Below, in pieces: positions 1 to 64,000 of a stretch of 64,000 bases of DNA (position 1 is the first letter of the stretch; each line of letters opens with the position of its first letter). Position numbers and translations under genes: made by a program. Source of the stretch: Azolla caroliniana (Eukaryota > Plantae > Polypodiophyta); NCBI GenBank assembly GCA_043228905.1, contig JBHGNT010000011.1, positions 6,572,001 to 6,636,000 on the forward strand, given 5' to 3'. Under the pieces are notes generated by a model. It saw only the letters and a list, made by a program, of their open reading frames with translations. It made no database searches and was not told where the DNA came from.

Positions 1-408
1 CCCATCAAAGATCTGACTCCCATTTATTGCAACAACATGAGCAATATATATCTGGCTCGGAACCCAGTGTTCCACGCATGCACAAAGCATATCTAAGTGC
101 ACTACCACTTCATTCGAGAGCGTGTTCAGGCCGGAGATGTTGATCTTCTACACATCAACACGAATCTTCAGACAACCGACATCTTCACCAAGGCCCTAGG
201 AGCTGACAAGCTTCGGCAATTCGTGTCAGACCTTGGATTGACGATCCCTGACTTGCCAAGCTTGAGGGGGAGTACAAGCGAGAACGGATACCGTCCGAAC
301 TGGGTACAAGCCGAAACGGACATCGGAGATCATCCGAACCGGATACCAGCCGAAGCGGACATCAATCGAAAGGAACCAACCCAAGTTGAGCTTGAGGGGG
401 CGTGTTGA
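1..408 (+). pseudogene. Ty1/Copia element M: 3' end of pol (RNase H), decayed
   Basis: Copia RNase H tail HYHFIRERV...DIFTKAL, with an in-frame stop just upstream of the ORF. Confidence 0.85.
393..402 (+). promoter_or_regulatory. PPT of element M
   Basis: TGAGGGGGCG directly before TGTTGAGA; a second copy GAGGGGGAG at about 264-272. Confidence 0.8.
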
Positions 409-672
409 GAATCAAGCTCAACATAGTACAACATGTGAACACACCTTTTGAGAATCCATGATCACTCAAAGGTCAGGAGTCACACCACTACTCTCTACAC
501 ATTAACTATGTGTCATAAAATCATATTCTATGACACATAACTAATCAGTTACATATTCCCCATGACTATGAGTCTTCCCATTCCCCAAGAGAGAGTGGTT
601 GTTGTAGTTAGTTAATGAAGAGAGAGGGTGACTATACATATATAAAGCACCCTTCTCCTACTTCCTACTAAG
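403..672 (+). repeat. 3' LTR of Copia M, first part (resumes at 35197; right end not resolved)
   Basis: Starts TG after the PPT, has TATATAAAG near 640, and is cut by TSD CTAAG at 668-672 and 35192-35196. Confidence 0.7.
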
Positions 673-791
673 TGTTGAGAAATCATTCATTCAAATCACA
701 ATAAGCGAACTATGCTGAAATACGAATCACAGATATGCAAGAAAACAGGACAACAATGGTGTACAGAGATTTAACGTGGAAACCTGAACAC

Positions 792-1253
792 TGTTATCGG
801 CTGGCAAGAAGGCTTAAAGAGGTCCAAATCAGAGTGTGAAAATGAATAGTTTATTCAGGAACTATTGTAATTAGTAATATTAATATAGATATTAATATAT
901 GAGAAGATGTGGACGGACGGACCGGAATTGGTATGCCGATCCGGATCCGGACCGATCTCGTAAAGGTGCCGGTTGACACCGTTTTGTAATTCGCACCGGA
1001 GACCTATATAAAAGGCCGGTTATAATGTAATCAGGAGCGGATAATTAATAGAGCTTATTGTCTTAATCTTCCAGTGTTGATTACCGTTCTATATTCATTG
1101 TTCTATCTTACGCGTGTTAATTACGGATTGCTAAGTAACCAATTAAGGTCTAATTAAGCATTGTACCGTAAGTCATTCTGCCGTACCACCCTTTGGTGAA
1201 GTGTCTTAAGTGGACACCCTGTGTTAGGCTGTTGTCCGGCCCTAGGATTAACA
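792..1253 (+). repeat. 5' LTR of A (462 bp)
   Basis: TGTTA...TAACA; TATATAAAA near 1005; about 22 substitutions plus a 5-bp indel versus the 3' LTR. Confidence 0.95.
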
Positions 1254-1260
1254 CAGTTTT

Positions 1261-1271
1261 TGGCGACCACG
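1261..1271 (+). promoter_or_regulatory. PBS of A (tRNA-Arg type)
   Basis: TGGCGACCACG, 7 nt after the LTR; the same sequence occurs in both C units. Confidence 0.8.
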
Positions 1272-4200
1272 ATTCCTGCACAATCGCAGTGAACAACGGC
1301 AGGAATGGATGACTAGGCCAACAGACGACCCGGTTACGGAGAGAGCACGAAGACTTGCTGAACGGAGAAGGCGACGAGAGGCTTTCCAGCAAACAGCGGA
1401 AGAAATCCGAATGGATCGATCATTTTCCAAAGTGATCCGGAAAGTGGTGGAGGAGTTAGTTCATCTGCAACAAAACGCCTACCCGGACGAAGGAAGCAGC
1501 TTAAGCAGCCTCCGGGGAGCGGAAACCCTTCTCCAGGCCTTGACCGGAAGAGACGGCGAATCCGAAGCGTTTTCAGCGCTGGAATCGGATTCGGAAGGGG
1601 GTTACAGCGCGCACACGAACTATTGCAGCAGTAACGACACCCCAGGAGGACCGGAGGATGAGGAGTCAGATACATTACCGACACCGGAACCAGAGTTGGC
1701 GGACCGGGAACCTCCAGCACTAGACGTGGAGCAACCTTCGGAGACGGAGAAAGACCGGCAAAAACCTCCAACAACGGAAGTCGAGCTGACAACACCAAAG
1801 GAAGACCGACAAAGACCTCCAATGCCAACGGAACAGCAGGAAAGACCACCAACACCGCCAGCCCGCGTACCGACACTGGACGACGACATGTCGTCCCAGT
1901 ACTCCAAGTATAGGGATGATCCGGACGCGGAGGCTCATGTTCATGCGTTCCAACAAACATGGGAGGCGAACCATGTGTCACAACGGTTAACCGCGGCAGA
2001 AGAGGAACGATCTAAGATAGCCGAATTCGGCGTGACATTGGAAGGACCGGCCGCCAGATGGCACCAGACGCAGGATCGCAGCACCATCACCACCTTTGCG
2101 GACCTGAAAGACAAATTCTTTCACTTCTTCCAGAAGGAGGTGGACCAACGAGAAATGGTGGGCTTATTTTATACCATCCGGCAGGACCCCGGGGAGAGCA
2201 TCCCGCAGTTTGTCATCCGGTTTCAACGGATGCACAGTTAGCTTACCCGCGCACCTCCAGAGGAAGAAACATGGGCTATATTTTTAGCCGCCCTTCGGGA
2301 ACCTCTCCGAACGGTATACACGGTCATCGACTTTCGCACAAGCACCGTCGACCAGGTCATCGACTGGGTTAGAGAAATGGAAAGCTCTTGGCTAACAATG
2401 GGAGCGCTCCAACGAGCGTAACCAACCGAGGAGGATCTCCGCTTCCGGCAAGCAATCCAATGCACGACCTGCTTGAATTCTGGGCACTTGTCACTGGAGT
2501 GCACCATGTGGACGCACTGCTTACTTTGCCACTCCACGGGCCACACGATGGATCGGTGCGAATATAACTTATTGAATCAGCAAGCACCACCAGTCCGACA
2601 AATCGAGCCACGCAGCAACCGAGATGAAGAAGACGAACGCTGGCGACAGGAGGAGCGATATCGACCGGCACAGGATGTCCGGTACGATGATCGGCGAGAC
2701 AACTATGATCGATACAAGAGATATGACAAGTACCGAGATTAGAATGGACGGTACGAGCATCACAACCGGGATCACTCCCCCAGGTATCACCAACGACGGG
2801 AAGATTACGGGAGATATGACAACCAACCCCGTCAAGGGTACCGCAACAAAAAGAACTTTAATAAAAAACAACATTTCAAAAAAGGGAGCCACCCACGTGA
2901 ACTGGAAAAAGGCACCTCAAGCAGCCAACCGGACTAGAGCCCCGTAGTTACCACAGGCCCTCCACTGTGTATAGGAAACAATGTTGAATCCAGCAATACC
3001 CGGAAAGCATATTGCTATTATTGCCGGCAAGAAGGACATTACAGTAATCAATGTCCGACAAAGAGCTATGATAAGCGACCGACAGTAAACATGGTAGTCG
3101 CCGAAGTCGCAGACCTACAGCAGGTCACCACAAGGTCGAAGGGCAGGACGATGGAATGGGAGACACAAGAGGCCATCCGGAAACAGGCAACAGAATGGGT
3201 GAAAAAGGAAAATGAGCGAAACGTAGCAGAACTTGCACAGCAAAAGGAGAACACCGAAGAGCTCATCGGCGGCAGTCAGTCCGAAAACGCGACATGGCAG
3301 GTATTGCAGGAATGCCAGATCACGCTGCCGTTAGGACGACTCTTGTAGCTAGTACCAAGATTCATAGAAGGACTCAAGTCCGGCATGACGACAGGCAGAA
3401 CACCACCGGCTCCGGCATTCTTCTCAAATCCGGAGGAGGGACCGGCGGTGGTGGATACCAACAGTCCGACGATTACAACCATTGTGAAAGGGAAAGAACT
3501 CCCCGGCACGATAATAGACGGAGGCTCCGACGTTAATGTAATAAGCCTTCGGACGTGCGATGCTCTTGGAATCCAAGAGTGGGAGCCATGTCCGTTCTGG
3601 CTCCGAATGGCGGACACAAGCGCGGTGCGACCGACAGGATTAATACGGGACTTAGAAGTAACCATCGGGGGCCATACATTTCGAATATCAGCCATAGTTC
3701 TCCAGTTGCAGGCTCAAGGAGTGTACCCATTATTTTTGGGGCGCCCTTGGTTAAAGACGGCACACATCAAGCAGAACTGGAGGAGGAATATGATTACGTT
3801 CTAGCAGGGAAAAGCAAAGGTATGGGTACCAACACAACCAAGGAAAGGCACCGGCAAGGATCTGACACCGTTATATGCGGAGTGCGTCAATATGCTGGAA
3901 TGATTAGCAAATGATGAAGAAGATCAGTACCTGCAGGAGAACCCGAAGATTGTACCCCTATTCGAAATTGACGTTGCCGAAGCGGAATCACCCTACTTAC
4001 TGCAACCGGATGGAACCGAAACGGAACCGGATAAAGAAGCAATCTGGGAGTTACGGCAAGCATAGGAGGCGTTGGAAAGAGAAATGGCCATATCACAGCG
4101 CGTAAAGGTGTCTCAATTAGAAGAGGTAAATCTAGGAACGACGGATGAGGCAAAACCGGTGCACGTCGCCAAAGAAATGAATGCAGAGAACAAAACGACG

Positions 4201-5031
4201 ATAATCACACTGCTCAATGAGTTTTGCGACATATTTGCCTGGTCGTACGAGGATATGAGAGGGCTAGATCCTCAGTTGTATCAGCACCAGATACATCTGG
4301 GCAAAGACGCCAAGCCGGTAGCACAACGTCGGTACCGGATGAACCCAAACTACGCCGCCAAAGTCAAGGAGGAAATCGACAAATTGCTGAGGGTTGGCTT
4401 CATCCGTCCCGTAAAGAAAGCTACTTGGTTCAGCCCGATAGTAGTCGTACCGAAGAGGAACGGAAAAATTAGAGTTTGTGTCGACTACTGGAAGCTCAAT
4501 GCGGCAACGGTAACGGATGCATTTCCACTTCCGTTTACGGATGGAGTTTTGGATGCCGTCGCCGGCCATGAAGTCTACAGTTTCTTAGACGGATTCAGCG
4601 AGTATAATCAGATCCGGATGCACCCTGATGATCAGGAGAAAACGGCTTTCGTCACCAAATGGGGAGTGTTTGTGGCTGTGGTGATGATGTTCGGACTGAA
4701 AACGGCACCGGAAACATTCCAACGGATCATCATGGAGATCTTTGGCAAATACATACCGGATTTTATGCAGGTATTCCTTGATGACTTCGCCGTCTATAGC
4801 CGAGAAGAAGATCATTTGCAGCACCTCAGACTATGTCTAGACTAGTGTACGGCGTACCAGCTAAGCCTGAATCTGGCGAAGTGTGTATTTGGAGTGTCCA
4901 GCGGAATGCTACAGGGGCATATTATGAGCAAGGAAGGCATTGCCGTAGATCCGGACAAAGTGAAAGCAATCTTGGAAGCACCGGCAAAGGCATTGAGCCG
5001 TTTCTTAGGACAAATCCGCTGGCATAGCTGT

Positions 5032-5470
5032 TGTCATGGCAAGACTCGAACCCATGACTTTATGCTACATGGGTCGAGCTCTTACCATTAGATTATGAAT
5101 TGTATTTTGTAGGATATTATTTTCATTTATACTTTATCATAGAAAATTGATGTATATTCCAGATCTCTCTGGAACATTCTAGAAGCTTCAGGATTATTCC
5201 TAAAAACACTATAAAAGGAGGCACAAGGCATTGTTTTGAACCAAATTGGTTCAACGCCAGTCTTAAGCCTCTTAGCCGCTTGTACTTATCTTTTCACATA
5301 ATATATAGCTGCTGTCATCATCTCTTTCTCTCTCTCATTCTCGCTATCTCTCTCTCCCTCCTCTTCTCACTTCCTCTCTCGGGAATCTTACGCAGTCCCG
5401 TCCTCTTAGTACTAATAGTACTACTGTTCTTAGTACTAATTCCATCTCTGTTTTAGTACTATTCCTGACA
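5032..5470 (+). repeat. 5' LTR of B
   Basis: TGTCA...TGACA; TATAAAA at 5210-5216. Confidence 0.96.
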
Positions 5471-5472
5471 GT

Positions 5473-5484
5473 TTGAACCAATTT
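5473..5484 (+). promoter_or_regulatory. Self-priming PBS of B
   Basis: TTGAACCAATTT is the exact reverse complement of LTR 5243-5254; no TGG tRNA site present. Confidence 0.85.
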
Positions 5485-5539
5485 CTTCCTCTAGCCTACT
5501 TGTCACTCTCCCTCATCCTCCTACCCTTTTCCCTATACT

Positions 5540-6697
5540 ATGGCTACTGTTAGCGCCCAAGAATACCAATCCGTTTTCTCCGAGCTACAGTGCCTAAAAG
5601 AAAAGTTTGTTGCCCTGGAACAAGAAAACCAACGGTTGATAGGGGATCTGCAACAAATCGCTCTAGAAAAACAACAAACGCAACAACAACATGGGGAGTT
5701 AGCGTTACGGGTACAACAACTCGAAGCAGCGTTGCAACAACAAGGATCCAGTCCCCAAGGATTTCATAAAGAGCCCAAGATTGGACTTCCTGTGAAATTT
5801 GATGGAACGCGTTCGCAATTCCGGGGATTCCTTAATCAGGTACGCTTAGTCATCCAGATGCATCCTTCCCGATATCCCACTGATGCATCTCGAGTCGGCC
5901 TAATAGGCACGCTACTTAGCGGCTCAACCTTGGCATGGTTTGCTCCGCTTCTAGAAAAACAATCACCCTTACTTAATAACTTTGAAGATTTTATTGGTGA
6001 GTTTAAAGCCTGCTTTGGAGACACCGACAGCATCAGGACGGCGATCAACAAGATCCGGCGATTGCGTCAAGGCGATCGTCCAGCCTCTGCCTACGCGGCG
6101 GATTTCCGCCTACTTGCTTCAGATATACCCTGGGATGATCAAGCACTAATGGAGCAGTTTCGCTATGGCTTGCGAAACGATGTCAAAGATCTACTTCTAA
6201 CTTTCCCCGAAGAACCAAAGTCTCTTACGGAGGCAATCAGTCGAGCAGTTCGATGTGACAACCGCCTTTTTGAACGGCGTTCAGAACGTCAATTACAGAT
6301 ACCACGCTCTAGGCCAGAGCCCACTTACGCCGCAGTCGCGGCTAAACCGTTTGCACGAGACATACCTCAAGCAAATACTTCGACACCGATGGAGATCGAT
6401 ACCATGCGTCGACGCGGCCCGTTATCGGAAGAAGAAAAGCAACGACGACGTGTCAATCGATTATGTCTTTATTGCGGTGGACCAGGACATATCGCCATCA
6501 ATTGTCCCCATAGGCCAAGAAGACAGGTAAATCAAATCGTCGCCTGTACTAAACCCGAGTCAATTCTTCCCTTCGGAGTGTCTGATAGTATTAATAGTAC
6601 TAATAGAGTGTCAGATAGTATTCATAGTACTAATAGCCCAAGTATCTCAAATAAATTTGAAATCCTTAGTCAATTAGATGAAGAGTTAAACGATTGA
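5540..6697 (+). CDS. gag: Gag of B (coiled coil, PEG10/Ty3-like capsid, CCHC knuckle)
   Basis: Intact 385-aa ORF with LPVKFDG, QG...YA.DF and CLYCGGPGHIAINC. Confidence 0.93.
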   Translation: MATVSAQEYQSVFSELQCLKEKFVALEQENQRLIGDLQQIALEKQQTQQQHGELALRVQQLEAALQQQGSSPQGFHKEPKIGLPVKFDGTRSQFRGFLNQVRLVIQMHPSRYPTDASRVGLIGTLLSGSTLAWFAPLLEKQSPLLNNFEDFIGEFKACFGDTDSIRTAINKIRRLRQGDRPASAYAADFRLLASDIPWDDQALMEQFRYGLRNDVKDLLLTFPEEPKSLTEAISRAVRCDNRLFERRSERQLQIPRSRPEPTYAAVAAKPFARDIPQANTSTPMEIDTMRRRGPLSEEEKQRRRVNRLCLYCGGPGHIAINCPHRPRRQVNQIVACTKPESILPFGVSDSINSTNRVSDSIHSTNSPSISNKFEILSQLDEELND

Positions 6698-9600
6698 GTC
6701 CAGCCAAAATAGGAGCCATTTGGTTGGACAGCAACCCTAGATCTGTACAGCCCATTAGTGGTTCCATTCCTTCCAAGCAAGTTAGCAATGTGTTCCTAGC
6801 CCAAGTCATTGTTAGTACTAAAAGTACTCCCCCAGTACCCGTCCTAGCACTTTTAGATTCCGGAGCTAATTCCTGTTTCATGGATCGAAATTTTGCCCAA
6901 GCTTCTCAGATATCCTTAAGAAAACTTCCTTGTCCCGCATCTGTAGTGGTCATTGATGGTCGTCCCATTGCTTCCGGGAATATTGTAGAAGAATCAGAAC
7001 CCATTCAAGTTGTCCTAGGTAGTTTTGTGTGTATAATATCATTTAATATAATTAGTAGTCCAGAGCATCCTATTGTCCTAGGATTACCTTGGCTTGAATT
7101 ACATAATCCAGCCATAGATTGGAGAACAAGAGAAGTCCGATATCGACCACCCCAAGAATCAACTCACCGAGTTTCGACCATTTCACTCAATCAACTACGC
7201 GAAGAAGGACCAAAGGAGGCAATGTTCCTATTTGCCATATCAGTACATCCTTCTAGCACTATTAAGAAGGACTCCTCAATACAACTTCCGGCAAAATATC
7301 ATCCTTATGCCGATGTATTTGACAAGGTAAAAGCCGGTACCCTTCCTCATCACCGTCCCTATGACTGTCCCATCGATTTACAACCAGGAACCGAGCCACC
7401 ATGGGGACCAATTTACAACTTGTCACCCACCGAGTTAGAAGTCCTTCGAGCCTACATAGAGGAGAACTTGGCAAGCGGGTTCATCCGTCATTCGAAATCT
7501 CCGGCCGGTGCACCCATCTTCTTTGTCAAGAAGAAAGATGGCTCACTTCGTCTTGTCGTTGATTACCGCGGATTGAATAAAGTCACCATCCGGAATAGGT
7601 ATGCACTTCCTCTTATATCAAGTCTTTTAGAACGAGTTAATGGTGCCAAGTTTTTTACTAAAATCGACCTACGAGGAGCGTATAATCTCGTGCGGATCCG
7701 ACCGGGAGATGAGTGGAAGACCGCTTTTCGCACGCGGTATGGGCATTTCGAATATACTGTTATGCCGTTTGGCCTAACCAATGCACCCGCAGTCTTCCAA
7801 CACATGGCAAATGATATATTCAGAGACCTCTTGGATATCTGTTTGATCATTTATCTGGATGATCTGTTGATTTATTCGAAGACCCAGGAAGAGCACGATT
7901 CTCATGTACTATTAGTACTAAAGCGACTCCGCGAGAATGGTCTTTATGCCAAGCTAGAGAAATGTAGCTTTGACTGCAAGCAAGTGGAATTTCTAGGCTA
8001 CGTCATCTCCTCAAAGGGCATCGCCATGGATCCAGCTAAAATCCAAACTGTACTAGAGTGGCAAATTCCACGGTCGGTACGAGATGTACAATGTTTTCTA
8101 GGCTTTGCTAACTTCTACCGTAAGTTTATACAGGATTACTCGAAGATTATTTTACCTCTCACACAACTTACGAAGAAGGGCCAAGCATTTCTTTGGTCCA
8201 TCGAAGCAGATATGGCTTTTCGGCATCTTAAGAAAGCCTTTACATCAGCACCGATTCTAGCTCATGTGGATACAAGCAAACCATTCATCATGGAGGCCGA
8301 CGCATCAGATTTCGCCCTCGGTAGCATCCTTTCTCAACAAGGCGATAAAGAAGAGTTGCATCCGGTGGCTTTCCATTCGCGCAAATTCAATGTCGCAGAA
8401 ATCAACTACGAAATACATGACAAGGAGTTATTAGCCATCGTGGATTCATTTGTACAATAGGGCTCTCCACATCAGGTCATTGTCTTTAGCGATCATAAAA
8501 ATCTTGCTTATTTTCAGAACGCTCGCGTACTAAATCGACGGCAAGCTCGGTGGGCGCAATTCCTCACGCGTTTCAACTTCAAAATCACATATCGACCGGG
8601 GAAGCAGCAAGGAAAAGCAGATGCACTATCACGGCGTTCATATCTTGCACCTCGTCCTGGTGACGCAACATTTGATAATCAAAAGCAAGTAATCTTGGGA
8701 CCAACACGATTGCACACGACGCGGATTTTTCACACCCCGATGGATTCACGGATTACCGATGACATACGTGCAACCTTGAAGACGGATAGTTTTGCTCAAG
8801 ACATCCTGGCGCACATTGATACTTCTCGGGCATCCTGTTCTCAGTCTCAACAACCAGGTATTGACTACCGACAATTCGAATATCATGATGGTTTGTTATT
8901 CTTTAAAAAGCGCGTATATGTCCCCGATTGCTCCTGTCGCCTTCAAATCGTCCAACATTGTCACGACACCCATACGGCGGGACATTTCAGTAGTACCAAG
9001 ACGTTGGAGTTAGTGCAGCGATCTTTTTGGTGGCCCCACATGCGCCGTTTTGTCGACGACTATGTTCGGACCTGTGATGCTTGCTGCCGAGCAAAGATGC
9101 CACGACACCATCCATATGGCTTGTTGGAACCTTTACCAATTCCAAGTAAGCCATGGCAGTCTATTTGTCTTGATTTTATTACAGATCTGCCGGTCTCGAA
9201 GGGGTTCGATGCTATCCTAACCGTCGTCGATCGATATACGAAGATGGCACATTTTGTGCCATGTACTAAAGCCATCACTAGCGAGGAAACCGCCGCTCTT
9301 GTTATGCGTGAGGTATTTCGGCATCATGGCCTACCAGACAGTATTATCAGTGACCGAGGCCCGCAATTTGTCTCCAAATTTTGGCAGCATCTCTTCAGGA
9401 TGCTCAAGGTCTCCTGCAACCTCTCCTCCGGCTACCATCCTCAAACTGACGGACAGGCGGAACGAACAAACCAAACGTGTTGCAAACGGTGCTCGGCCAC
9501 AACCGAGGAATAGGATCAACTCTCAGAAAATAGGAATTACAAAGTACACGAAGACTATAGAGAGAAGAGTACACAGGATATTTTACGTGGAAAACCCTAA

Positions 9601-9945
9601 ATGGGAAAAACCACGGGAGTCCTCAAACTCCAACTATCACTATGAACAGGAATGTACAATGGTGAAGCTTCAAGGCAACGACCTTGAGCTCACTGTCTTC
9701 GCCACAGGCGGCGGCAATATTCAGAGGCAACGACCTCTTCGTCTCTCTCTTACTCTCGCGGCTGCTCTCTTCACTCTCTCTAAGTGAAAACAGAAAAAAT
9801 AAGCAACAACAACTTTGACTGTTTGCCCTAAGTCATATTTATACACATATGACTTTTCGGGCTATTTACAAATATAGCCTCAAGGGCCCTTGGCAAACAT
9901 ATTCACAAATATGTCCCCGCATCCGGATCTCGCTCCGGGTACATT

Positions 9946-10082
9946 CATCATCCGGCTCCGTAGCCGGGTCTTCTCTTTGTCATCCGGCTCCGTAGCCGGG
10001 GTCTTCGTCATCCGGCTCCGTAGCCGGGGTCTTCGTCATCCGGCTCCGTAGCCGGGGTCTTCATCCGGCTTCATGCCGGGTA
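9946..10082. repeat. Tandem 28-32 bp repeats in U3 of the E LTR (also at about 14753-14889)
   Basis: TCATCCGGCTCCGTAGCCGGG(G)TCT four times plus a degenerate copy. Confidence 0.9.
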
Positions 10083-10179
10083 CCCTTCATCCTCCGGTTC
10101 CGTAACAGCCTCCGGACTTGCCGTCATTCATCCCCAGACATCCCATCCGGAGGGACCGAAATCCCAACAAACTCCCCCT

Positions 10180-13100
10180 TCACTTCGGCATGGGATGTCT
10201 CTCCAACCCGATCCTCTTCCGGCATGCTTCCAGCTTGTCGGGTGTGAGCACTTTGGTCAGCATATCCGACCCGTTCTCGTCCGTGTGGATCTTCGTCAGC
10301 ACGAACTCCTTGTCTTCTATCCTTTCCCGGATCCAGTGGTATCTTCGCTGGATGTGCTTCGTCCGGGAGTGATAGGCCGCGTTCTTCGCAAGGTGGATGG
10401 CACTCTGACTGTCGCTGTAGAGTCGGTACTCCTCCTGCCGGATACCGAGCTCTCTAATGAAGTCCTTCATCCATATCATTTCCTTGCCGGCTTCAACAGC
10501 CGCCATGTACTCCGCCTCCGTGGTTGACAACGCAACCGTCTTCTGCAGCCTCGACTGCCATGAAACAGCTCCCCCTGCATACGTCATCACATACCCTGAT
10601 GTGGACCGGCTGGTATCTGCATCAGCCGACATATCCGAATCGGTGAAACCGTCGAGTTCGGGTTTACCGGAGCCGAATCGGAGGCACACATTTGCCGTGC
10701 CCTTCAGGTATCGGAGTATCCACTTGACCGCGTTCCAGTGCTCCTTGCCGGGATTGCTCATGTACCGGCTCACCACTCCGACTGCGTATCCTATGTCCGG
10801 TCTTGTACACACCATTGCGTACATCAAGCTTCCGACGGCAGAGGCATATGGTACTTTCATCATGTCCTCTTTCTCAGTCTTTGTCTTGGGGCCTTGCTTG
10901 CTGGACAACTTGCAGTTTGCCGGGAGGGTTGATCCGACCGGTCTTGCTTCCGACATGTTGAACCGGTGAAGCACCTTCATCACGTACTTTTCTTGTGACA
11001 GCCACAACTGCTTCTTCTTCCGGTCCCGGATGATGTGCATCCCTAGTATTTGCCTCGCCGGACCCAGGTCCTTCATTGAGAAGGTTTGGTGAAGAGCCTT
11101 CTTCAGCATCCGTATCTTGACCTGGTCCCGTCCGACGATCAACATGTCGTCCACGTACAGGAGGAGTATTAGAGAGTCTCCTCCTTCGAACTTCTTCACA
11201 AACACGCAGTGATCGGACTGCGTTTTGAGGTACCCTTCGTCGGTCATGAAGGAGTCGAACTTCCGGTACCATTGCCGGGGAGCCTGCTTCAGTCCGTAAA
11301 GGCTCTTCTTCAACCGGCATACCAGGTGCTCCTTCCCTTTCTTCTCGAATGCTTCCGGTTGCTGCATGTAGATCTCTTCTTCGAGGTCACCGTGAAGGAA
11401 TGCCGTCTTCACGTCCATCTGTTCTACCTCGAGGTCCATGCTTGCCGCTATGCTCAGCACCGTTCGGATGGAGGTCATCTTCACTACCGGGGCAAATATC
11501 TCGTCGAAGTCGACGCCCTTCTTCTGCTGAAACCCCTTCACCACGATCCTGGCTTTGTATCTCGGGGGGTTTCCGGCATCTCCCGGTTTCAGCTTGAACA
11601 CCCACTTGTTTCGAAGTGCCCGCTTTCCTTTTGGCAACTCCACAAGTTCATATGTGTGGTTCTCATGCAGGGAATCCATCTCGTCCTGCATGGCACTCAA
11701 CCACCTGCGGCTCTGGGTGTCATGTTTTGCTTCTTCAAAGCTCTCCGGCTCCCCCTCGTCGGTTAGCAGCACGTGCTCTGTTTCCGGAAATCTCCGGGGG
11801 GCCCTTCTCTCTCTTAGAGGATATCTCCGTTCCGGAGCTTCGGTAACCGGTTCTTCCGATTCTTCTTCATCCAAATCCATTTCGGGATCGGGGCCGGTTC
11901 CAGTATCATTTTCGTCTTCTTCGGCCGGTTCGGTTTCTTCACCGTCTTCGGCCGGATCCTCGAGTGCTAACCGGTCCCTTGCCGGTCGGGACTGCTCCTC
12001 GTAGAGTTTATCCTCACCGGTCGACTTGGAGCTCTTCATCTCCTTCTCCGACTCCCAGTCGGCGAGTGTCTTGTCCTCCATGAAGATGATATCTCGACTC
12101 CTGAACATCTTCTTGTCGACCGGGTCCCATACTCGGTAGCCGAACTCGTCGTCGCCGTAACCGAGGAATATGCATGGCCGGGTCTTTGGATCTAACTTTC
12201 CTCTCCGGTCCTTTGCCACATGTACGTATACGAGACACCCGAACACCTTCAGATGCCGGTAGGACACTTCCTTACCGGTCCACACTTTCTGCGGCGTGTC
12301 TCCGTCCAAAGGTACTGAGGGTGATCTATTTATCACATACGTCGCCGTCGACATTGCCTCAGCCCAAAATCCCTTGGGTAATTTCGCATGCGCCAGCATA
12401 CTCCGGACCCTCTCCATTATGGTCCGGTTCATCCTCTCGGCCAGCCCGTTCAGTTCCGGCGTCTTCGGCACAGTAAACTCGAGCCGGATTCCCTTCGAGC
12501 GACAGTACTCCTGGAACTGCCCCCGGTATTCGCCTCCGTTATCCGCTCGAATCGCTTTCAGCTTCTTGCCGGATTCCCTTTCCACTCTTGCGTGGAGTTC
12601 TTTGAAGACGGACAACACTTGGTCCTTTGTCTTCAACGGCGCCGTCCACAGCTTCCGGCTGTGATCATCAATGAATGTTACAAAGTACTGGGCTCCGCCA
12701 TGTGACTTCGTTTCTACCTGGCACACATCAGTGTGTACCAACTCCAATGGTACACTACATCTCATCGGTGGCCTTGAGTGGAAGGAGGTCCGGTTTTGCT
12801 TACCGGCCAGGCAGTCGGTGCACTTTTCCAGGTGCACGTGCTTCACTGGAATAAGGTTGTCTTCTGCAAGCCTCTTCATCCCCTTCTCACTCATGTGGCA
12901 CAGTCTCTTGTGCCACAGCTCACCGGCAGTGTCGGCTGCCACGTTCAACTCTTCCGGACACAACCGGGCATTCATCAGGTACAGTGTGTTGTCTTTCCGG
13001 GCCCGAGCCACTATCAGGCTCCCCTTGCTGAACTTCATCACGCCGTTCCGGATGCTACCTGTGTAGCCTTCATCGTCTAGCCTCCCGGCCGAAATCAGGT

Positions 13101-14253
13101 TCAATCGAACCTCCGGAACGTGTCGGACATCCTTCAGCAGCATTTTGCATCCGGTCGGAGTTGTCAACCACACGTCTCCTATGCCGGCAATCCGGCACGT
13201 ACCTTCATTTCCCATCCGGACACAGCCATGCTCACCGGCTGTGTAGGATGAGAAGTATTTCTTCTCCGGGGTCAGGTGGAACGACGCTCCGGAATCGACC
13301 ACCCAGGTCATCTCTTCACCGGCAAGGTTTAGCTCCGTCTCTTCGGTAATGAGCATTATCTCTTCTTCACTTGCCGCGAGTGCCGTCGTTCCTTTCCGGT
13401 CCTGCCCTCGCCGATCCGGACCTCTCCGGTCCGTGGCTCCCCGGTATGCACCGTTTCTCTCCGGTGACTTCTTCGAATCGGTGTCGTCGGCTCCGTTGTC
13501 CTTTCGGTAATGCCGACAATTCTTCCGGAAGTGCCCCGGCTTCCCACAGTGGAAGCATGTGGGTCTTCCTCTTGACTGCGACCGGGTCCCCGACTTCTCC
13601 CGTCTTTGCGGACTCCGGTTCCATTGTCTTCCCCGTTCCGATTCGGTAAGCAGCATCTTCGGATCGGAAACCGGTTCTTTATCTCTCCGACGCGCCTCTT
13701 CATTCAAAATACTTGTCTTTACCGTTTGTAGGGACAAGTTATCTTCGGTGCAGGAGGTGCTGAGAGTCACCACCAAGTTCTCCCAGCTGTCCGGCAATGT
13801 ACACATCAGGATGATGGCTTGCATTGCATCCTCCAACGGGAACTTGATCGCCGCAAGCTGGTTCACGAATCCCATGAATGTGCTTACGTGTTCCACCATA
13901 CTCTCGCCGTCCCGGTACTTGAGGTTCACTATCTTTCTCATCAGGGAGGTCCGGTTCAACGCATTCTTCCTCTCGTAGAGGCCCGACAGCTTCCTCCACA
14001 TCTCATATGCGTTGGTGTCGTTCGCCACGTGTTGTAGAACGCTCACGTCGACGTATTGCCGAATGGTTGCAACGGCTTTCCGGTTCAGAAGCCTCCACTC
14101 CGTCTCAAGTACCCCCTTGGGTATTTCCGACCTGTCGATCGGTTCATACAGGTCCCGAACAATGAGCAGATCCTCCATCTTTATCTTCCAGTCGGCGTAG
14201 TTCTGCGCATTCAGCACCATCATCCCCGGCTGCCCGCTGCTGCCGCCTTCCAT
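10180..14253 (-). CDS. Copia gag-pol polyprotein of E, 1357 aa
   Basis: Uninterrupted from the ATG after the PBS; CFHCGKPGHFRKNC, VDSGAS, integrase, YVDD, RNase H. Confidence 0.96.
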   Translation of the reverse strand: MEGGSSGQPGMMVLNAQNYADWKIKMEDLLIVRDLYEPIDRSEIPKGVLETEWRLLNRKAVATIRQYVDVSVLQHVANDTNAYEMWRKLSGLYERKNALNRTSLMRKIVNLKYRDGESMVEHVSTFMGFVNQLAAIKFPLEDAMQAIILMCTLPDSWENLVVTLSTSCTEDNLSLQTVKTSILNEEARRRDKEPVSDPKMLLTESERGRQWNRSPQRREKSGTRSQSRGRPTCFHCGKPGHFRKNCRHYRKDNGADDTDSKKSPERNGAYRGATDRRGPDRRGQDRKGTTALAASEEEIMLITEETELNLAGEEMTWVVDSGASFHLTPEKKYFSSYTAGEHGCVRMGNEGTCRIAGIGDVWLTTPTGCKMLLKDVRHVPEVRLNLISAGRLDDEGYTGSIRNGVMKFSKGSLIVARARKDNTLYLMNARLCPEELNVAADTAGELWHKRLCHMSEKGMKRLAEDNLIPVKHVHLEKCTDCLAGKQNRTSFHSRPPMRCSVPLELVHTDVCQVETKSHGGAQYFVTFIDDHSRKLWTAPLKTKDQVLSVFKELHARVERESGKKLKAIRADNGGEYRGQFQEYCRSKGIRLEFTVPKTPELNGLAERMNRTIMERVRSMLAHAKLPKGFWAEAMSTATYVINRSPSVPLDGDTPQKVWTGKEVSYRHLKVFGCLVYVHVAKDRRGKLDPKTRPCIFLGYGDDEFGYRVWDPVDKKMFRSRDIIFMEDKTLADWESEKEMKSSKSTGEDKLYEEQSRPARDRLALEDPAEDGEETEPAEEDENDTGTGPDPEMDLDEEESEEPVTEAPERRYPLRERRAPRRFPETEHVLLTDEGEPESFEEAKHDTQSRRWLSAMQDEMDSLHENHTYELVELPKGKRALRNKWVFKLKPGDAGNPPRYKARIVVKGFQQKKGVDFDEIFAPVVKMTSIRTVLSIAASMDLEVEQMDVKTAFLHGDLEEEIYMQQPEAFEKKGKEHLVCRLKKSLYGLKQAPRQWYRKFDSFMTDEGYLKTQSDHCVFVKKFEGGDSLILLLYVDDMLIVGRDQVKIRMLKKALHQTFSMKDLGPARQILGMHIIRDRKKKQLWLSQEKYVMKVLHRFNMSEARPVGSTLPANCKLSSKQGPKTKTEKEDMMKVPYASAVGSLMYAMVCTRPDIGYAVGVVSRYMSNPGKEHWNAVKWILRYLKGTANVCLRFGSGKPELDGFTDSDMSADADTSRSTSGYVMTYAGGAVSWQSRLQKTVALSTTEAEYMAAVEAGKEMIWMKDFIRELGIRQEEYRLYSDSQSAIHLAKNAAYHSRTKHIQRRYHWIRERIEDKEFVLTKIHTDENGSDMLTKVLTPDKLEACRKRIGLERHPMPK

Positions 14254-15766
14254 TTTCTGTGTTACCGTTGCTCTGATACCACTTTGTTGCAAACGGTGCT
14301 CGGCCACAACCGAGGAATAGGATCAACTCTCAGAAAATAGGAATTACAAAGTACACGAAGACTATAGAGAGAAGAGTACACAGGATATTTTACGTGGAAA
14401 ACCCTAAATGGGAAAAACCACGGGAGTCCTCAAACTCCAACTATCACTATGAACAGGAATGTACAATGGTGAAGCTTCAAGGCAACGACCTTGAGCTCAC
14501 TGTCTTCGCCACAGGCGGCGGCAATATTCAGAGGCAACGACCTCTTCGTCTCTCTCTTACTCTCGCGGCTGCTCTCTTCACTCTCTCTAAGTGAAAACAG
14601 AAAAAATAAGCAACAACAACTTTGACTGTTTGCCCTAAGTCATATTTATACACATATGACTTTTCGGGATATTTACAAATATAGCCTCAAGGGCCCTTGG
14701 CAAACATATTCACAAATATGTCCCCGCATCCGGATCTCGCTCCGGGTACATTCATCATCCGGCTCCGTAGCCGGGTCTTCTCTTTGTCATCCGGCTCCGT
14801 AGCCGAGGTCTTCGTCATCCGGCTCCGTAGCCGGGGTCTTCGTCATCCGGCTCCGTAGCCGGGGTCTTCATCCGGCTTCATGCCGGGTACCCTTCATCCT
14901 CCGGTTCCGTAACAGCCTCCGGACTTGCCGTCATTCATCCCCAGACATCCCATCCGGAGGGACCGAAATCCCAACAAAACGTTGGAGCAATATCTCCGGT
15001 GTTTCCTGAGTTATCAACAGGACGATTGGGCTGAGATTCTCCACTTTGCGGAGTTTGCGTATAATAATGCTATTCACTCCTCGACTCGGGTCTCCCCATT
15101 TCTCGCTTATACCGGTTTCCATCCTCGCTGGTCGGTGATCGACACTCCGGAGCTACCTACCAACCCTCGTGCCGAGGACCATTTGGAGAGGCTACGCAAG
15201 ATCCAGATGGATCTCTCTACTCACCTTCGTCATGCTCAACACACACAGAAGACTTATGCGGATCGTCATCGGATTCCCTCCTCTTTTTCCATCGGAGATC
15301 GAGTATGGCTCTTACGTCGTCACATCAAGACTACTCGACCGTGCGACAAGTTGGATTATCGACGACTCGGTCCTTTCCGTATTACGGGGAAGATTAATGA
15401 TATCACCTTCCGCCTGGATCTCCCTCCGCAGCTTCAGATACATCCGGTTTTCCATTGTTCTCTTCTTGAACCTTATAAAGCAAACACCATTCCTGATCGT
15501 GTGACACCACCGCCGCCCCCGCTGGAGTTGGACGTCGGCCCGGAGTATGAAGTTGCTGCCATCCTCGATTCCAAACTTATTCGCAACAAACTTTATTACT
15601 TGGTCGATTGGCTCGGTTATAGTCCGAGCGAACGTACTTGGGAACCCGTCGAGAATGTTGCCAATGCACAAGATCTTCTTGCTGATTTCCACCGAAAGTA
15701 TCCGGACAAACCCGGTCCGCAATTAGCGCCGACTCGTTCCACTCGTCGTCTTTAAGGGGGAGATAG

Positions 15767-16205
15767 TGTCATGGCAAGACTCGAACCCATGACTTTATGC
15801 TACATGGGTCGAGCTCTTACCATTAGATTATGAATTGTATTTTGTAGGATATTATTTTCATTTATACTTTATCATAGAAAATTGATGTATATTCCAGATC
15901 TCTCTGGAACATTCTAGAAGCTTCAGGATTATTCCTAAAAACACTATAAAAGGAGGCACAAGGCATTGTTTTGAACCAAATTGGTTCAACGCCAGTCTTA
16001 AGCCTCTTAGCCGCTTGTACTTATCTTTTCACATAATATATAGCTGCTGTCATCATCTCTTTCTCTCTCTCATTCTCGCTATCTCTCTCTCCCTCCTCTT
16101 CTCACTTCCTCTCTCGGGAATCTTACGCAGTCCCGTCCTCTTAGTACTAATAGTACTACTGTTCTTAGTACTAATTCCATCTCTGTTTTAGTACTATTCC
16201 TGACA
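15767..16205 (+). repeat. 3' LTR of B
   Basis: Preceded by PPT AAGGGGGAGATAG. Confidence 0.96.
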
Positions 16206-19200
16206 GCTGTATGCTCCAATATTTGGCGGACCTGGCTACACCTCTGCATGTGGCAGTATATCAAACACCGTTCCAATGGACCGACATCGAAGACAAGGCG
16301 TACCAGACACTAAAGGTGTTATTGTCACAAGCACCGGTGGTGCAGCCTCCGGATTGGAGTAAAGAGTTTCATGTGTTCGTGGACGCCTCCGACATCGCAA
16401 TCGGCAGCGCGCTCATGCAGCTTACGGAGCCAAGGTGGTACCGGCCAGTGTACTATGCCAGTTGGAAGCTATCCCAAGCGGAACGAAATTATTCTACCAT
16501 GGAGAGGGAAGCTTTAGGAATGATCTATAGTGTAACAAAATTCAGGCATTATTTATTGGGAAGAAAGTTCTCCTTCCATGTAGATCATTCGGCACTCCTC
16601 TACCTAGTATCCAAAGCATCACTTACCGGTAAGTTGGCCCGGTGGACTTTGCTGTTGCAAGAGTTTGAATTCAAGATATTCCACCGACCCGACATACAAC
16701 ATGTGGTAGCAGATTATCTAAGCCGGTTAGATTCTGGGGAGACGGGTGACGGAGTACCGGACAAGTTTCCGGATGCTGAGCTTTTTCGAGTCACCACGCA
16801 AACGGCAACACATGAAACGGTGGCACAAGAAGATAAGTGGCTAACTAATATGCACTAGTTTTTGAGCATCGGATTGCCTCCGGAGGAGATGAACCGGGAT
16901 GAGAGAAAACGCCTAGCAGTACAAAGCCGGCACTTCTGTTTATTACAGGACACGCTATACCACAAAGGTGCGGACGGTATATGGTGACGAGCCATGCGCA
17001 GTGACGAGAAGGAGCTAATACTACGGGAAGCACACTGCGGAGTCGCCGGATGCCATTATGCCGGAGATGCGACGGCAAGGAAAATATGGCAAAGTGGCCT
17101 ATGGTGGCCGACTACATTGAAAGACGCAGTCCGGTACGCGAAAGAGTGTGATCTATGCCAGCGAATGGGCCAACCAACAGAACAAGCTAGGATGCCACAC
17201 CAGCCGGTCCTACCACTAGAACCATTCCAGAAATGGGGGCTGGATTTTTTCGGGCCATTTAAACCACTGGCAATGAGAATCGGTAACCGGTACGTGATCG
17301 TCGCGACGGATTACTGCACTAAGTGGGTGGAAGCGAAAGCCCTACGAGACAACACTACGGCGTCAACGGCGAAATTCTTATACGAATGCATTTGGTGCCG
17401 GTACGGATGCCCCATAGAGCTGATAAGAGACCAAGGAGGGCACTTTCTTGGACAAGTGGTAGAAAGTTTCACGACGTTTTATGCAGTAGTACATAAACGG
17501 AGTACACCGTACTATCCGCAAGCGAACGGGTTAGCTGAGTCGACAAACAAAACGCTCCAGAATATCCTCCGGAAAATCGTCAACGAAAACCGGACGGATT
17601 GGGATACGAAGCTGCATAGTGCGCTCTGGGCCTACCGGACAACGTACAAAACAAGCATCCGAACAACACCGTTTCGGTTGCATTCGGATTATAGGCAGTC
17701 ATGCCGGTTGAGTTCCAGGTACCAAGCTTACGGATTCAGATTCGGGAACGACTGAACGAAAAGGAATCGGAGGCAATTCGGTTAAAGGCTCTGTGTGAAC
17801 TAGAAGAACACCGACTGGCGAGCATCATGCACCTGGAATTGGAACAACGGCGATGGAAGGCGTTTTTAGATCGGCACCGGAAGGGAAACGAAAAGCTGTT
17901 CGACGGTACTCGTGTTCCAGACCCGGATAGGCCAAATGCCAAGTAAACTACGGTTTAGATGGACCGGACCGTACTGGATCACACGCGGGTTCAATGGGTC
18001 CTACCAGTTAGGGACACTTGCCGGAGAAGTGCTCGGCAAATGGGTCAACGGATTTAGACTAAAGCCATACAAAGGACCTATGCCAAAGAACCCATTTGAA
18101 CAAAGGGCCGACATAGAATCGGACGCCAGCAGACCAACCACAACGGCAACATGGGAGGAAAACGGCGACCACCAAGCCGGTATGGAGGAGCACGAGCCGG
18201 CAACCGAGGAAAGCAAAACGACGGCAAACCGTCAAGAGGCCGGCAAGGTGTGCATTTCGGGTAAGGGTCCGACAAGACCGGAGAAAAATTAAGCACACAA
18301 TCTACTTTACAAAAAAAAATAAAAAATAAAAAATAAAAATCAAATAAAGGAGCGAATCAAATAAATCATGGAAAGGAGTGGTGGAAACGGCCATGCAAAC
18401 GAGGAGTAAAGAGGCACGTCGAAAAGATACGAGGGGCTATGAATAGGACATTAAACCACCGCCACATGGCACGCAATGCTATTATAGTACACGACCTGCA
18501 CATGCGGAGGCTCGAAAAAGGCGCCAAGATGCAGAGAGAAAAACCCCCACGCATCAAGACCTTGTCCTATCGCGAACCAAGGAGAACAGACGCAGACAGA
18601 CGCGTGAAGATTAATCGCAGAGAGCTCGCACACAGAGAACCCCCTCCCTCAGAACTTTCTCTCTCACACTCTCCCCACCACCAAACCTCGCCAACGCTCT
18701 CCGACCTCGATGCAGAGATGGACTGCCAAACGTTGTCTGAAGCCGCCAAGAAATGGCTACGACAACATGGACTGGAGGGTTTCCTAACGATCATGGAGGC
18801 GGCACCACACAAGGAGGCCGAAAAGATCATCAAAGAAATCGACACAGAGGTGATCACGGAGGAGGCGATCCGTGCGTTAATAGGCCTTCCGGAGGGAGGC
18901 ATATACACGATCGACAATCCTACCTCTGATCAACTCATCAAATATTTCGGTGAGTACTCTCTAGCCAGCAAGGGCTACAGGACACGGGGTGGCGAAGATA
19001 TGCTATTCCGCGAAATTGCCCGTGTGCTCCATGAGTTCGGCCACGTGTACCCTCGACCCCCCGTCATGCCTCAGAACCGAGTAGGCTTGATCATCGCAAC
19101 ATACGAAGGGGTCAAGGTAGATTGGTCGGTGCTGATCGTCGACGGGCTGTGTACGACCATTGATATAGTAAGAGGAAAAGACGACAAGGAAGGTTGGAAA

Positions 19201-21371
19201 ATATGGCATGCGGTGACAGAATGGCTCACCTTGTTGGTGCTACCGGTCGAGCCAGTCCAAACCAAGAAGCGGGGAAGAGCAACGGACGACACCCCGAAAC
19301 CTGCTTCGAAATGGAAACAGTTGTTGGCCTCCAAGGCCACTAAGGGGAAGACGGCCGGCGCAAAGAAGGCGACAAAGGAGCGCCAGCCGGAAGCGGCCGA
19401 CGGATGCAAGTGAGGAGACACTGGCACGGCCCCTGAAGAGCCCAGTTCACCGACCGGTGCAACAGGAAATGGACACCTTGGCGGCAAGAATGAATGTTGG
19501 GACTCAGGCGGAGGAAATGGAGGAAGAACCCACGGAGCACCTCCAGCGGCGGCCGGGAAGAGTACCGCTGAATCAGCCGGGAAGCGTTCGGACCACAGAA
19601 GGAGGGAATGCCCGCAACTCACGCTGAGCATCCCACGCCAAGGGAGGTACCGGAACCGGTTCGGAGGGAACCGGTCACAAAAGTCCCGTCACAATAAGCA
19701 GCACCGGCAAGCCCCGTAATTCAAGAGCCGGATATACAAAGGCCAACTGTTAGGAACAGTACTAAGACAGAGAAGGAATTAGTACTAAAAGAAGTATTAG
19801 TACTAAGAGAGGTGAAGAACTCTCGAGAGAAGGAAAGAGTGAGTGAGAGGGAGGGAGAGAGAGATCGAGAGAGAGAGAGAGAGTGATGATAAGAAAAGAT
19901 ATATATTATGTGAAGAAAATGTACAGTAGCTAGGAGGCTTAAGACTGGCGTTGAACCGATTTGGTTCGAAATAATGCCTTGTGCCTCCTTTTATAGTGTT
20001 CTAAGGAATACTCTTGAAGTTTCTAGAATGTTCTAGAGAAATCTGGAATATACATCAATTTTCTATAATAAAACATAAATTAAAATAATATTTTATGTAT
20101 TACAATGTATAGTCTAATGGTCAAGAGCTCGACCCATGTAGTATAAGGTCATGGGTTCGAGTCTTGCCATATCATGACACTATCCCCCCTTTGAAACGAC
20201 GAGTGTAACGAGTCGTTTTGGATTGAGGACCCGGTTTGTCTGGATATTGACGATGGAAGTCTTCAAGAAGAGCACGAGCATTGGTGACATTCTCTATCGG
20301 TTCCCAAGTACGCTCGCTGGGACTATATCCTAGATAGTAGAGCTTGTTGTGAACAAGCTTGGAATCAAGGATGGCGACAACCTCGTACTCAGGTCCATCT
20401 TCAAGCTCGATCGGGGGTGGAGGCTGTGTAATATATCCTGGGATGGTGCTTTCTTGATAGGGTTCGAGGAGAGAACTATGAAACACCAGATGTATCCGAA
20501 GTTGTGGAGGTAGATCAAGACGAAAAGCGACATCATTAATCTTTCCGATAATACGGAAAGGATCTAATCGTCGATAATCCAACTTCTCGCATGGGCGAGT
20601 AGTCTTGATGTGTCGTCGGAGTAGTCATACCCGATCTCCAATGTTAAAACTAGATGGGAGTCGATGACGATCTGCATAAACCTTGTGTGTTTGTTGAGCT
20701 TGTTGGAGATGACTAGATAAATCCGCTTGTATCTTGCGTAACCTCTCCAAACGATCCTCTGCGCAAGGATTTGTGGACACTTCTGGGGTTTCAAGTACAC
20801 ACCACCGGGGGTGACATCCCGTATAAGCATAAAATGGCGTAACTTTCGTGGATGCGTGGATAGAGTTGTTATAGGCAAATTCGGTGAAGTGGAGAATATC
20901 TGCCCAGTCATCCTGATGATAGCTGAGAAAGTGTTGTCTGCCTGGCCGGACTAGCCTCAACACAGGTGTCTATCCGACACTTCTCCAAAGGGGTGGTAAG
21001 GATTGGATGCTAGGTTACACACGTAAGATGATTACAATTAAGCACAGACGGTAAACAATACGAAGATACAGATAAACACGCAATAATTACTTTTGTATTA
21101 CTTCCGTCAAACCCTTTACAAATCATCGGATCCTTTTATAGGCATCCGACAAGGTTACTATCGGTGCGCTTAGGCAACCGACATCTGAATCGGTCCGGAT
21201 CCGGATCGGTACAACTGTATCGGATCCGTCCCTCCGAATAATAATTCTACTATTATTTACTTCCTATTATCCGATCCAACTCCGCCTTCCCACTTGTCCT
21301 TGCTCTTCTGACCGGCCAACACATGGCACGCCCGTGGGAAAGTGCCTTGCACTTCGAATCCACTCCCGGCC

Positions 21372-22526
21372 TCATTCTTCCTCCAAAATATCGAGCACAC
21401 TCTGCTCGATGGTGTCAAGTGGTGCTTCTTCCTCCTGTTCCTTGCCTGCCTGGTCTCCGACCTCCGGTTGGGTTGGCTGTTCCATAAAAATTTGCTTCTC
21501 CGGCTCTGCTTGATTCTGTGGTGCCGGTGCTTCCTCACCGCTTCGTCCGGGTTCTTCCTGTTCTCCCTCTGTTCCAGGCTCTGTTCTGTTACCAGTGTCG
21601 CTTTCTCCGGTCTCGACTGGTCGGCTCGATACCCCTCCTTCCTCTGCTATGGTGTCTTCCGGTCTCAGCTCTTCTTCTTCTCCGGCATCGGTCTGCTCCT
21701 GCTCTTCTTCTTCTCCTTCGAACGGAAGTTCTTCTTCGGGTATTCCTCATCGGGGTTGTTCGGTGTCGGTTGGTTCAACTTCAGCCGGTCGCTCTCCCTC
21801 ACTAATAGTGATTGGCGTCGTTCTTCCCTTAGCTTCCTGTCGTAACCGGTCCTGCTCGTATCTCTCCAACTCCAACTAAGTTGCGAGCTGCCCGTCATCC
21901 AACCTCTCTACCAACCCTCGGATTTCTTTGAGATGTTCTTCCGCTAAAGCGTAGAAATCCTCCGACAATTCTTCCCGAATGGCGACGATACTTTCTTCAT
22001 CCATCTTGTAGAACTTGTCACCGGTCTTCCTCCGATTCTCGGCATCCGCTCGGAGTGTCTGCAACTCGGCTGCCTGTTGTGACCACTCCTTCCATAGCTT
22101 TTCCGTACTTTCGTTGATGCTTGCCTGAGCTCGGGTACTCCATCCTGACATGATGAGCTTGATCCGGTCAACCCCCGCCTTAGCATGCGCATAAGCTTCT
22201 TGCTTTTCCTTCCTTGCCCGTTTTATAATGTCGGCCATTATCTGATCCTGGGCCTCGTAATCCGCTTTCTGCTTTTCATAGGTACTTTGCAGTTTGCTGA
22301 TTGTGAAGGTCGATTTTTCCTTTTCTTCATTCCTGATCTTGGTCAGATCCAGCTTTTCCCGCCTTAGCGCCTCTAATTCCTTCCTTCTCTCTGTCGCTTG
22401 GGCTATTTCCGCCGAAATTTCGGTTCCCTTGTCACCTCTCTTCTCTGCGTCGTTCGTATTCCGGGGATTCGTCTCGGTCGTACCGGTCCTGGGGGTAGCT
22501 ATCTCTGCGTCTCTCCTCTCGGTCAT
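21372..22526 (-). pseudogene. C-terminal half of the accessory ORF, C unit 1
   Basis: W.EWSQQAAELQTLRADAENR aligns with A WAKWAQNTTELQLLRADVENR; two in-frame stops; ends EQSVLDILEEE*. Confidence 0.85.
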
Positions 22527-23406
22527 AGTTATCGCGTCTTCTATCAGCGTATCTGTTACCGCGTTCGCGTTGGTAGCGGTCGTCTCTCCGGAATCGATCC
22601 TCGTCCGGGTTCTGATTGCGCGGTTCTATGTGTCGAACCGGTGCTGGCTGCCGATTTAACAGGTTATATTCGCATCGGTCCGTTGTATGGGCTCGAGAGT
22701 TGCAGATCATACATTGTGTCCGCAGGGTGCAGTCTACTGTTGAGTGCCCCGAATTTAGGCATGTTGTGCATTGTAAGGCCTGTCGGAACCTCAGGTCTTC
22801 CTCCTTCGGGAGTGCCCGGTGTAACATCCCCATCGACAAGAAGGGGCTAGTCTTGTCCATTTCTAAAACCCGATCAATAACTTGGTCCATTGTGCTGGTT
22901 TGGAAATCAAGGACTCCGCACATTGTTCGAAGTGGCTCTTTCAGCGCGGCCAAAAAGACTGCTTTGGCTTCGTCTTCGGGTGGTGCTCTTGTCAGTTGGC
23001 TGTGCAGGGTCTGAAACCGAATGATGAATTGTGGCACAGTCTCGTTCTCTTCCTGCCGGGTGGTGTAGAACTGCCCGACCAATTCCGTTTGCTCAACTTG
23101 TCTGTGAAAAAGCCTGAGGAATCTGGCCTTCAAGGCATCGAATGTGGCAAAGCTGCCTGGTAAGTGCTTTGCGTGCCATCGGGCCGCCGGTCCTTCTAAG
23201 GTTATGCCGAATTCGGCGACTTTGGATCGTTCGGCTTCGGGCTCCGTCAGTCTTTGGGAGACATGGTTGGCTTCCCATGTTTGGAGGAATGCGTACACGT
23301 GTGCCTCCGCGTCGGGCTCATCCCGGTACTTTGGGTATGGGTACGGCATCGTGTCGTCCAACTGACTCTCCTGCTTTCTGTCCGCTGTTGGCGTCGGTGT
23401 GAGAAC

Positions 23407-23585
23407 CTTTGGTTCCTCCGCGGTTGGTGCCGGTATCCGCTCCTTCAGTTCCTCCGCGGGTGTTGCCGGTGTCCGGTCCTTTGGTTCCTCCGCGGGTGTT
23501 GTCGGTATCCGCTCCTTCGGTTCCTTCGCGGGTGTTGTCGGTATCCGCTCCTTCGGTTCCTTCGCGGGTGTTGTCGGTATCCGGT
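23407..23585 (-). repeat. 36-bp in-frame tandem repeat, five copies (ERIPTTPAKEPK); also at 26694-26872
   Basis: Visible in both the DNA and the translation. Confidence 0.9.
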
Positions 23586-23846
23586 CAGCCTCCCTCGGCG
23601 ATTGCCGGTCACCGAACTCCAAGGTTATTTCTTCCTCTGGCTCCGGTGTTACTGAGTCTTCCGACCCCTCTTCCCCCGGGTCGTTTGGTGTGTCGTGGCT
23701 GCTTTTATACCGGGACGCAACGCTTCTGTCGCTTTCCGACTCCACCTCAAGTGTTGCGAATGCTTCCGAGTCCCCGTCGCCCCCGGCGAGCGTCTGTAGT
23801 ATCGTTTCCGCCTCTTGCAGGCTTGTTATGCTACTGCCTTCGTTGG

Positions 23847-24136
23847 GGATTTGCAGAACCCGGAACTGCAGTGCTTCTTCTGCGACTCTCCGAAGAGTTT
23901 TGGAGAATGACCGATCCCGCCGGATCTCGTCGACGGCTTGCTGCAGGGCTTCCCGTCGTTGCTCGCGTTCGGTGTATCATCTCCCTCGTTCGGATTTGCA
24001 GAACCCGGAACTGCAGTGCTTCTTCTGCGACTCTCCGAAGAGTTTTGGAGAATGACCGATCCCGTCGGATCTCGTCGACGGCTTGCTGCAGTGCTTCCCA
24101 TCGTTGCTCGCGTTCGGTGTATCGTCTCCCTCGTTC
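23847..24136. repeat. 145-bp tandem duplication; also at 27134-27423
   Basis: GGATTTGCAGAACCCGG... begins at 23847 and again at 23992. Confidence 0.9.
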
Positions 24137-24658
24137 GGTGATGTGGTCGTCGTTTGGTCTAGACATCCATCCCCCGGTTGTCCTCTGCACTTTGCAGGAA
24201 TCGTGGTCGCCAAAATAGTGTTGTCTGCCTGGCCGGACTAGTCTCAATACAGGTGTCTATCCGACACTTCTCCAAAGGGGTGGTAAGGATTGGATGCTAG
24301 GTTACACGCGTAAGATGATTACAATTAAGCACAGACGGTAAACAATACGAAGATACAGATAAACACGCAATAATTACTTTTGTATTACTTCCGTCAAACC
24401 CTTTACAAATCATCGGATCCTTTTATAGGCATTCGGCAAGGTTACAATCGGTGCGCTTAGGCAACCGACATCTGAATCGGTCCGGATCCGGATCGGTACA
24501 ACTGTATCGGATCCGTCCCTCCGAATAATAATTCTACTATTATTTACTTCCTATTATCCGATCCAACTCCGCCTTCCCACTTGTCCTTGCTCTTCTGACC
24601 GGCCAACACATGGCACGCCCGTGGGAAAGTGCCTTGCACTTCGAATCCACTCCCGGCC

Positions 24659-25813
24659 TCATTCTTCCTCCAAAATATCGAGCACACTCTGCTCGATGGT
24701 GTCAAGTGGTGCTTCTTCCTCCTGTTCCTTGCCTGCCTGGTCTCCGACCTCCGGTTGGGTTGGCTGTTCCATAAAAATTTGCTTCTCCGGCTCTGCTTGA
24801 TTCTGTGGTGCCGGTGCTTCCTCACCGCTTCGTCCGGGTTCTTCCTGTTCTCCCTCTGTTCCAGGCTCTGTTCTGTTACCAGTGTCGCTTTCTCCGGTCT
24901 CGACTGGTCGGCTCGATACCCCTCCTTCCTCTGCTATGGTGTCTTCCGGTCTCAGCTCTTCTTCTTCTCCGGCATCGGTCTGCTCCTGCTCTTCTTCTTC
25001 TCCTTCGAACGGAAGTTCTTCTTCGGGTATTCCTCATCGGGGTTGTTCGGTGTCGGTTGGTTCAACTTCAGCCGGTCGCTCTCCCTCACTAATAGTGATT
25101 GGCGTCGTTCTTCCCTTAGCTTCCTGTCGTAACCGGTCCTGCTCGTATCTCTCCAACTCCAACTAAGTTGCGAGCTGCCCGTCATCCAACCTCTCTACCA
25201 ACCCTCGGATTTCTTTGAGATGTTCTTCCGCTAAAGCGTAGAAATCCTCCGACAATTCTTCCCGAATGGCGACGATACTTTCTTCATCCATCTTGTAGAA
25301 CTTGTCACCGGTCTTCCTCCGATTCTCGGCATCCGCTCGGAGTGTCTGCAACTCGGCTGCCTGTTGTGACCACTCCTTCCATAGCTTTTCCGTACTTTCG
25401 TTGATGCTTGCCTGAGCTCGGGTACTCCATCCTGACATGATGAGCTTGATCCGGTCAACCCCCGCCTTAGCATGCGCATAAGCTTCTTGCTTTTCCTTCC
25501 TTGCCCGTTTTATAATGTCGGCCATTATCTGATCCTGGGCCTCGTAATCCGCTTTCTGCTTTTCATAGGTACTTTGCAGTTTGCTGATTGTGAAGGTCGA
25601 TTTTTCCTTTTCTTCATTCCTGATCTTGGTCAGATCCAGCTTTTCCCGCCTTAGCGCCTCTAATTCCTTCCTTCTCTCTGTCGCTTGGGCTATTTCCGCC
25701 GAAATTTCGGTTCCCTTGTCACCTCTCTTCTCTGCGTCGTTCGTATTCCGGGGATTCGTCTCGGTCGTACCGGTCCTGGGGGTAGCTATCTCTGCGTCTC
25801 TCCTCTCGGTCAT
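24659..25813 (-). pseudogene. C-terminal half of the accessory ORF, C unit 2
   Basis: Translation identical to unit 1. Confidence 0.85.
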
Positions 25814-27453
25814 AGTTATCGCGTCTTCTATCAGCGTATCTGTTACCGCGTTCGCGTTGGTAGCGGTCGTCTCTCCGGAATCGATCCTCGTCCGGGTTCT
25901 GATTGCGCGGTTCTATGTGTCGAACCGGTGCTGGCTGCCGATTTAACAGGTTATATTCGCATCGGTCCGTTGTATGGGCTCGAGAGTTGCAGATCATACA
26001 TTGTGTCCGCAGGGTGCAGTCTACTGTTGAGTGCCCCGAATTTAGGCATGTTGTGCATTGTAAGGCCTGTCGGAACCTCAGGTCTTCCTCCTTCGGGAGT
26101 GCCCGGTGTAACATCCCCATCGACAAGAAGGGGCTAGTCTTGTCCATTTCTAAAACCCGATCAATAACTTGGTCCATTGTGCTGGTTTGGAAATCAAGGA
26201 CTCCGCACATTGTTCGAAGTGGCTCTTTCAGCGCGGCCAAAAAGACTGCTTTGGCTTCGTCTTCGGGTGGTGCTCTTGTCAGTTGGCTGTGCAGGGTCTG
26301 AAACCGAATGATGAATTGTGGCACAGTCTCGTTCTCTTCCTGCCGGGTGGTGTAGAACTGCCCGACCAATTCCGTTTGCTCAACTTGTCTGTGAAAAAGC
26401 CTGAGGAATCTGGCCTTCAAGGCATCGAATGTGGCAAAGCTGCCTGGTAAGTGCTTTGCGTGCCATCGGGCCGCCGGTCCTTCTAAGGTTATGCCGAATT
26501 CGGCGACTTTGGATCGTTCGGCTTCGGGCTCCGTCAGTCTTTGGGAGACATGGTTGGCTTCCCATGTTTGGAGGAATGCGTACACGTGTGCCTCCGCGTC
26601 GGGCTCATCCCGGTACTTTGGGTATGGGTACGGCATCGTGTCGTCCAACTGACTCTCCTGCTTTCTGTCCGCTGTTGGCGTCGGTGTGAGAACCTTTGGT
26701 TCCTCCGCGGTTGGTGCCGGTATCCGCTCCTTCAGTTCCTCCGCGGGTGTTGCCGGTGTCCGGTCCTTTGGTTCCTCCGCGGGTGTTGTCGGTATCCGCT
26801 CCTTCGGTTCCTTCGCGGGTGTTGTCGGTATCCGCTCCTTCGGTTCCTTCGCGGGTGTTGTCGGTATCCGGTCAGCCTCCCTCGGCGATTGCCGGTCACC
26901 GAACTCCAAGGTTATTTCTTCCTCTGGCTCCGGTGTTACTGAGTCTTCCGACCCCTCTTCCCCCGGGTCGTTTGGTGTGTCGTGGCTGCTTTTATACCGG
27001 GACGCAACGCTTCTGTCGCTTTCCGACTCCACCTCAAGTGTTGCGAATGCTTCCGAGTCCCCGTCGCCCCCGGCGAGCGTCTGTAGTATCGTTTCCGCCT
27101 CTTGCAGGCTTGTTATGCTACTGCCTTCGTTGGGGATTTGCAGAACCCGGAACTGCAGTGCTTCTTCTGCGACTCTCCGAAGAGTTTTGGAGAATGACCG
27201 ATCCCGCCGGATCTCGTCGACGGCTTGCTGCAGGGCTTCCCGTCGTTGCTCGCGTTCGGTGTATCATCTCCCTCGTTCGGATTTGCAGAACCCGGAACTG
27301 CAGTGCTTCTTCTGCGACTCTCCGAAGAGTTTTGGAGAATGACCGATCCCGTCGGATCTCGTCGACGGCTTGCTGCAGTGCTTCCCATCGTTGCTCGCGT
27401 TCGGTGTATCGTCTCCCTCGTTCGGTGATGTGGTCGTCGTTTGGTCTAGACAT
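25719..27453 (-). pseudogene. gag: gag of C unit 2
   Basis: Translation identical to unit 1. Confidence 0.9.
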
Positions 27454-30400
27454 CCATCCCCCGGTTGTCCTCTGCACTTTGCAGGAATCGTGGTCGCCAA
27501 AATAGTGTTGTCTGCCTGGCCGGACTAGTCTCAATACAGGTGTCTATCCGACACTTCTCCAAAGGGGTGGTAAGGATTGGATGCTAGGTTACACGCGTAA
27601 GATGATTACAATTAAGCACAGACGGTAAACAATACGAAGATACAGATAAACACGCAATAATTACTTTTGTATTACTTCCGTCAAACCCTTTACAAATCAT
27701 CGGATCCTTTTATAGGCATTCGGCAAGGTTACAATCGGTGCGCTTAGGCAACCGACATCTGAATCGGTCCGGATCCGGATCAGTACAACTGTACCGGATC
27801 CGTCCCTCCGAATAATAATTCTACTATTATTTACTTCCTATTATCCGATCTGACTCCGCCTTCCCACTTGTCCTTGCTCTTCTGACCGGCCAACAGAAAG
27901 TACCGCAGATACTGCTCCAGCGTTTGATTGGTTCGTTCGGCTTGGCCGTCGGTTTGTGGGTGGTAGCCGGAGGAGAGGTTACATGTGAACTTGAGCATGT
28001 TCAAAAGGTGCTTCCAGAATTTTGACACGAACTGGGGTCCACGGTCGCTGATGATACTATCGGGAAGTCCATGATGCCGACATACTTCACGCATGACAAT
28101 TTCGGCAGTGTCTTCACCGGAGATCTCCTTAGTACATGGCAAGAAATGAGCCATCTTCGTATATCGATCGACCACCGTTAGAATTGCATTGAACCCCTTA
28201 GAGACTGGAAGATCTGTGATGAAGTCTAGAGCAATGGATTGCCACGGCTTGCTTGGATTTGGTAATGGTTCTAATAAACCATATGGATGATGCCTTGGCA
28301 TTTTCGCTCTGCAGCATGTATCACAAGTCCAAACAAAATCCTCGACAAATTGTCGCATACAGGGCCACCAGAATGATCGTTGTACTAAATGTAGTGTTTT
28401 AGTACTACCAAAATGCCCAGCTGTATATGTGTCATGACAGTTTTGTACTACTTGAAGGCGGCAAGAACCATTAAGAACATACAAAAGTTCTTTAAAGAAG
28501 AGTAATCCATCATGGTATTTGAATTGCCGATAGTCCGTACCTGGTGGTTGCGACTGTGAACACGACGCTCAAGAGGGATCAATTTGTGCTAGTATAGCTT
28601 CTAGTATAGCTTGGGCGAACGCATCTATCTTCAAGTCTTCGCGTATGGTATCGATAACGCGGGAATCCATGGGCATGTCAAAGATCTTTGTTGCTTGTAG
28701 TTGTGCCGGTCCCAAGATGACTTGTTTTTGGTTATCGAAAGCTGGCTCGCCGGGACGGGATGCTAGGTACGAATGCCATGATAATGCATCGGCCTTCCCT
28801 TGGTGCTTCCCCGGACGATATGTAATTTTGAAGTCGAAACGCGTGAGGAAGTGGGCCCACCGAGCTTGACGTCGATTCAACACACGAGCATCCTGAAAGT
28901 AGGTAGGGTTCTTGTGGTCACTAAATACGGTGACCGGATGAGAGGATCCCTCCAGAAAATGCCTCCATTGCATAAAAGAATCCACTATTGCCAATAGCTC
29001 CTTATCATGAATTTCGTAGTTGATTTCGGCGGCGTCAAACTTGCGTGAGTGAAAAGCCATAGGATGTAGCTTCTCATCATTCCCCTGTTGTGATAGAATG
29101 CTCACCAATGCAAAATCCGAGCGTCAGCTTCGATAATAAATGATTTTTCTAGATCGACATGAGCTAGAATTGGAGCCTATGTAAATGCCTTTTTAAGACT
29201 CTCGAAAGCCACGTCCGTTTCTTCAGACCAAATGAATGGTTGTCCCTTCCTGGTAAGTTGTGTGAGAGGTAGAACGATCTTTGAGTAATCTTGTATGAAC
29301 TTCTGGTAAAAATTGGCAAAGCCTAGGAAGCATTGCACATCCCACACCGAACGTGGAGTCTGCCATTCTACCACTATTTTGACCTTAGCTGGGTCCATAG
29401 AGATGCCTTCTGACGAAATGATGTAGCCATATCTGGTGCGAAACACGGTCTTCCATTCGTCTCCTGGTCGGATCCGTACGAGGTTATATGCTCCCGTAAG
29501 TCGATCTTCGTGAAGAACCTGGCACCATTGATCCGTTCTAAAAGACTTGAGATAAGGGGAAGAGCATACCTATTCCTGATTGTAACCTTATTTAGGCCAC
29601 GGTAATCTACAACAAGACGAAGCGATCCATCCTTTTTCTTGACGAAGAAAATGGGCGCGCCGGCTGGAGATTTCGAATGCCGGATGAAACCATTTTCCAA
29701 ATTCTCCTCTATATAGGCCCAAAGGACTTCCAGCTCGGTTGGTGACAAATTGTAGATCGGTCCCCATGGCGGCTCTTTTCCCGGTTGTAAATCGATGGGG
29801 CAATCGTATGGTCGATGATGAGGAAGTGTGTTGGCTTGTACTTTATCGAACACATCGGCGTAATGACGATAATTCTTGGGAAGTTGAACGGTGGATCCTT
29901 CTTTAGTGGTGCTGGAGGGGTTTACTGATATTGCAAAGAGGAACATTTCCTCCTTGTGCCCTTCTTTACGCAACTGACGTAGCGAAATGGTTGCCATCTT
30001 CTGAGTTGACCCTTGGGTTTGTCGACACCGGATTTCTCTTGTTCTCCAATCTATGTCTGGGTTATGTAACTCGAACCACGGTAATCCTAAAACTATGGGA
30101 TGTTCTGGGATACTAATAATATTAAATGATACTACACATGCTAAGTTATCTAGGACAATATTAATGGGCTCTGACTCTTCTATGATATTTCCGGAAGCAA
30201 TGGGATGTCCATCAATGACTACTACAGAGGCTGGACACTGGAGTTTTCTTAGGGATATCTTATGAGCTTGAGCAAATTTCTTATCCATAAAGCAAGAGTT
30301 AGCTCCGGAATCTAGAAGTGCTAGGACATGTACTGGAGGGGTACTTTTAGTACTAACTATTACTTGGGCTATGAACACATCACTAACTTGCTTAGAGAGA

Positions 30401-30467
30401 ATGGAACCACTAAAGGGCTGCACAGATCTAGGGCTGTCCAACTAAACGGCTCCTATTTTGGCTGGAC

Positions 30468-31619
30468 TTAGTCGTTTAACTCTTCTTCTAACTGACTAAG
30501 GACATCAAATCTGTTTGCTAGATCTGGGCTATTAGTACTATTAGGACTATCAGATATCCCTACTGAAATAGGCTTGGTTTTAGTACAATTAGAACTAGCG
30601 ACTATTTGGTTTACCTGTCTTCTTGGCCTATGGGGGCAATTTATTGCAATATGTCCTGGTCCACCGCAGTAAAGACATAGTCGATTTGTACGGCGTCGTT
30701 GCTTTTCTTCTTCGGATAATGGCCCTCGACGACATGTAGTATCAATCTCCATCGGAGTTGGAGTATTCACTGGAGGCGCATTATATGACTCCCTCGGAAA
30801 AGGTCTTGCTACAAGTGAGGCGTAGGTGGGCTCTGATCTTGCCCTCGGCATCTGTAGTTGTCGTTCCGAACGTCGCTCAAAGAGGCGGTTTTCACATCTC
30901 ACCGCACGACTGATTGCTTCTGTTAAGGACTTTGGCTCTTCGGGGAAGGTCAAGAGTAAATACTTGACGTCGTTGCGTAAACCATAACGGAATTGCTCCA
31001 TCAACGCTTGATCATCCCAAGGGATATCAACGGCGAGTAGGCGAAAATCTGCAGCATATGCGGAGGCTGGACGATCACCTTGGTGTAATCGTCAAATTTT
31101 GTTGATTGCGGTCCTGATGCTGTCAGTATCTCCGAAACATGCTTTAAACTCACCTAGAAACTCTTCAAAATTGTTGAGTAACGGGGATTCCTTTTCTAAT
31201 AGTGGAGCAAACCATGCCAACGCTGAGCCACTTAACAAAGTGCCTACTAAACCCACTCGTGATGCATCGGTGGGATACCGGGAAGGATGCATTTGAATAA
31301 CTAATTGTATCTGGTTAAGGAACCCTCTAAACTGCGATCGCGTTCCATCGAACTTCATGGGAAGGCCAATCTTGGGTTCTTTATGAATCCCTTGTGTTCC
31401 GGGCCCTTGTTGTTGCATCGCTACGATGGTTGCTTCGAGTTGTTGCACGCGTAACGCAAGTTCCCCATGCTGTTGTTGCGTTTGCTGCTTTTCTAAGGAG
31501 ATTTGCTGAAGATCCCCCAGCAACCGTTGGTTTTCTTGTTCCAAGGCATGGAACTTCTCTTTCAAGCATTGAAATTCCGAGAAAACAGATTGATATTCTT
31601 CAGCGCTAACAGTGCCCAT
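30468..31619 (-). pseudogene. gag: gag of D
   Basis: Collinear with B gag; one in-frame TGA at 31092. Confidence 0.92.
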
Positions 31620-31678
31620 GGGATGAAAGAAAAGAGGAATAAGAGATTAGTAGGAAATGAGAGAGATAGAAGGTAGGA

Positions 31679-31690
31679 AAATCGGTTCAA
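31679..31690 (-). promoter_or_regulatory. Self-priming PBS of D
   Basis: Minus-strand TTGAACCGATTT is complementary to AAATCGGTTCAA in the LTR (31896-31907). Confidence 0.85.
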
Positions 31691-32614
31691 ACTGTCAGGA
31701 ACAGTACTAAGACAGAGAAGGAATTAGTACTAAAAGAAGTATTAGTACTAAGAGAGGTGAAGAACTCTCGAGAGAAGGAAAGAGTGAGTGAGAGGGAGGG
31801 AGAGAGAGATCGAGAGAGAGAGAGAGAGTGATGATAAGAAAAGATATATATTATGTGAAGAAAACGTACAGTAGCTAGGAGGCTTAAGACTGGCGTTGAA
31901 CCGATTTGGTTCGAAATAATGCCTTGTGCCTCCTTTTATAGTGTTCTAAGGAATACTCTTGAAGTTTCTAGAATGTTCTAGAGAAATCTGGAACATACAT
32001 CAATTTTCTATAATAAAACATAAATGAAAATAATATTCTATGTATTACAATGTATAGTCTAATGGTCAAGAGCTTAACCCATGTAGTATAAGGTCATGGG
32101 TTCGAGTCTTGCCATATCATGACACCAACCGCCCCAGCCTGCCAAGAACAAGCAGACAAGGGGCGGCGAGCCGAAACACACTCAGAGCCGGAACGGCAAA
32201 GTGGTCAGCTGGCAGAACCAGAAGCGCAGCTCGACGCAGTAAGGCGGGACCAGCCACCGGTGAGTGAACCCATCAGCCAACTCTCCGTGCAAGCGCAACA
32301 ACACTGCACCGGTAGCCAATGGCTCTGGTGGGTAGGAGAACAAATTGCCGGAGTAGTCAGATGCATAGAGGCGGAGGAAAGAGCGCAAACGGAACGGTTG
32401 CTCGTCACAACCGATGAACTAGAGACGGCCCGGTCAAGGATCTGGTGCCTCGAACAAGACTTGGATCGGATCACAGGAGATATGGCCAAAATGGCCTTAA
32501 CCGCAACGCAGATCCAAGCACCGGTGACTCCGGTTGATGTACAGAGGAATAAGACCCCGGAGACACAAACTGTCCCGGAGAAAGATGCGGCGCAAGCCCA
32601 CGAGAAATATTATA

Positions 32615-33030
32615 GATCATAGTACTAATGTAAGCTTAAGATAAGGATAAAGAAATGAAAGATAGAAAGGAGAAAGAGAAAGAAGGGTGCCGATCCACCC
32701 GACCACCCCCGAGCGAAGGGATCGAGACGAGTCCGATCGGCGTCCCATACCACCGCCGTGGCGTCGAGTCGTACCTGGTGCTGGCGCGCTCGCTACAAGA
32801 GTTGACCCACCACACGAGCAGAGTCTCGATGTAGTCAAAAGATGATCAAATGAGGGTAGCTAGGCCTCTTATTTATAGCGATACCCAAGGCCCCCAGGCA
32901 AGTTCACACTTGACCTAATGGGTTGTCTCAATCCCGAGGATTAAAAGTAATCCTCCCCTTCTTTACACTCTCATTTAACCCTCACACTTATCCACGTGTA
33001 TAGAATACTACGGTAAATTCTTACCACGGG
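32615..33030 (-). mobile_element. Unclassified 416-bp LTR-like insert
   Basis: Flanked by ATATTATA at 32607-32614 and 33031-33038; removing it restores the accessory reading frame; minus-strand TATAAATA near 32873. Confidence 0.6.
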
Positions 33031-34296
33031 ATATTATATGGGCATGTTATGGAATTACGAGATGAGCTTGCCGCACAAGAAGCATTACGGAGCGGCGGAA
33101 GAAGAATTAAAAAAGATTGCTGAGAACCTTCGTCGGGCAGAGGAAAACCTACGTAAAGGACATCACGCTTACGACCGGCTGAAGGAGGAAAAAGAGAAAT
33201 TGTTGCAGGAAAAAGACAAGCTACGAGGGATGGCGGAGACGGAAATCGAGAGGCTGAAGGAAGAGCTCCGTCAACAGAAGTACCGGGAGGACAGCATGCG
33301 TCGGTAGATCAACCAGCGGCTGAAGCAAAAGACCGATGATTTCGATCGTCTGCATCGGGACTCAAGCAGCAGGAATGGATGGCCGAGCTCCGGCAAGAAG
33401 TTGATAGGGCCACAACGGCACTCGCCGAAGAACGAGCGGAAAGTTCCAGGCTATTGGAGGAAGCGGCGAATGACCGGATGGAGCTCCACAAACAGAACCA
33501 TGAAGACAAGGAAAGAGCGACAATGGTACTACAGAGTTACAAACGACCTATCAAAATCAATTGTCGCATTATAGGGAGCAGGAGGCGGACACGGTTCGGA
33601 TCATCAAGCAATTGAAGGAAGAGCGACAAGCCGCAGAAAATAAATCATAGATGGGAGCCAAACGGATCTAGTGCATCCTCCGGTCATGGCTCACTAAGAC
33701 CAAAAGCTTGATTGATGACAACTCTGTGTTTTGGTGGGCGAAATGGGCGCAAAATACAACGGAACTCCAATTGCTTAGGGCGGACGTGGAAAACCGGCTA
33801 AAGGAGGGCGACGACTGTTATACGCTGACGTTGGAGGACTTCACCACCATAAGGGATGAGCTGGCCAAAGATTTCACAGCCCTGGCGGATGAACAACTGG
33901 TGCAGGTCCGGCAGCTCATAGCTCAACTGGACGATGATCGGCTGGAGGCTCAAATCCAGTTCGAAAGCTATGAGCGGTCCCGGGTCCGGGAAGAAAAAGC
34001 GAGAAAGGTGGCAACGGTCAACCTTAGTGATGAGGAACTGTTGCCGGTGCAAGGACCAGATGGGGAGTAGGCCGGGGTCAGTCAGCCACAGACAACTCCA
34101 ATGGAGGAACCAACGAAGGAAACGCCGGTGCCAGAGCAACAAACGGAGCCGCAACCCCAAACGGAGAAGCAGCCATAGCCACAAATGGAACAACAGCAGC
34201 AACCATAGTAGCAACAACAGATTCCCGACGAGCCATTGGAAATTTTGGAGCAAAGCATTCTAGACATTTTGGACGAAGCGTAAAAGGGCCGGATAA

Positions 34297-34335
34297 TGGG
34301 TTCGACGTACAAGGTACTGTCCCACGGGCGTGCCA
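34297..34335 (+). promoter_or_regulatory. tRNA 3'-end-like sequence in the PPT position of A (PBS on the opposite strand)
   Basis: TGGGTTCGA-hairpin-GTCCCACGGGCGTGCCA, then TG, then the LTR; conserved in C (21324-21363, 24611-24650), J (52004-52043) and H (36786-36796 plus 42126-42156). Confidence 0.8.
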
Positions 34336-34337
34336 TG

Positions 34338-34804
34338 TGTTACTGGCTGGCAAGAAGGCTTAAGGAGGTCCAAATCGGAGTGTGAAAAGGAATAGTTTAT
34401 TCGGGAACTGTTGTAATTAGTAATATTAATATAGATATTAATATATGAGAAGATGTGGATGGATGGACCGGAATCGGTATGCCGATGCGGATCCGGACCG
34501 ATTCCGTAAAGGTGCCGTGCCGGTTGGCACCGTTTTGTAGTTCGCACCGGAGACCTATATAAAAGGCCAGTTATAATGTAATCAGGAGCGGATAATAAAT
34601 AGAGCTTATTGTCTTAATCTTCCAGTGTTGATTACCGTTCTGTATTCATTGTTCTATCTTACGCGTGTTAATTACGGATTGCTAAGTAACCAATTAAGGT
34701 CTAATTAAGCGTTGTACCATAAGTCATTCTGCCGTACCACCCTTTGGTGAAGTGTCTTAAGTGGACACCCTGTGTTAGGTTGTTGTCTGGCCCTAGGATT
34801 AACA
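34338..34804 (+). repeat. 3' LTR of A (467 bp)
   Basis: Aligns with 792-1253; followed by TSD AACAC. Confidence 0.95.
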
Positions 34805-35196
34805 AACACGGGAGAAAACCACGGGAACAGAGCTTCACTACGTATAGTGGATATACAACACAGAATGTTACAACACTCCTTCGAGTGTATCAGCCACGCA
34901 GGGCTCTTGGCATCTGCTGTTACGCATACAACTATGGCGCCACTCTCACTCACTCTCTATCTCACACCCTCACTCACTACTTCTGTCGCGATGTTTGTCC
35001 TAGATGTATATATTCTGATACATAGTATGAACTATTTACAATTGTAGCCACTGTTACATATCATTACTATTATTATTACTATAACAATAATAATAATCTG
35101 TTTAAACAATCGACTCTCTGTTTTCGACTCTTCCACTGTCAACTATTTCCGAACAGTCGGTTCCTCCCACTAGAGGGACATATTCCCAACACTAAG

Positions 35197-35630
35197 TTGG
35201 TTGTGACTCCTTGTTATGCTAGATTTTGTAAATCTTATTCTACTAGTGAAATATACACCTTCTTCTTGAGTATTCTATTTTCCTCTCATTTATCTATCTC
35301 TCATTTATCTATCTCTCATTTATCTCGTCTCTTTTTCTCTTACACATATACGCACATAACGCACTTCTATTCAGCTGCACAAGAATCACCATCGATTCTT
35401 TACACTTCCTCATTAAAAGTTACCCAAATTAGGCTTGCTTCTTGTATCTCTATGATGCGAGAATGGAGGTTCAAAGCTACAAGCCTAACAATGCTTGATA
35501 ACTAGCATGCCACAAGTACATTAACCCTCAAACTTGTTTTACATGACCAATTACCTACATAAATAGTTAGGTTAACTATGTGCTCACAATAGTGATACAA
35601 TATGGGTAGAGTGGGACTTTTAGCCCAATA
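35197..35630. repeat. Remainder of the M 3' LTR abutting the K 3' LTR; junction unresolved
   Basis: Follows TSD CTAAG; CT-rich; right end CCCAATA lies next to the K PPT. Confidence 0.45.
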
Positions 35631-36313
35631 GACTCCCCTCCTATAAGGACTACTTTGTATTTATAGAATGATATGGGGTTATGTCCCCTGGAAGCTTAAA
35701 TTATAATGTAAAGTTAATCTACAATGTATGTTACAGGAGAATCGGCTAGTGACCGAATTGGCTGAGGTAGATTCGGCTTATAGTCGATCGGTTGGTTGCC
35801 GAATCGGTTTTCAGCCATTTGGCCTTCGGCTTCCTTCGTCAGCCGGTACTCGTGTCCCCATTTGTTTCAGTGATCAGCTTCTGGCATCCTTCACCCTTTG
35901 ATAGTCCTTTGTCATTTAAGCTTCCTTGAGTTCAACTACATGTTCAACCATTCAGTTGTTCGACTCCTTCGACTTTGCCAATTCGGCTTGTCTAGCCATG
36001 TCGTTTTTCGACTTACCTTCTACTCCTTCAAATTCGGCGTCGTTCTGTTGTTCTGCTTGCAGTAGTCCCATTTGTCCTCTTAGTGTGCCCTAGCGTTGAC
36101 CTGGGAGTGACTTCGTGAAGTTGTTGGTGATGTTCACCTTGATATCCACTTTCTGGACGTCAAGCTTCTTGTTAGTGACGAGCTCCTGGATATGGTGGTA
36201 CCTCACCTCAATATGCTTTGTCTTAACATGATACACCGAATACCGGATGAGGTGTATTGTGTTCTGAGTGTCACAATGTAGGATTAGCGCTAGATAGCCA
36301 ATTTGGTTGTTAG
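35631..36313 (-). pseudogene. Copia K: RNase H tail, 3' UTR and PPT
   Basis: Minus strand reads LHCDTQNTIHL...HVKTKHIEVRYHHIQELV...FTKSL; PPT AGGAGGGGAGTC at 35631-35642. Confidence 0.8.
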
Positions 36314-36796
36314 TGTTACTGACTAGGTTAACACGGCCTACCCTCAGTCCTTCGGGGTACGGCTCAAGAAGATTGCAGTACAGGGAATGGTGAGCGTAAA
36401 AGGTCTAGACCAATTGCTATGCGTAATCTTTACGCCGCAAGGGTATAGACGAGGGAAGAAGCGTTGTACAGGAAACGGCTATAACTGAGCTCCTTCGTAC
36501 CGTGACGTCGCTCTTTACATGAACATGCTTAATTACCACCTCCACACATACATAAGGTTAGCATAGACACACAGTTCAGAAAGACAACACCACTATATTC
36601 CAAACTTACAAAAATAACTATGCGACCCTTATAGTGTTTCCATGCCCTTTATATATACAGAGCATGGATGGTTACATGCGTTTGTACTTCCTAATGCTTC
36701 CATTATCACGAGGCTACGCTTATCCCCTAGTCCCCCTTTGTTCTTTACATTGTTTCCCACTAGTCCGACTCTGGTAGCCAACACCTGGCATGCCTG

Positions 36797-39700
36797 TGAT
36801 GGAAATAAACGAAACTTTCCAAACTTCACCTCTCGGCCACAACCAAGGAAACACACGAATCGTTGTTGCAGAAAATGGGAAATGCGAAAAATAGAGAGGA
36901 CACACGATTTATCGTGGAAAACCCTGTACGGGAAAAACCACGGGAGTACAAGACTCCGAACCAAAACTATGCACAGAGAAGTATACAATGGCGAGCTGCA
37001 AGGCGACGACCTTGAGTTCGCTGTCCTCGCCATAGGCGGCGGAAATACACAGAGGCGTCGACCTCTTCCTCTCTCTCTCGCGCTCTATCTCTCTCACGGC
37101 TGCTCTCTCTTCACTCCTCTAGAGTGGAAAAACAGAAAAATGAATAGCAACAACAAAACTGTTTGCCCTAAGTCATATTTATACATATATGACTTTGGGG
37201 CTATTTACAACTATAGCCTCAGGGGCCCTTAGCAGACATATTCACGGATATGTCCCTGCATCCGGATCTCTCTCCGGGTACATTCGTCATCCGGCTCCGA
37301 AGTCGGGGTCTTCATCATCCGGTTCCGAAACCGAAACCGGGCTGGTCGGCATTCATCTCTGATATCCGACCATCCCATCCGAAGGGACCATAATCCCAAC
37401 AAACTCCCCCTTCACTTCGGCATGGGATGTCTTTCCAATCCGATCCTCTTCCGGCATACTTCCAGCTTGTCGGGTGTGAGCACCTTGGTCAGCATATCCG
37501 ACCCGTTCTCGTCCGTGTGGATCTTCGTCAGCACGAACTCCTTGTCTTCTATCCTTTCCCGGATCCAGTGATATCTTCGCTGGATGTGCTTCGTCCGGGA
37601 GTGATAGGCCGCGTTCTTCGCAAGGTGGATTGCACTCTGACTGTCGCAGTAGAGTCGGTACTCCTCCTGCCGGATACCGAGCTCTCTAATGAAGTCCTTC
37701 ATCCATATTATTTCTTTGCCGGCTTCAACAGCCGCCATGTACTCCGCCTCCGTGGTTGACAACGCAACCGTCTTCTGCAGCCTCGACTGCCATGAAACAG
37801 CTCCCCCTGCATACGTCATCACATACCCTGATGTGGACCGGCTGGTATCTGCATCAGCCGACATATCCGAATCGGTGAAGCCGTCGAGTTCGGGCTTACC
37901 GGAGCCGAATCGGAGGCACACGTTTGCCGTGCCCTTCAGGTATCGGAGTATCCACTTGGCCGCGTTCCAATGCTCTTTGCCGGGATTGCTCATGTACCGG
38001 CTCACCACTCCGACTGCGTATCCAATGTCCGGTCTTGTACACACCATTGCGTACATCAAGCTTCCGACGGCAGAGGCATATGGCACTTTCATCATGTCCT
38101 CCTTCTCAGCCTTTGTCTTGGGGCTTTGCTTGCTGGACAGCTTGCAGTTTGCCGGGAGGGTCGATCCGACCGGTCTTGCTTCCGACATGTTGAACCGGTG
38201 AAGCACCTTTGTCACGTACTTCTCCTGTGACAGCCACAACTGCTTCTTCTTCCGGTCCCGGATGATATGCATCCCCAGTATTTGCCTCGCCGGACCCAGG
38301 TCCTTCATTGAGAAGGTTCGGTGAAGAGCCTTCTTCAGCATCCGTATCTTGACCTGGTCCCGTCCGACGATCAGCATGTCGTCTATGTACAGGAGGAGTA
38401 TTAGAAAGTCTCCTCCTTCGAACTTCTTCACAAACACGCAGTGGTCGGACTGCGTTTTGAGGTACCCTTCGTCGGTCATGAAGGAGTCGAACTTCCGGTA
38501 CCATTGCCGGGGAGCCTGCTTCAGTCCGTAAAGGCTCTTCTTCAACCGGCATACCAGGTGCTCCTTCCCTTTCTTCTCGAATCCTTCCGGTTGCTGCATG
38601 TAGATCTCTTCTTCGAGGTCACCGTGAAGGAATGCCGTCTTCACGTCCATCTGTTCTACCTCGAGGTCCATGCTTGCCGCTATGCTCAGCACCGTCCGGA
38701 TGGAGGTCATCTTCACTACCGGGGCAAATATCTCGTCGAAGTCGACGCCCTTCTTCTGCTGAAACCCCTTCACCACGATCCTGGCTTTGTATCTCGGGGG
38801 GTTTCCGGCATCTCCCGGTTTCAGCTTGAACACCCACTTGTTTCGAAGTGCCCGCTTTCCTTTCGGCAACTCCACAAGTTCATATGTGTGGTTCTCATGC
38901 AGGGAATCCATCTCGTCCTGCATGGCACTCAACCACCTGCGGCTCTGGGTGTCATGCTTTGCTTCTTCAAAGCTCTCCGGCTCCCCTTCGTCGGTTAGCA
39001 GCACATGCTCTGGTTCCGGAAATCTCCGGGGGGCCCTTCTCTCCCTTAGAGGATATCTCCGTTCCGGAGCTTCGGTAACCGGTTCTTCCGATTCTTCTTC
39101 ATCCGAATCCATTTCGGGATCGGGGCCGGTTCCGGTATCATTTTCATCTTCTTCGGCCGGTTCTGTTTCTTCACCGTCTTCGGCCGGATCCTCGAGTGCT
39201 AACCGGTCCCTTGCCGGTCGGGACTGCTCCTCGTTGAGTTGATCCTCACCGGTCGACTTGGAGCTCTTCATCTTCTTCTCCGACTCCCAGTCGGCGAGTG
39301 TCTTGTCCTCCATGAAGATGATGTCTCGACTCCTGAATATCTTCTTGTCGACCGGGTCCCATACTCGGTAGCCGAACTCATCGTCGCCATAACCGAGGAA
39401 TATGCATGGCCGGGTCTTTGGATCTAGCTTTCCTCTCCGGTCCTTTGCCACATGCACGTATGCGAGACACCCGAACACCTTCAGATGCCGGTAGGATACT
39501 TCCCTACCGGTCCACACTCTCTGCGGCGTGTCTCCGTCCAAAGGTACTGAGGGTGATCTGTTTATCACGTATGTCGCCGTCGACATTGCCTCAGCCCAAA
39601 ACCCCTTGGGTAATTTCGCATGCGCCAGCATACTCCGGACCCTCTCCATTATGGTCCGGTTCATCCTCTCGGCCAGCCCGTTTAGTTCCGGCGTCTTCGG

Positions 39701-42120
39701 CACAGTAAACTCGAGCCGGATTCCCTTCGAGCGACAGTACTCCTGGAACTGCCCCCGGTATTCTCCTCCGTTATCCGCTCGTATCGCTTTCAGCTTCTTG
39801 CCGGATTCCCTTTCCACTCTCGCGTGAAGTTCTTTGAAGACGCACAACACTTGGTCCTTTGTCTTCAACGGTGCCGTCCACAGCTTCCGGCTGTGGTCAT
39901 CAATGAATGTCACGAAGTACTGGGCTCCGCCATGTGACTTCGTTTCTACTTGACACACGTCAGTGTGCACCAGCTCCAATGGTGCGCTACGTCTCGTCGG
40001 TGGCCTTGAGTGGAAGGAGGTCCGGTTTTGCTTACCGGCCAGGCAGTCGGTGCACTTCTCCAGGTGCACATGCTTCACTGGAATAAGGTTGTCTTCTGCA
40101 AGCCTCTTCATCCCCTTCTCACTCATGTGGCACAGTCTTTTGTGCCACAGCTCACCGGCAGTGTCGGCTGCCACATTCAGCTCTTCCGGACATAACCGGG
40201 CATTCATCAGGTACAGTGTGTTGTCTTTCCGGGCCCGAGCCACTATCAGGCTCCCCTTGCTGAACTTCATTACGCCGTTCCGGATGCTACCTGTGTAGCC
40301 TTCATCGTCTAGCCTCCTGGCCGAAATCAGGTTCAATCGAACCTCCGGAACGTGTCGGACATCCTTCAGCAGCATTTTGCATCCGGTCGGGGTTGTCAAC
40401 CACACGTCTCCTATGCCGGCAATCCGGCACGTACCTTCATTTCCCATCCGAACACAGCCATGCTCACCAGCTGTGTAGGATGAGAAGTATCTTCTCTCCG
40501 GGGTCAGGTGGAACGATGCTCCGGAATCGACCACCCAGGTCGTCTCATCGCCGGCAATGTTTAGTTCACCTTCTTCGGTGATGAGCATGATTTCTTCCTC
40601 ACTTGCCGCGAGTGCCGTCGTTCCTTTCCGGTCCTGCCCTCGCCGATCCGAACCTCTCCGGTCCGTGGCTCCCCGGTATGCACCGTTTCTCTCCGGTGAC
40701 TTCTTCGAATCGGTGTCGTCGGCTCCGTTGTCTTTTCGGTAATGCCGACAATTCTTTCGGAAGTGCCCCGGCTTCCCACAGTGGAAGCATGTGGGCCTTC
40801 CTCTTGACTGCGACCGGGTCCCCGACTTCTCCCGTCTTTGCGGACTCCGGTTCCATTGTCTTCCCCGATCCGATTCGGTAAGCAGCGCCTTCGAGTCGGA
40901 GGCCGGTTCTTTGTCTCTCCGACGCGCTTCTTCGTTCAAAATACTTGTCTTTACCGTTTGTAAGGACAAGTTATCTTCGGTGCAGGAGGTGCTGAGAGTC
41001 ACCACCAAGTTCTCCCAGCTTTCCTGCAATGTACACATCAGGATGATGGCTTGCATTGCATCCTCCAACGGGAACTTGATCGCCGCAAGCTGATTCACGA
41101 ATCCCATGAACGTGCTTACGTGTTCCACCATACTCTCGCCATCCCGGTACCTGAGATTCACTATCTTCCTCATCAGGGAGGTCCGGTTCAACGCATTCTT
41201 CCTCTCGTAGAGGCCTGACAGCTTCCGCCACATCTCATATGCGTTGATGTCGTTCGCCACATGTTGTAGAACGCTCACGTCTACGTATTGCCGAATGGTT
41301 GCAACGGCTTTCCGGTTCAGAAGCCTCCATTCCGACTCAAGTACCCCTTTCGGTATTTCCGACCTGTCAATCGGTTCGTACAGGTCCCGAACAATCAGAA
41401 GATCCTCCATCTTGATCTTCCAGTCGGCGTAATTCTGCGCATTCAGCACCATCATCCCCGGCTGCCCGCTGCCGCCGCCTTCCATTTTCTGCAGCAGTTC
41501 GCTCTGATACCAAATTGATGGAAATAAACGAAACTTTCCAAACTTCACCTCTCGGCCACAACCAAGGAAACACACGAATCGTTGTTGCAGAAAATGGGAA
41601 ATGCGAAAAATAGAGAGGACACACGATTTATCGTGGAAAACCCTGTACGGGAAAAACCACGGGAGTACAAGACTCCGAACCAAAACTATGCACAGAGAAG
41701 TATACAATGGCGAGCTGCAAGGCGACGACCTTGAGTTCGCTGTCCTCGCCACAGGCGGCGGAAATACACAGAGGCGTCGACCTCTTCCTCTCTCTCTCGC
41801 GCTCTATCTCTCTCACGGCTGCTCTCTCTTCACTCCTCTAGAGTGGAAAAACAGAAAAATAAATAGCAACAACAAAACTGTTTGCCCTAAGTCATATTTA
41901 TACATATATGACTTTGGGGCTATTTACAACTATAGCCTCAGGGGCCCTTAGCAGACATATTCATGGATATGTCCCTGCATCCGGATCTCTCTCCGGGTAC
42001 ATTCGTCATCCGGCTCCGAAGTCGGGGTCTTCATCATCCGGTTCCGAAACCGAAACCGGGCTGGTCGGCATTCATCTCCGATATCCGACCATTCCATCCG
42101 AAGGGACCGTAATCCCAACA
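36797..42120 (-). mobile_element. Element F: intact Copia, sister of E
   Basis: TSD GCCTG at 36792-36796 and 42121-42125; 605-bp LTRs 36797-37401 and 41516-42120 with about 6 differences; PBS-iMet 41501-41512. Confidence 0.97.
37412..41485 (-). CDS. Copia gag-pol polyprotein of F, 1357 aa
   Basis: Uninterrupted and collinear with E; RT motif YIDD. Confidence 0.96.
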   Translation of the reverse strand: MEGGGSGQPGMMVLNAQNYADWKIKMEDLLIVRDLYEPIDRSEIPKGVLESEWRLLNRKAVATIRQYVDVSVLQHVANDINAYEMWRKLSGLYERKNALNRTSLMRKIVNLRYRDGESMVEHVSTFMGFVNQLAAIKFPLEDAMQAIILMCTLQESWENLVVTLSTSCTEDNLSLQTVKTSILNEEARRRDKEPASDSKALLTESDRGRQWNRSPQRREKSGTRSQSRGRPTCFHCGKPGHFRKNCRHYRKDNGADDTDSKKSPERNGAYRGATDRRGSDRRGQDRKGTTALAASEEEIMLITEEGELNIAGDETTWVVDSGASFHLTPERRYFSSYTAGEHGCVRMGNEGTCRIAGIGDVWLTTPTGCKMLLKDVRHVPEVRLNLISARRLDDEGYTGSIRNGVMKFSKGSLIVARARKDNTLYLMNARLCPEELNVAADTAGELWHKRLCHMSEKGMKRLAEDNLIPVKHVHLEKCTDCLAGKQNRTSFHSRPPTRRSAPLELVHTDVCQVETKSHGGAQYFVTFIDDHSRKLWTAPLKTKDQVLCVFKELHARVERESGKKLKAIRADNGGEYRGQFQEYCRSKGIRLEFTVPKTPELNGLAERMNRTIMERVRSMLAHAKLPKGFWAEAMSTATYVINRSPSVPLDGDTPQRVWTGREVSYRHLKVFGCLAYVHVAKDRRGKLDPKTRPCIFLGYGDDEFGYRVWDPVDKKIFRSRDIIFMEDKTLADWESEKKMKSSKSTGEDQLNEEQSRPARDRLALEDPAEDGEETEPAEEDENDTGTGPDPEMDSDEEESEEPVTEAPERRYPLRERRAPRRFPEPEHVLLTDEGEPESFEEAKHDTQSRRWLSAMQDEMDSLHENHTYELVELPKGKRALRNKWVFKLKPGDAGNPPRYKARIVVKGFQQKKGVDFDEIFAPVVKMTSIRTVLSIAASMDLEVEQMDVKTAFLHGDLEEEIYMQQPEGFEKKGKEHLVCRLKKSLYGLKQAPRQWYRKFDSFMTDEGYLKTQSDHCVFVKKFEGGDFLILLLYIDDMLIVGRDQVKIRMLKKALHRTFSMKDLGPARQILGMHIIRDRKKKQLWLSQEKYVTKVLHRFNMSEARPVGSTLPANCKLSSKQSPKTKAEKEDMMKVPYASAVGSLMYAMVCTRPDIGYAVGVVSRYMSNPGKEHWNAAKWILRYLKGTANVCLRFGSGKPELDGFTDSDMSADADTSRSTSGYVMTYAGGAVSWQSRLQKTVALSTTEAEYMAAVEAGKEIIWMKDFIRELGIRQEEYRLYCDSQSAIHLAKNAAYHSRTKHIQRRYHWIRERIEDKEFVLTKIHTDENGSDMLTKVLTPDKLEVCRKRIGLERHPMPK

Positions 42121-42164
42121 GCCTGTGGGATAGTACCATCGCACGTTGGACCCCACCTGCTTGA

Positions 42165-44570
42165 TTACTGTTCGTAAATAATATCGAGGATATTGGGTTC
42201 TGGTTGGTCCTTGTTGTTCGTTGTGATGGTTGGTGTCGTAGCGTGGTTGGGCTCGGAGTTCTCCGGCTCTGGCTGTGGTCCCCGTGCCGTGTCCTCTTCG
42301 GCATGCACCTGTCCCTACTATTGGTCGGCCGTCACATCCTCCCGTAGTGCCTCCACCATTGGTTCTACCCGTATTTCTTTGTCTGCTCCTGTGGAAGTAT
42401 GGCCGGGCTTGCTTTGTAACGCTGGCGGTTGTGGTGTGAATATGTCCGGTCATGATGCCTCCCAAGGTCCCTTTTCTACGGTAGTTGCCAGGGTGTGGGG
42501 AATTCCATAGGGCGTGGGTGCCGTAGTGACCTCCGGAGCTTCCTCTTGCTGATGCGGACTCTCATGCCGCTCCACAGAGTCACTGTCCGTAAGGATGATG
42601 GCCTCCACCTTTTTCGTCTCCTCCGCTCTTCGTTGTTCGTTGTTGATGTCGTGCAGCTGGCGTAACGTCTCCTCCTGGTTTTCACCAAAATCTTCTAATA
42701 GTTGCACTATTTCCTCAGTGTGGCGGTCATCCAAGGCCTAGTAGTTCCATGTCAGGTGTTCCCGAACCATAGCGATGTTATCCTCATTTAACTTGTAAAA
42801 ACCTTTCCCGTCGTTTCGCCAATTCTCCTAATCCGCCCTTTAAGTGTGGAGTTCTGCTGCTTGTTTCGCCCATCCGGCCCAACCTCTGTCCATGACCGCT
42901 TGGAGTTGGGTTGTAAACTGATCGTTTTGTGTGGAGGAGGGTGCAGATACGTTCCATGTAGAAGTGAGTGCGGGCATGTCTTCTCATGGAGTCCCTCTAG
43001 TCGGCCGATCTCATTGTTGAGGCATATTTCAACATCCCTGGTCTTTTGGCACTCGTGCTCGAGCTGTTCGTTATATCAGGCATGCCTTCTTTGTGCCACT
43101 TTCCTTAACGTTGTGATGGTTCCCTCTTTCTTCCTTCTCTCCTCGTTGAGTGTGTTCAACTCGGCCTTTTTTCGGCAATGTGTGGCTACTTCGGCATCGA
43201 GCTTGTCTTGCAGTGCCTTAACCGCCTTGCGTCCTTTCGCTCGAATGTCCGCTTCCCTGTCTGAAGACTGGCAGAGTTCCAACCTAAGGCGGTCAATCTC
43301 GGATTCAGCCAGTTGAGTAGCCCATTTTGCTTTGGGCCTCACCCTCCTCTCGTAGGCCTACAACTCAGCTGCCTGGGAGGCGGGGATGGGAGTTGTTTGC
43401 GTCGCTCGTGCACCTATTTTGAGCTCCGTAAGTCATTGTTGTGCCTCATCCAACTGCTTCTAGGCTACCTTTATGGTCTTCCATAAATTTTTGATCTTGG
43501 TAGCCATATCTTTGGCGCCAATGATAACCGTCGTTAGTTCCCTATGTACCTCCACTAAGGCTGTATTTAGTGAAGGGAGCTCTATGCCTTTGCAGTGAAT
43601 GCCAACGTTTCTCTTTCTCCCCACCCTTGTTAATGGGTCTTCGTCTTCACTTTCCACTATTTGGTTCAGCGCGTGCTCGATCATTTGGCGTTCGACGGGT
43701 TCCTCAACCATTCGTTGGGACACTTTAATCTGTTGTGTTGCTAGGAACTCCATTAGCTCAAAGTTTGTGTCGAACTCATGAGCCATGTCCGGAATATTTG
43801 GGTTGGCTAAAACTTCGCTCTCCGATGTGAGCACGCCCTTACCTCGTTGTGACTATCCGGTTATTATTGGTCGAGGTTCGGAAATCAACTGTAATGTTGT
43901 GTCAACCGTTGCCGTAGCTGGGTTTACAAGTTGTGGGGCTGTGTCTTTAACAAGCTCATGATCGTCTTTCTGGTCCATCCGTCTTCATTTGGGTCTTGGG
44001 CTCCCGAGTTTCGTCTCTTGCCCGACCTGCAAATTTGTCGATTGCGCTTCGACAGACTGAACCGGGATTGGTTGTTGCTCATCTTCTGGCGGTGAGGTTT
44101 CTGCTTCTCGTAGAGTTTCTTCATCCTCCCATTCTGGTGCCGCGAGTTCAACTAATTTCCGTTTCATTGAACGTGGCGTGGTTATATGGTGGGCCAATTC
44201 TAAGGCGGGAAGGCCATAGGGGGGGATTAGTACTATCAAGTATTGCTGGATGATGGGGCAAAACTTTTTCCCGGCCTGAAATGCATGCAGGCCTTCTCGG
44301 AGCGCTGGCCCTGTGATGACTCCCTAGTCAATGGTCTCACCCTCAAACGTAGCGATGACAATACCCTCTTTCTGCTTCGACATCCCGTAGGCATTGGTAT
44401 GTTTGCACCCTACTTCCAATAAAAACTTCGCCACTTCGCAAAGAATGGGTTAGGTACCTCCCGTGTTCTATATGCTTTTGCTATGGTTGAATATTCCCCG
44501 AAGTATCGTTCGAGAATTCATGTTGGAGGGATTTCAAAGTGACGTTCCTATTTTTACAAGTGGGCCCTAT
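42165..44570 (-). pseudogene. Accessory ORF of H
   Basis: GIVIATFEGETID aligns with A GLIIATYEGVKVD; coiled coil; ends PNILDIIYEQ*. Confidence 0.72.
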
Positions 44571-44589
44571 TAGTGGTCATTCCCCTCCG

Positions 44590-45968
44590 CCTCTGTCAGG
44601 GAAGTGGTCTGATTGTTGGTCTTGGTGCGGAAAGGGTTGGGTGGTGTGGGTCCCCAATACGGCTTTAGTCGGAACCCATTGACCTTCTGGCATAGTACTA
44701 TGCGAATGTCAATGGGTGTGGGTGCCCAACACGAATGTTCTGTTTTCAACTCCTACTCTCCAGTACGGCCTAGTCCACTGGAAACACAATTTTATTCGTT
44801 GACTCTGTGAGACCATTGGCTCGTGTATAATACAGGTGCTTTTCTTATGAACTACGGTGTAATGTTCGGTGAGATCGTGGATGACTATATTCAAAAAATG
44901 GCTTCCTTGATCGGTGATGAGCTCAATAGGACAACCAAAACGGCACCAAATGTGCTCATACAAGAATTTGGCCATGGAAGTCGTGATGTTGTCGCATAAC
45001 GCTTTTGCCTCTACCCATTTTGTACAATAGTGCGTGGCAACTAGGATATATATGTTTCCAGTGCGGGCCGCGGTTGGAGTAAAGGGTTCGACAAAGTCGA
45101 GGCCCATTTCTAGAATGGTTCGAGCGGGAGTACTGGCTGATGGGGCATCCGTGCCAACTCCAAAGGTTGGCCCATACGTTGGCAAAGGTCGCATTCTTTG
45201 CAATATACGTACACATCCCTTTGCGTTGTGGGCCACCACATTCTTGCTTGCCATACCTTCCAGGCCGTTACATCCCCTGCATAGTGCCCCCTTGCTGTGC
45301 CATAGTGAGTCTCTCGAAAGATTGCGTCCTTTTCGTCCCGTCGTACACACCACCGCTAGATGCCCTTATGGTATATAGTATTCCTTCTAAGAGATAGAAG
45401 TTCTGGCTCTTGACCGCCAGTCGTTTCTTTTCATCCGTCCTTAGCTTCGGAGGTGGTAGACATTTATCCTGGGAGTACTTAAGAAGCAAGTCATTTCCAT
45501 CAGTCATTTAATTTGGGGAGTGCTTACCGTCTTTCTCCTCTGTTGTCGTAATATGCAAGATTTCAACGTCCCGAAAGTCGTCGTGCCCTGCGACTGCATC
45601 GTCGCCATTGTCGATCCAACTTGGATAATCTGCCACCGCATGCTGTGTACCTAGCCGATGTTGGATTTTGAACTCAAATTCTTGTAATAACAACATCCAT
45701 CGGGCCAATTTCCTGGTTAGTGATTGTTTAGCGACAAGGTACAATAGTGTGGCGTGATCCACATGAAAAGTGAAATTCCGATCTAATAGATCATGCTGAA
45801 ATTTGTTGATATTGTAGATCATTCCTAAGGCTTCACGCTTGGTTGTCGAATAGTTCCGTTCGGCGTCTATTAACTTGAGACTGGAATAATATACTGGCCG
45901 ATACCAGCTTGGTTCGGTTAGCTACATGAGTGCGCTGCCGATGGCTATGTCGGATGCATCAACAAATA
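44590..45968 (-). pseudogene. pol: RNase H-integrase remnant of H
   Basis: KLARWMLLLQEF, GLDFV, TKWVEA, TDQG; internal deletion near 44790. Confidence 0.88.
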
Positions 45969-46679
45969 TGTTTTCGTGGCGAAATACGGCCTTAACGAGA
46001 AATAAAGCTGGATGCATGTGTATAGACAAACTTAGTGTCTCGGTTTGGACACATGTAAATAATGAAGGACTAACAAGCGCTAGGAACGAGGATTTAATAG
46101 TTACTTTAAGTGTTCGCACGGATTAAGTGGGATATGGGAATGACGTGGGGAGATCGAGGAGAATCTCGGTCTGAAGTGGTAGCTTAACTATTTAATGTAA
46201 CAACCCTCTCCCTCCTTGGTCTATAAAAGGAGGTGGAGAGGACTGAGGCAGGGATCGCACATTTAGGGAGAACGAAATGTTGCGGACTGGGAACCAAGCA
46301 CCTATTCTCTGTATTCTCTGCATTCTTTTTTGTCTCTTTGTTTCCTCTTAGGTCGGGTGCCTCTGCTTGCGTAGGAAGCCCATGTGCTCCCGACAGAGGA
46401 TCCACATTGTAATTCGGTGATTGGTGTGCGTGGGTTGCTCGCTGAGATCGTAGCTCGGCTACCGGCCTAGCCGGTTGTAACTTCTCTACCTTCTAATTGA
46501 AATGTTGGTATGCGTTTCTTGTTGATCATCTAGCGTGTTACTCCGATCCCGACCAAGCCGGTTGTGCCTTGTGCATCTTGACACCTAACGCCCTTCGCAC
46601 CCTTCGTCTATCTTATTCTTCTTCTTCTTGAACTCTTCGGTCTGAGGCTCCCTGTGGTCTCGCCTAGCTTCACACACCC

Positions 46680-48784
46680 ATGCGTAGTTACACGACATTA
46701 TTTGGTGAACCCAACGTGAAGTGGGCGGCAGGGGAGTTGAAGATGAGGGGAAGTGAGCTCGCCGAAGCCATGGATTTAGGTGTCGACCGCCTAGTGAGTG
46801 CTCGTGAGGGCACGGGTGCCCTGTATAGGGCCATTGAATCGATTGCTGGCACAATCGAACGATTTGGTGGCAAGAACACGACAAGTTATCTTGAGGCCTA
46901 CCGGGCGGAGATGATAATGAGGGACATCCCGGAGGACAAGCGATTGTGCAGATTCCCTTGGGTGGTATCGGCGAGCATTCACGCAAAGGTGCTCGAGGTA
47001 CAGGCTGGTTGCCGAAACTAGGAGGACTTCTAACGTGGGCTCCTCAAGAGATACGGGTTTGATGACTCATTTCGGCTGTTGAAGCGGGAGTTCATGGAGT
47101 GGGTCAAGAGTCCCAGAAAGGGGAGGAACACATTGGTGCTCCTCCAAGAGTTCAAAAAACGGTTGACTCGGATTTCGACACTAGACCGGACTGTGCTCAA
47201 TACGAGCTGAGTCCTACTCTTCATCAAATCGGTGGACGTACTTGATAGGGAGAAGGTGGGTCTCGTATTGGAGACAGATGAAGGGCTCACAGCTGATTGG
47301 GCCGTGGTTAAACGGGTCTGTGGCCGTTTCAACAAACGGCGTGAGTGGAGTGACGCGGGTCCGTCGACCATGGGGAAGAGGCTAGAAGAACCAATTTCGG
47401 CTAGGACGGAAGAGACGCGAAGATGGATTGAGTTTGGGTCGGTTCTGACCGACACGGTCAAGGGCAAGATGGTACACAACCTCCAGATCGCGCAAGCGTG
47501 GAGGGATAGTGGGGGACAATTGCATGACTGCAGGCCTCCGGTTAACCAACGATGCATGTGGTGTGATGCGATAGGCCACGTCTGGAGAAAGTGCGCGGAT
47601 TTCGCCGAGGCGCTCAGGAGGAACGGGTGGGTGCATGCATGTGAGACCCAGAAACTCCTGGGATTGAGCGGTTAATGGAAGAAGCCACGGCGAGACATGC
47701 CGAGGCTATCCATTATTCAGCGTCGGTTGGCATCCAGGTTGGAGGTGATGGCTGCCAGAAGGCAAAGGATTCCGGTTTCTGGTTGTCGGTGCTCGAAGGT
47801 CTCACTGGCATAAGGCTAAGGAGGGAGGAAGCGGACCGTACAAAAAGGCAGGTCCGAGAGGTCACCGGATGGGATGATTCGGTCGAAGAAAAGACAAGGT
47901 TTGTAGAAGCCGCGTGCCAGAACTACGAGGTTCTGGTGGAGGATAAGCGAGTAGGGAAGGGTGGAGGAGCTGGACCCGCCAATCAATATGAGATGTGGAG
48001 CGCTCCAAAGAAGAACGACATGGAGGGGTCCAACGCACAGGCAAGGTCGAGGCCAACTGCTTATCGGCTGGGCATGGAAATAGAAAGAGCGACGGACTTG
48101 CAAAATGTCCTTGAAGAACAGATCCTTCATAGCTGGGTGGAGCTAACATTGAGGGAAGTACTAGGGATCACCAAGGAGTTCCACGACTCCATCATGGACT
48201 TGGTGAAGCGCAAGAGGCTTGTGACAGAGCCAGAGCCAGAGAAGCTAGTGGAGGTATGAACGACGCACTTGGATGACGCAATCGTAGAAGATGAAGTGGA
48301 AGAGAGCCACAATTTGAAGCCGCATTGGGCAAGGGCAACTACAGAGACTCTCGTTCGGATTGGGAACGTTTAGGAACTAGTGGTGGCACTAATAGACCAT
48401 GGATCCGAAATCAAGGTAATGTCCATGGATTTCTACAAGAAGGGGAAATGGCCGATCAATACTAGGCACGGCTAGAGAATACGCGCGGCCACACATGCTA
48501 CGGAGGAACTACATGGGGCGTGCCCGAATGTACATGTAAAGATCGGCGATGTCGAGATTGATCAGCTGTTTTTCGGGTAGGAGACCTCTTCACACCCGGT
48601 GATTCTCGGCGAACCATACATTATGGCGGCCTGTATGGAGACCACGGTGTTGGACAACTGTTCGGCGTACGCATAGGTGAAAGGCCAAGACGGGCGTCAC
48701 TCTGTCCAATTTTTGATGGTGCGACCAAACCTCAAGCGTAACCGCGAATCTTTTGGCAGCGATGGCTGAGAGGATTTTTTTAAA
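46680..48784 (+). pseudogene. gag-protease of I
   Basis: CMWCDAIGHVWRKC knuckle; protease ALIDHGSEI near 48385. Confidence 0.78.
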
Positions 48785-49073
48785 GAGGGCTATCAAGGCG
48801 TGGGGCCGCGGTAGTTCAGAAACCTCGGAGAAACCCCACACATGTGCCATAGGTAGGAAGTTTTGGTTCTTTGACAATAGAGGTTGTACTATAACCGGCA
48901 TCAGTGGCCGGGAAAAGAGGCAGGTCGAAGAGCGCTTAAGGCATGCAGTGCCCTTAGCTATGACGACGAGATTAGTAGTGTCGTGCAGGTGGTCTCATTA
49001 ACGACACCCTTGGAGAGATCGGGAGGGTAGCCGATGAAGGCCTAAGCGAAGATCGGGTAATTCCGGTAAGTTC

Positions 49074-51522
49074 GTGGAAAATTACGAAGTCATTGCGAAC
49101 TTTGGAGAGATGATCGGGTCGGGGAAGACGACCCAAGTTGATACCAAAGACAAGGTTGTGGACCAGAAGGTGAGGCCAGTCGTGGCTCCCTTGCCGAAGG
49201 GCAACGAAGAGCAGATGAAAGGGGTTGTGTCAGACCTGAGCTTGCAGAATCCGACCGGCATAGGGCACCGGTTCACCGACGAGACACTACAATAGCTGAA
49301 AATCGGTGGGGGTGGCTTCCTATTGCCGGCGGAAGAGGATCAGTTTCGGAGGATGCTTGAAAGGCACGGGAAAGCCTTTGCATTCTTGTCGGAGGAGATC
49401 GGATGCGTCGACTCGACGATCGTAGAACAAATTGTTATCTTCACAGTACCACATGTGTCGTGGAACCTCAAGCCGATCCCGGTGCCGAGAGCTCACATGC
49501 CGAAGCTGATGGAGTTGCTGAAGCAGAAGGTGGAGATGGGCATCCTCGAGCTGTCAAGTGCCCTATATTCAAATCGGTGGTTTACGATGCCGAAGAAGAA
49601 CGACACCTTGCGCTTCATTCAGGACCTGCAGCTGGTCAATAAAGTGCCCATTCGGAACGTAGGGATCGGGCCGACTATTGATGAGTTTGTGAAGGTCTTT
49701 GCCAGAAGGTCGATCTGTTCGGTCGGTGACTTGTACTCGGGGTACGATCAGTTCCAACTAGCCGTAGAGAGGAGGGATATCACGACGATGCGGACCCCTC
49801 TCGGCTTTGTGCGGATGTGTACCCTACCGCAAGGAGGGACCAACTCGGTATCGCACATGGTGAACGCGATGAACAAGGTACTGAGGGACTGCATCCCGAC
49901 ATCACCATGATGTTTTTGGATGACATCCCGATCAAGGGATGTCTGGTGGAGGAGAAGGATGAATCGGTCGGACCGGGCGGATGCTGGAGGTTTGTGGCCG
50001 ATCATATCAACGACTGTGAGAAAGTACTACAGAGGCTCGAGGATGCTCAACTCACCTTACCCGGAGAAAAGTCGGCTTTCGGGCAATCCAAAATCTTGGT
50101 GGTTGGCCAGTTGTGGAGGCCATACAGCTGGAAACCGGCTTCGATGAAGGTAGAATTTGTCTCCGGCGAAGGTAGAATCTGTCTCCACGATGAAGGGAGA
50201 ATGCAAGTCACACATGGAAGTGTAGAGGTTCCTAGGAGCCTGTGCGTTTTACCACATTTGGATTCCGCATTACGCACATGTCGCGGAGCCGCTCTACGGA
50301 CTACTGAAGAAGGGCCGTAAGTTTGAATGGAAAGACGAACACGCGGAATCAGTCCGAAAGCTAAAGGAGGCAGTAACAACGGTAACCCTCAGGAAGGCGG
50401 TCTACAGGAAAGGTACCCCGGTTTACGTGATAGTGGACACGAGTTTGACCGGAATCGCATGGGTACTCAAGCTGAAAGATGCGGACGACACGAGGTTCCC
50501 CATCCGATTCGAAGCGAAAGTATTGAGTGAGCGGCAGCGAGGATATGCCCAAGTGAAACGCGAACTTTGGGGTATCGTTTCGGCGGTTAAGGGTGACAAG
50601 GACTATTAGATCGGGGCAGAAGTAGTAATTGAAACGGTTTGCCTACCAATCCTCGATATGGTTTTCGGATGCTCGACTCCGGACTTGGTTATGCTCAGGT
50701 GGATCGTGTACATCAAGTCCCTAAACCCGGAGATTTGACACATCTCCGGTAAAGACAATGCCATGGCCGATATGCTTTCAAGAGCGTGGTTTGATGATGA
50801 GGGCGACATAGTTTCAGAAGACGAAGAAGTCGGCGTGGACTTCTTCGAGTCAACTCAAGTATCGGCGAGGGAAGATAACACTCCGGCACATAAACAAGTT
50901 CAACGAGAATGAGTACGAAGGGGAGTGGCTCCGGTTAGGCGGATTCTTGAGGACATTGATGGCGGATACGGCATGGACGAAGGATCCGGAAGAAGGTGTA
51001 TCGGTTCTTCTTGCAGAATGGGAGTATATGGAGGCATCCGAAGAAGTGTCATGGCACTCCGCTCCGCTTAGTAATAAGAAGGGAAGAGCAGAAGGCGCTG
51101 TTGTCAGCACACCATGAGAGACCTTGGGCCAGACACTGTGGAACATTGGCCACGTTCGAGAAGCTGACAGGAAAATATTGGTGGCTAGGAATGTACCATG
51201 ACACGCATCAATTCGTGACGACCTGGGAAAGCTGCCAAATGCATTATGGGCTCCAACACAGAGACGAGCTACACCCGACCCACCTGCCATCCGTCCATTT
51301 CAAGTGGATGGCGGATCTAGTGACAATGCCGGTGGGAGTGAGGCAAATGCGGTACCTGGTGCTTGCGTGAGAGGACCTGACAAACTAGGTGGAGGGTTGT
51401 GTATTGCAGAACAAAATGACCGCAATTGTATGCCAATTTCTAATCGAAGAGGTGGATTTCCGATATGAATGCATGGAGAAGATCATGGCCGACCGGAGAG
51501 AGCTGGACGCGCAAGAGGCCAA
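49074..51522 (+). pseudogene. pol: RT-RNase H-integrase of I
   Basis: DLYSGYDQ, LPQGGTNSV, FLDD, VDTS, KRELWG, ADMLSR, H...H/SCQ, KWMADLV. Confidence 0.85.
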
Positions 51523-52131
51523 TGTTGTCACCGGGCTGGACAAGCCGCTAACACAAGGTTTCCCTTTAGAACACTTCACCAAAGGGGTGGTACGGTAAGG
51601 AATGTGCAGACTGTGATACAAGACCAATCCTTCCTGGTCACTATCTGAAATGATTAACTTGATACCCGCGTATGATAATCACATTAAAGGCAGAATGGTA
51701 TTAACAAGATACATAATATGTAAAGACACAACGCTTCTCTATTAATTATCCATCATCAATTTCATCATCTCTGGATCCTTTTATAGGTATCCGGTTGTGC
51801 TACAAACTGGTGCCAACTGGCAACCGGCTACGAATTGGTCCACATTCGGATTGGCATACTGATTCCGGGTCCGTCTGTCCGATCTTATAATTATCATAAC
51901 AATCTGATAATTATCATAATGATCTTATAATTATCATAATTTATTTAATTACAACTCCCATAACCGACTCCCCTTTCATACTCTAGCCTAGCCGGCCAAC
52001 ACATGGCACGCCCGTGGGACAATACATTCTACGTCGAACCCATGGTTAGCCCCTTCATTCATCCTCCAAAATGTCCAGAATGCTCTAGTCCAGGGGCTCC
52101 AACGGTTCATCGGGTAGTTGCTCCATCGGCT

Positions 52132-55100
52132 TGTTAGAAACCAGGTCCCTCCAGATGGGAAGACCCGGTGAGAACCGAATGAGGAGTACCTGGCGAGAGC
52201 CGGATGGTGAAGACCCGGTGAGAGCCGGATGACAAGTACCCGACAAGCGCCGGATGAGTGCTCACCGGATGAAGGGACATATTCATAAATATGTTTCCTA
52301 AGAGTCCATCGGGGCTATATTTGTAAATAGCCGAAAAGTCATATTAGTATAAATATGACTTACGACAAACTTATAACGTGGTTGTTGTCATTCTTGTTGG
52401 CGCAAGATTAGAACACGTAACTATGTACAAAGAGAGTGAGAGAGAGGAAGAGGTCGTTGCCTCTGTTGTAACCGCTGCTTGTGGTGAAGATAGAAAGCTC
52501 GAGGTCGTTGCTTCGGTGCTATACCATTTGTACATTCTGACATAGTGATAGTTTGTAGTTTGTGGGCTGCCGTGGTTTTTCCCTAGTTTGGGTTTTCCAC
52601 GTTAACATCCTGTGTTCTCTTCTCTTCTCTGTGTTGTGCGTTTCATTATCTGTTTTTCTGTGTTCGATCCTAGACTCGGTTGTGGCCGAGTGTTGCGCAT
52701 AGGAGCGTGTAGTTCCTGTCAAAGTGGTATCAGAGCGAAACGACACAGAAAATGGACGAATTGTTGGGCGGCATGTTCAAGCTCACCGGCTCCAACTATT
52801 CAGTGTGGAAGTCAAAGATGAGGGACATGCTTGTGGTTAAAGATCTTTCGTTGCCGGTTCAGTTCGGGGACAAGAGACCGGACAAAATCGACGCCACGAT
52901 ATGGGAGGTGATGCACATGAAGACAACGACGTACATACGGTGCTTCATCGACATGAGCCTATACAACAACTTCAATGAAGAGAGCAAGGCTCATGAGCTC
53001 TAGGAGAAGATCGGCATTATGTTTCAGAACAAAAATGCTGTCAATTAGGTTTCGGTATTCTGGAAGCTAGTAAGACTCCGGTACCAAGATGGCTCCAGCA
53101 TGGCGGAGCACATGAATGCATTCCAGGGGCTGATACACCAGGCAACATCATTGGAAGTACCTCTCGCCGATGAGGTACTAGCGCTACTCCTGCTCGGTTC
53201 CCTTCCGGATAGCTGGGAGACGTTGGTTGTCACCTTGGGCAACGCCGGGCCGGAAGGGAAACGGTTATCCCTAGCAAGAGTGAAGTCAAGCTTGCTAGAT
53301 GAGGAGGCGCATTGGAAAGATAAGGATATGCGCTCCGACTCCAAAGCACTCCTTACCGAATCCGAACGCAGAAGACAAAGAAACCGTAGTCCCCAGAACC
53401 GGGAAAAGTCGGGACACGGTCAAAGTCAAGGGGGAGGCCTACTTGCTTCTATTGCGGCAAGCCGGGACACTTCCAGAAGAATTGTCGGCATTTCCGGAAA
53501 GACAAGGAAACCGATGGTACCGATTCAAAACGGACACCAGACCGGAACGGTAAAGACCGGAAGGGAACGATGACAATCACGGCAAGTGAAGAAGAGTTGA
53601 TGCTCATCACCGAGGAGAGTGAGATAAACCTTGCCGACGACGAGATGACCTGGGTGGTCGACTCCGGAGCGTCGTTCCACCTTACCTCGGACCGGAAATG
53701 CTTCTCATCCTACTCAGCCGGTGATCACGGCTGTGTATGGATGGGGAATGAAGGTACATGCCGAATTGTCGGCATAGGAGATGTGTGGTTGGCGACACCA
53801 ACCGGATGCAAGCTGCTGCTGAAGGATGTCCGACACGTTTTGGAGGTTCATCTGAACCTGATATCAGTTGGTCGGCTAGATGATGAAGGGTACACGGGTA
53901 GCATCCGGAACGGTGTTATGAAGTTCAGCAAAGGGAGCTTGATTGTGGCTCGAGCCCGGAAGGTAAACACACTGTACCTGATGAATGCCTGGTTATGTCC
54001 GGTGGAAGTGAACGTGGCATTCATCACTACCGGTGAGCTGTGGCACAAAAGGCTGTGTCACATGAGCGAGAAGGGGATGAAGAGGCTTGCAGACGACAAC
54101 CTCATTCCAGTGAAGAACGTGCACTTGGAGAAGTGCACTGATTGCCTGGTCGGTAAACAAAACCGGACCTCCTTCCCACCAAGGCCACCGATGAGACGTA
54201 ATGCACCACTGGAGTTGGTGCATATTGATGTGTGTCAAGTGGACACAAAGTCACATTCAGGATTGCAGTACTTCGTGACGTTCATAGATGACCACAGTCG
54301 GAAGCTGTGGGCCACACCGTTGAAGAAAAAGAATCAGGTTCTATCCGTCTTCAAAGAGCTCTACGCGAGAGTGGAAAGAGAAACCGGCCGGAAGCTGAAG
54401 GCGGTTCGAGCAGATAACGGAGGTGAATACCGGGGGCAGTTCGAGGAGTATTGTTGCTCGAAGGGAATCCGGCTCGAATTTACCGTGCCGAAGATGCAAG
54501 AATTAAACGGTTTGGCCGAGAGGATGAACTGGACCATAATGGAGAGGGTCCGGAGTATGCTGGCGCATGCAAAACTACCCAAGAAGTTTTGGGCTGAGGC
54601 ACTGTCGACGGCGACATATGTCATAAACAGATCACCCTCAGTACCCTTGGACGGAGACACGCCAATGAGAGTCTGGACTGGTAAGGAAGTGTTCTACCGG
54701 CATTTGAAGGTATTCGGGTGTCTCGCGTACGTGCATGTAGCTAAGGACCGGAGAGGAAAGTTAGATCCAAAGACCCGGCCATGCATATTCCTCGGTTACG
54801 GCGACGATGAGTTCAGCTACCGAGTGTGGGACCCGGTCGACAAGAAGGTATTCCGGAGTCGAGATGTTATCTTCATGGAGGACAAGACGCTCACCGACTA
54901 GGAGTCGGAGAAGAAGATAATGAACTCCGAGTCGACCGGTAAGGACCGATTCTACGATGAGCTGACCCAACCGGCAAGAGACCGGTTAGCACTCGAGGAA
55001 CCTGCCGGTTACGGTGAGGACACCAAACCGGCAGAAGAAGAAGTAGAGGAAGCTGAAACCGGAACCGGCCAAGACCCCGAATCGGAGTTGGATGAAGAGC

Positions 55101-57417
55101 AAATGGAGGATCCGGTTACCGAAGCCCAAAGACGGAGATATCCTCTTAGAGAGAGAAGGCCCCCCCGGAGATTTCTGGATGCTTAGCATGTGCTGCTGAC
55201 CGATGATGGGGAACCAGAAAGCTTCGAGGAAGCTCAAAAGTGACACCCATAGCCGAAAATGGTTAAGTGCCATGCAGGATGAGATGGATTCCCTGCATGA
55301 GAACCATACATATGAATTGATGGAGTTGCCAAAAGGAAAGAGGGCACTCCGAAACAAGTGGGTGTACAAATTGAAACCGGGAGATGTCGGCAACCCCTCG
55401 AGATACAAAGCCAGGATCGTGGTGAAGGGGTTCCATCAGAAGAAGGGTGTGGACTTCAACGAGATATTTTCCCCGGTAGTATAGCGGCAAGCATGGACCT
55501 CGAGGTAGAGAAGCTGGACGTGAAGATGACATTCCTTCACGGTGACCTCGAAGAGGAGATCTACATGCAGCAACCGGAAGGATTCGTGGAGAAAGGGAAG
55601 GAGCACCTGGTATGCCGGTTGAAGAAGAGCCTGTACGGACTGAAGTAGGCTCCCCGACAATGGTACTGGAAGTTCGACTCCTTCATGACTGATCAAGGGT
55701 ACCACAAGACGCAGTCCGATCACTGCGTGTTTGTGAAGAAGTTAGAAGGAGGCGACTTCCTGATACTCCTTTTGTACGTGGATGACATGTTGATCTTCGG
55801 ACGAGACCAAGCCAAAATACGGATGCTGAAGAAGGCTCTCAACCGAACTTTCACAATGAAAGACTTGGGTCCGGCAAGACAGATGCTGGGGATGCATATC
55901 ATCCGGAACCGGCGAATGAAGCAATTGTGGTTATCATAGGAGAAGTACGTGACAAAGGTGCTTCAGCGGTTCAACATGTCATATGCGAAACCGGTCGGAT
56001 CGACACTTCTGGCAAACTGTAGGTTATCCGGTAAGCAAAGCCCGAAGACGAAAGCAGAGAAGGCGGATATGATGAAGGTTCCATATGCCTCTGCCGTGGG
56101 GAGCTTAATGTACGCAATGGTGTGTACCCGACCGGATATAGGATACGCAGTCAGAGTGGTGAGCCGGTTTATGAGCAATCCCGGCAAGGAGCACTGGAAC
56201 GCGGTCAAATGGATACTCCGGTACTTGAAGGGCATTTCAAATATGTGTCTCCGATTCGGCTCCGGAAAACCTCAACTTGACGGTTTTACCGATTCAGACA
56301 TGTCAGCTGATGTGGATACCAGCCGGTCTACATCCGGGTATGTAATGACATGCAGGGGGAGCTATTTCGTGGCAATCGAGGCTGCAGAAGACGATTGTGT
56401 TGTGAACCACGGATGCGGAGTACATGGCGGCTGTGGAAGCCGGCAAGGAGATACTATGGATGAAGGACTTCATCGGAGAGCTCGGTATCCGGCAAGATGA
56501 ATACCGACTCTATTGCGACAGTCAAAGTGCCATCCACCTTGCTAAGAATGCGGCCTAGCATTCCCGGACGAAGCATATCCAACGTAGGTATCACTGGATC
56601 CGGGAAAGGGTAGATGACCAGGAGTTCGCGCTGATGAAGATCCACACGGTCAAGAACGGGTCAGATATGCTGACCAAAGTACTGACACCTGACAAGCTGG
56701 ATGCATGTCGGAAGCGGGTCGGACTACTAAGACATCCCATGCCGGAGTGAAGGGGGAGTTTGTTAGGAAACAGGTCCCTCTAGACGAGAAGACCCAGTGA
56801 GAACCGAATGAGGAGTACCCTGCTACGGAAGACCCGGTGAGAACCGGATGAGGAGTACCCGGCTACGGAAGAACTGGTGAGAACCGGATGAGGAGTACCT
56901 GGCAAGAGCCGGATGGTGAAGACCCGGTGAGAGTCGGATGACAAGTACCCGACAAGCGTCGGATGATGCAGGCCCGGTGAGGAGTGCTCACTGGATGAAG
57001 GGACATATTCATAAATATGTAAATAGCCGAAAAGTCATATTAGTATAAATATGTTTTAGGGCAAACTTATAGCGTGGTTGTTGTCATTCTTGTTGGCGCA
57101 AGATTAGAGCGCGTAACTGTGTACAGAGAGAGTGAGAGAGAGGAAGAGGTCATTCCCTTTGTTGTAACCGCCGCCTGTGGCGAAGATAGAAAGCTCGAGG
57201 TCGTTGCTTCGGTGCTATACCATTTGTACATTCTGACATAGTGATAGTTTGCAGTTTGTGGGCTGCCGTGGTTTTTTCCTAGTTTGGGTTTTCCACGTTA
57301 ACATCCTGTGTTCTCTTCTCTTCTCTGTGTCATGCGTTTCATTTTCCGTTTTTCTGTGCTCGATCCTAGACTCGGTTGTGGCCGAGTGTTGCGCATAGGA
57401 GTGTGTAGTTCCTATCA
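52132..57417 (+). mobile_element. Element G: decayed Copia of the E/F group
   Basis: TSD CGGCT/CGGTT (one mismatch); LTRs 52132-52721 and 56761-57417; PBS-iMet 52725-52736; PPT AAGGGGGAGTT. Confidence 0.93.
52752..56750 (+). pseudogene. Copia gag-pol of G
   Basis: All domains present, with several stops and frameshifts. Confidence 0.93.
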
Positions 57418-57420
57418 CGG

Positions 57421-57447
57421 TTGTTGTTGTTGTTGTTGTTGTTGTTG
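57421..57447. repeat. (TTG)9 microsatellite, read as poly-Gln in the J accessory ORF
   Basis: Seen directly; A has a Q-rich tract at the equivalent place. Confidence 0.85.
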
Positions 57448-59925
57448 GTCTTCGGCCTGCTCTCCGGCTTTATCCGTATCCGGCTGTACTGGTTTCGACG
57501 CTTTTGACTCTGGCTCCTCCGTCCTTGGCTCCTCCTGTTGTTGCACTAGGGCTTTGTCTGCCTCCTCTAGTCAGTCTTCCTCCGGTTGTTCCACTTGGGC
57601 TTCATTTCGCTGGCCTCCTCTGGTCCCGGCTACATTCGGTGGCTTCTCTGGAGATTGCTCTCCATCACTGATGTTAATTGCCGTTGACATTTGCGATGTT
57701 ATCTGCTGTCTTCGCTCCTGTTCGTATCGCTCAAGCTGGAGTTGAGTGCCAAGCTGGTCATCCTCTAGCTATTCTACCAACTGCCTTACAATTGCCAATT
57801 GTTCCCTTGCCAGGGACAAGAAATCGTCCGACAACTCCTCCCAGATGGTTACAATACTCTCTGCATCCATCTTGTAGAAGCTGTCACCGTCCTTTCTCCG
57901 GTTTTCCGCATTCGCTCACAACGTCTGTAATTTCGCCGCCTGTTGTGCCCATTTTGACCACCATTACACTGAGCTTTCACCAATCATACTCTTTGTTCGT
58001 TCTTTCCATGCCAGCAGCATAATGCCGTGGATCTGGCCGAGCCCCATCTTGGATTTTTCCTCCGCAACCTGCTTTTCTTCCTTTAACTTCTTTATCAGAC
58101 CCGCGGTTGCCTGTGCCTGCACCTCATATTCCAGGAATTTAGTTTGATAAGTGGTCTGAACTTTGTTCAGTGCCATCTTTGCTCGTTCCGTCTCCTCATA
58201 ATGTTGTCGGGTGAGCTCCATCCGGTCCCTTGCTGCTTCTTCCAGTGCCTTTGCCATGTCGATCGCCTTGGTCCGTTCTTCTGCCAATGCCTCCGTCACC
58301 CTGTTGACTTCCTTCTGGAGTTCCCCTAGCTTCTCTTGCTGCCGGTCACCTTCTGCCATCAACTTTCTGCGCCGTCACCGGCGTACACAGTTTTGGTCCT
58401 GTCGGCCCCTGACTGACCTGTCTGGCCATGTCTACTTTGGCCTTCTCATTTTCTTCCTCGAGTTCTTCCATTGTGCTCTCTCTTCCGCTTCAATTTGGCT
58501 TACAACCCCGGTCACCTGTTCTCAGATCCATCACAGCCATTGACTATTGATGCCTTGTTGCCTTGCCAGTTCCGGATGTGGTGTTGGCTCTACTCTCGCC
58601 ACAACCCCTGGTTGGATTGTTGTTTCTAGCAGCAACTCCTCTTCTTGTTGTGCCTGTCAACACGGTGAGATTGGTACTTCCCTTGCCGTTACTGGCCGAT
58701 CAGGCTCTGTTCCCTTCGTTGCCTCTGGTTCCTCGGAGTGGGTGTCAGTGTGTTGTCTTTTACCGGTCCCGATTTGTCCCCCCTCTGGTCTGTGTCGTTT
58801 CTCTTCTAACAACGTAGGGGAGTGTCGGCGGGTTCTTCCTCCGACTCCTCCTCTTGGGTCCTCATGTTTATCCCTTGAGCCAAGTTAGGTGACTCTTGCT
58901 CTTGCTGACACAATTTGATTTTAAGAGGCCTAACCGGTCGCTCCACCGTTGCCTTTGTCTCTGTCTACCTCTTCCGATTGGGCTGCTCCTTCTCTTTTTG
59001 TGATGAACCTCCCTTTGTCCAACCGGGCGTGTGCTTGGCAAGGAGTTGCTGCCGCTTCGATGGCTTGTGTGGCGTCGTATCGGCCGTTCGGCCCTGCATC
59101 TTTGCCTTTAATGTCAGCACCGGCGGTACGAGGAGAGTGAGCCATTGAGCCACTACTGTCCACACCTTCTTGCCGTCTACCACCGATTGTATGGTCGCTC
59201 GCAAACAATCAGTGATAATTATGGGCCAATCCACATTTACCCCTTCGTATGATGTGATGATGAAACCTGGCTTTGTTCTTTGGCATTGCCGGGGATCAGG
59301 GGTGCACAAACCCATACTCGTGGAGCACACGAGCTACTTCTCGGAATAGGGAGTCGTTGCCGCCCTGTGTCTGGTACGCTTTGCTAGCCAGGGAATACTC
59401 CCCGAAGAACTTCGTCAACGTCTTTGGGGAAGGATTCTCAATGGAGTAGATCCCTCCTTCTGGCAATCCCATTGAGGGGCGGATGGCCTCCTCCGTAATT
59501 ACTTCTAGGTCGATCTTTTTCGCGACCTTTTCCGCTTCTTCGTGTAGAGGTGCCTCTGCTATCCATAGGAAGCCCTCCAAGACATGTTGCGTGAACCATT
59601 TCTTGGCCGTCTCGGAAAGCGCCATGGGCTCGTGTCCTCTGTTGCGGTGGTGGTGGAGAGCTTTGGTGTGCCTGTGGTGGCTTCTGGCATTCGCCTAATC
59701 ACCTGTATCCGCCTCTGTGTTCACGAAATGAGAGAGACTCTGTTATGCGAAGGTTTTGTGTTCCCATTCTTGTCGCCTTTTCTTGAGTCCCACGCATGCA
59801 CGTCGTGTGCTTTTTTAATAGTGGCTGTGTGCCGCATGGTGGGATTTAAATGCCTTACGTCACACCGTTTCGAGGTGTCCGTTCATTTTTTAATGCCCTA
59901 CATTTTTTTTTTCGTGTCTGGTATT

Positions 59926-62900
59926 CTAAACCCTTCTATCCGGCAACATTGGATTTGTTGTATGTTCCTCCTCCTGGTTGCCGGTTATCCGCTTGCCGTT
60001 CCCGGTTTCTTCTTCGACATCCGGTTGTCTAAATGGGTTCCGCGGCATTGGTCCGTAATAAGGTTTTAGTCGGAAACCGTTTACCCATTTTTCCATGACC
60101 TCGCTGGCCAACGTACCTAGCTGATACGAGTCGTTAAACTCTCGTGTTATCTAATACGGTTTGGTCCACCAGAACCGTAGCTTTCCCGGCATTTTGCCCA
60201 TCCGGGTCTGAAATACTAACACCGGTTTGCCGATTCCGAACCTTTTCACGTTCCCTTTATGGTGCTGGTCAACGAATGCTTTCCATCGTCGTTGCTCGAG
60301 TTCCAAATGCAGAATGCTAGCTATCCGGCGTTCTTCTAATTCGCACAATGTCGCTAGTCGAATTTTCTCCGATGCCTTCTCACTTAACCTTTCCCGTACT
60401 TGAATCCACAAACTCGGAATTTGAAACTCTATCGGCATGACTGCTTCTAATCCAAAAGCTAAACGGAATGGTGTTGTCTGAATACTTGTTTTGTACGCGG
60501 TTCGGTAAGCCCACATCGCACTTTGCAGCTTCGTGTCCCATTTGGTGCGGTTTTCATTGACTATTTTCCAGAGGATGTTTTGCAAGGTTTTTTTGGTGGA
60601 TTCGGCCAATCCGTTGGCTTGTGGATAATAAGGTGTACTCCACTTGTATACGACCGCATAAAACGTCGTCAAGCTCTCTACTACTGGACCGAGGAAATGT
60701 CCTCCTTGATGACTGATTAGTTCTATCGGGCATCCATACCGGCACCAAATGCACTCATACCGGTATTATCTTGGAGTGGCTTTGCTTCCACCCATTTGGT
60801 GCAGTAGTCTATTGCCACAATGATATACCGGTTCCCGGTCCACATTGCCGGAGGTTTAAATGGTCTGACGAAGTCCAATCCCCATTTTTGAAACGGCTCC
60901 AGTGGTAACACCGGCTGGTGTGGCATCCTTACTTGTTCTGTTAGTTGGCGCGTCTATTGACATAAGTTGCATTCCTTTGCATACTGAATCAAGTCCTTCA
61001 TTGTTGTAGGCCACCACAATCTGCTTCGCCATATCTTCTTTGTCGTTGCTTCTCCGACATAATGTCCTCCAATGACTCCACAATGAACTTCCCGTAAAAT
61101 TGTCTCCCTTTCTTCACTCCGAACCACTCTTCGCCATATACCGTCCGCTCCCTTGTGGTACAACGTATCCTGCAATAAACAACCGCTTCCATTCGTCCCG
61201 GTTCAATTCTTCCGGAGGCAATCCGGTGCTTAAAAACAGATGCATATTCGTCAGCCATTTGTCTTCTTCGGCCACCGTCCCGTCCACCGTATTCTCCGCT
61301 GTTACCTTGAATGACTATGCATCTGGAAGGTCGTCTTTGACGTCGTCGCCTGCCTCTCCGGATTCTAACTAGCTCAAGTAATCTGCGACCGCATGTTGTA
61401 CTCCCGGTCTGTAGTAAATCTCGAACTCGAACTCCTGTAGAAGCAACGTCCATCGTGCTAGTTTGCCAGTTAGCGATGCCTTGGAAACCAAGTAAAGTAA
61501 AGCCGAATGATCTACGTGGAATGAGAATTTTCGTCCCAGCAAATAGTGACGGAACTTGTTACGTTGAATATTATTCCCAAGGCTTCCCTATCCGTTGTTG
61601 AATAATTCCGTCCCACTTGCGAGAGCTTTCGATTGGCGTAGTAAACCGGCCGGTACCACTTTGGGTCGGTGAGCTGCATAAGAATGCTGCCGATCGCGAT
61701 ATCAGATGCGTCGACGAACACATGAAATTCCTTCGACCAATCGGGGGGTTGTACGACTGGTGCCTGGGACAACATTATTTTGAGCACATTGTATGCCTTA
61801 TCCTCTGGTTTTGTCCATTGGAAAGGTGTCCGGTGTATAGCTGTGTGTAGTGGTGTCGCAAGATCTGTCAAGTATTAGAGCATCCGGCTATGGCACTGGA
61901 TTTGCCCTAAAAACCGGCTCAGATCTTTGGCGGTTGTTGGTGCTGGTGCTTCCAAAATGGCTTTAACTTTATCCGGGTCCACCGCAATCCCGTCCTTACT
62001 CACAGTATGGCCTACTATCGTGCTGCTGGTTAGGCCGAATACGCATTTCGCCGAGTTCAGTCTTAGCCGGAAACCTCTACATTTCTCCAGGCATAACCGG
62101 AGATGGTCAAGATGTTCTCCTTTCCTGTTGTACACCGCAAAGTCATCCAAGAACACCTGCATAAAAGTTGGGATAAATTCCCCGAAAATTTCCATGATGA
62201 TTCGTTGGAACGTTGCTGGTGCCGTCTTCAGTCCAAACATCATCACGACCACTACAAAGACTCCCCTCCCCATTCGGTGATGAACAATGTTTTCTCTTGA
62301 TCGTCCGGGTGCATCCGGATTTGGTTATACCCGCTGAATCCGTCGAGGAGGCTTTACACCTCGTGGCCTGCTATCGCATCCAAGACTCCATTTGTGAAAG
62401 GGAGCGGGAATGCATCAGTGATAGTGGCAACATTCAATTTACGGTAATCCACACAAACCCAGATCTTTCCGTTTTTCTTCGGTACCACCACGCTCGGGCT
62501 TAGCCAGGTGGCGTCCTTCACCAGCTGGATGAACCCAACCCACAACAACTTGTCGATCTCTTCTTTTACTTTAGCTGCGTAATTCGGATTCATCCGGTAA
62601 CGTCTCTGCGCTATCGGTTTCGCATCCTTGCTTAAATGAATCTGGTGCTGATATAATTGTGGGTCCAGCCCCCACATGTCTTCATATGACCACGCAAATA
62701 AGTCCTGGAATTCTTTCAATAATGTGATCGTTGCCAATTTCTCCTCCCTTGGCATTTCTTTGGCCACCTACACGGGTCTTGCTTCTACGTTGGTTCCCAA
62801 ATTCACTTCTTCCAATTGTGATGCTTTCACCCATTGTGATACCGCCATCTCCCACTCTAGGGCCTCTTGTGCTTGTCGCAGTTCCCGGATCGCATCCCTA

Positions 62901-63390
62901 ATCGGCTCCTCACCGACATCCTCTGGTTGCCCAATATATGGGGACACCACCTCTGCTACGTCTACTTCAAACAGATGCACTATCCTTGGGTTTTCATCAA
63001 GGTAGCAATCTACCTCCTCATCAGCAAGCCCTTCCAGCATATTCACTCTTTCGGCATATAACGGTGTTACTTCCTTGCTTGGGCCTGCTTGAGGATGCGT
63101 GGGTACTCTGACCTTAGTTTTCCCCCTTCAAGCGTAATGTTGTTCTTCTGCCAGTTTTGTTTGATGTGGGTGGTCCATAACCATGGTCGTCCCAACAACG
63201 GTGGGTATGCTCCATGCACATTCAACTGGAAGACGATGGTAGAAATCCAGAAGGCATGGCTACCGATTGTTACCTCCAAATCCCGGATCAATCTAGTTGG
63301 TCATACTGAGCTGGTGTCTGCCATCTGGAGCCAGAACGGGCATGGTTCCCATTCTTGGATTCCAGGAGTGTTGCATCTTCAGAGGCTAAT
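59926..63390 (-). pseudogene. pol: pol of J (PR-RT-RH-INT)
   Basis: Collinear with A: LLGRPW, RRYRMNPNY, FLDD, VDASD, WGLDF. Confidence 0.92.
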
Positions 63391-63575
63391 TGTCGAATAC
63401 AAGTGTATAATGGACGTATTCACACTATCCCTTTGTATAGCTCAAGTTTGGGCCATTTGTGTAATTAGCATAAATGGTAGTTGCCCTAAGCCGGTCACTA
63501 TATATAGTGACCTTGTAACCTTTTTGTAAGGTTGGGGGTTGTATTATTGTTTCTATTGAATAGAAAGTCTTTTGT

Positions 63576-63620
<45 letters not shown>

Positions 63621-64000
63621 AACGACCTAGAAACTGTCATATGCAGGTACAGAACAGAATTGAATGCTTCTTGATCTTCCGCATAGACGACCTTGTTTCC
63701 AACATCTGGTATCAGAGCCTGCACAGTATTCGGTCCTCCAACATCTGCTGTCGGCCATCGTCTCAGCCTGCACAGCATTCGGTTTCTTGCACCATTCGAA
63801 GAAGAGAGAAGAAGAAGAAAAACGAGGCTTGCATCTCATCGCGTTAGATCATCTTCGCTTGGAGTAAGCCAGCCGGTTGTACTCTGTTCCTTGTGATCGT
63901 AACCGCTCGAGGTGAAATCCCCTTGTGCAACATTGACACGATCGTGCTCCACTCGGTTAAACGGCATCCGAAGAGGTCATCAAACGCTGCTCGCCGCTCA
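63391..64000 (+). mobile_element. Element N: 5' LTR (63391-63704), PBS-iMet (63707-63719) and leader; superfamily undetermined
   Basis: TGTCG...CAACA, TATATATA near 63500, TGGTATCAGAGCC; interrupts the J protease. Confidence 0.88.
63577..63616. repeat. (CT)20 microsatellite in the N LTR
   Basis: Seen directly. Confidence 0.95.

Follow-up and report, generated by a model that had tools for sequence, protein, structure and literature searches.

[quoted passage not shown] Other kinds of start are known from different classes of element: the plus strand of hepadnaviruses, a non-PPT case in a reverse-transcribing element, is primed by a translocated capped RNA oligomer, and tRNA-like CCA ends are replication start sites in the Mauriceville retroplasmid and in plant viral RNAs. 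To our knowledge none of these systems uses a host tRNA annealed to minus-strand DNA. The minus-strand primers of plant elements, most of which have a PPT, have been catalogued as full tRNA, half tRNA and self-priming by Neumann et al. (2019, PMC6317226), where plus-strand priming from an RNase H-resistant PPT is regarded as a feature shared by retroviruses and the majority of LTR retrotransposons. Half-tRNA primers and the self-priming of Tf1, Tcn1 and TAR (PMC6317226) are, like the case presented here, lineage-specific replacements of a canonical primer, but of the minus strand only. Second, 3′ tRNA-binding sites have been described in Ty3 and Drosophila Gypsy, where they pair with inner parts of the tRNA (anticodon, T stems) and bridge the 5′- and 3′-ends of the genome; Gypsy can make cDNA without its site (Gabus et al. 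2006, PMC1635307).

The locus described here lies in a 64,000-nt stretch of Azolla caroliniana DNA (the window), in which several retrotransposons, including elements A and C, carry a tRNA-like block before the 3′ LTR. Like a PPT, this block adjoins U3 with approximately 2 nt that would later be trimmed, acts in cis and is kept by non-autonomous elements. Unlike a PPT it is not purine-rich, and it copies the 3′-end of a mature tRNA including CCA, so that a host RNA, in place of a primer cut from the element's own RNA, could anneal to the minus strand. With the 5′ primer-binding site (PBS) for tRNA (PMC6317226) it has in common at least 11 nt of complementarity to the CCA end of a mature Arg tRNA and a position adjoining an LTR end, the 2-nt spacer being present at both sites in the relatives L126 and L127; however, both its strand and its LTR are the opposite ones, its template would be DNA and not RNA, and in A, C, L126 and L127 its tRNA-Arg isoacceptor differs from that of the element's own PBS. 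The 3′ sites of Ty3 and Gypsy (PMC1635307) are likewise tRNA-related sequences near the 3′-end of a Ty3/gypsy genome, but on the genomic RNA they form the complement of the primer tRNA, whereas the present block, read on the coding strand, is in tRNA sense, copies the 3′ terminus of the tRNA and occupies the position of the PPT.

Self-comparison reveals that the window is a nest of LTR retrotransposons (Table 1). The LTRs of element A are direct repeats of the form TGTT...AACA, 94% identical to each other, with a 5-bp target duplication on both sides, as is characteristic of Ty3/gypsy elements. Its Pfam domains are found on the plus strand in the order gag (1309-2241), reverse transcriptase (RT; 4072-4845), RNase H (16211-16858) and integrase (16994-17755); they lie on the tRNA-sense strand, which agrees with the orientation assumed in a preliminary description of this DNA. 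The tandem array C is nested inside insertion E2; its LTRs are 97-99.7% and its units 99.7% identical, and its copies are recent insertions. C is a non-autonomous derivative with gag and a coiled-coil 3′ ORF; the N-terminal part of its gag carries 36-nt tandem repeats (23309-23658), and a 145-nt duplication is present at 23847-24138. Contigs from four public DNA runs, representing three organisms, cover the C unit region 20930-24700 at very high summed depth with 80-100% likeness, from which it appears that the C family is abundant in related species too.

Table 1. Coordinates of the elements, tRNA-like blocks and primer-binding sites in the window
Feature	Position	Strand	Remarks
Element A	792-34804	+	self-comparison
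A 5′ LTR	792-1253	+	preceded by target duplication AACAC (787-791)
A 5′ PBS, TGGCGACCACG	1261-1271	+	7 nt past LTR; complementary to tRNA-Arg(UCG)-type 3′-end
Insertion E1 in A	5032-16206		
Insertion E2 in A	19745-32134		
Array C, LTR-internal-LTR-internal-LTR	20930-27895	-	unit of 3287 bp; single target duplication CTTTC
C unit 1, LTR after block	20930-21321	-	
C unit 1, full tRNA-like block and spacer	21322-21362	-	16-mer at 21324-21339; adjoins LTR 20930-21321
C unit 1, 5′ PBS TGGCGACCACG	24202-24212	-	
C unit 2, LTR after block	24217-24608	-	
C unit 2, same block as unit 1, and spacer	24609-24649	-	16-mer at 24611-24626; adjoins LTR 24217-24608
C, second PBS copy TGGCGACCACG	27489-27499	-	
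A block, TGGGTTCGA	34297-34305	+	tRNA-Arg(UCU) positions 50-58 (T-stem 5′ strand and T loop to A58); aligned with tRNA-Arg(TCT) genes
A block, mini-hairpin of 14 nt, GTAC AAG GTAC	34306-34319	+	in place of tRNA nt 59 (G59); covariation
A block, TCCCACGGGCGTGCCA	34320-34335	+	tRNA positions 60-65 and 67-76 with CCA, without nt 66; 11-nt exact match anchored at tRNA 3′-end; candidate plus-strand primer site
A spacer TG	34336-34337	+	from CCA to LTR
A 3′ LTR, TGTTAC...TTAACA	34338-34804	+	followed by target duplication AACAC (34805-34809)
H block, remainder CACAGGCATGCCA (36798-36786), and spacer GG	36784-36798	-	LTR start 36783
Insertion F	36797-42120		splits block of H; own target duplication
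H block, upstream part ending TCCCACAGGC (42130-42121)	42121-42160	-	cut by F
J 3′ LTR	about 51520-52001	-	
J block and spacer	52002-52042	-	16-mer at 52004-52019; adjoins 3′ LTR

The 16-mer TCCCACGGGCGTGCCA is present in four exact copies in the window, in A, in both C units (C1 and C2) and in J, each on the coding strand of its own element; a search of the window allowing up to three mismatches has a chance expectation of 0.52 matches, and four were reached in none of 100 shuffles. Every copy is followed by TG and then by the LTR start TGTT, the block ending exactly 2 nt before the 3′ LTR, where it had originally been reported. The variant seen in H shows two CpG-to-CpA changes, and its halves flank insertion F with its target duplication, again in accordance with the first reading. 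Alignment of A, C1, C2 and J reveals an invariant run, TCCCACGGGCGTGCCATGTGTT, between variable flanks. In A, C and J the block, the spacer and the first four LTR bases make up 22 consecutive invariant columns, whereas the LTRs can be aligned only in patches, at 71-81% identity; the near-invariance of the block beside diverged LTRs is thereby borne out. Because old copies (H, L126 and L127) show CpG decay inside the block, its constancy in the other copies reflects selection at transposition.

A polypurine tract before the 3′ LTR, usual in Ty3/gypsy elements, is missing from the block-bearing elements, as the preliminary description had stated. Within the last 25 nt before the LTR, at most 3 purines follow one another in A, C and J, the young copies of the C array included; over all members of the clade described below the longest run is 3-5, compared with 8-17 in most outgroups and other LTR elements checked (5 in L131). 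Other LTR elements of the window possess AAGGGGGAGATAG-type purine tracts at the PPT position; the block is approximately 50% purine. Since the U3 border is fixed by the target duplications (AACAC for A, CTTTC for C), plus-strand DNA must start within 1-2 bases of the CCA/NG junction.

Two further readings of the site were excluded. It cannot be the ordinary PBS of elements on the opposite strand, for it is the tRNA-sense strand that encodes gag, RT, RNase H and integrase as well as the conserved terminus of the 3′ ORF (SILDILEEE-stop type). A displaced PPT approximately 45 nt upstream (AAGGG after the stop codon) was rejected because the 5′ LTR begins at TGTT right after the target duplication, and these 45 nt are therefore not duplicated.

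The tRNA was sought in one scan of metagenome contigs with a T-arm plus acceptor pattern, which returned 120 stretches in which ARAGORN called 80 tRNAs. Most of these, from metagenome contigs and not from this genome, are tRNA-Arg(TCT) genes of 73 nt without encoded CCA, the 3′-end being GTGGGTTCGAGTCCCACYGGGCGTG; the tRNA-Arg(UCU) terminus previously cited is thus a real one. A tRNA-Arg(TCT) gene without encoded CCA (L094) is also present in the ENA study which contains close relatives of the family. The part of the block ahead of the hairpin matches tRNA positions 49-58 (50-58 in A). When the block of A is aligned with this tRNA (Table 1), the segment TCCCAC corresponds to positions 60-65 and GGGCGTGCCA to positions 67-76; nt 66 is missing, and this is the one base by which the site had been found too short. 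GGGCGTGCCA includes the post-transcriptional CCA, which is kept in 10 of 10 independent block copies. The alignment indicates that the block goes back to the last third of mature tRNA-Arg(UCU), at its 3′ side. Counted from the tRNA 3′-end, A, C and J match exactly over 11 nt, the length of their accepted 5′ PBS; to the CCA end, the complement of the block thus presents either these 11 perfectly matched nt or, if one base is bulged out, 17 of 18 nt. The predicted energy of the 18-mer duplex is -33 to -37 kcal/mol; the corresponding values are -21 for the PBS of 11 nt and -5 to -7 where outgroups have their PPT. Read from the other strand, the succession of CCA, 2 nt and LTR mirrors the LTR-NN-PBS arrangement, and the PBS-like geometry initially proposed is thus present.

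The insert that replaces G59 is a hairpin of 13-14 nt with the stems GTAC/GTAC, GTGC/GCAC, GGAC/GTCC and GGGC/GCCT. Two stem pairs are changed on both sides in three of six sequences, 89.6% of cells are paired, and the covariation score was reached by one of 500 shuffles; with six related sequences, this is supportive of a hairpin, short of conclusive. Two of the pairs are G-U, a weak hint that the plus (RNA) strand would fold, favouring a role of the RNA in cis. A complete tRNA-like fold, whether cloverleaf or acceptor/T minihelix, was rejected: ARAGORN finds no tRNA in the window, Rfam returns no match to a tRNA-like structure up to E = 10, and the folding energy of the block is no better than that of shuffles. 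The acceptor 5′ strand CACGCCC is absent upstream of the block.

At their 5′-ends A and C do keep the PBS TGGCGACCACG attributed to them, at 6-7 nt from the LTR end and not at 2. It is the complement of a tRNA-Arg(UCG)-type 3′-end, the reference being a human tRNA as printed in a bioRxiv paper; among the fetched loci no tRNA gene matched the 5′ PBS types, nor any plant tRNA TGGCGACCACG. The spacer between the LTR and the TGG of the PBS is T-rich, with 7 nt in A (CAGTTTT, 1254-1260), 6 nt in C (CTATTT, 24213-24218) and 4 nt in L001 (CTTT, L001:1548-1551); L126 and L127 show the common length of 2 nt (CT). It follows from the longer spacers that minus-strand DNA of A, C and L001 would start several bases outside U5. 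The 5′ PBS differs across the clade, where at least four tRNA-Arg-like types are found, while the 3′ block stays tRNA-Arg(UCU)-like, and this switching at one end with fixity at the other points to constraint by an outside (host) molecule.

Relatives were collected from public metagenome and ENA assemblies by gag and pol searches. Searching with gag yielded nothing longer than short metagenome contigs, and among the relatives found by integrase the first four are outgroups. The gag of L001 is 46% identical to that of C, and its block, with one G-to-A change, is followed by TG and TGTTGG; the 5′ PBS is TGGCACGCCTGGGG. L128 possesses the block GCCCAGCCGGGCGTGCCA followed by GG and TGTTGA, with nt 66 present, no deletion and a 12-nt exact match. 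L126 has the same block with one CpG decay, lacks the T-stem 5′ strand and carries the 5′ PBS TGGCGATCCTGCTGGGGA 2 nt past the LTR. In L127 the block CTCCACCAGGTGTGCCA, with two CpG decays, precedes AG and TGTTGG, and the 5′ PBS TGGCGACTCCGCTGGGGA is again 2 nt past the LTR. Loss of nt 66 is found in the subclade of A, C, J, H and L001, where the upstream TCCCAC is still invariant.

In a quick IQ-TREE analysis of RT-RNase H, element A of the window, L001, L126/L128, L127 and L129 fall in a 12-row clade with an SH-aLRT of 99. The evidence consists of three deep branches, L126 and L128 belonging to one family, and the branches are approximately one substitution per site apart. Every clade member with a readable 3′ junction shows a block ending in CCA, followed by N, G and TGTT. 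Purine tracts are found in the sisters, namely L130 (AAAAAAAGGGAGAAGAA) and the Riccia elements L123 (GAAAAGGGGGAAA, with the PBS TGGCGACCATG) and L122, and a G5 run in the fern-like L131. The presence of the block throughout the clade and of PPTs in its sisters indicates that the PPT was replaced in the ancestry of an old clade, whose members share this derived trait. A scan of IMG/VR for the block plus LTR start gave 35 matches, all in contigs without tRNA-like sequence upstream, which were taken as chance.

The elements form a deep clade of non-chromoviral Ty3/gypsy retrotransposons, the nearest named relatives of which are liverwort and fern elements. The precomputed Pfam lists of the clade polyproteins contain only RVT_1, RT_RNaseH, RT_RNaseH_2, Integrase_H2C2 and rve, as do the pieces of A. 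The archaeal-type RNase H of Tat/Ogre/Retand is in none of these lists, and the affiliation with the Tat group that had been put forward is not upheld. Clade proteins gave no match to Athila ORF-1 (PF03078), a Brassica Athila-type protein falls in the outgroup of the RT-RNase H tree, and no chromodomain is among the Pfam matches of the clade integrase proteins.

Two small non-coding relatives, L003 and L049 (both on reverse strands), carry the full A-type block with hairpin, then 2 nt, the LTR (TGTTGTCC...AACACA), ATT and a PBS. Since these mini-elements retain little beyond LTRs, PBS and block, the block is a replication signal needed in cis. In L049 the PBS is complementary to 33 nt of tRNA-Arg(UCU), in L003 to its full 76 nt; such sites indicate that mature tRNA-Arg(UCU) serves as a primer within the clade.

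How, then, would plus-strand DNA be started? We give about even odds to the proposal that the block is a cis-acting start signal which replaces the PPT, and which is bound by the 3′-end of tRNA-Arg(UCU), or by a fragment of it, priming in trans. After synthesis of the minus-strand cDNA and digestion of its RNA template by RNase H, the block's complement would be exposed and could anneal to the CCA end of the host tRNA or to its 18-nt 3′ fragment. Extension by RT from A76 would yield plus-strand DNA starting with the 2-nt spacer followed by U3, and these two nucleotides would be the ones trimmed by integrase. The layout would mirror LTR-NN-PBS, in which the 5′ PBS sets the minus-strand start beside U5. 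Whereas the anatomy, the tRNA identity, the conservation, the phylogenetic distribution and the requirement in cis are seen in the sequences, annealing, extension and primer removal are steps that we infer; a tRNA that primes on DNA would have to anneal after clearance by RNase H and to be removed precisely. To the wider proposition that the whole clade primes both cDNA strands with host tRNAs (tRNA-Arg at the 5′ PBS on RNA, tRNA-Arg(UCU) or its 3′ CCA fragment at the mirrored site on minus-strand DNA) we assign slightly less than an even chance. The deletion of nt 66 that is kept in A, C, J, H and L001, beside a TCCCAC that is still invariant, speaks against priming in trans: if complementarity were all that counted, an uninterrupted 18-mer should be accepted or even favoured.

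That same deletion fits somewhat better with a primer in cis, in which the element's own tRNA-like RNA survives RNase H and primes the plus strand, the likeness to tRNA being due to ancestry or to an RT/RNase H adapted to tRNA-Arg ends. The loss of nt 66 and the inserted hairpin both make the block less like the tRNA and are conserved nonetheless, the G-U pairs favour folding of the plus strand, and the position and 2-nt spacer are those of PPT primers. A primer of this kind would, however, be free to drift from the tRNA, yet the three deep branches keep the terminal GGGCGTGCCA or CpG-decayed forms of it and CCA is kept in all copies; moreover, a block that is half purine is without the purine-rich composition which defines known RNase H-resistant primers. 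We regard this explanation as rather unlikely, though it is the main rival of priming in trans.

Improbable, in our estimation, is another role at the RNA level, such as pairing with the PBS to circularize the genome, packaging, or the binding of RT or a host tRNA-binding protein, with the plus strand started otherwise at the same border. L003 and L049, and to some extent L001, have a 5′ PBS that could pair with the block, T-stem pairs are kept in the A subclade, and the tRNA-related 3′ sites of Ty3 and Drosophila Gypsy bridge the genome ends (PMC1635307); PBS pairing or protein binding is therefore a possible role in the mini-elements. As a general property of the clade, block/PBS pairing was rejected, since A, C, L126 and L127 have a PBS without complementarity to their block. 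Nor does L126 have the T-stem 5′ strand, and ARAGORN and Rfam detect no tRNA-like fold, while some primer would still be needed at the exact border, where nothing else is conserved. A neutral fossil of tRNA read-through or recombination, devoid of function, is very improbable: such read-through fossils do occur in the host group (L098, L003), but the block is invariant beside LTRs alike only in patches, is kept across branches approximately one substitution per site apart and in non-coding mini-elements, and decays in old copies only.

To return to the proposal of a tRNA primer in trans, a literature search which included the exact sequences, most subscription journals being outside its coverage, yielded no report of a block in tRNA sense, ending in CCA, where the PPT should be. 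Neither motif is present in the text and supplements of PMC6317226, and no such site is described in PMC11963269 or PMC9289625. An old, high-copy clade that carries a copy of a host tRNA end in place of the PPT represents a natural experiment on the evolution of primer choice. If the tRNA were the primer, this would be the first retroelement known to us in which host RNA primes both strands, and transposition would be coupled to the availability of a further tRNA and its 3′ fragments and to their modification. It would also account for a possible failure of structure-based LTR finders to recognize elements of the clade or to orient them correctly. If instead the element's own RNA is the primer, an RNase H-resistant primer need not be purine-rich.

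A coiled-coil accessory ORF is present in A (33038-34290), in C (21376-22526, minus strand) and in L001 (L001:3-980). It stops approximately 40 nt upstream of the block with a conserved acidic tail (SILDILDEA, SVLDILEEE, SILDILEDE, SILDIFDDA). A Pfam search gave no match to it; judging by the synonymous differences found between families, it is probably translated.

The LTRs of E1 and E2 (5032-5060 and 15767-15795; 20150-20189, minus strand) begin with TGTCATGGCAAGACTCGAACCCATGAC, the complement of which includes the T-arm-like GGGTTCGAGTC. Both elements have a normal PPT; their 5′ LTR is followed by GTTTGAACC, which is not a TGG-type PBS.

Arrays and mini-elements of the ENA study ERZ10343xx (L098:1-2055; L003:1187-1265; L049:200-238) have an internal region which consists of, or starts with, the complete or a 33-nt complement of tRNA-Arg(UCU) with its CCA, at 3 nt from the LTR. 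The L098 unit consists entirely of LTR, ATT, the full tRNA complement, CAGG and LTR. The far end of this tRNA complement (CCACGGGCGC, then CA, GG and TGTTG) mimics the 3′ block through the self-complementarity of the acceptor stem. At a contig end from run X3 GGGTAACACAAT is joined to TGGCACGCC, which shows that this type is present in the organism of that run.
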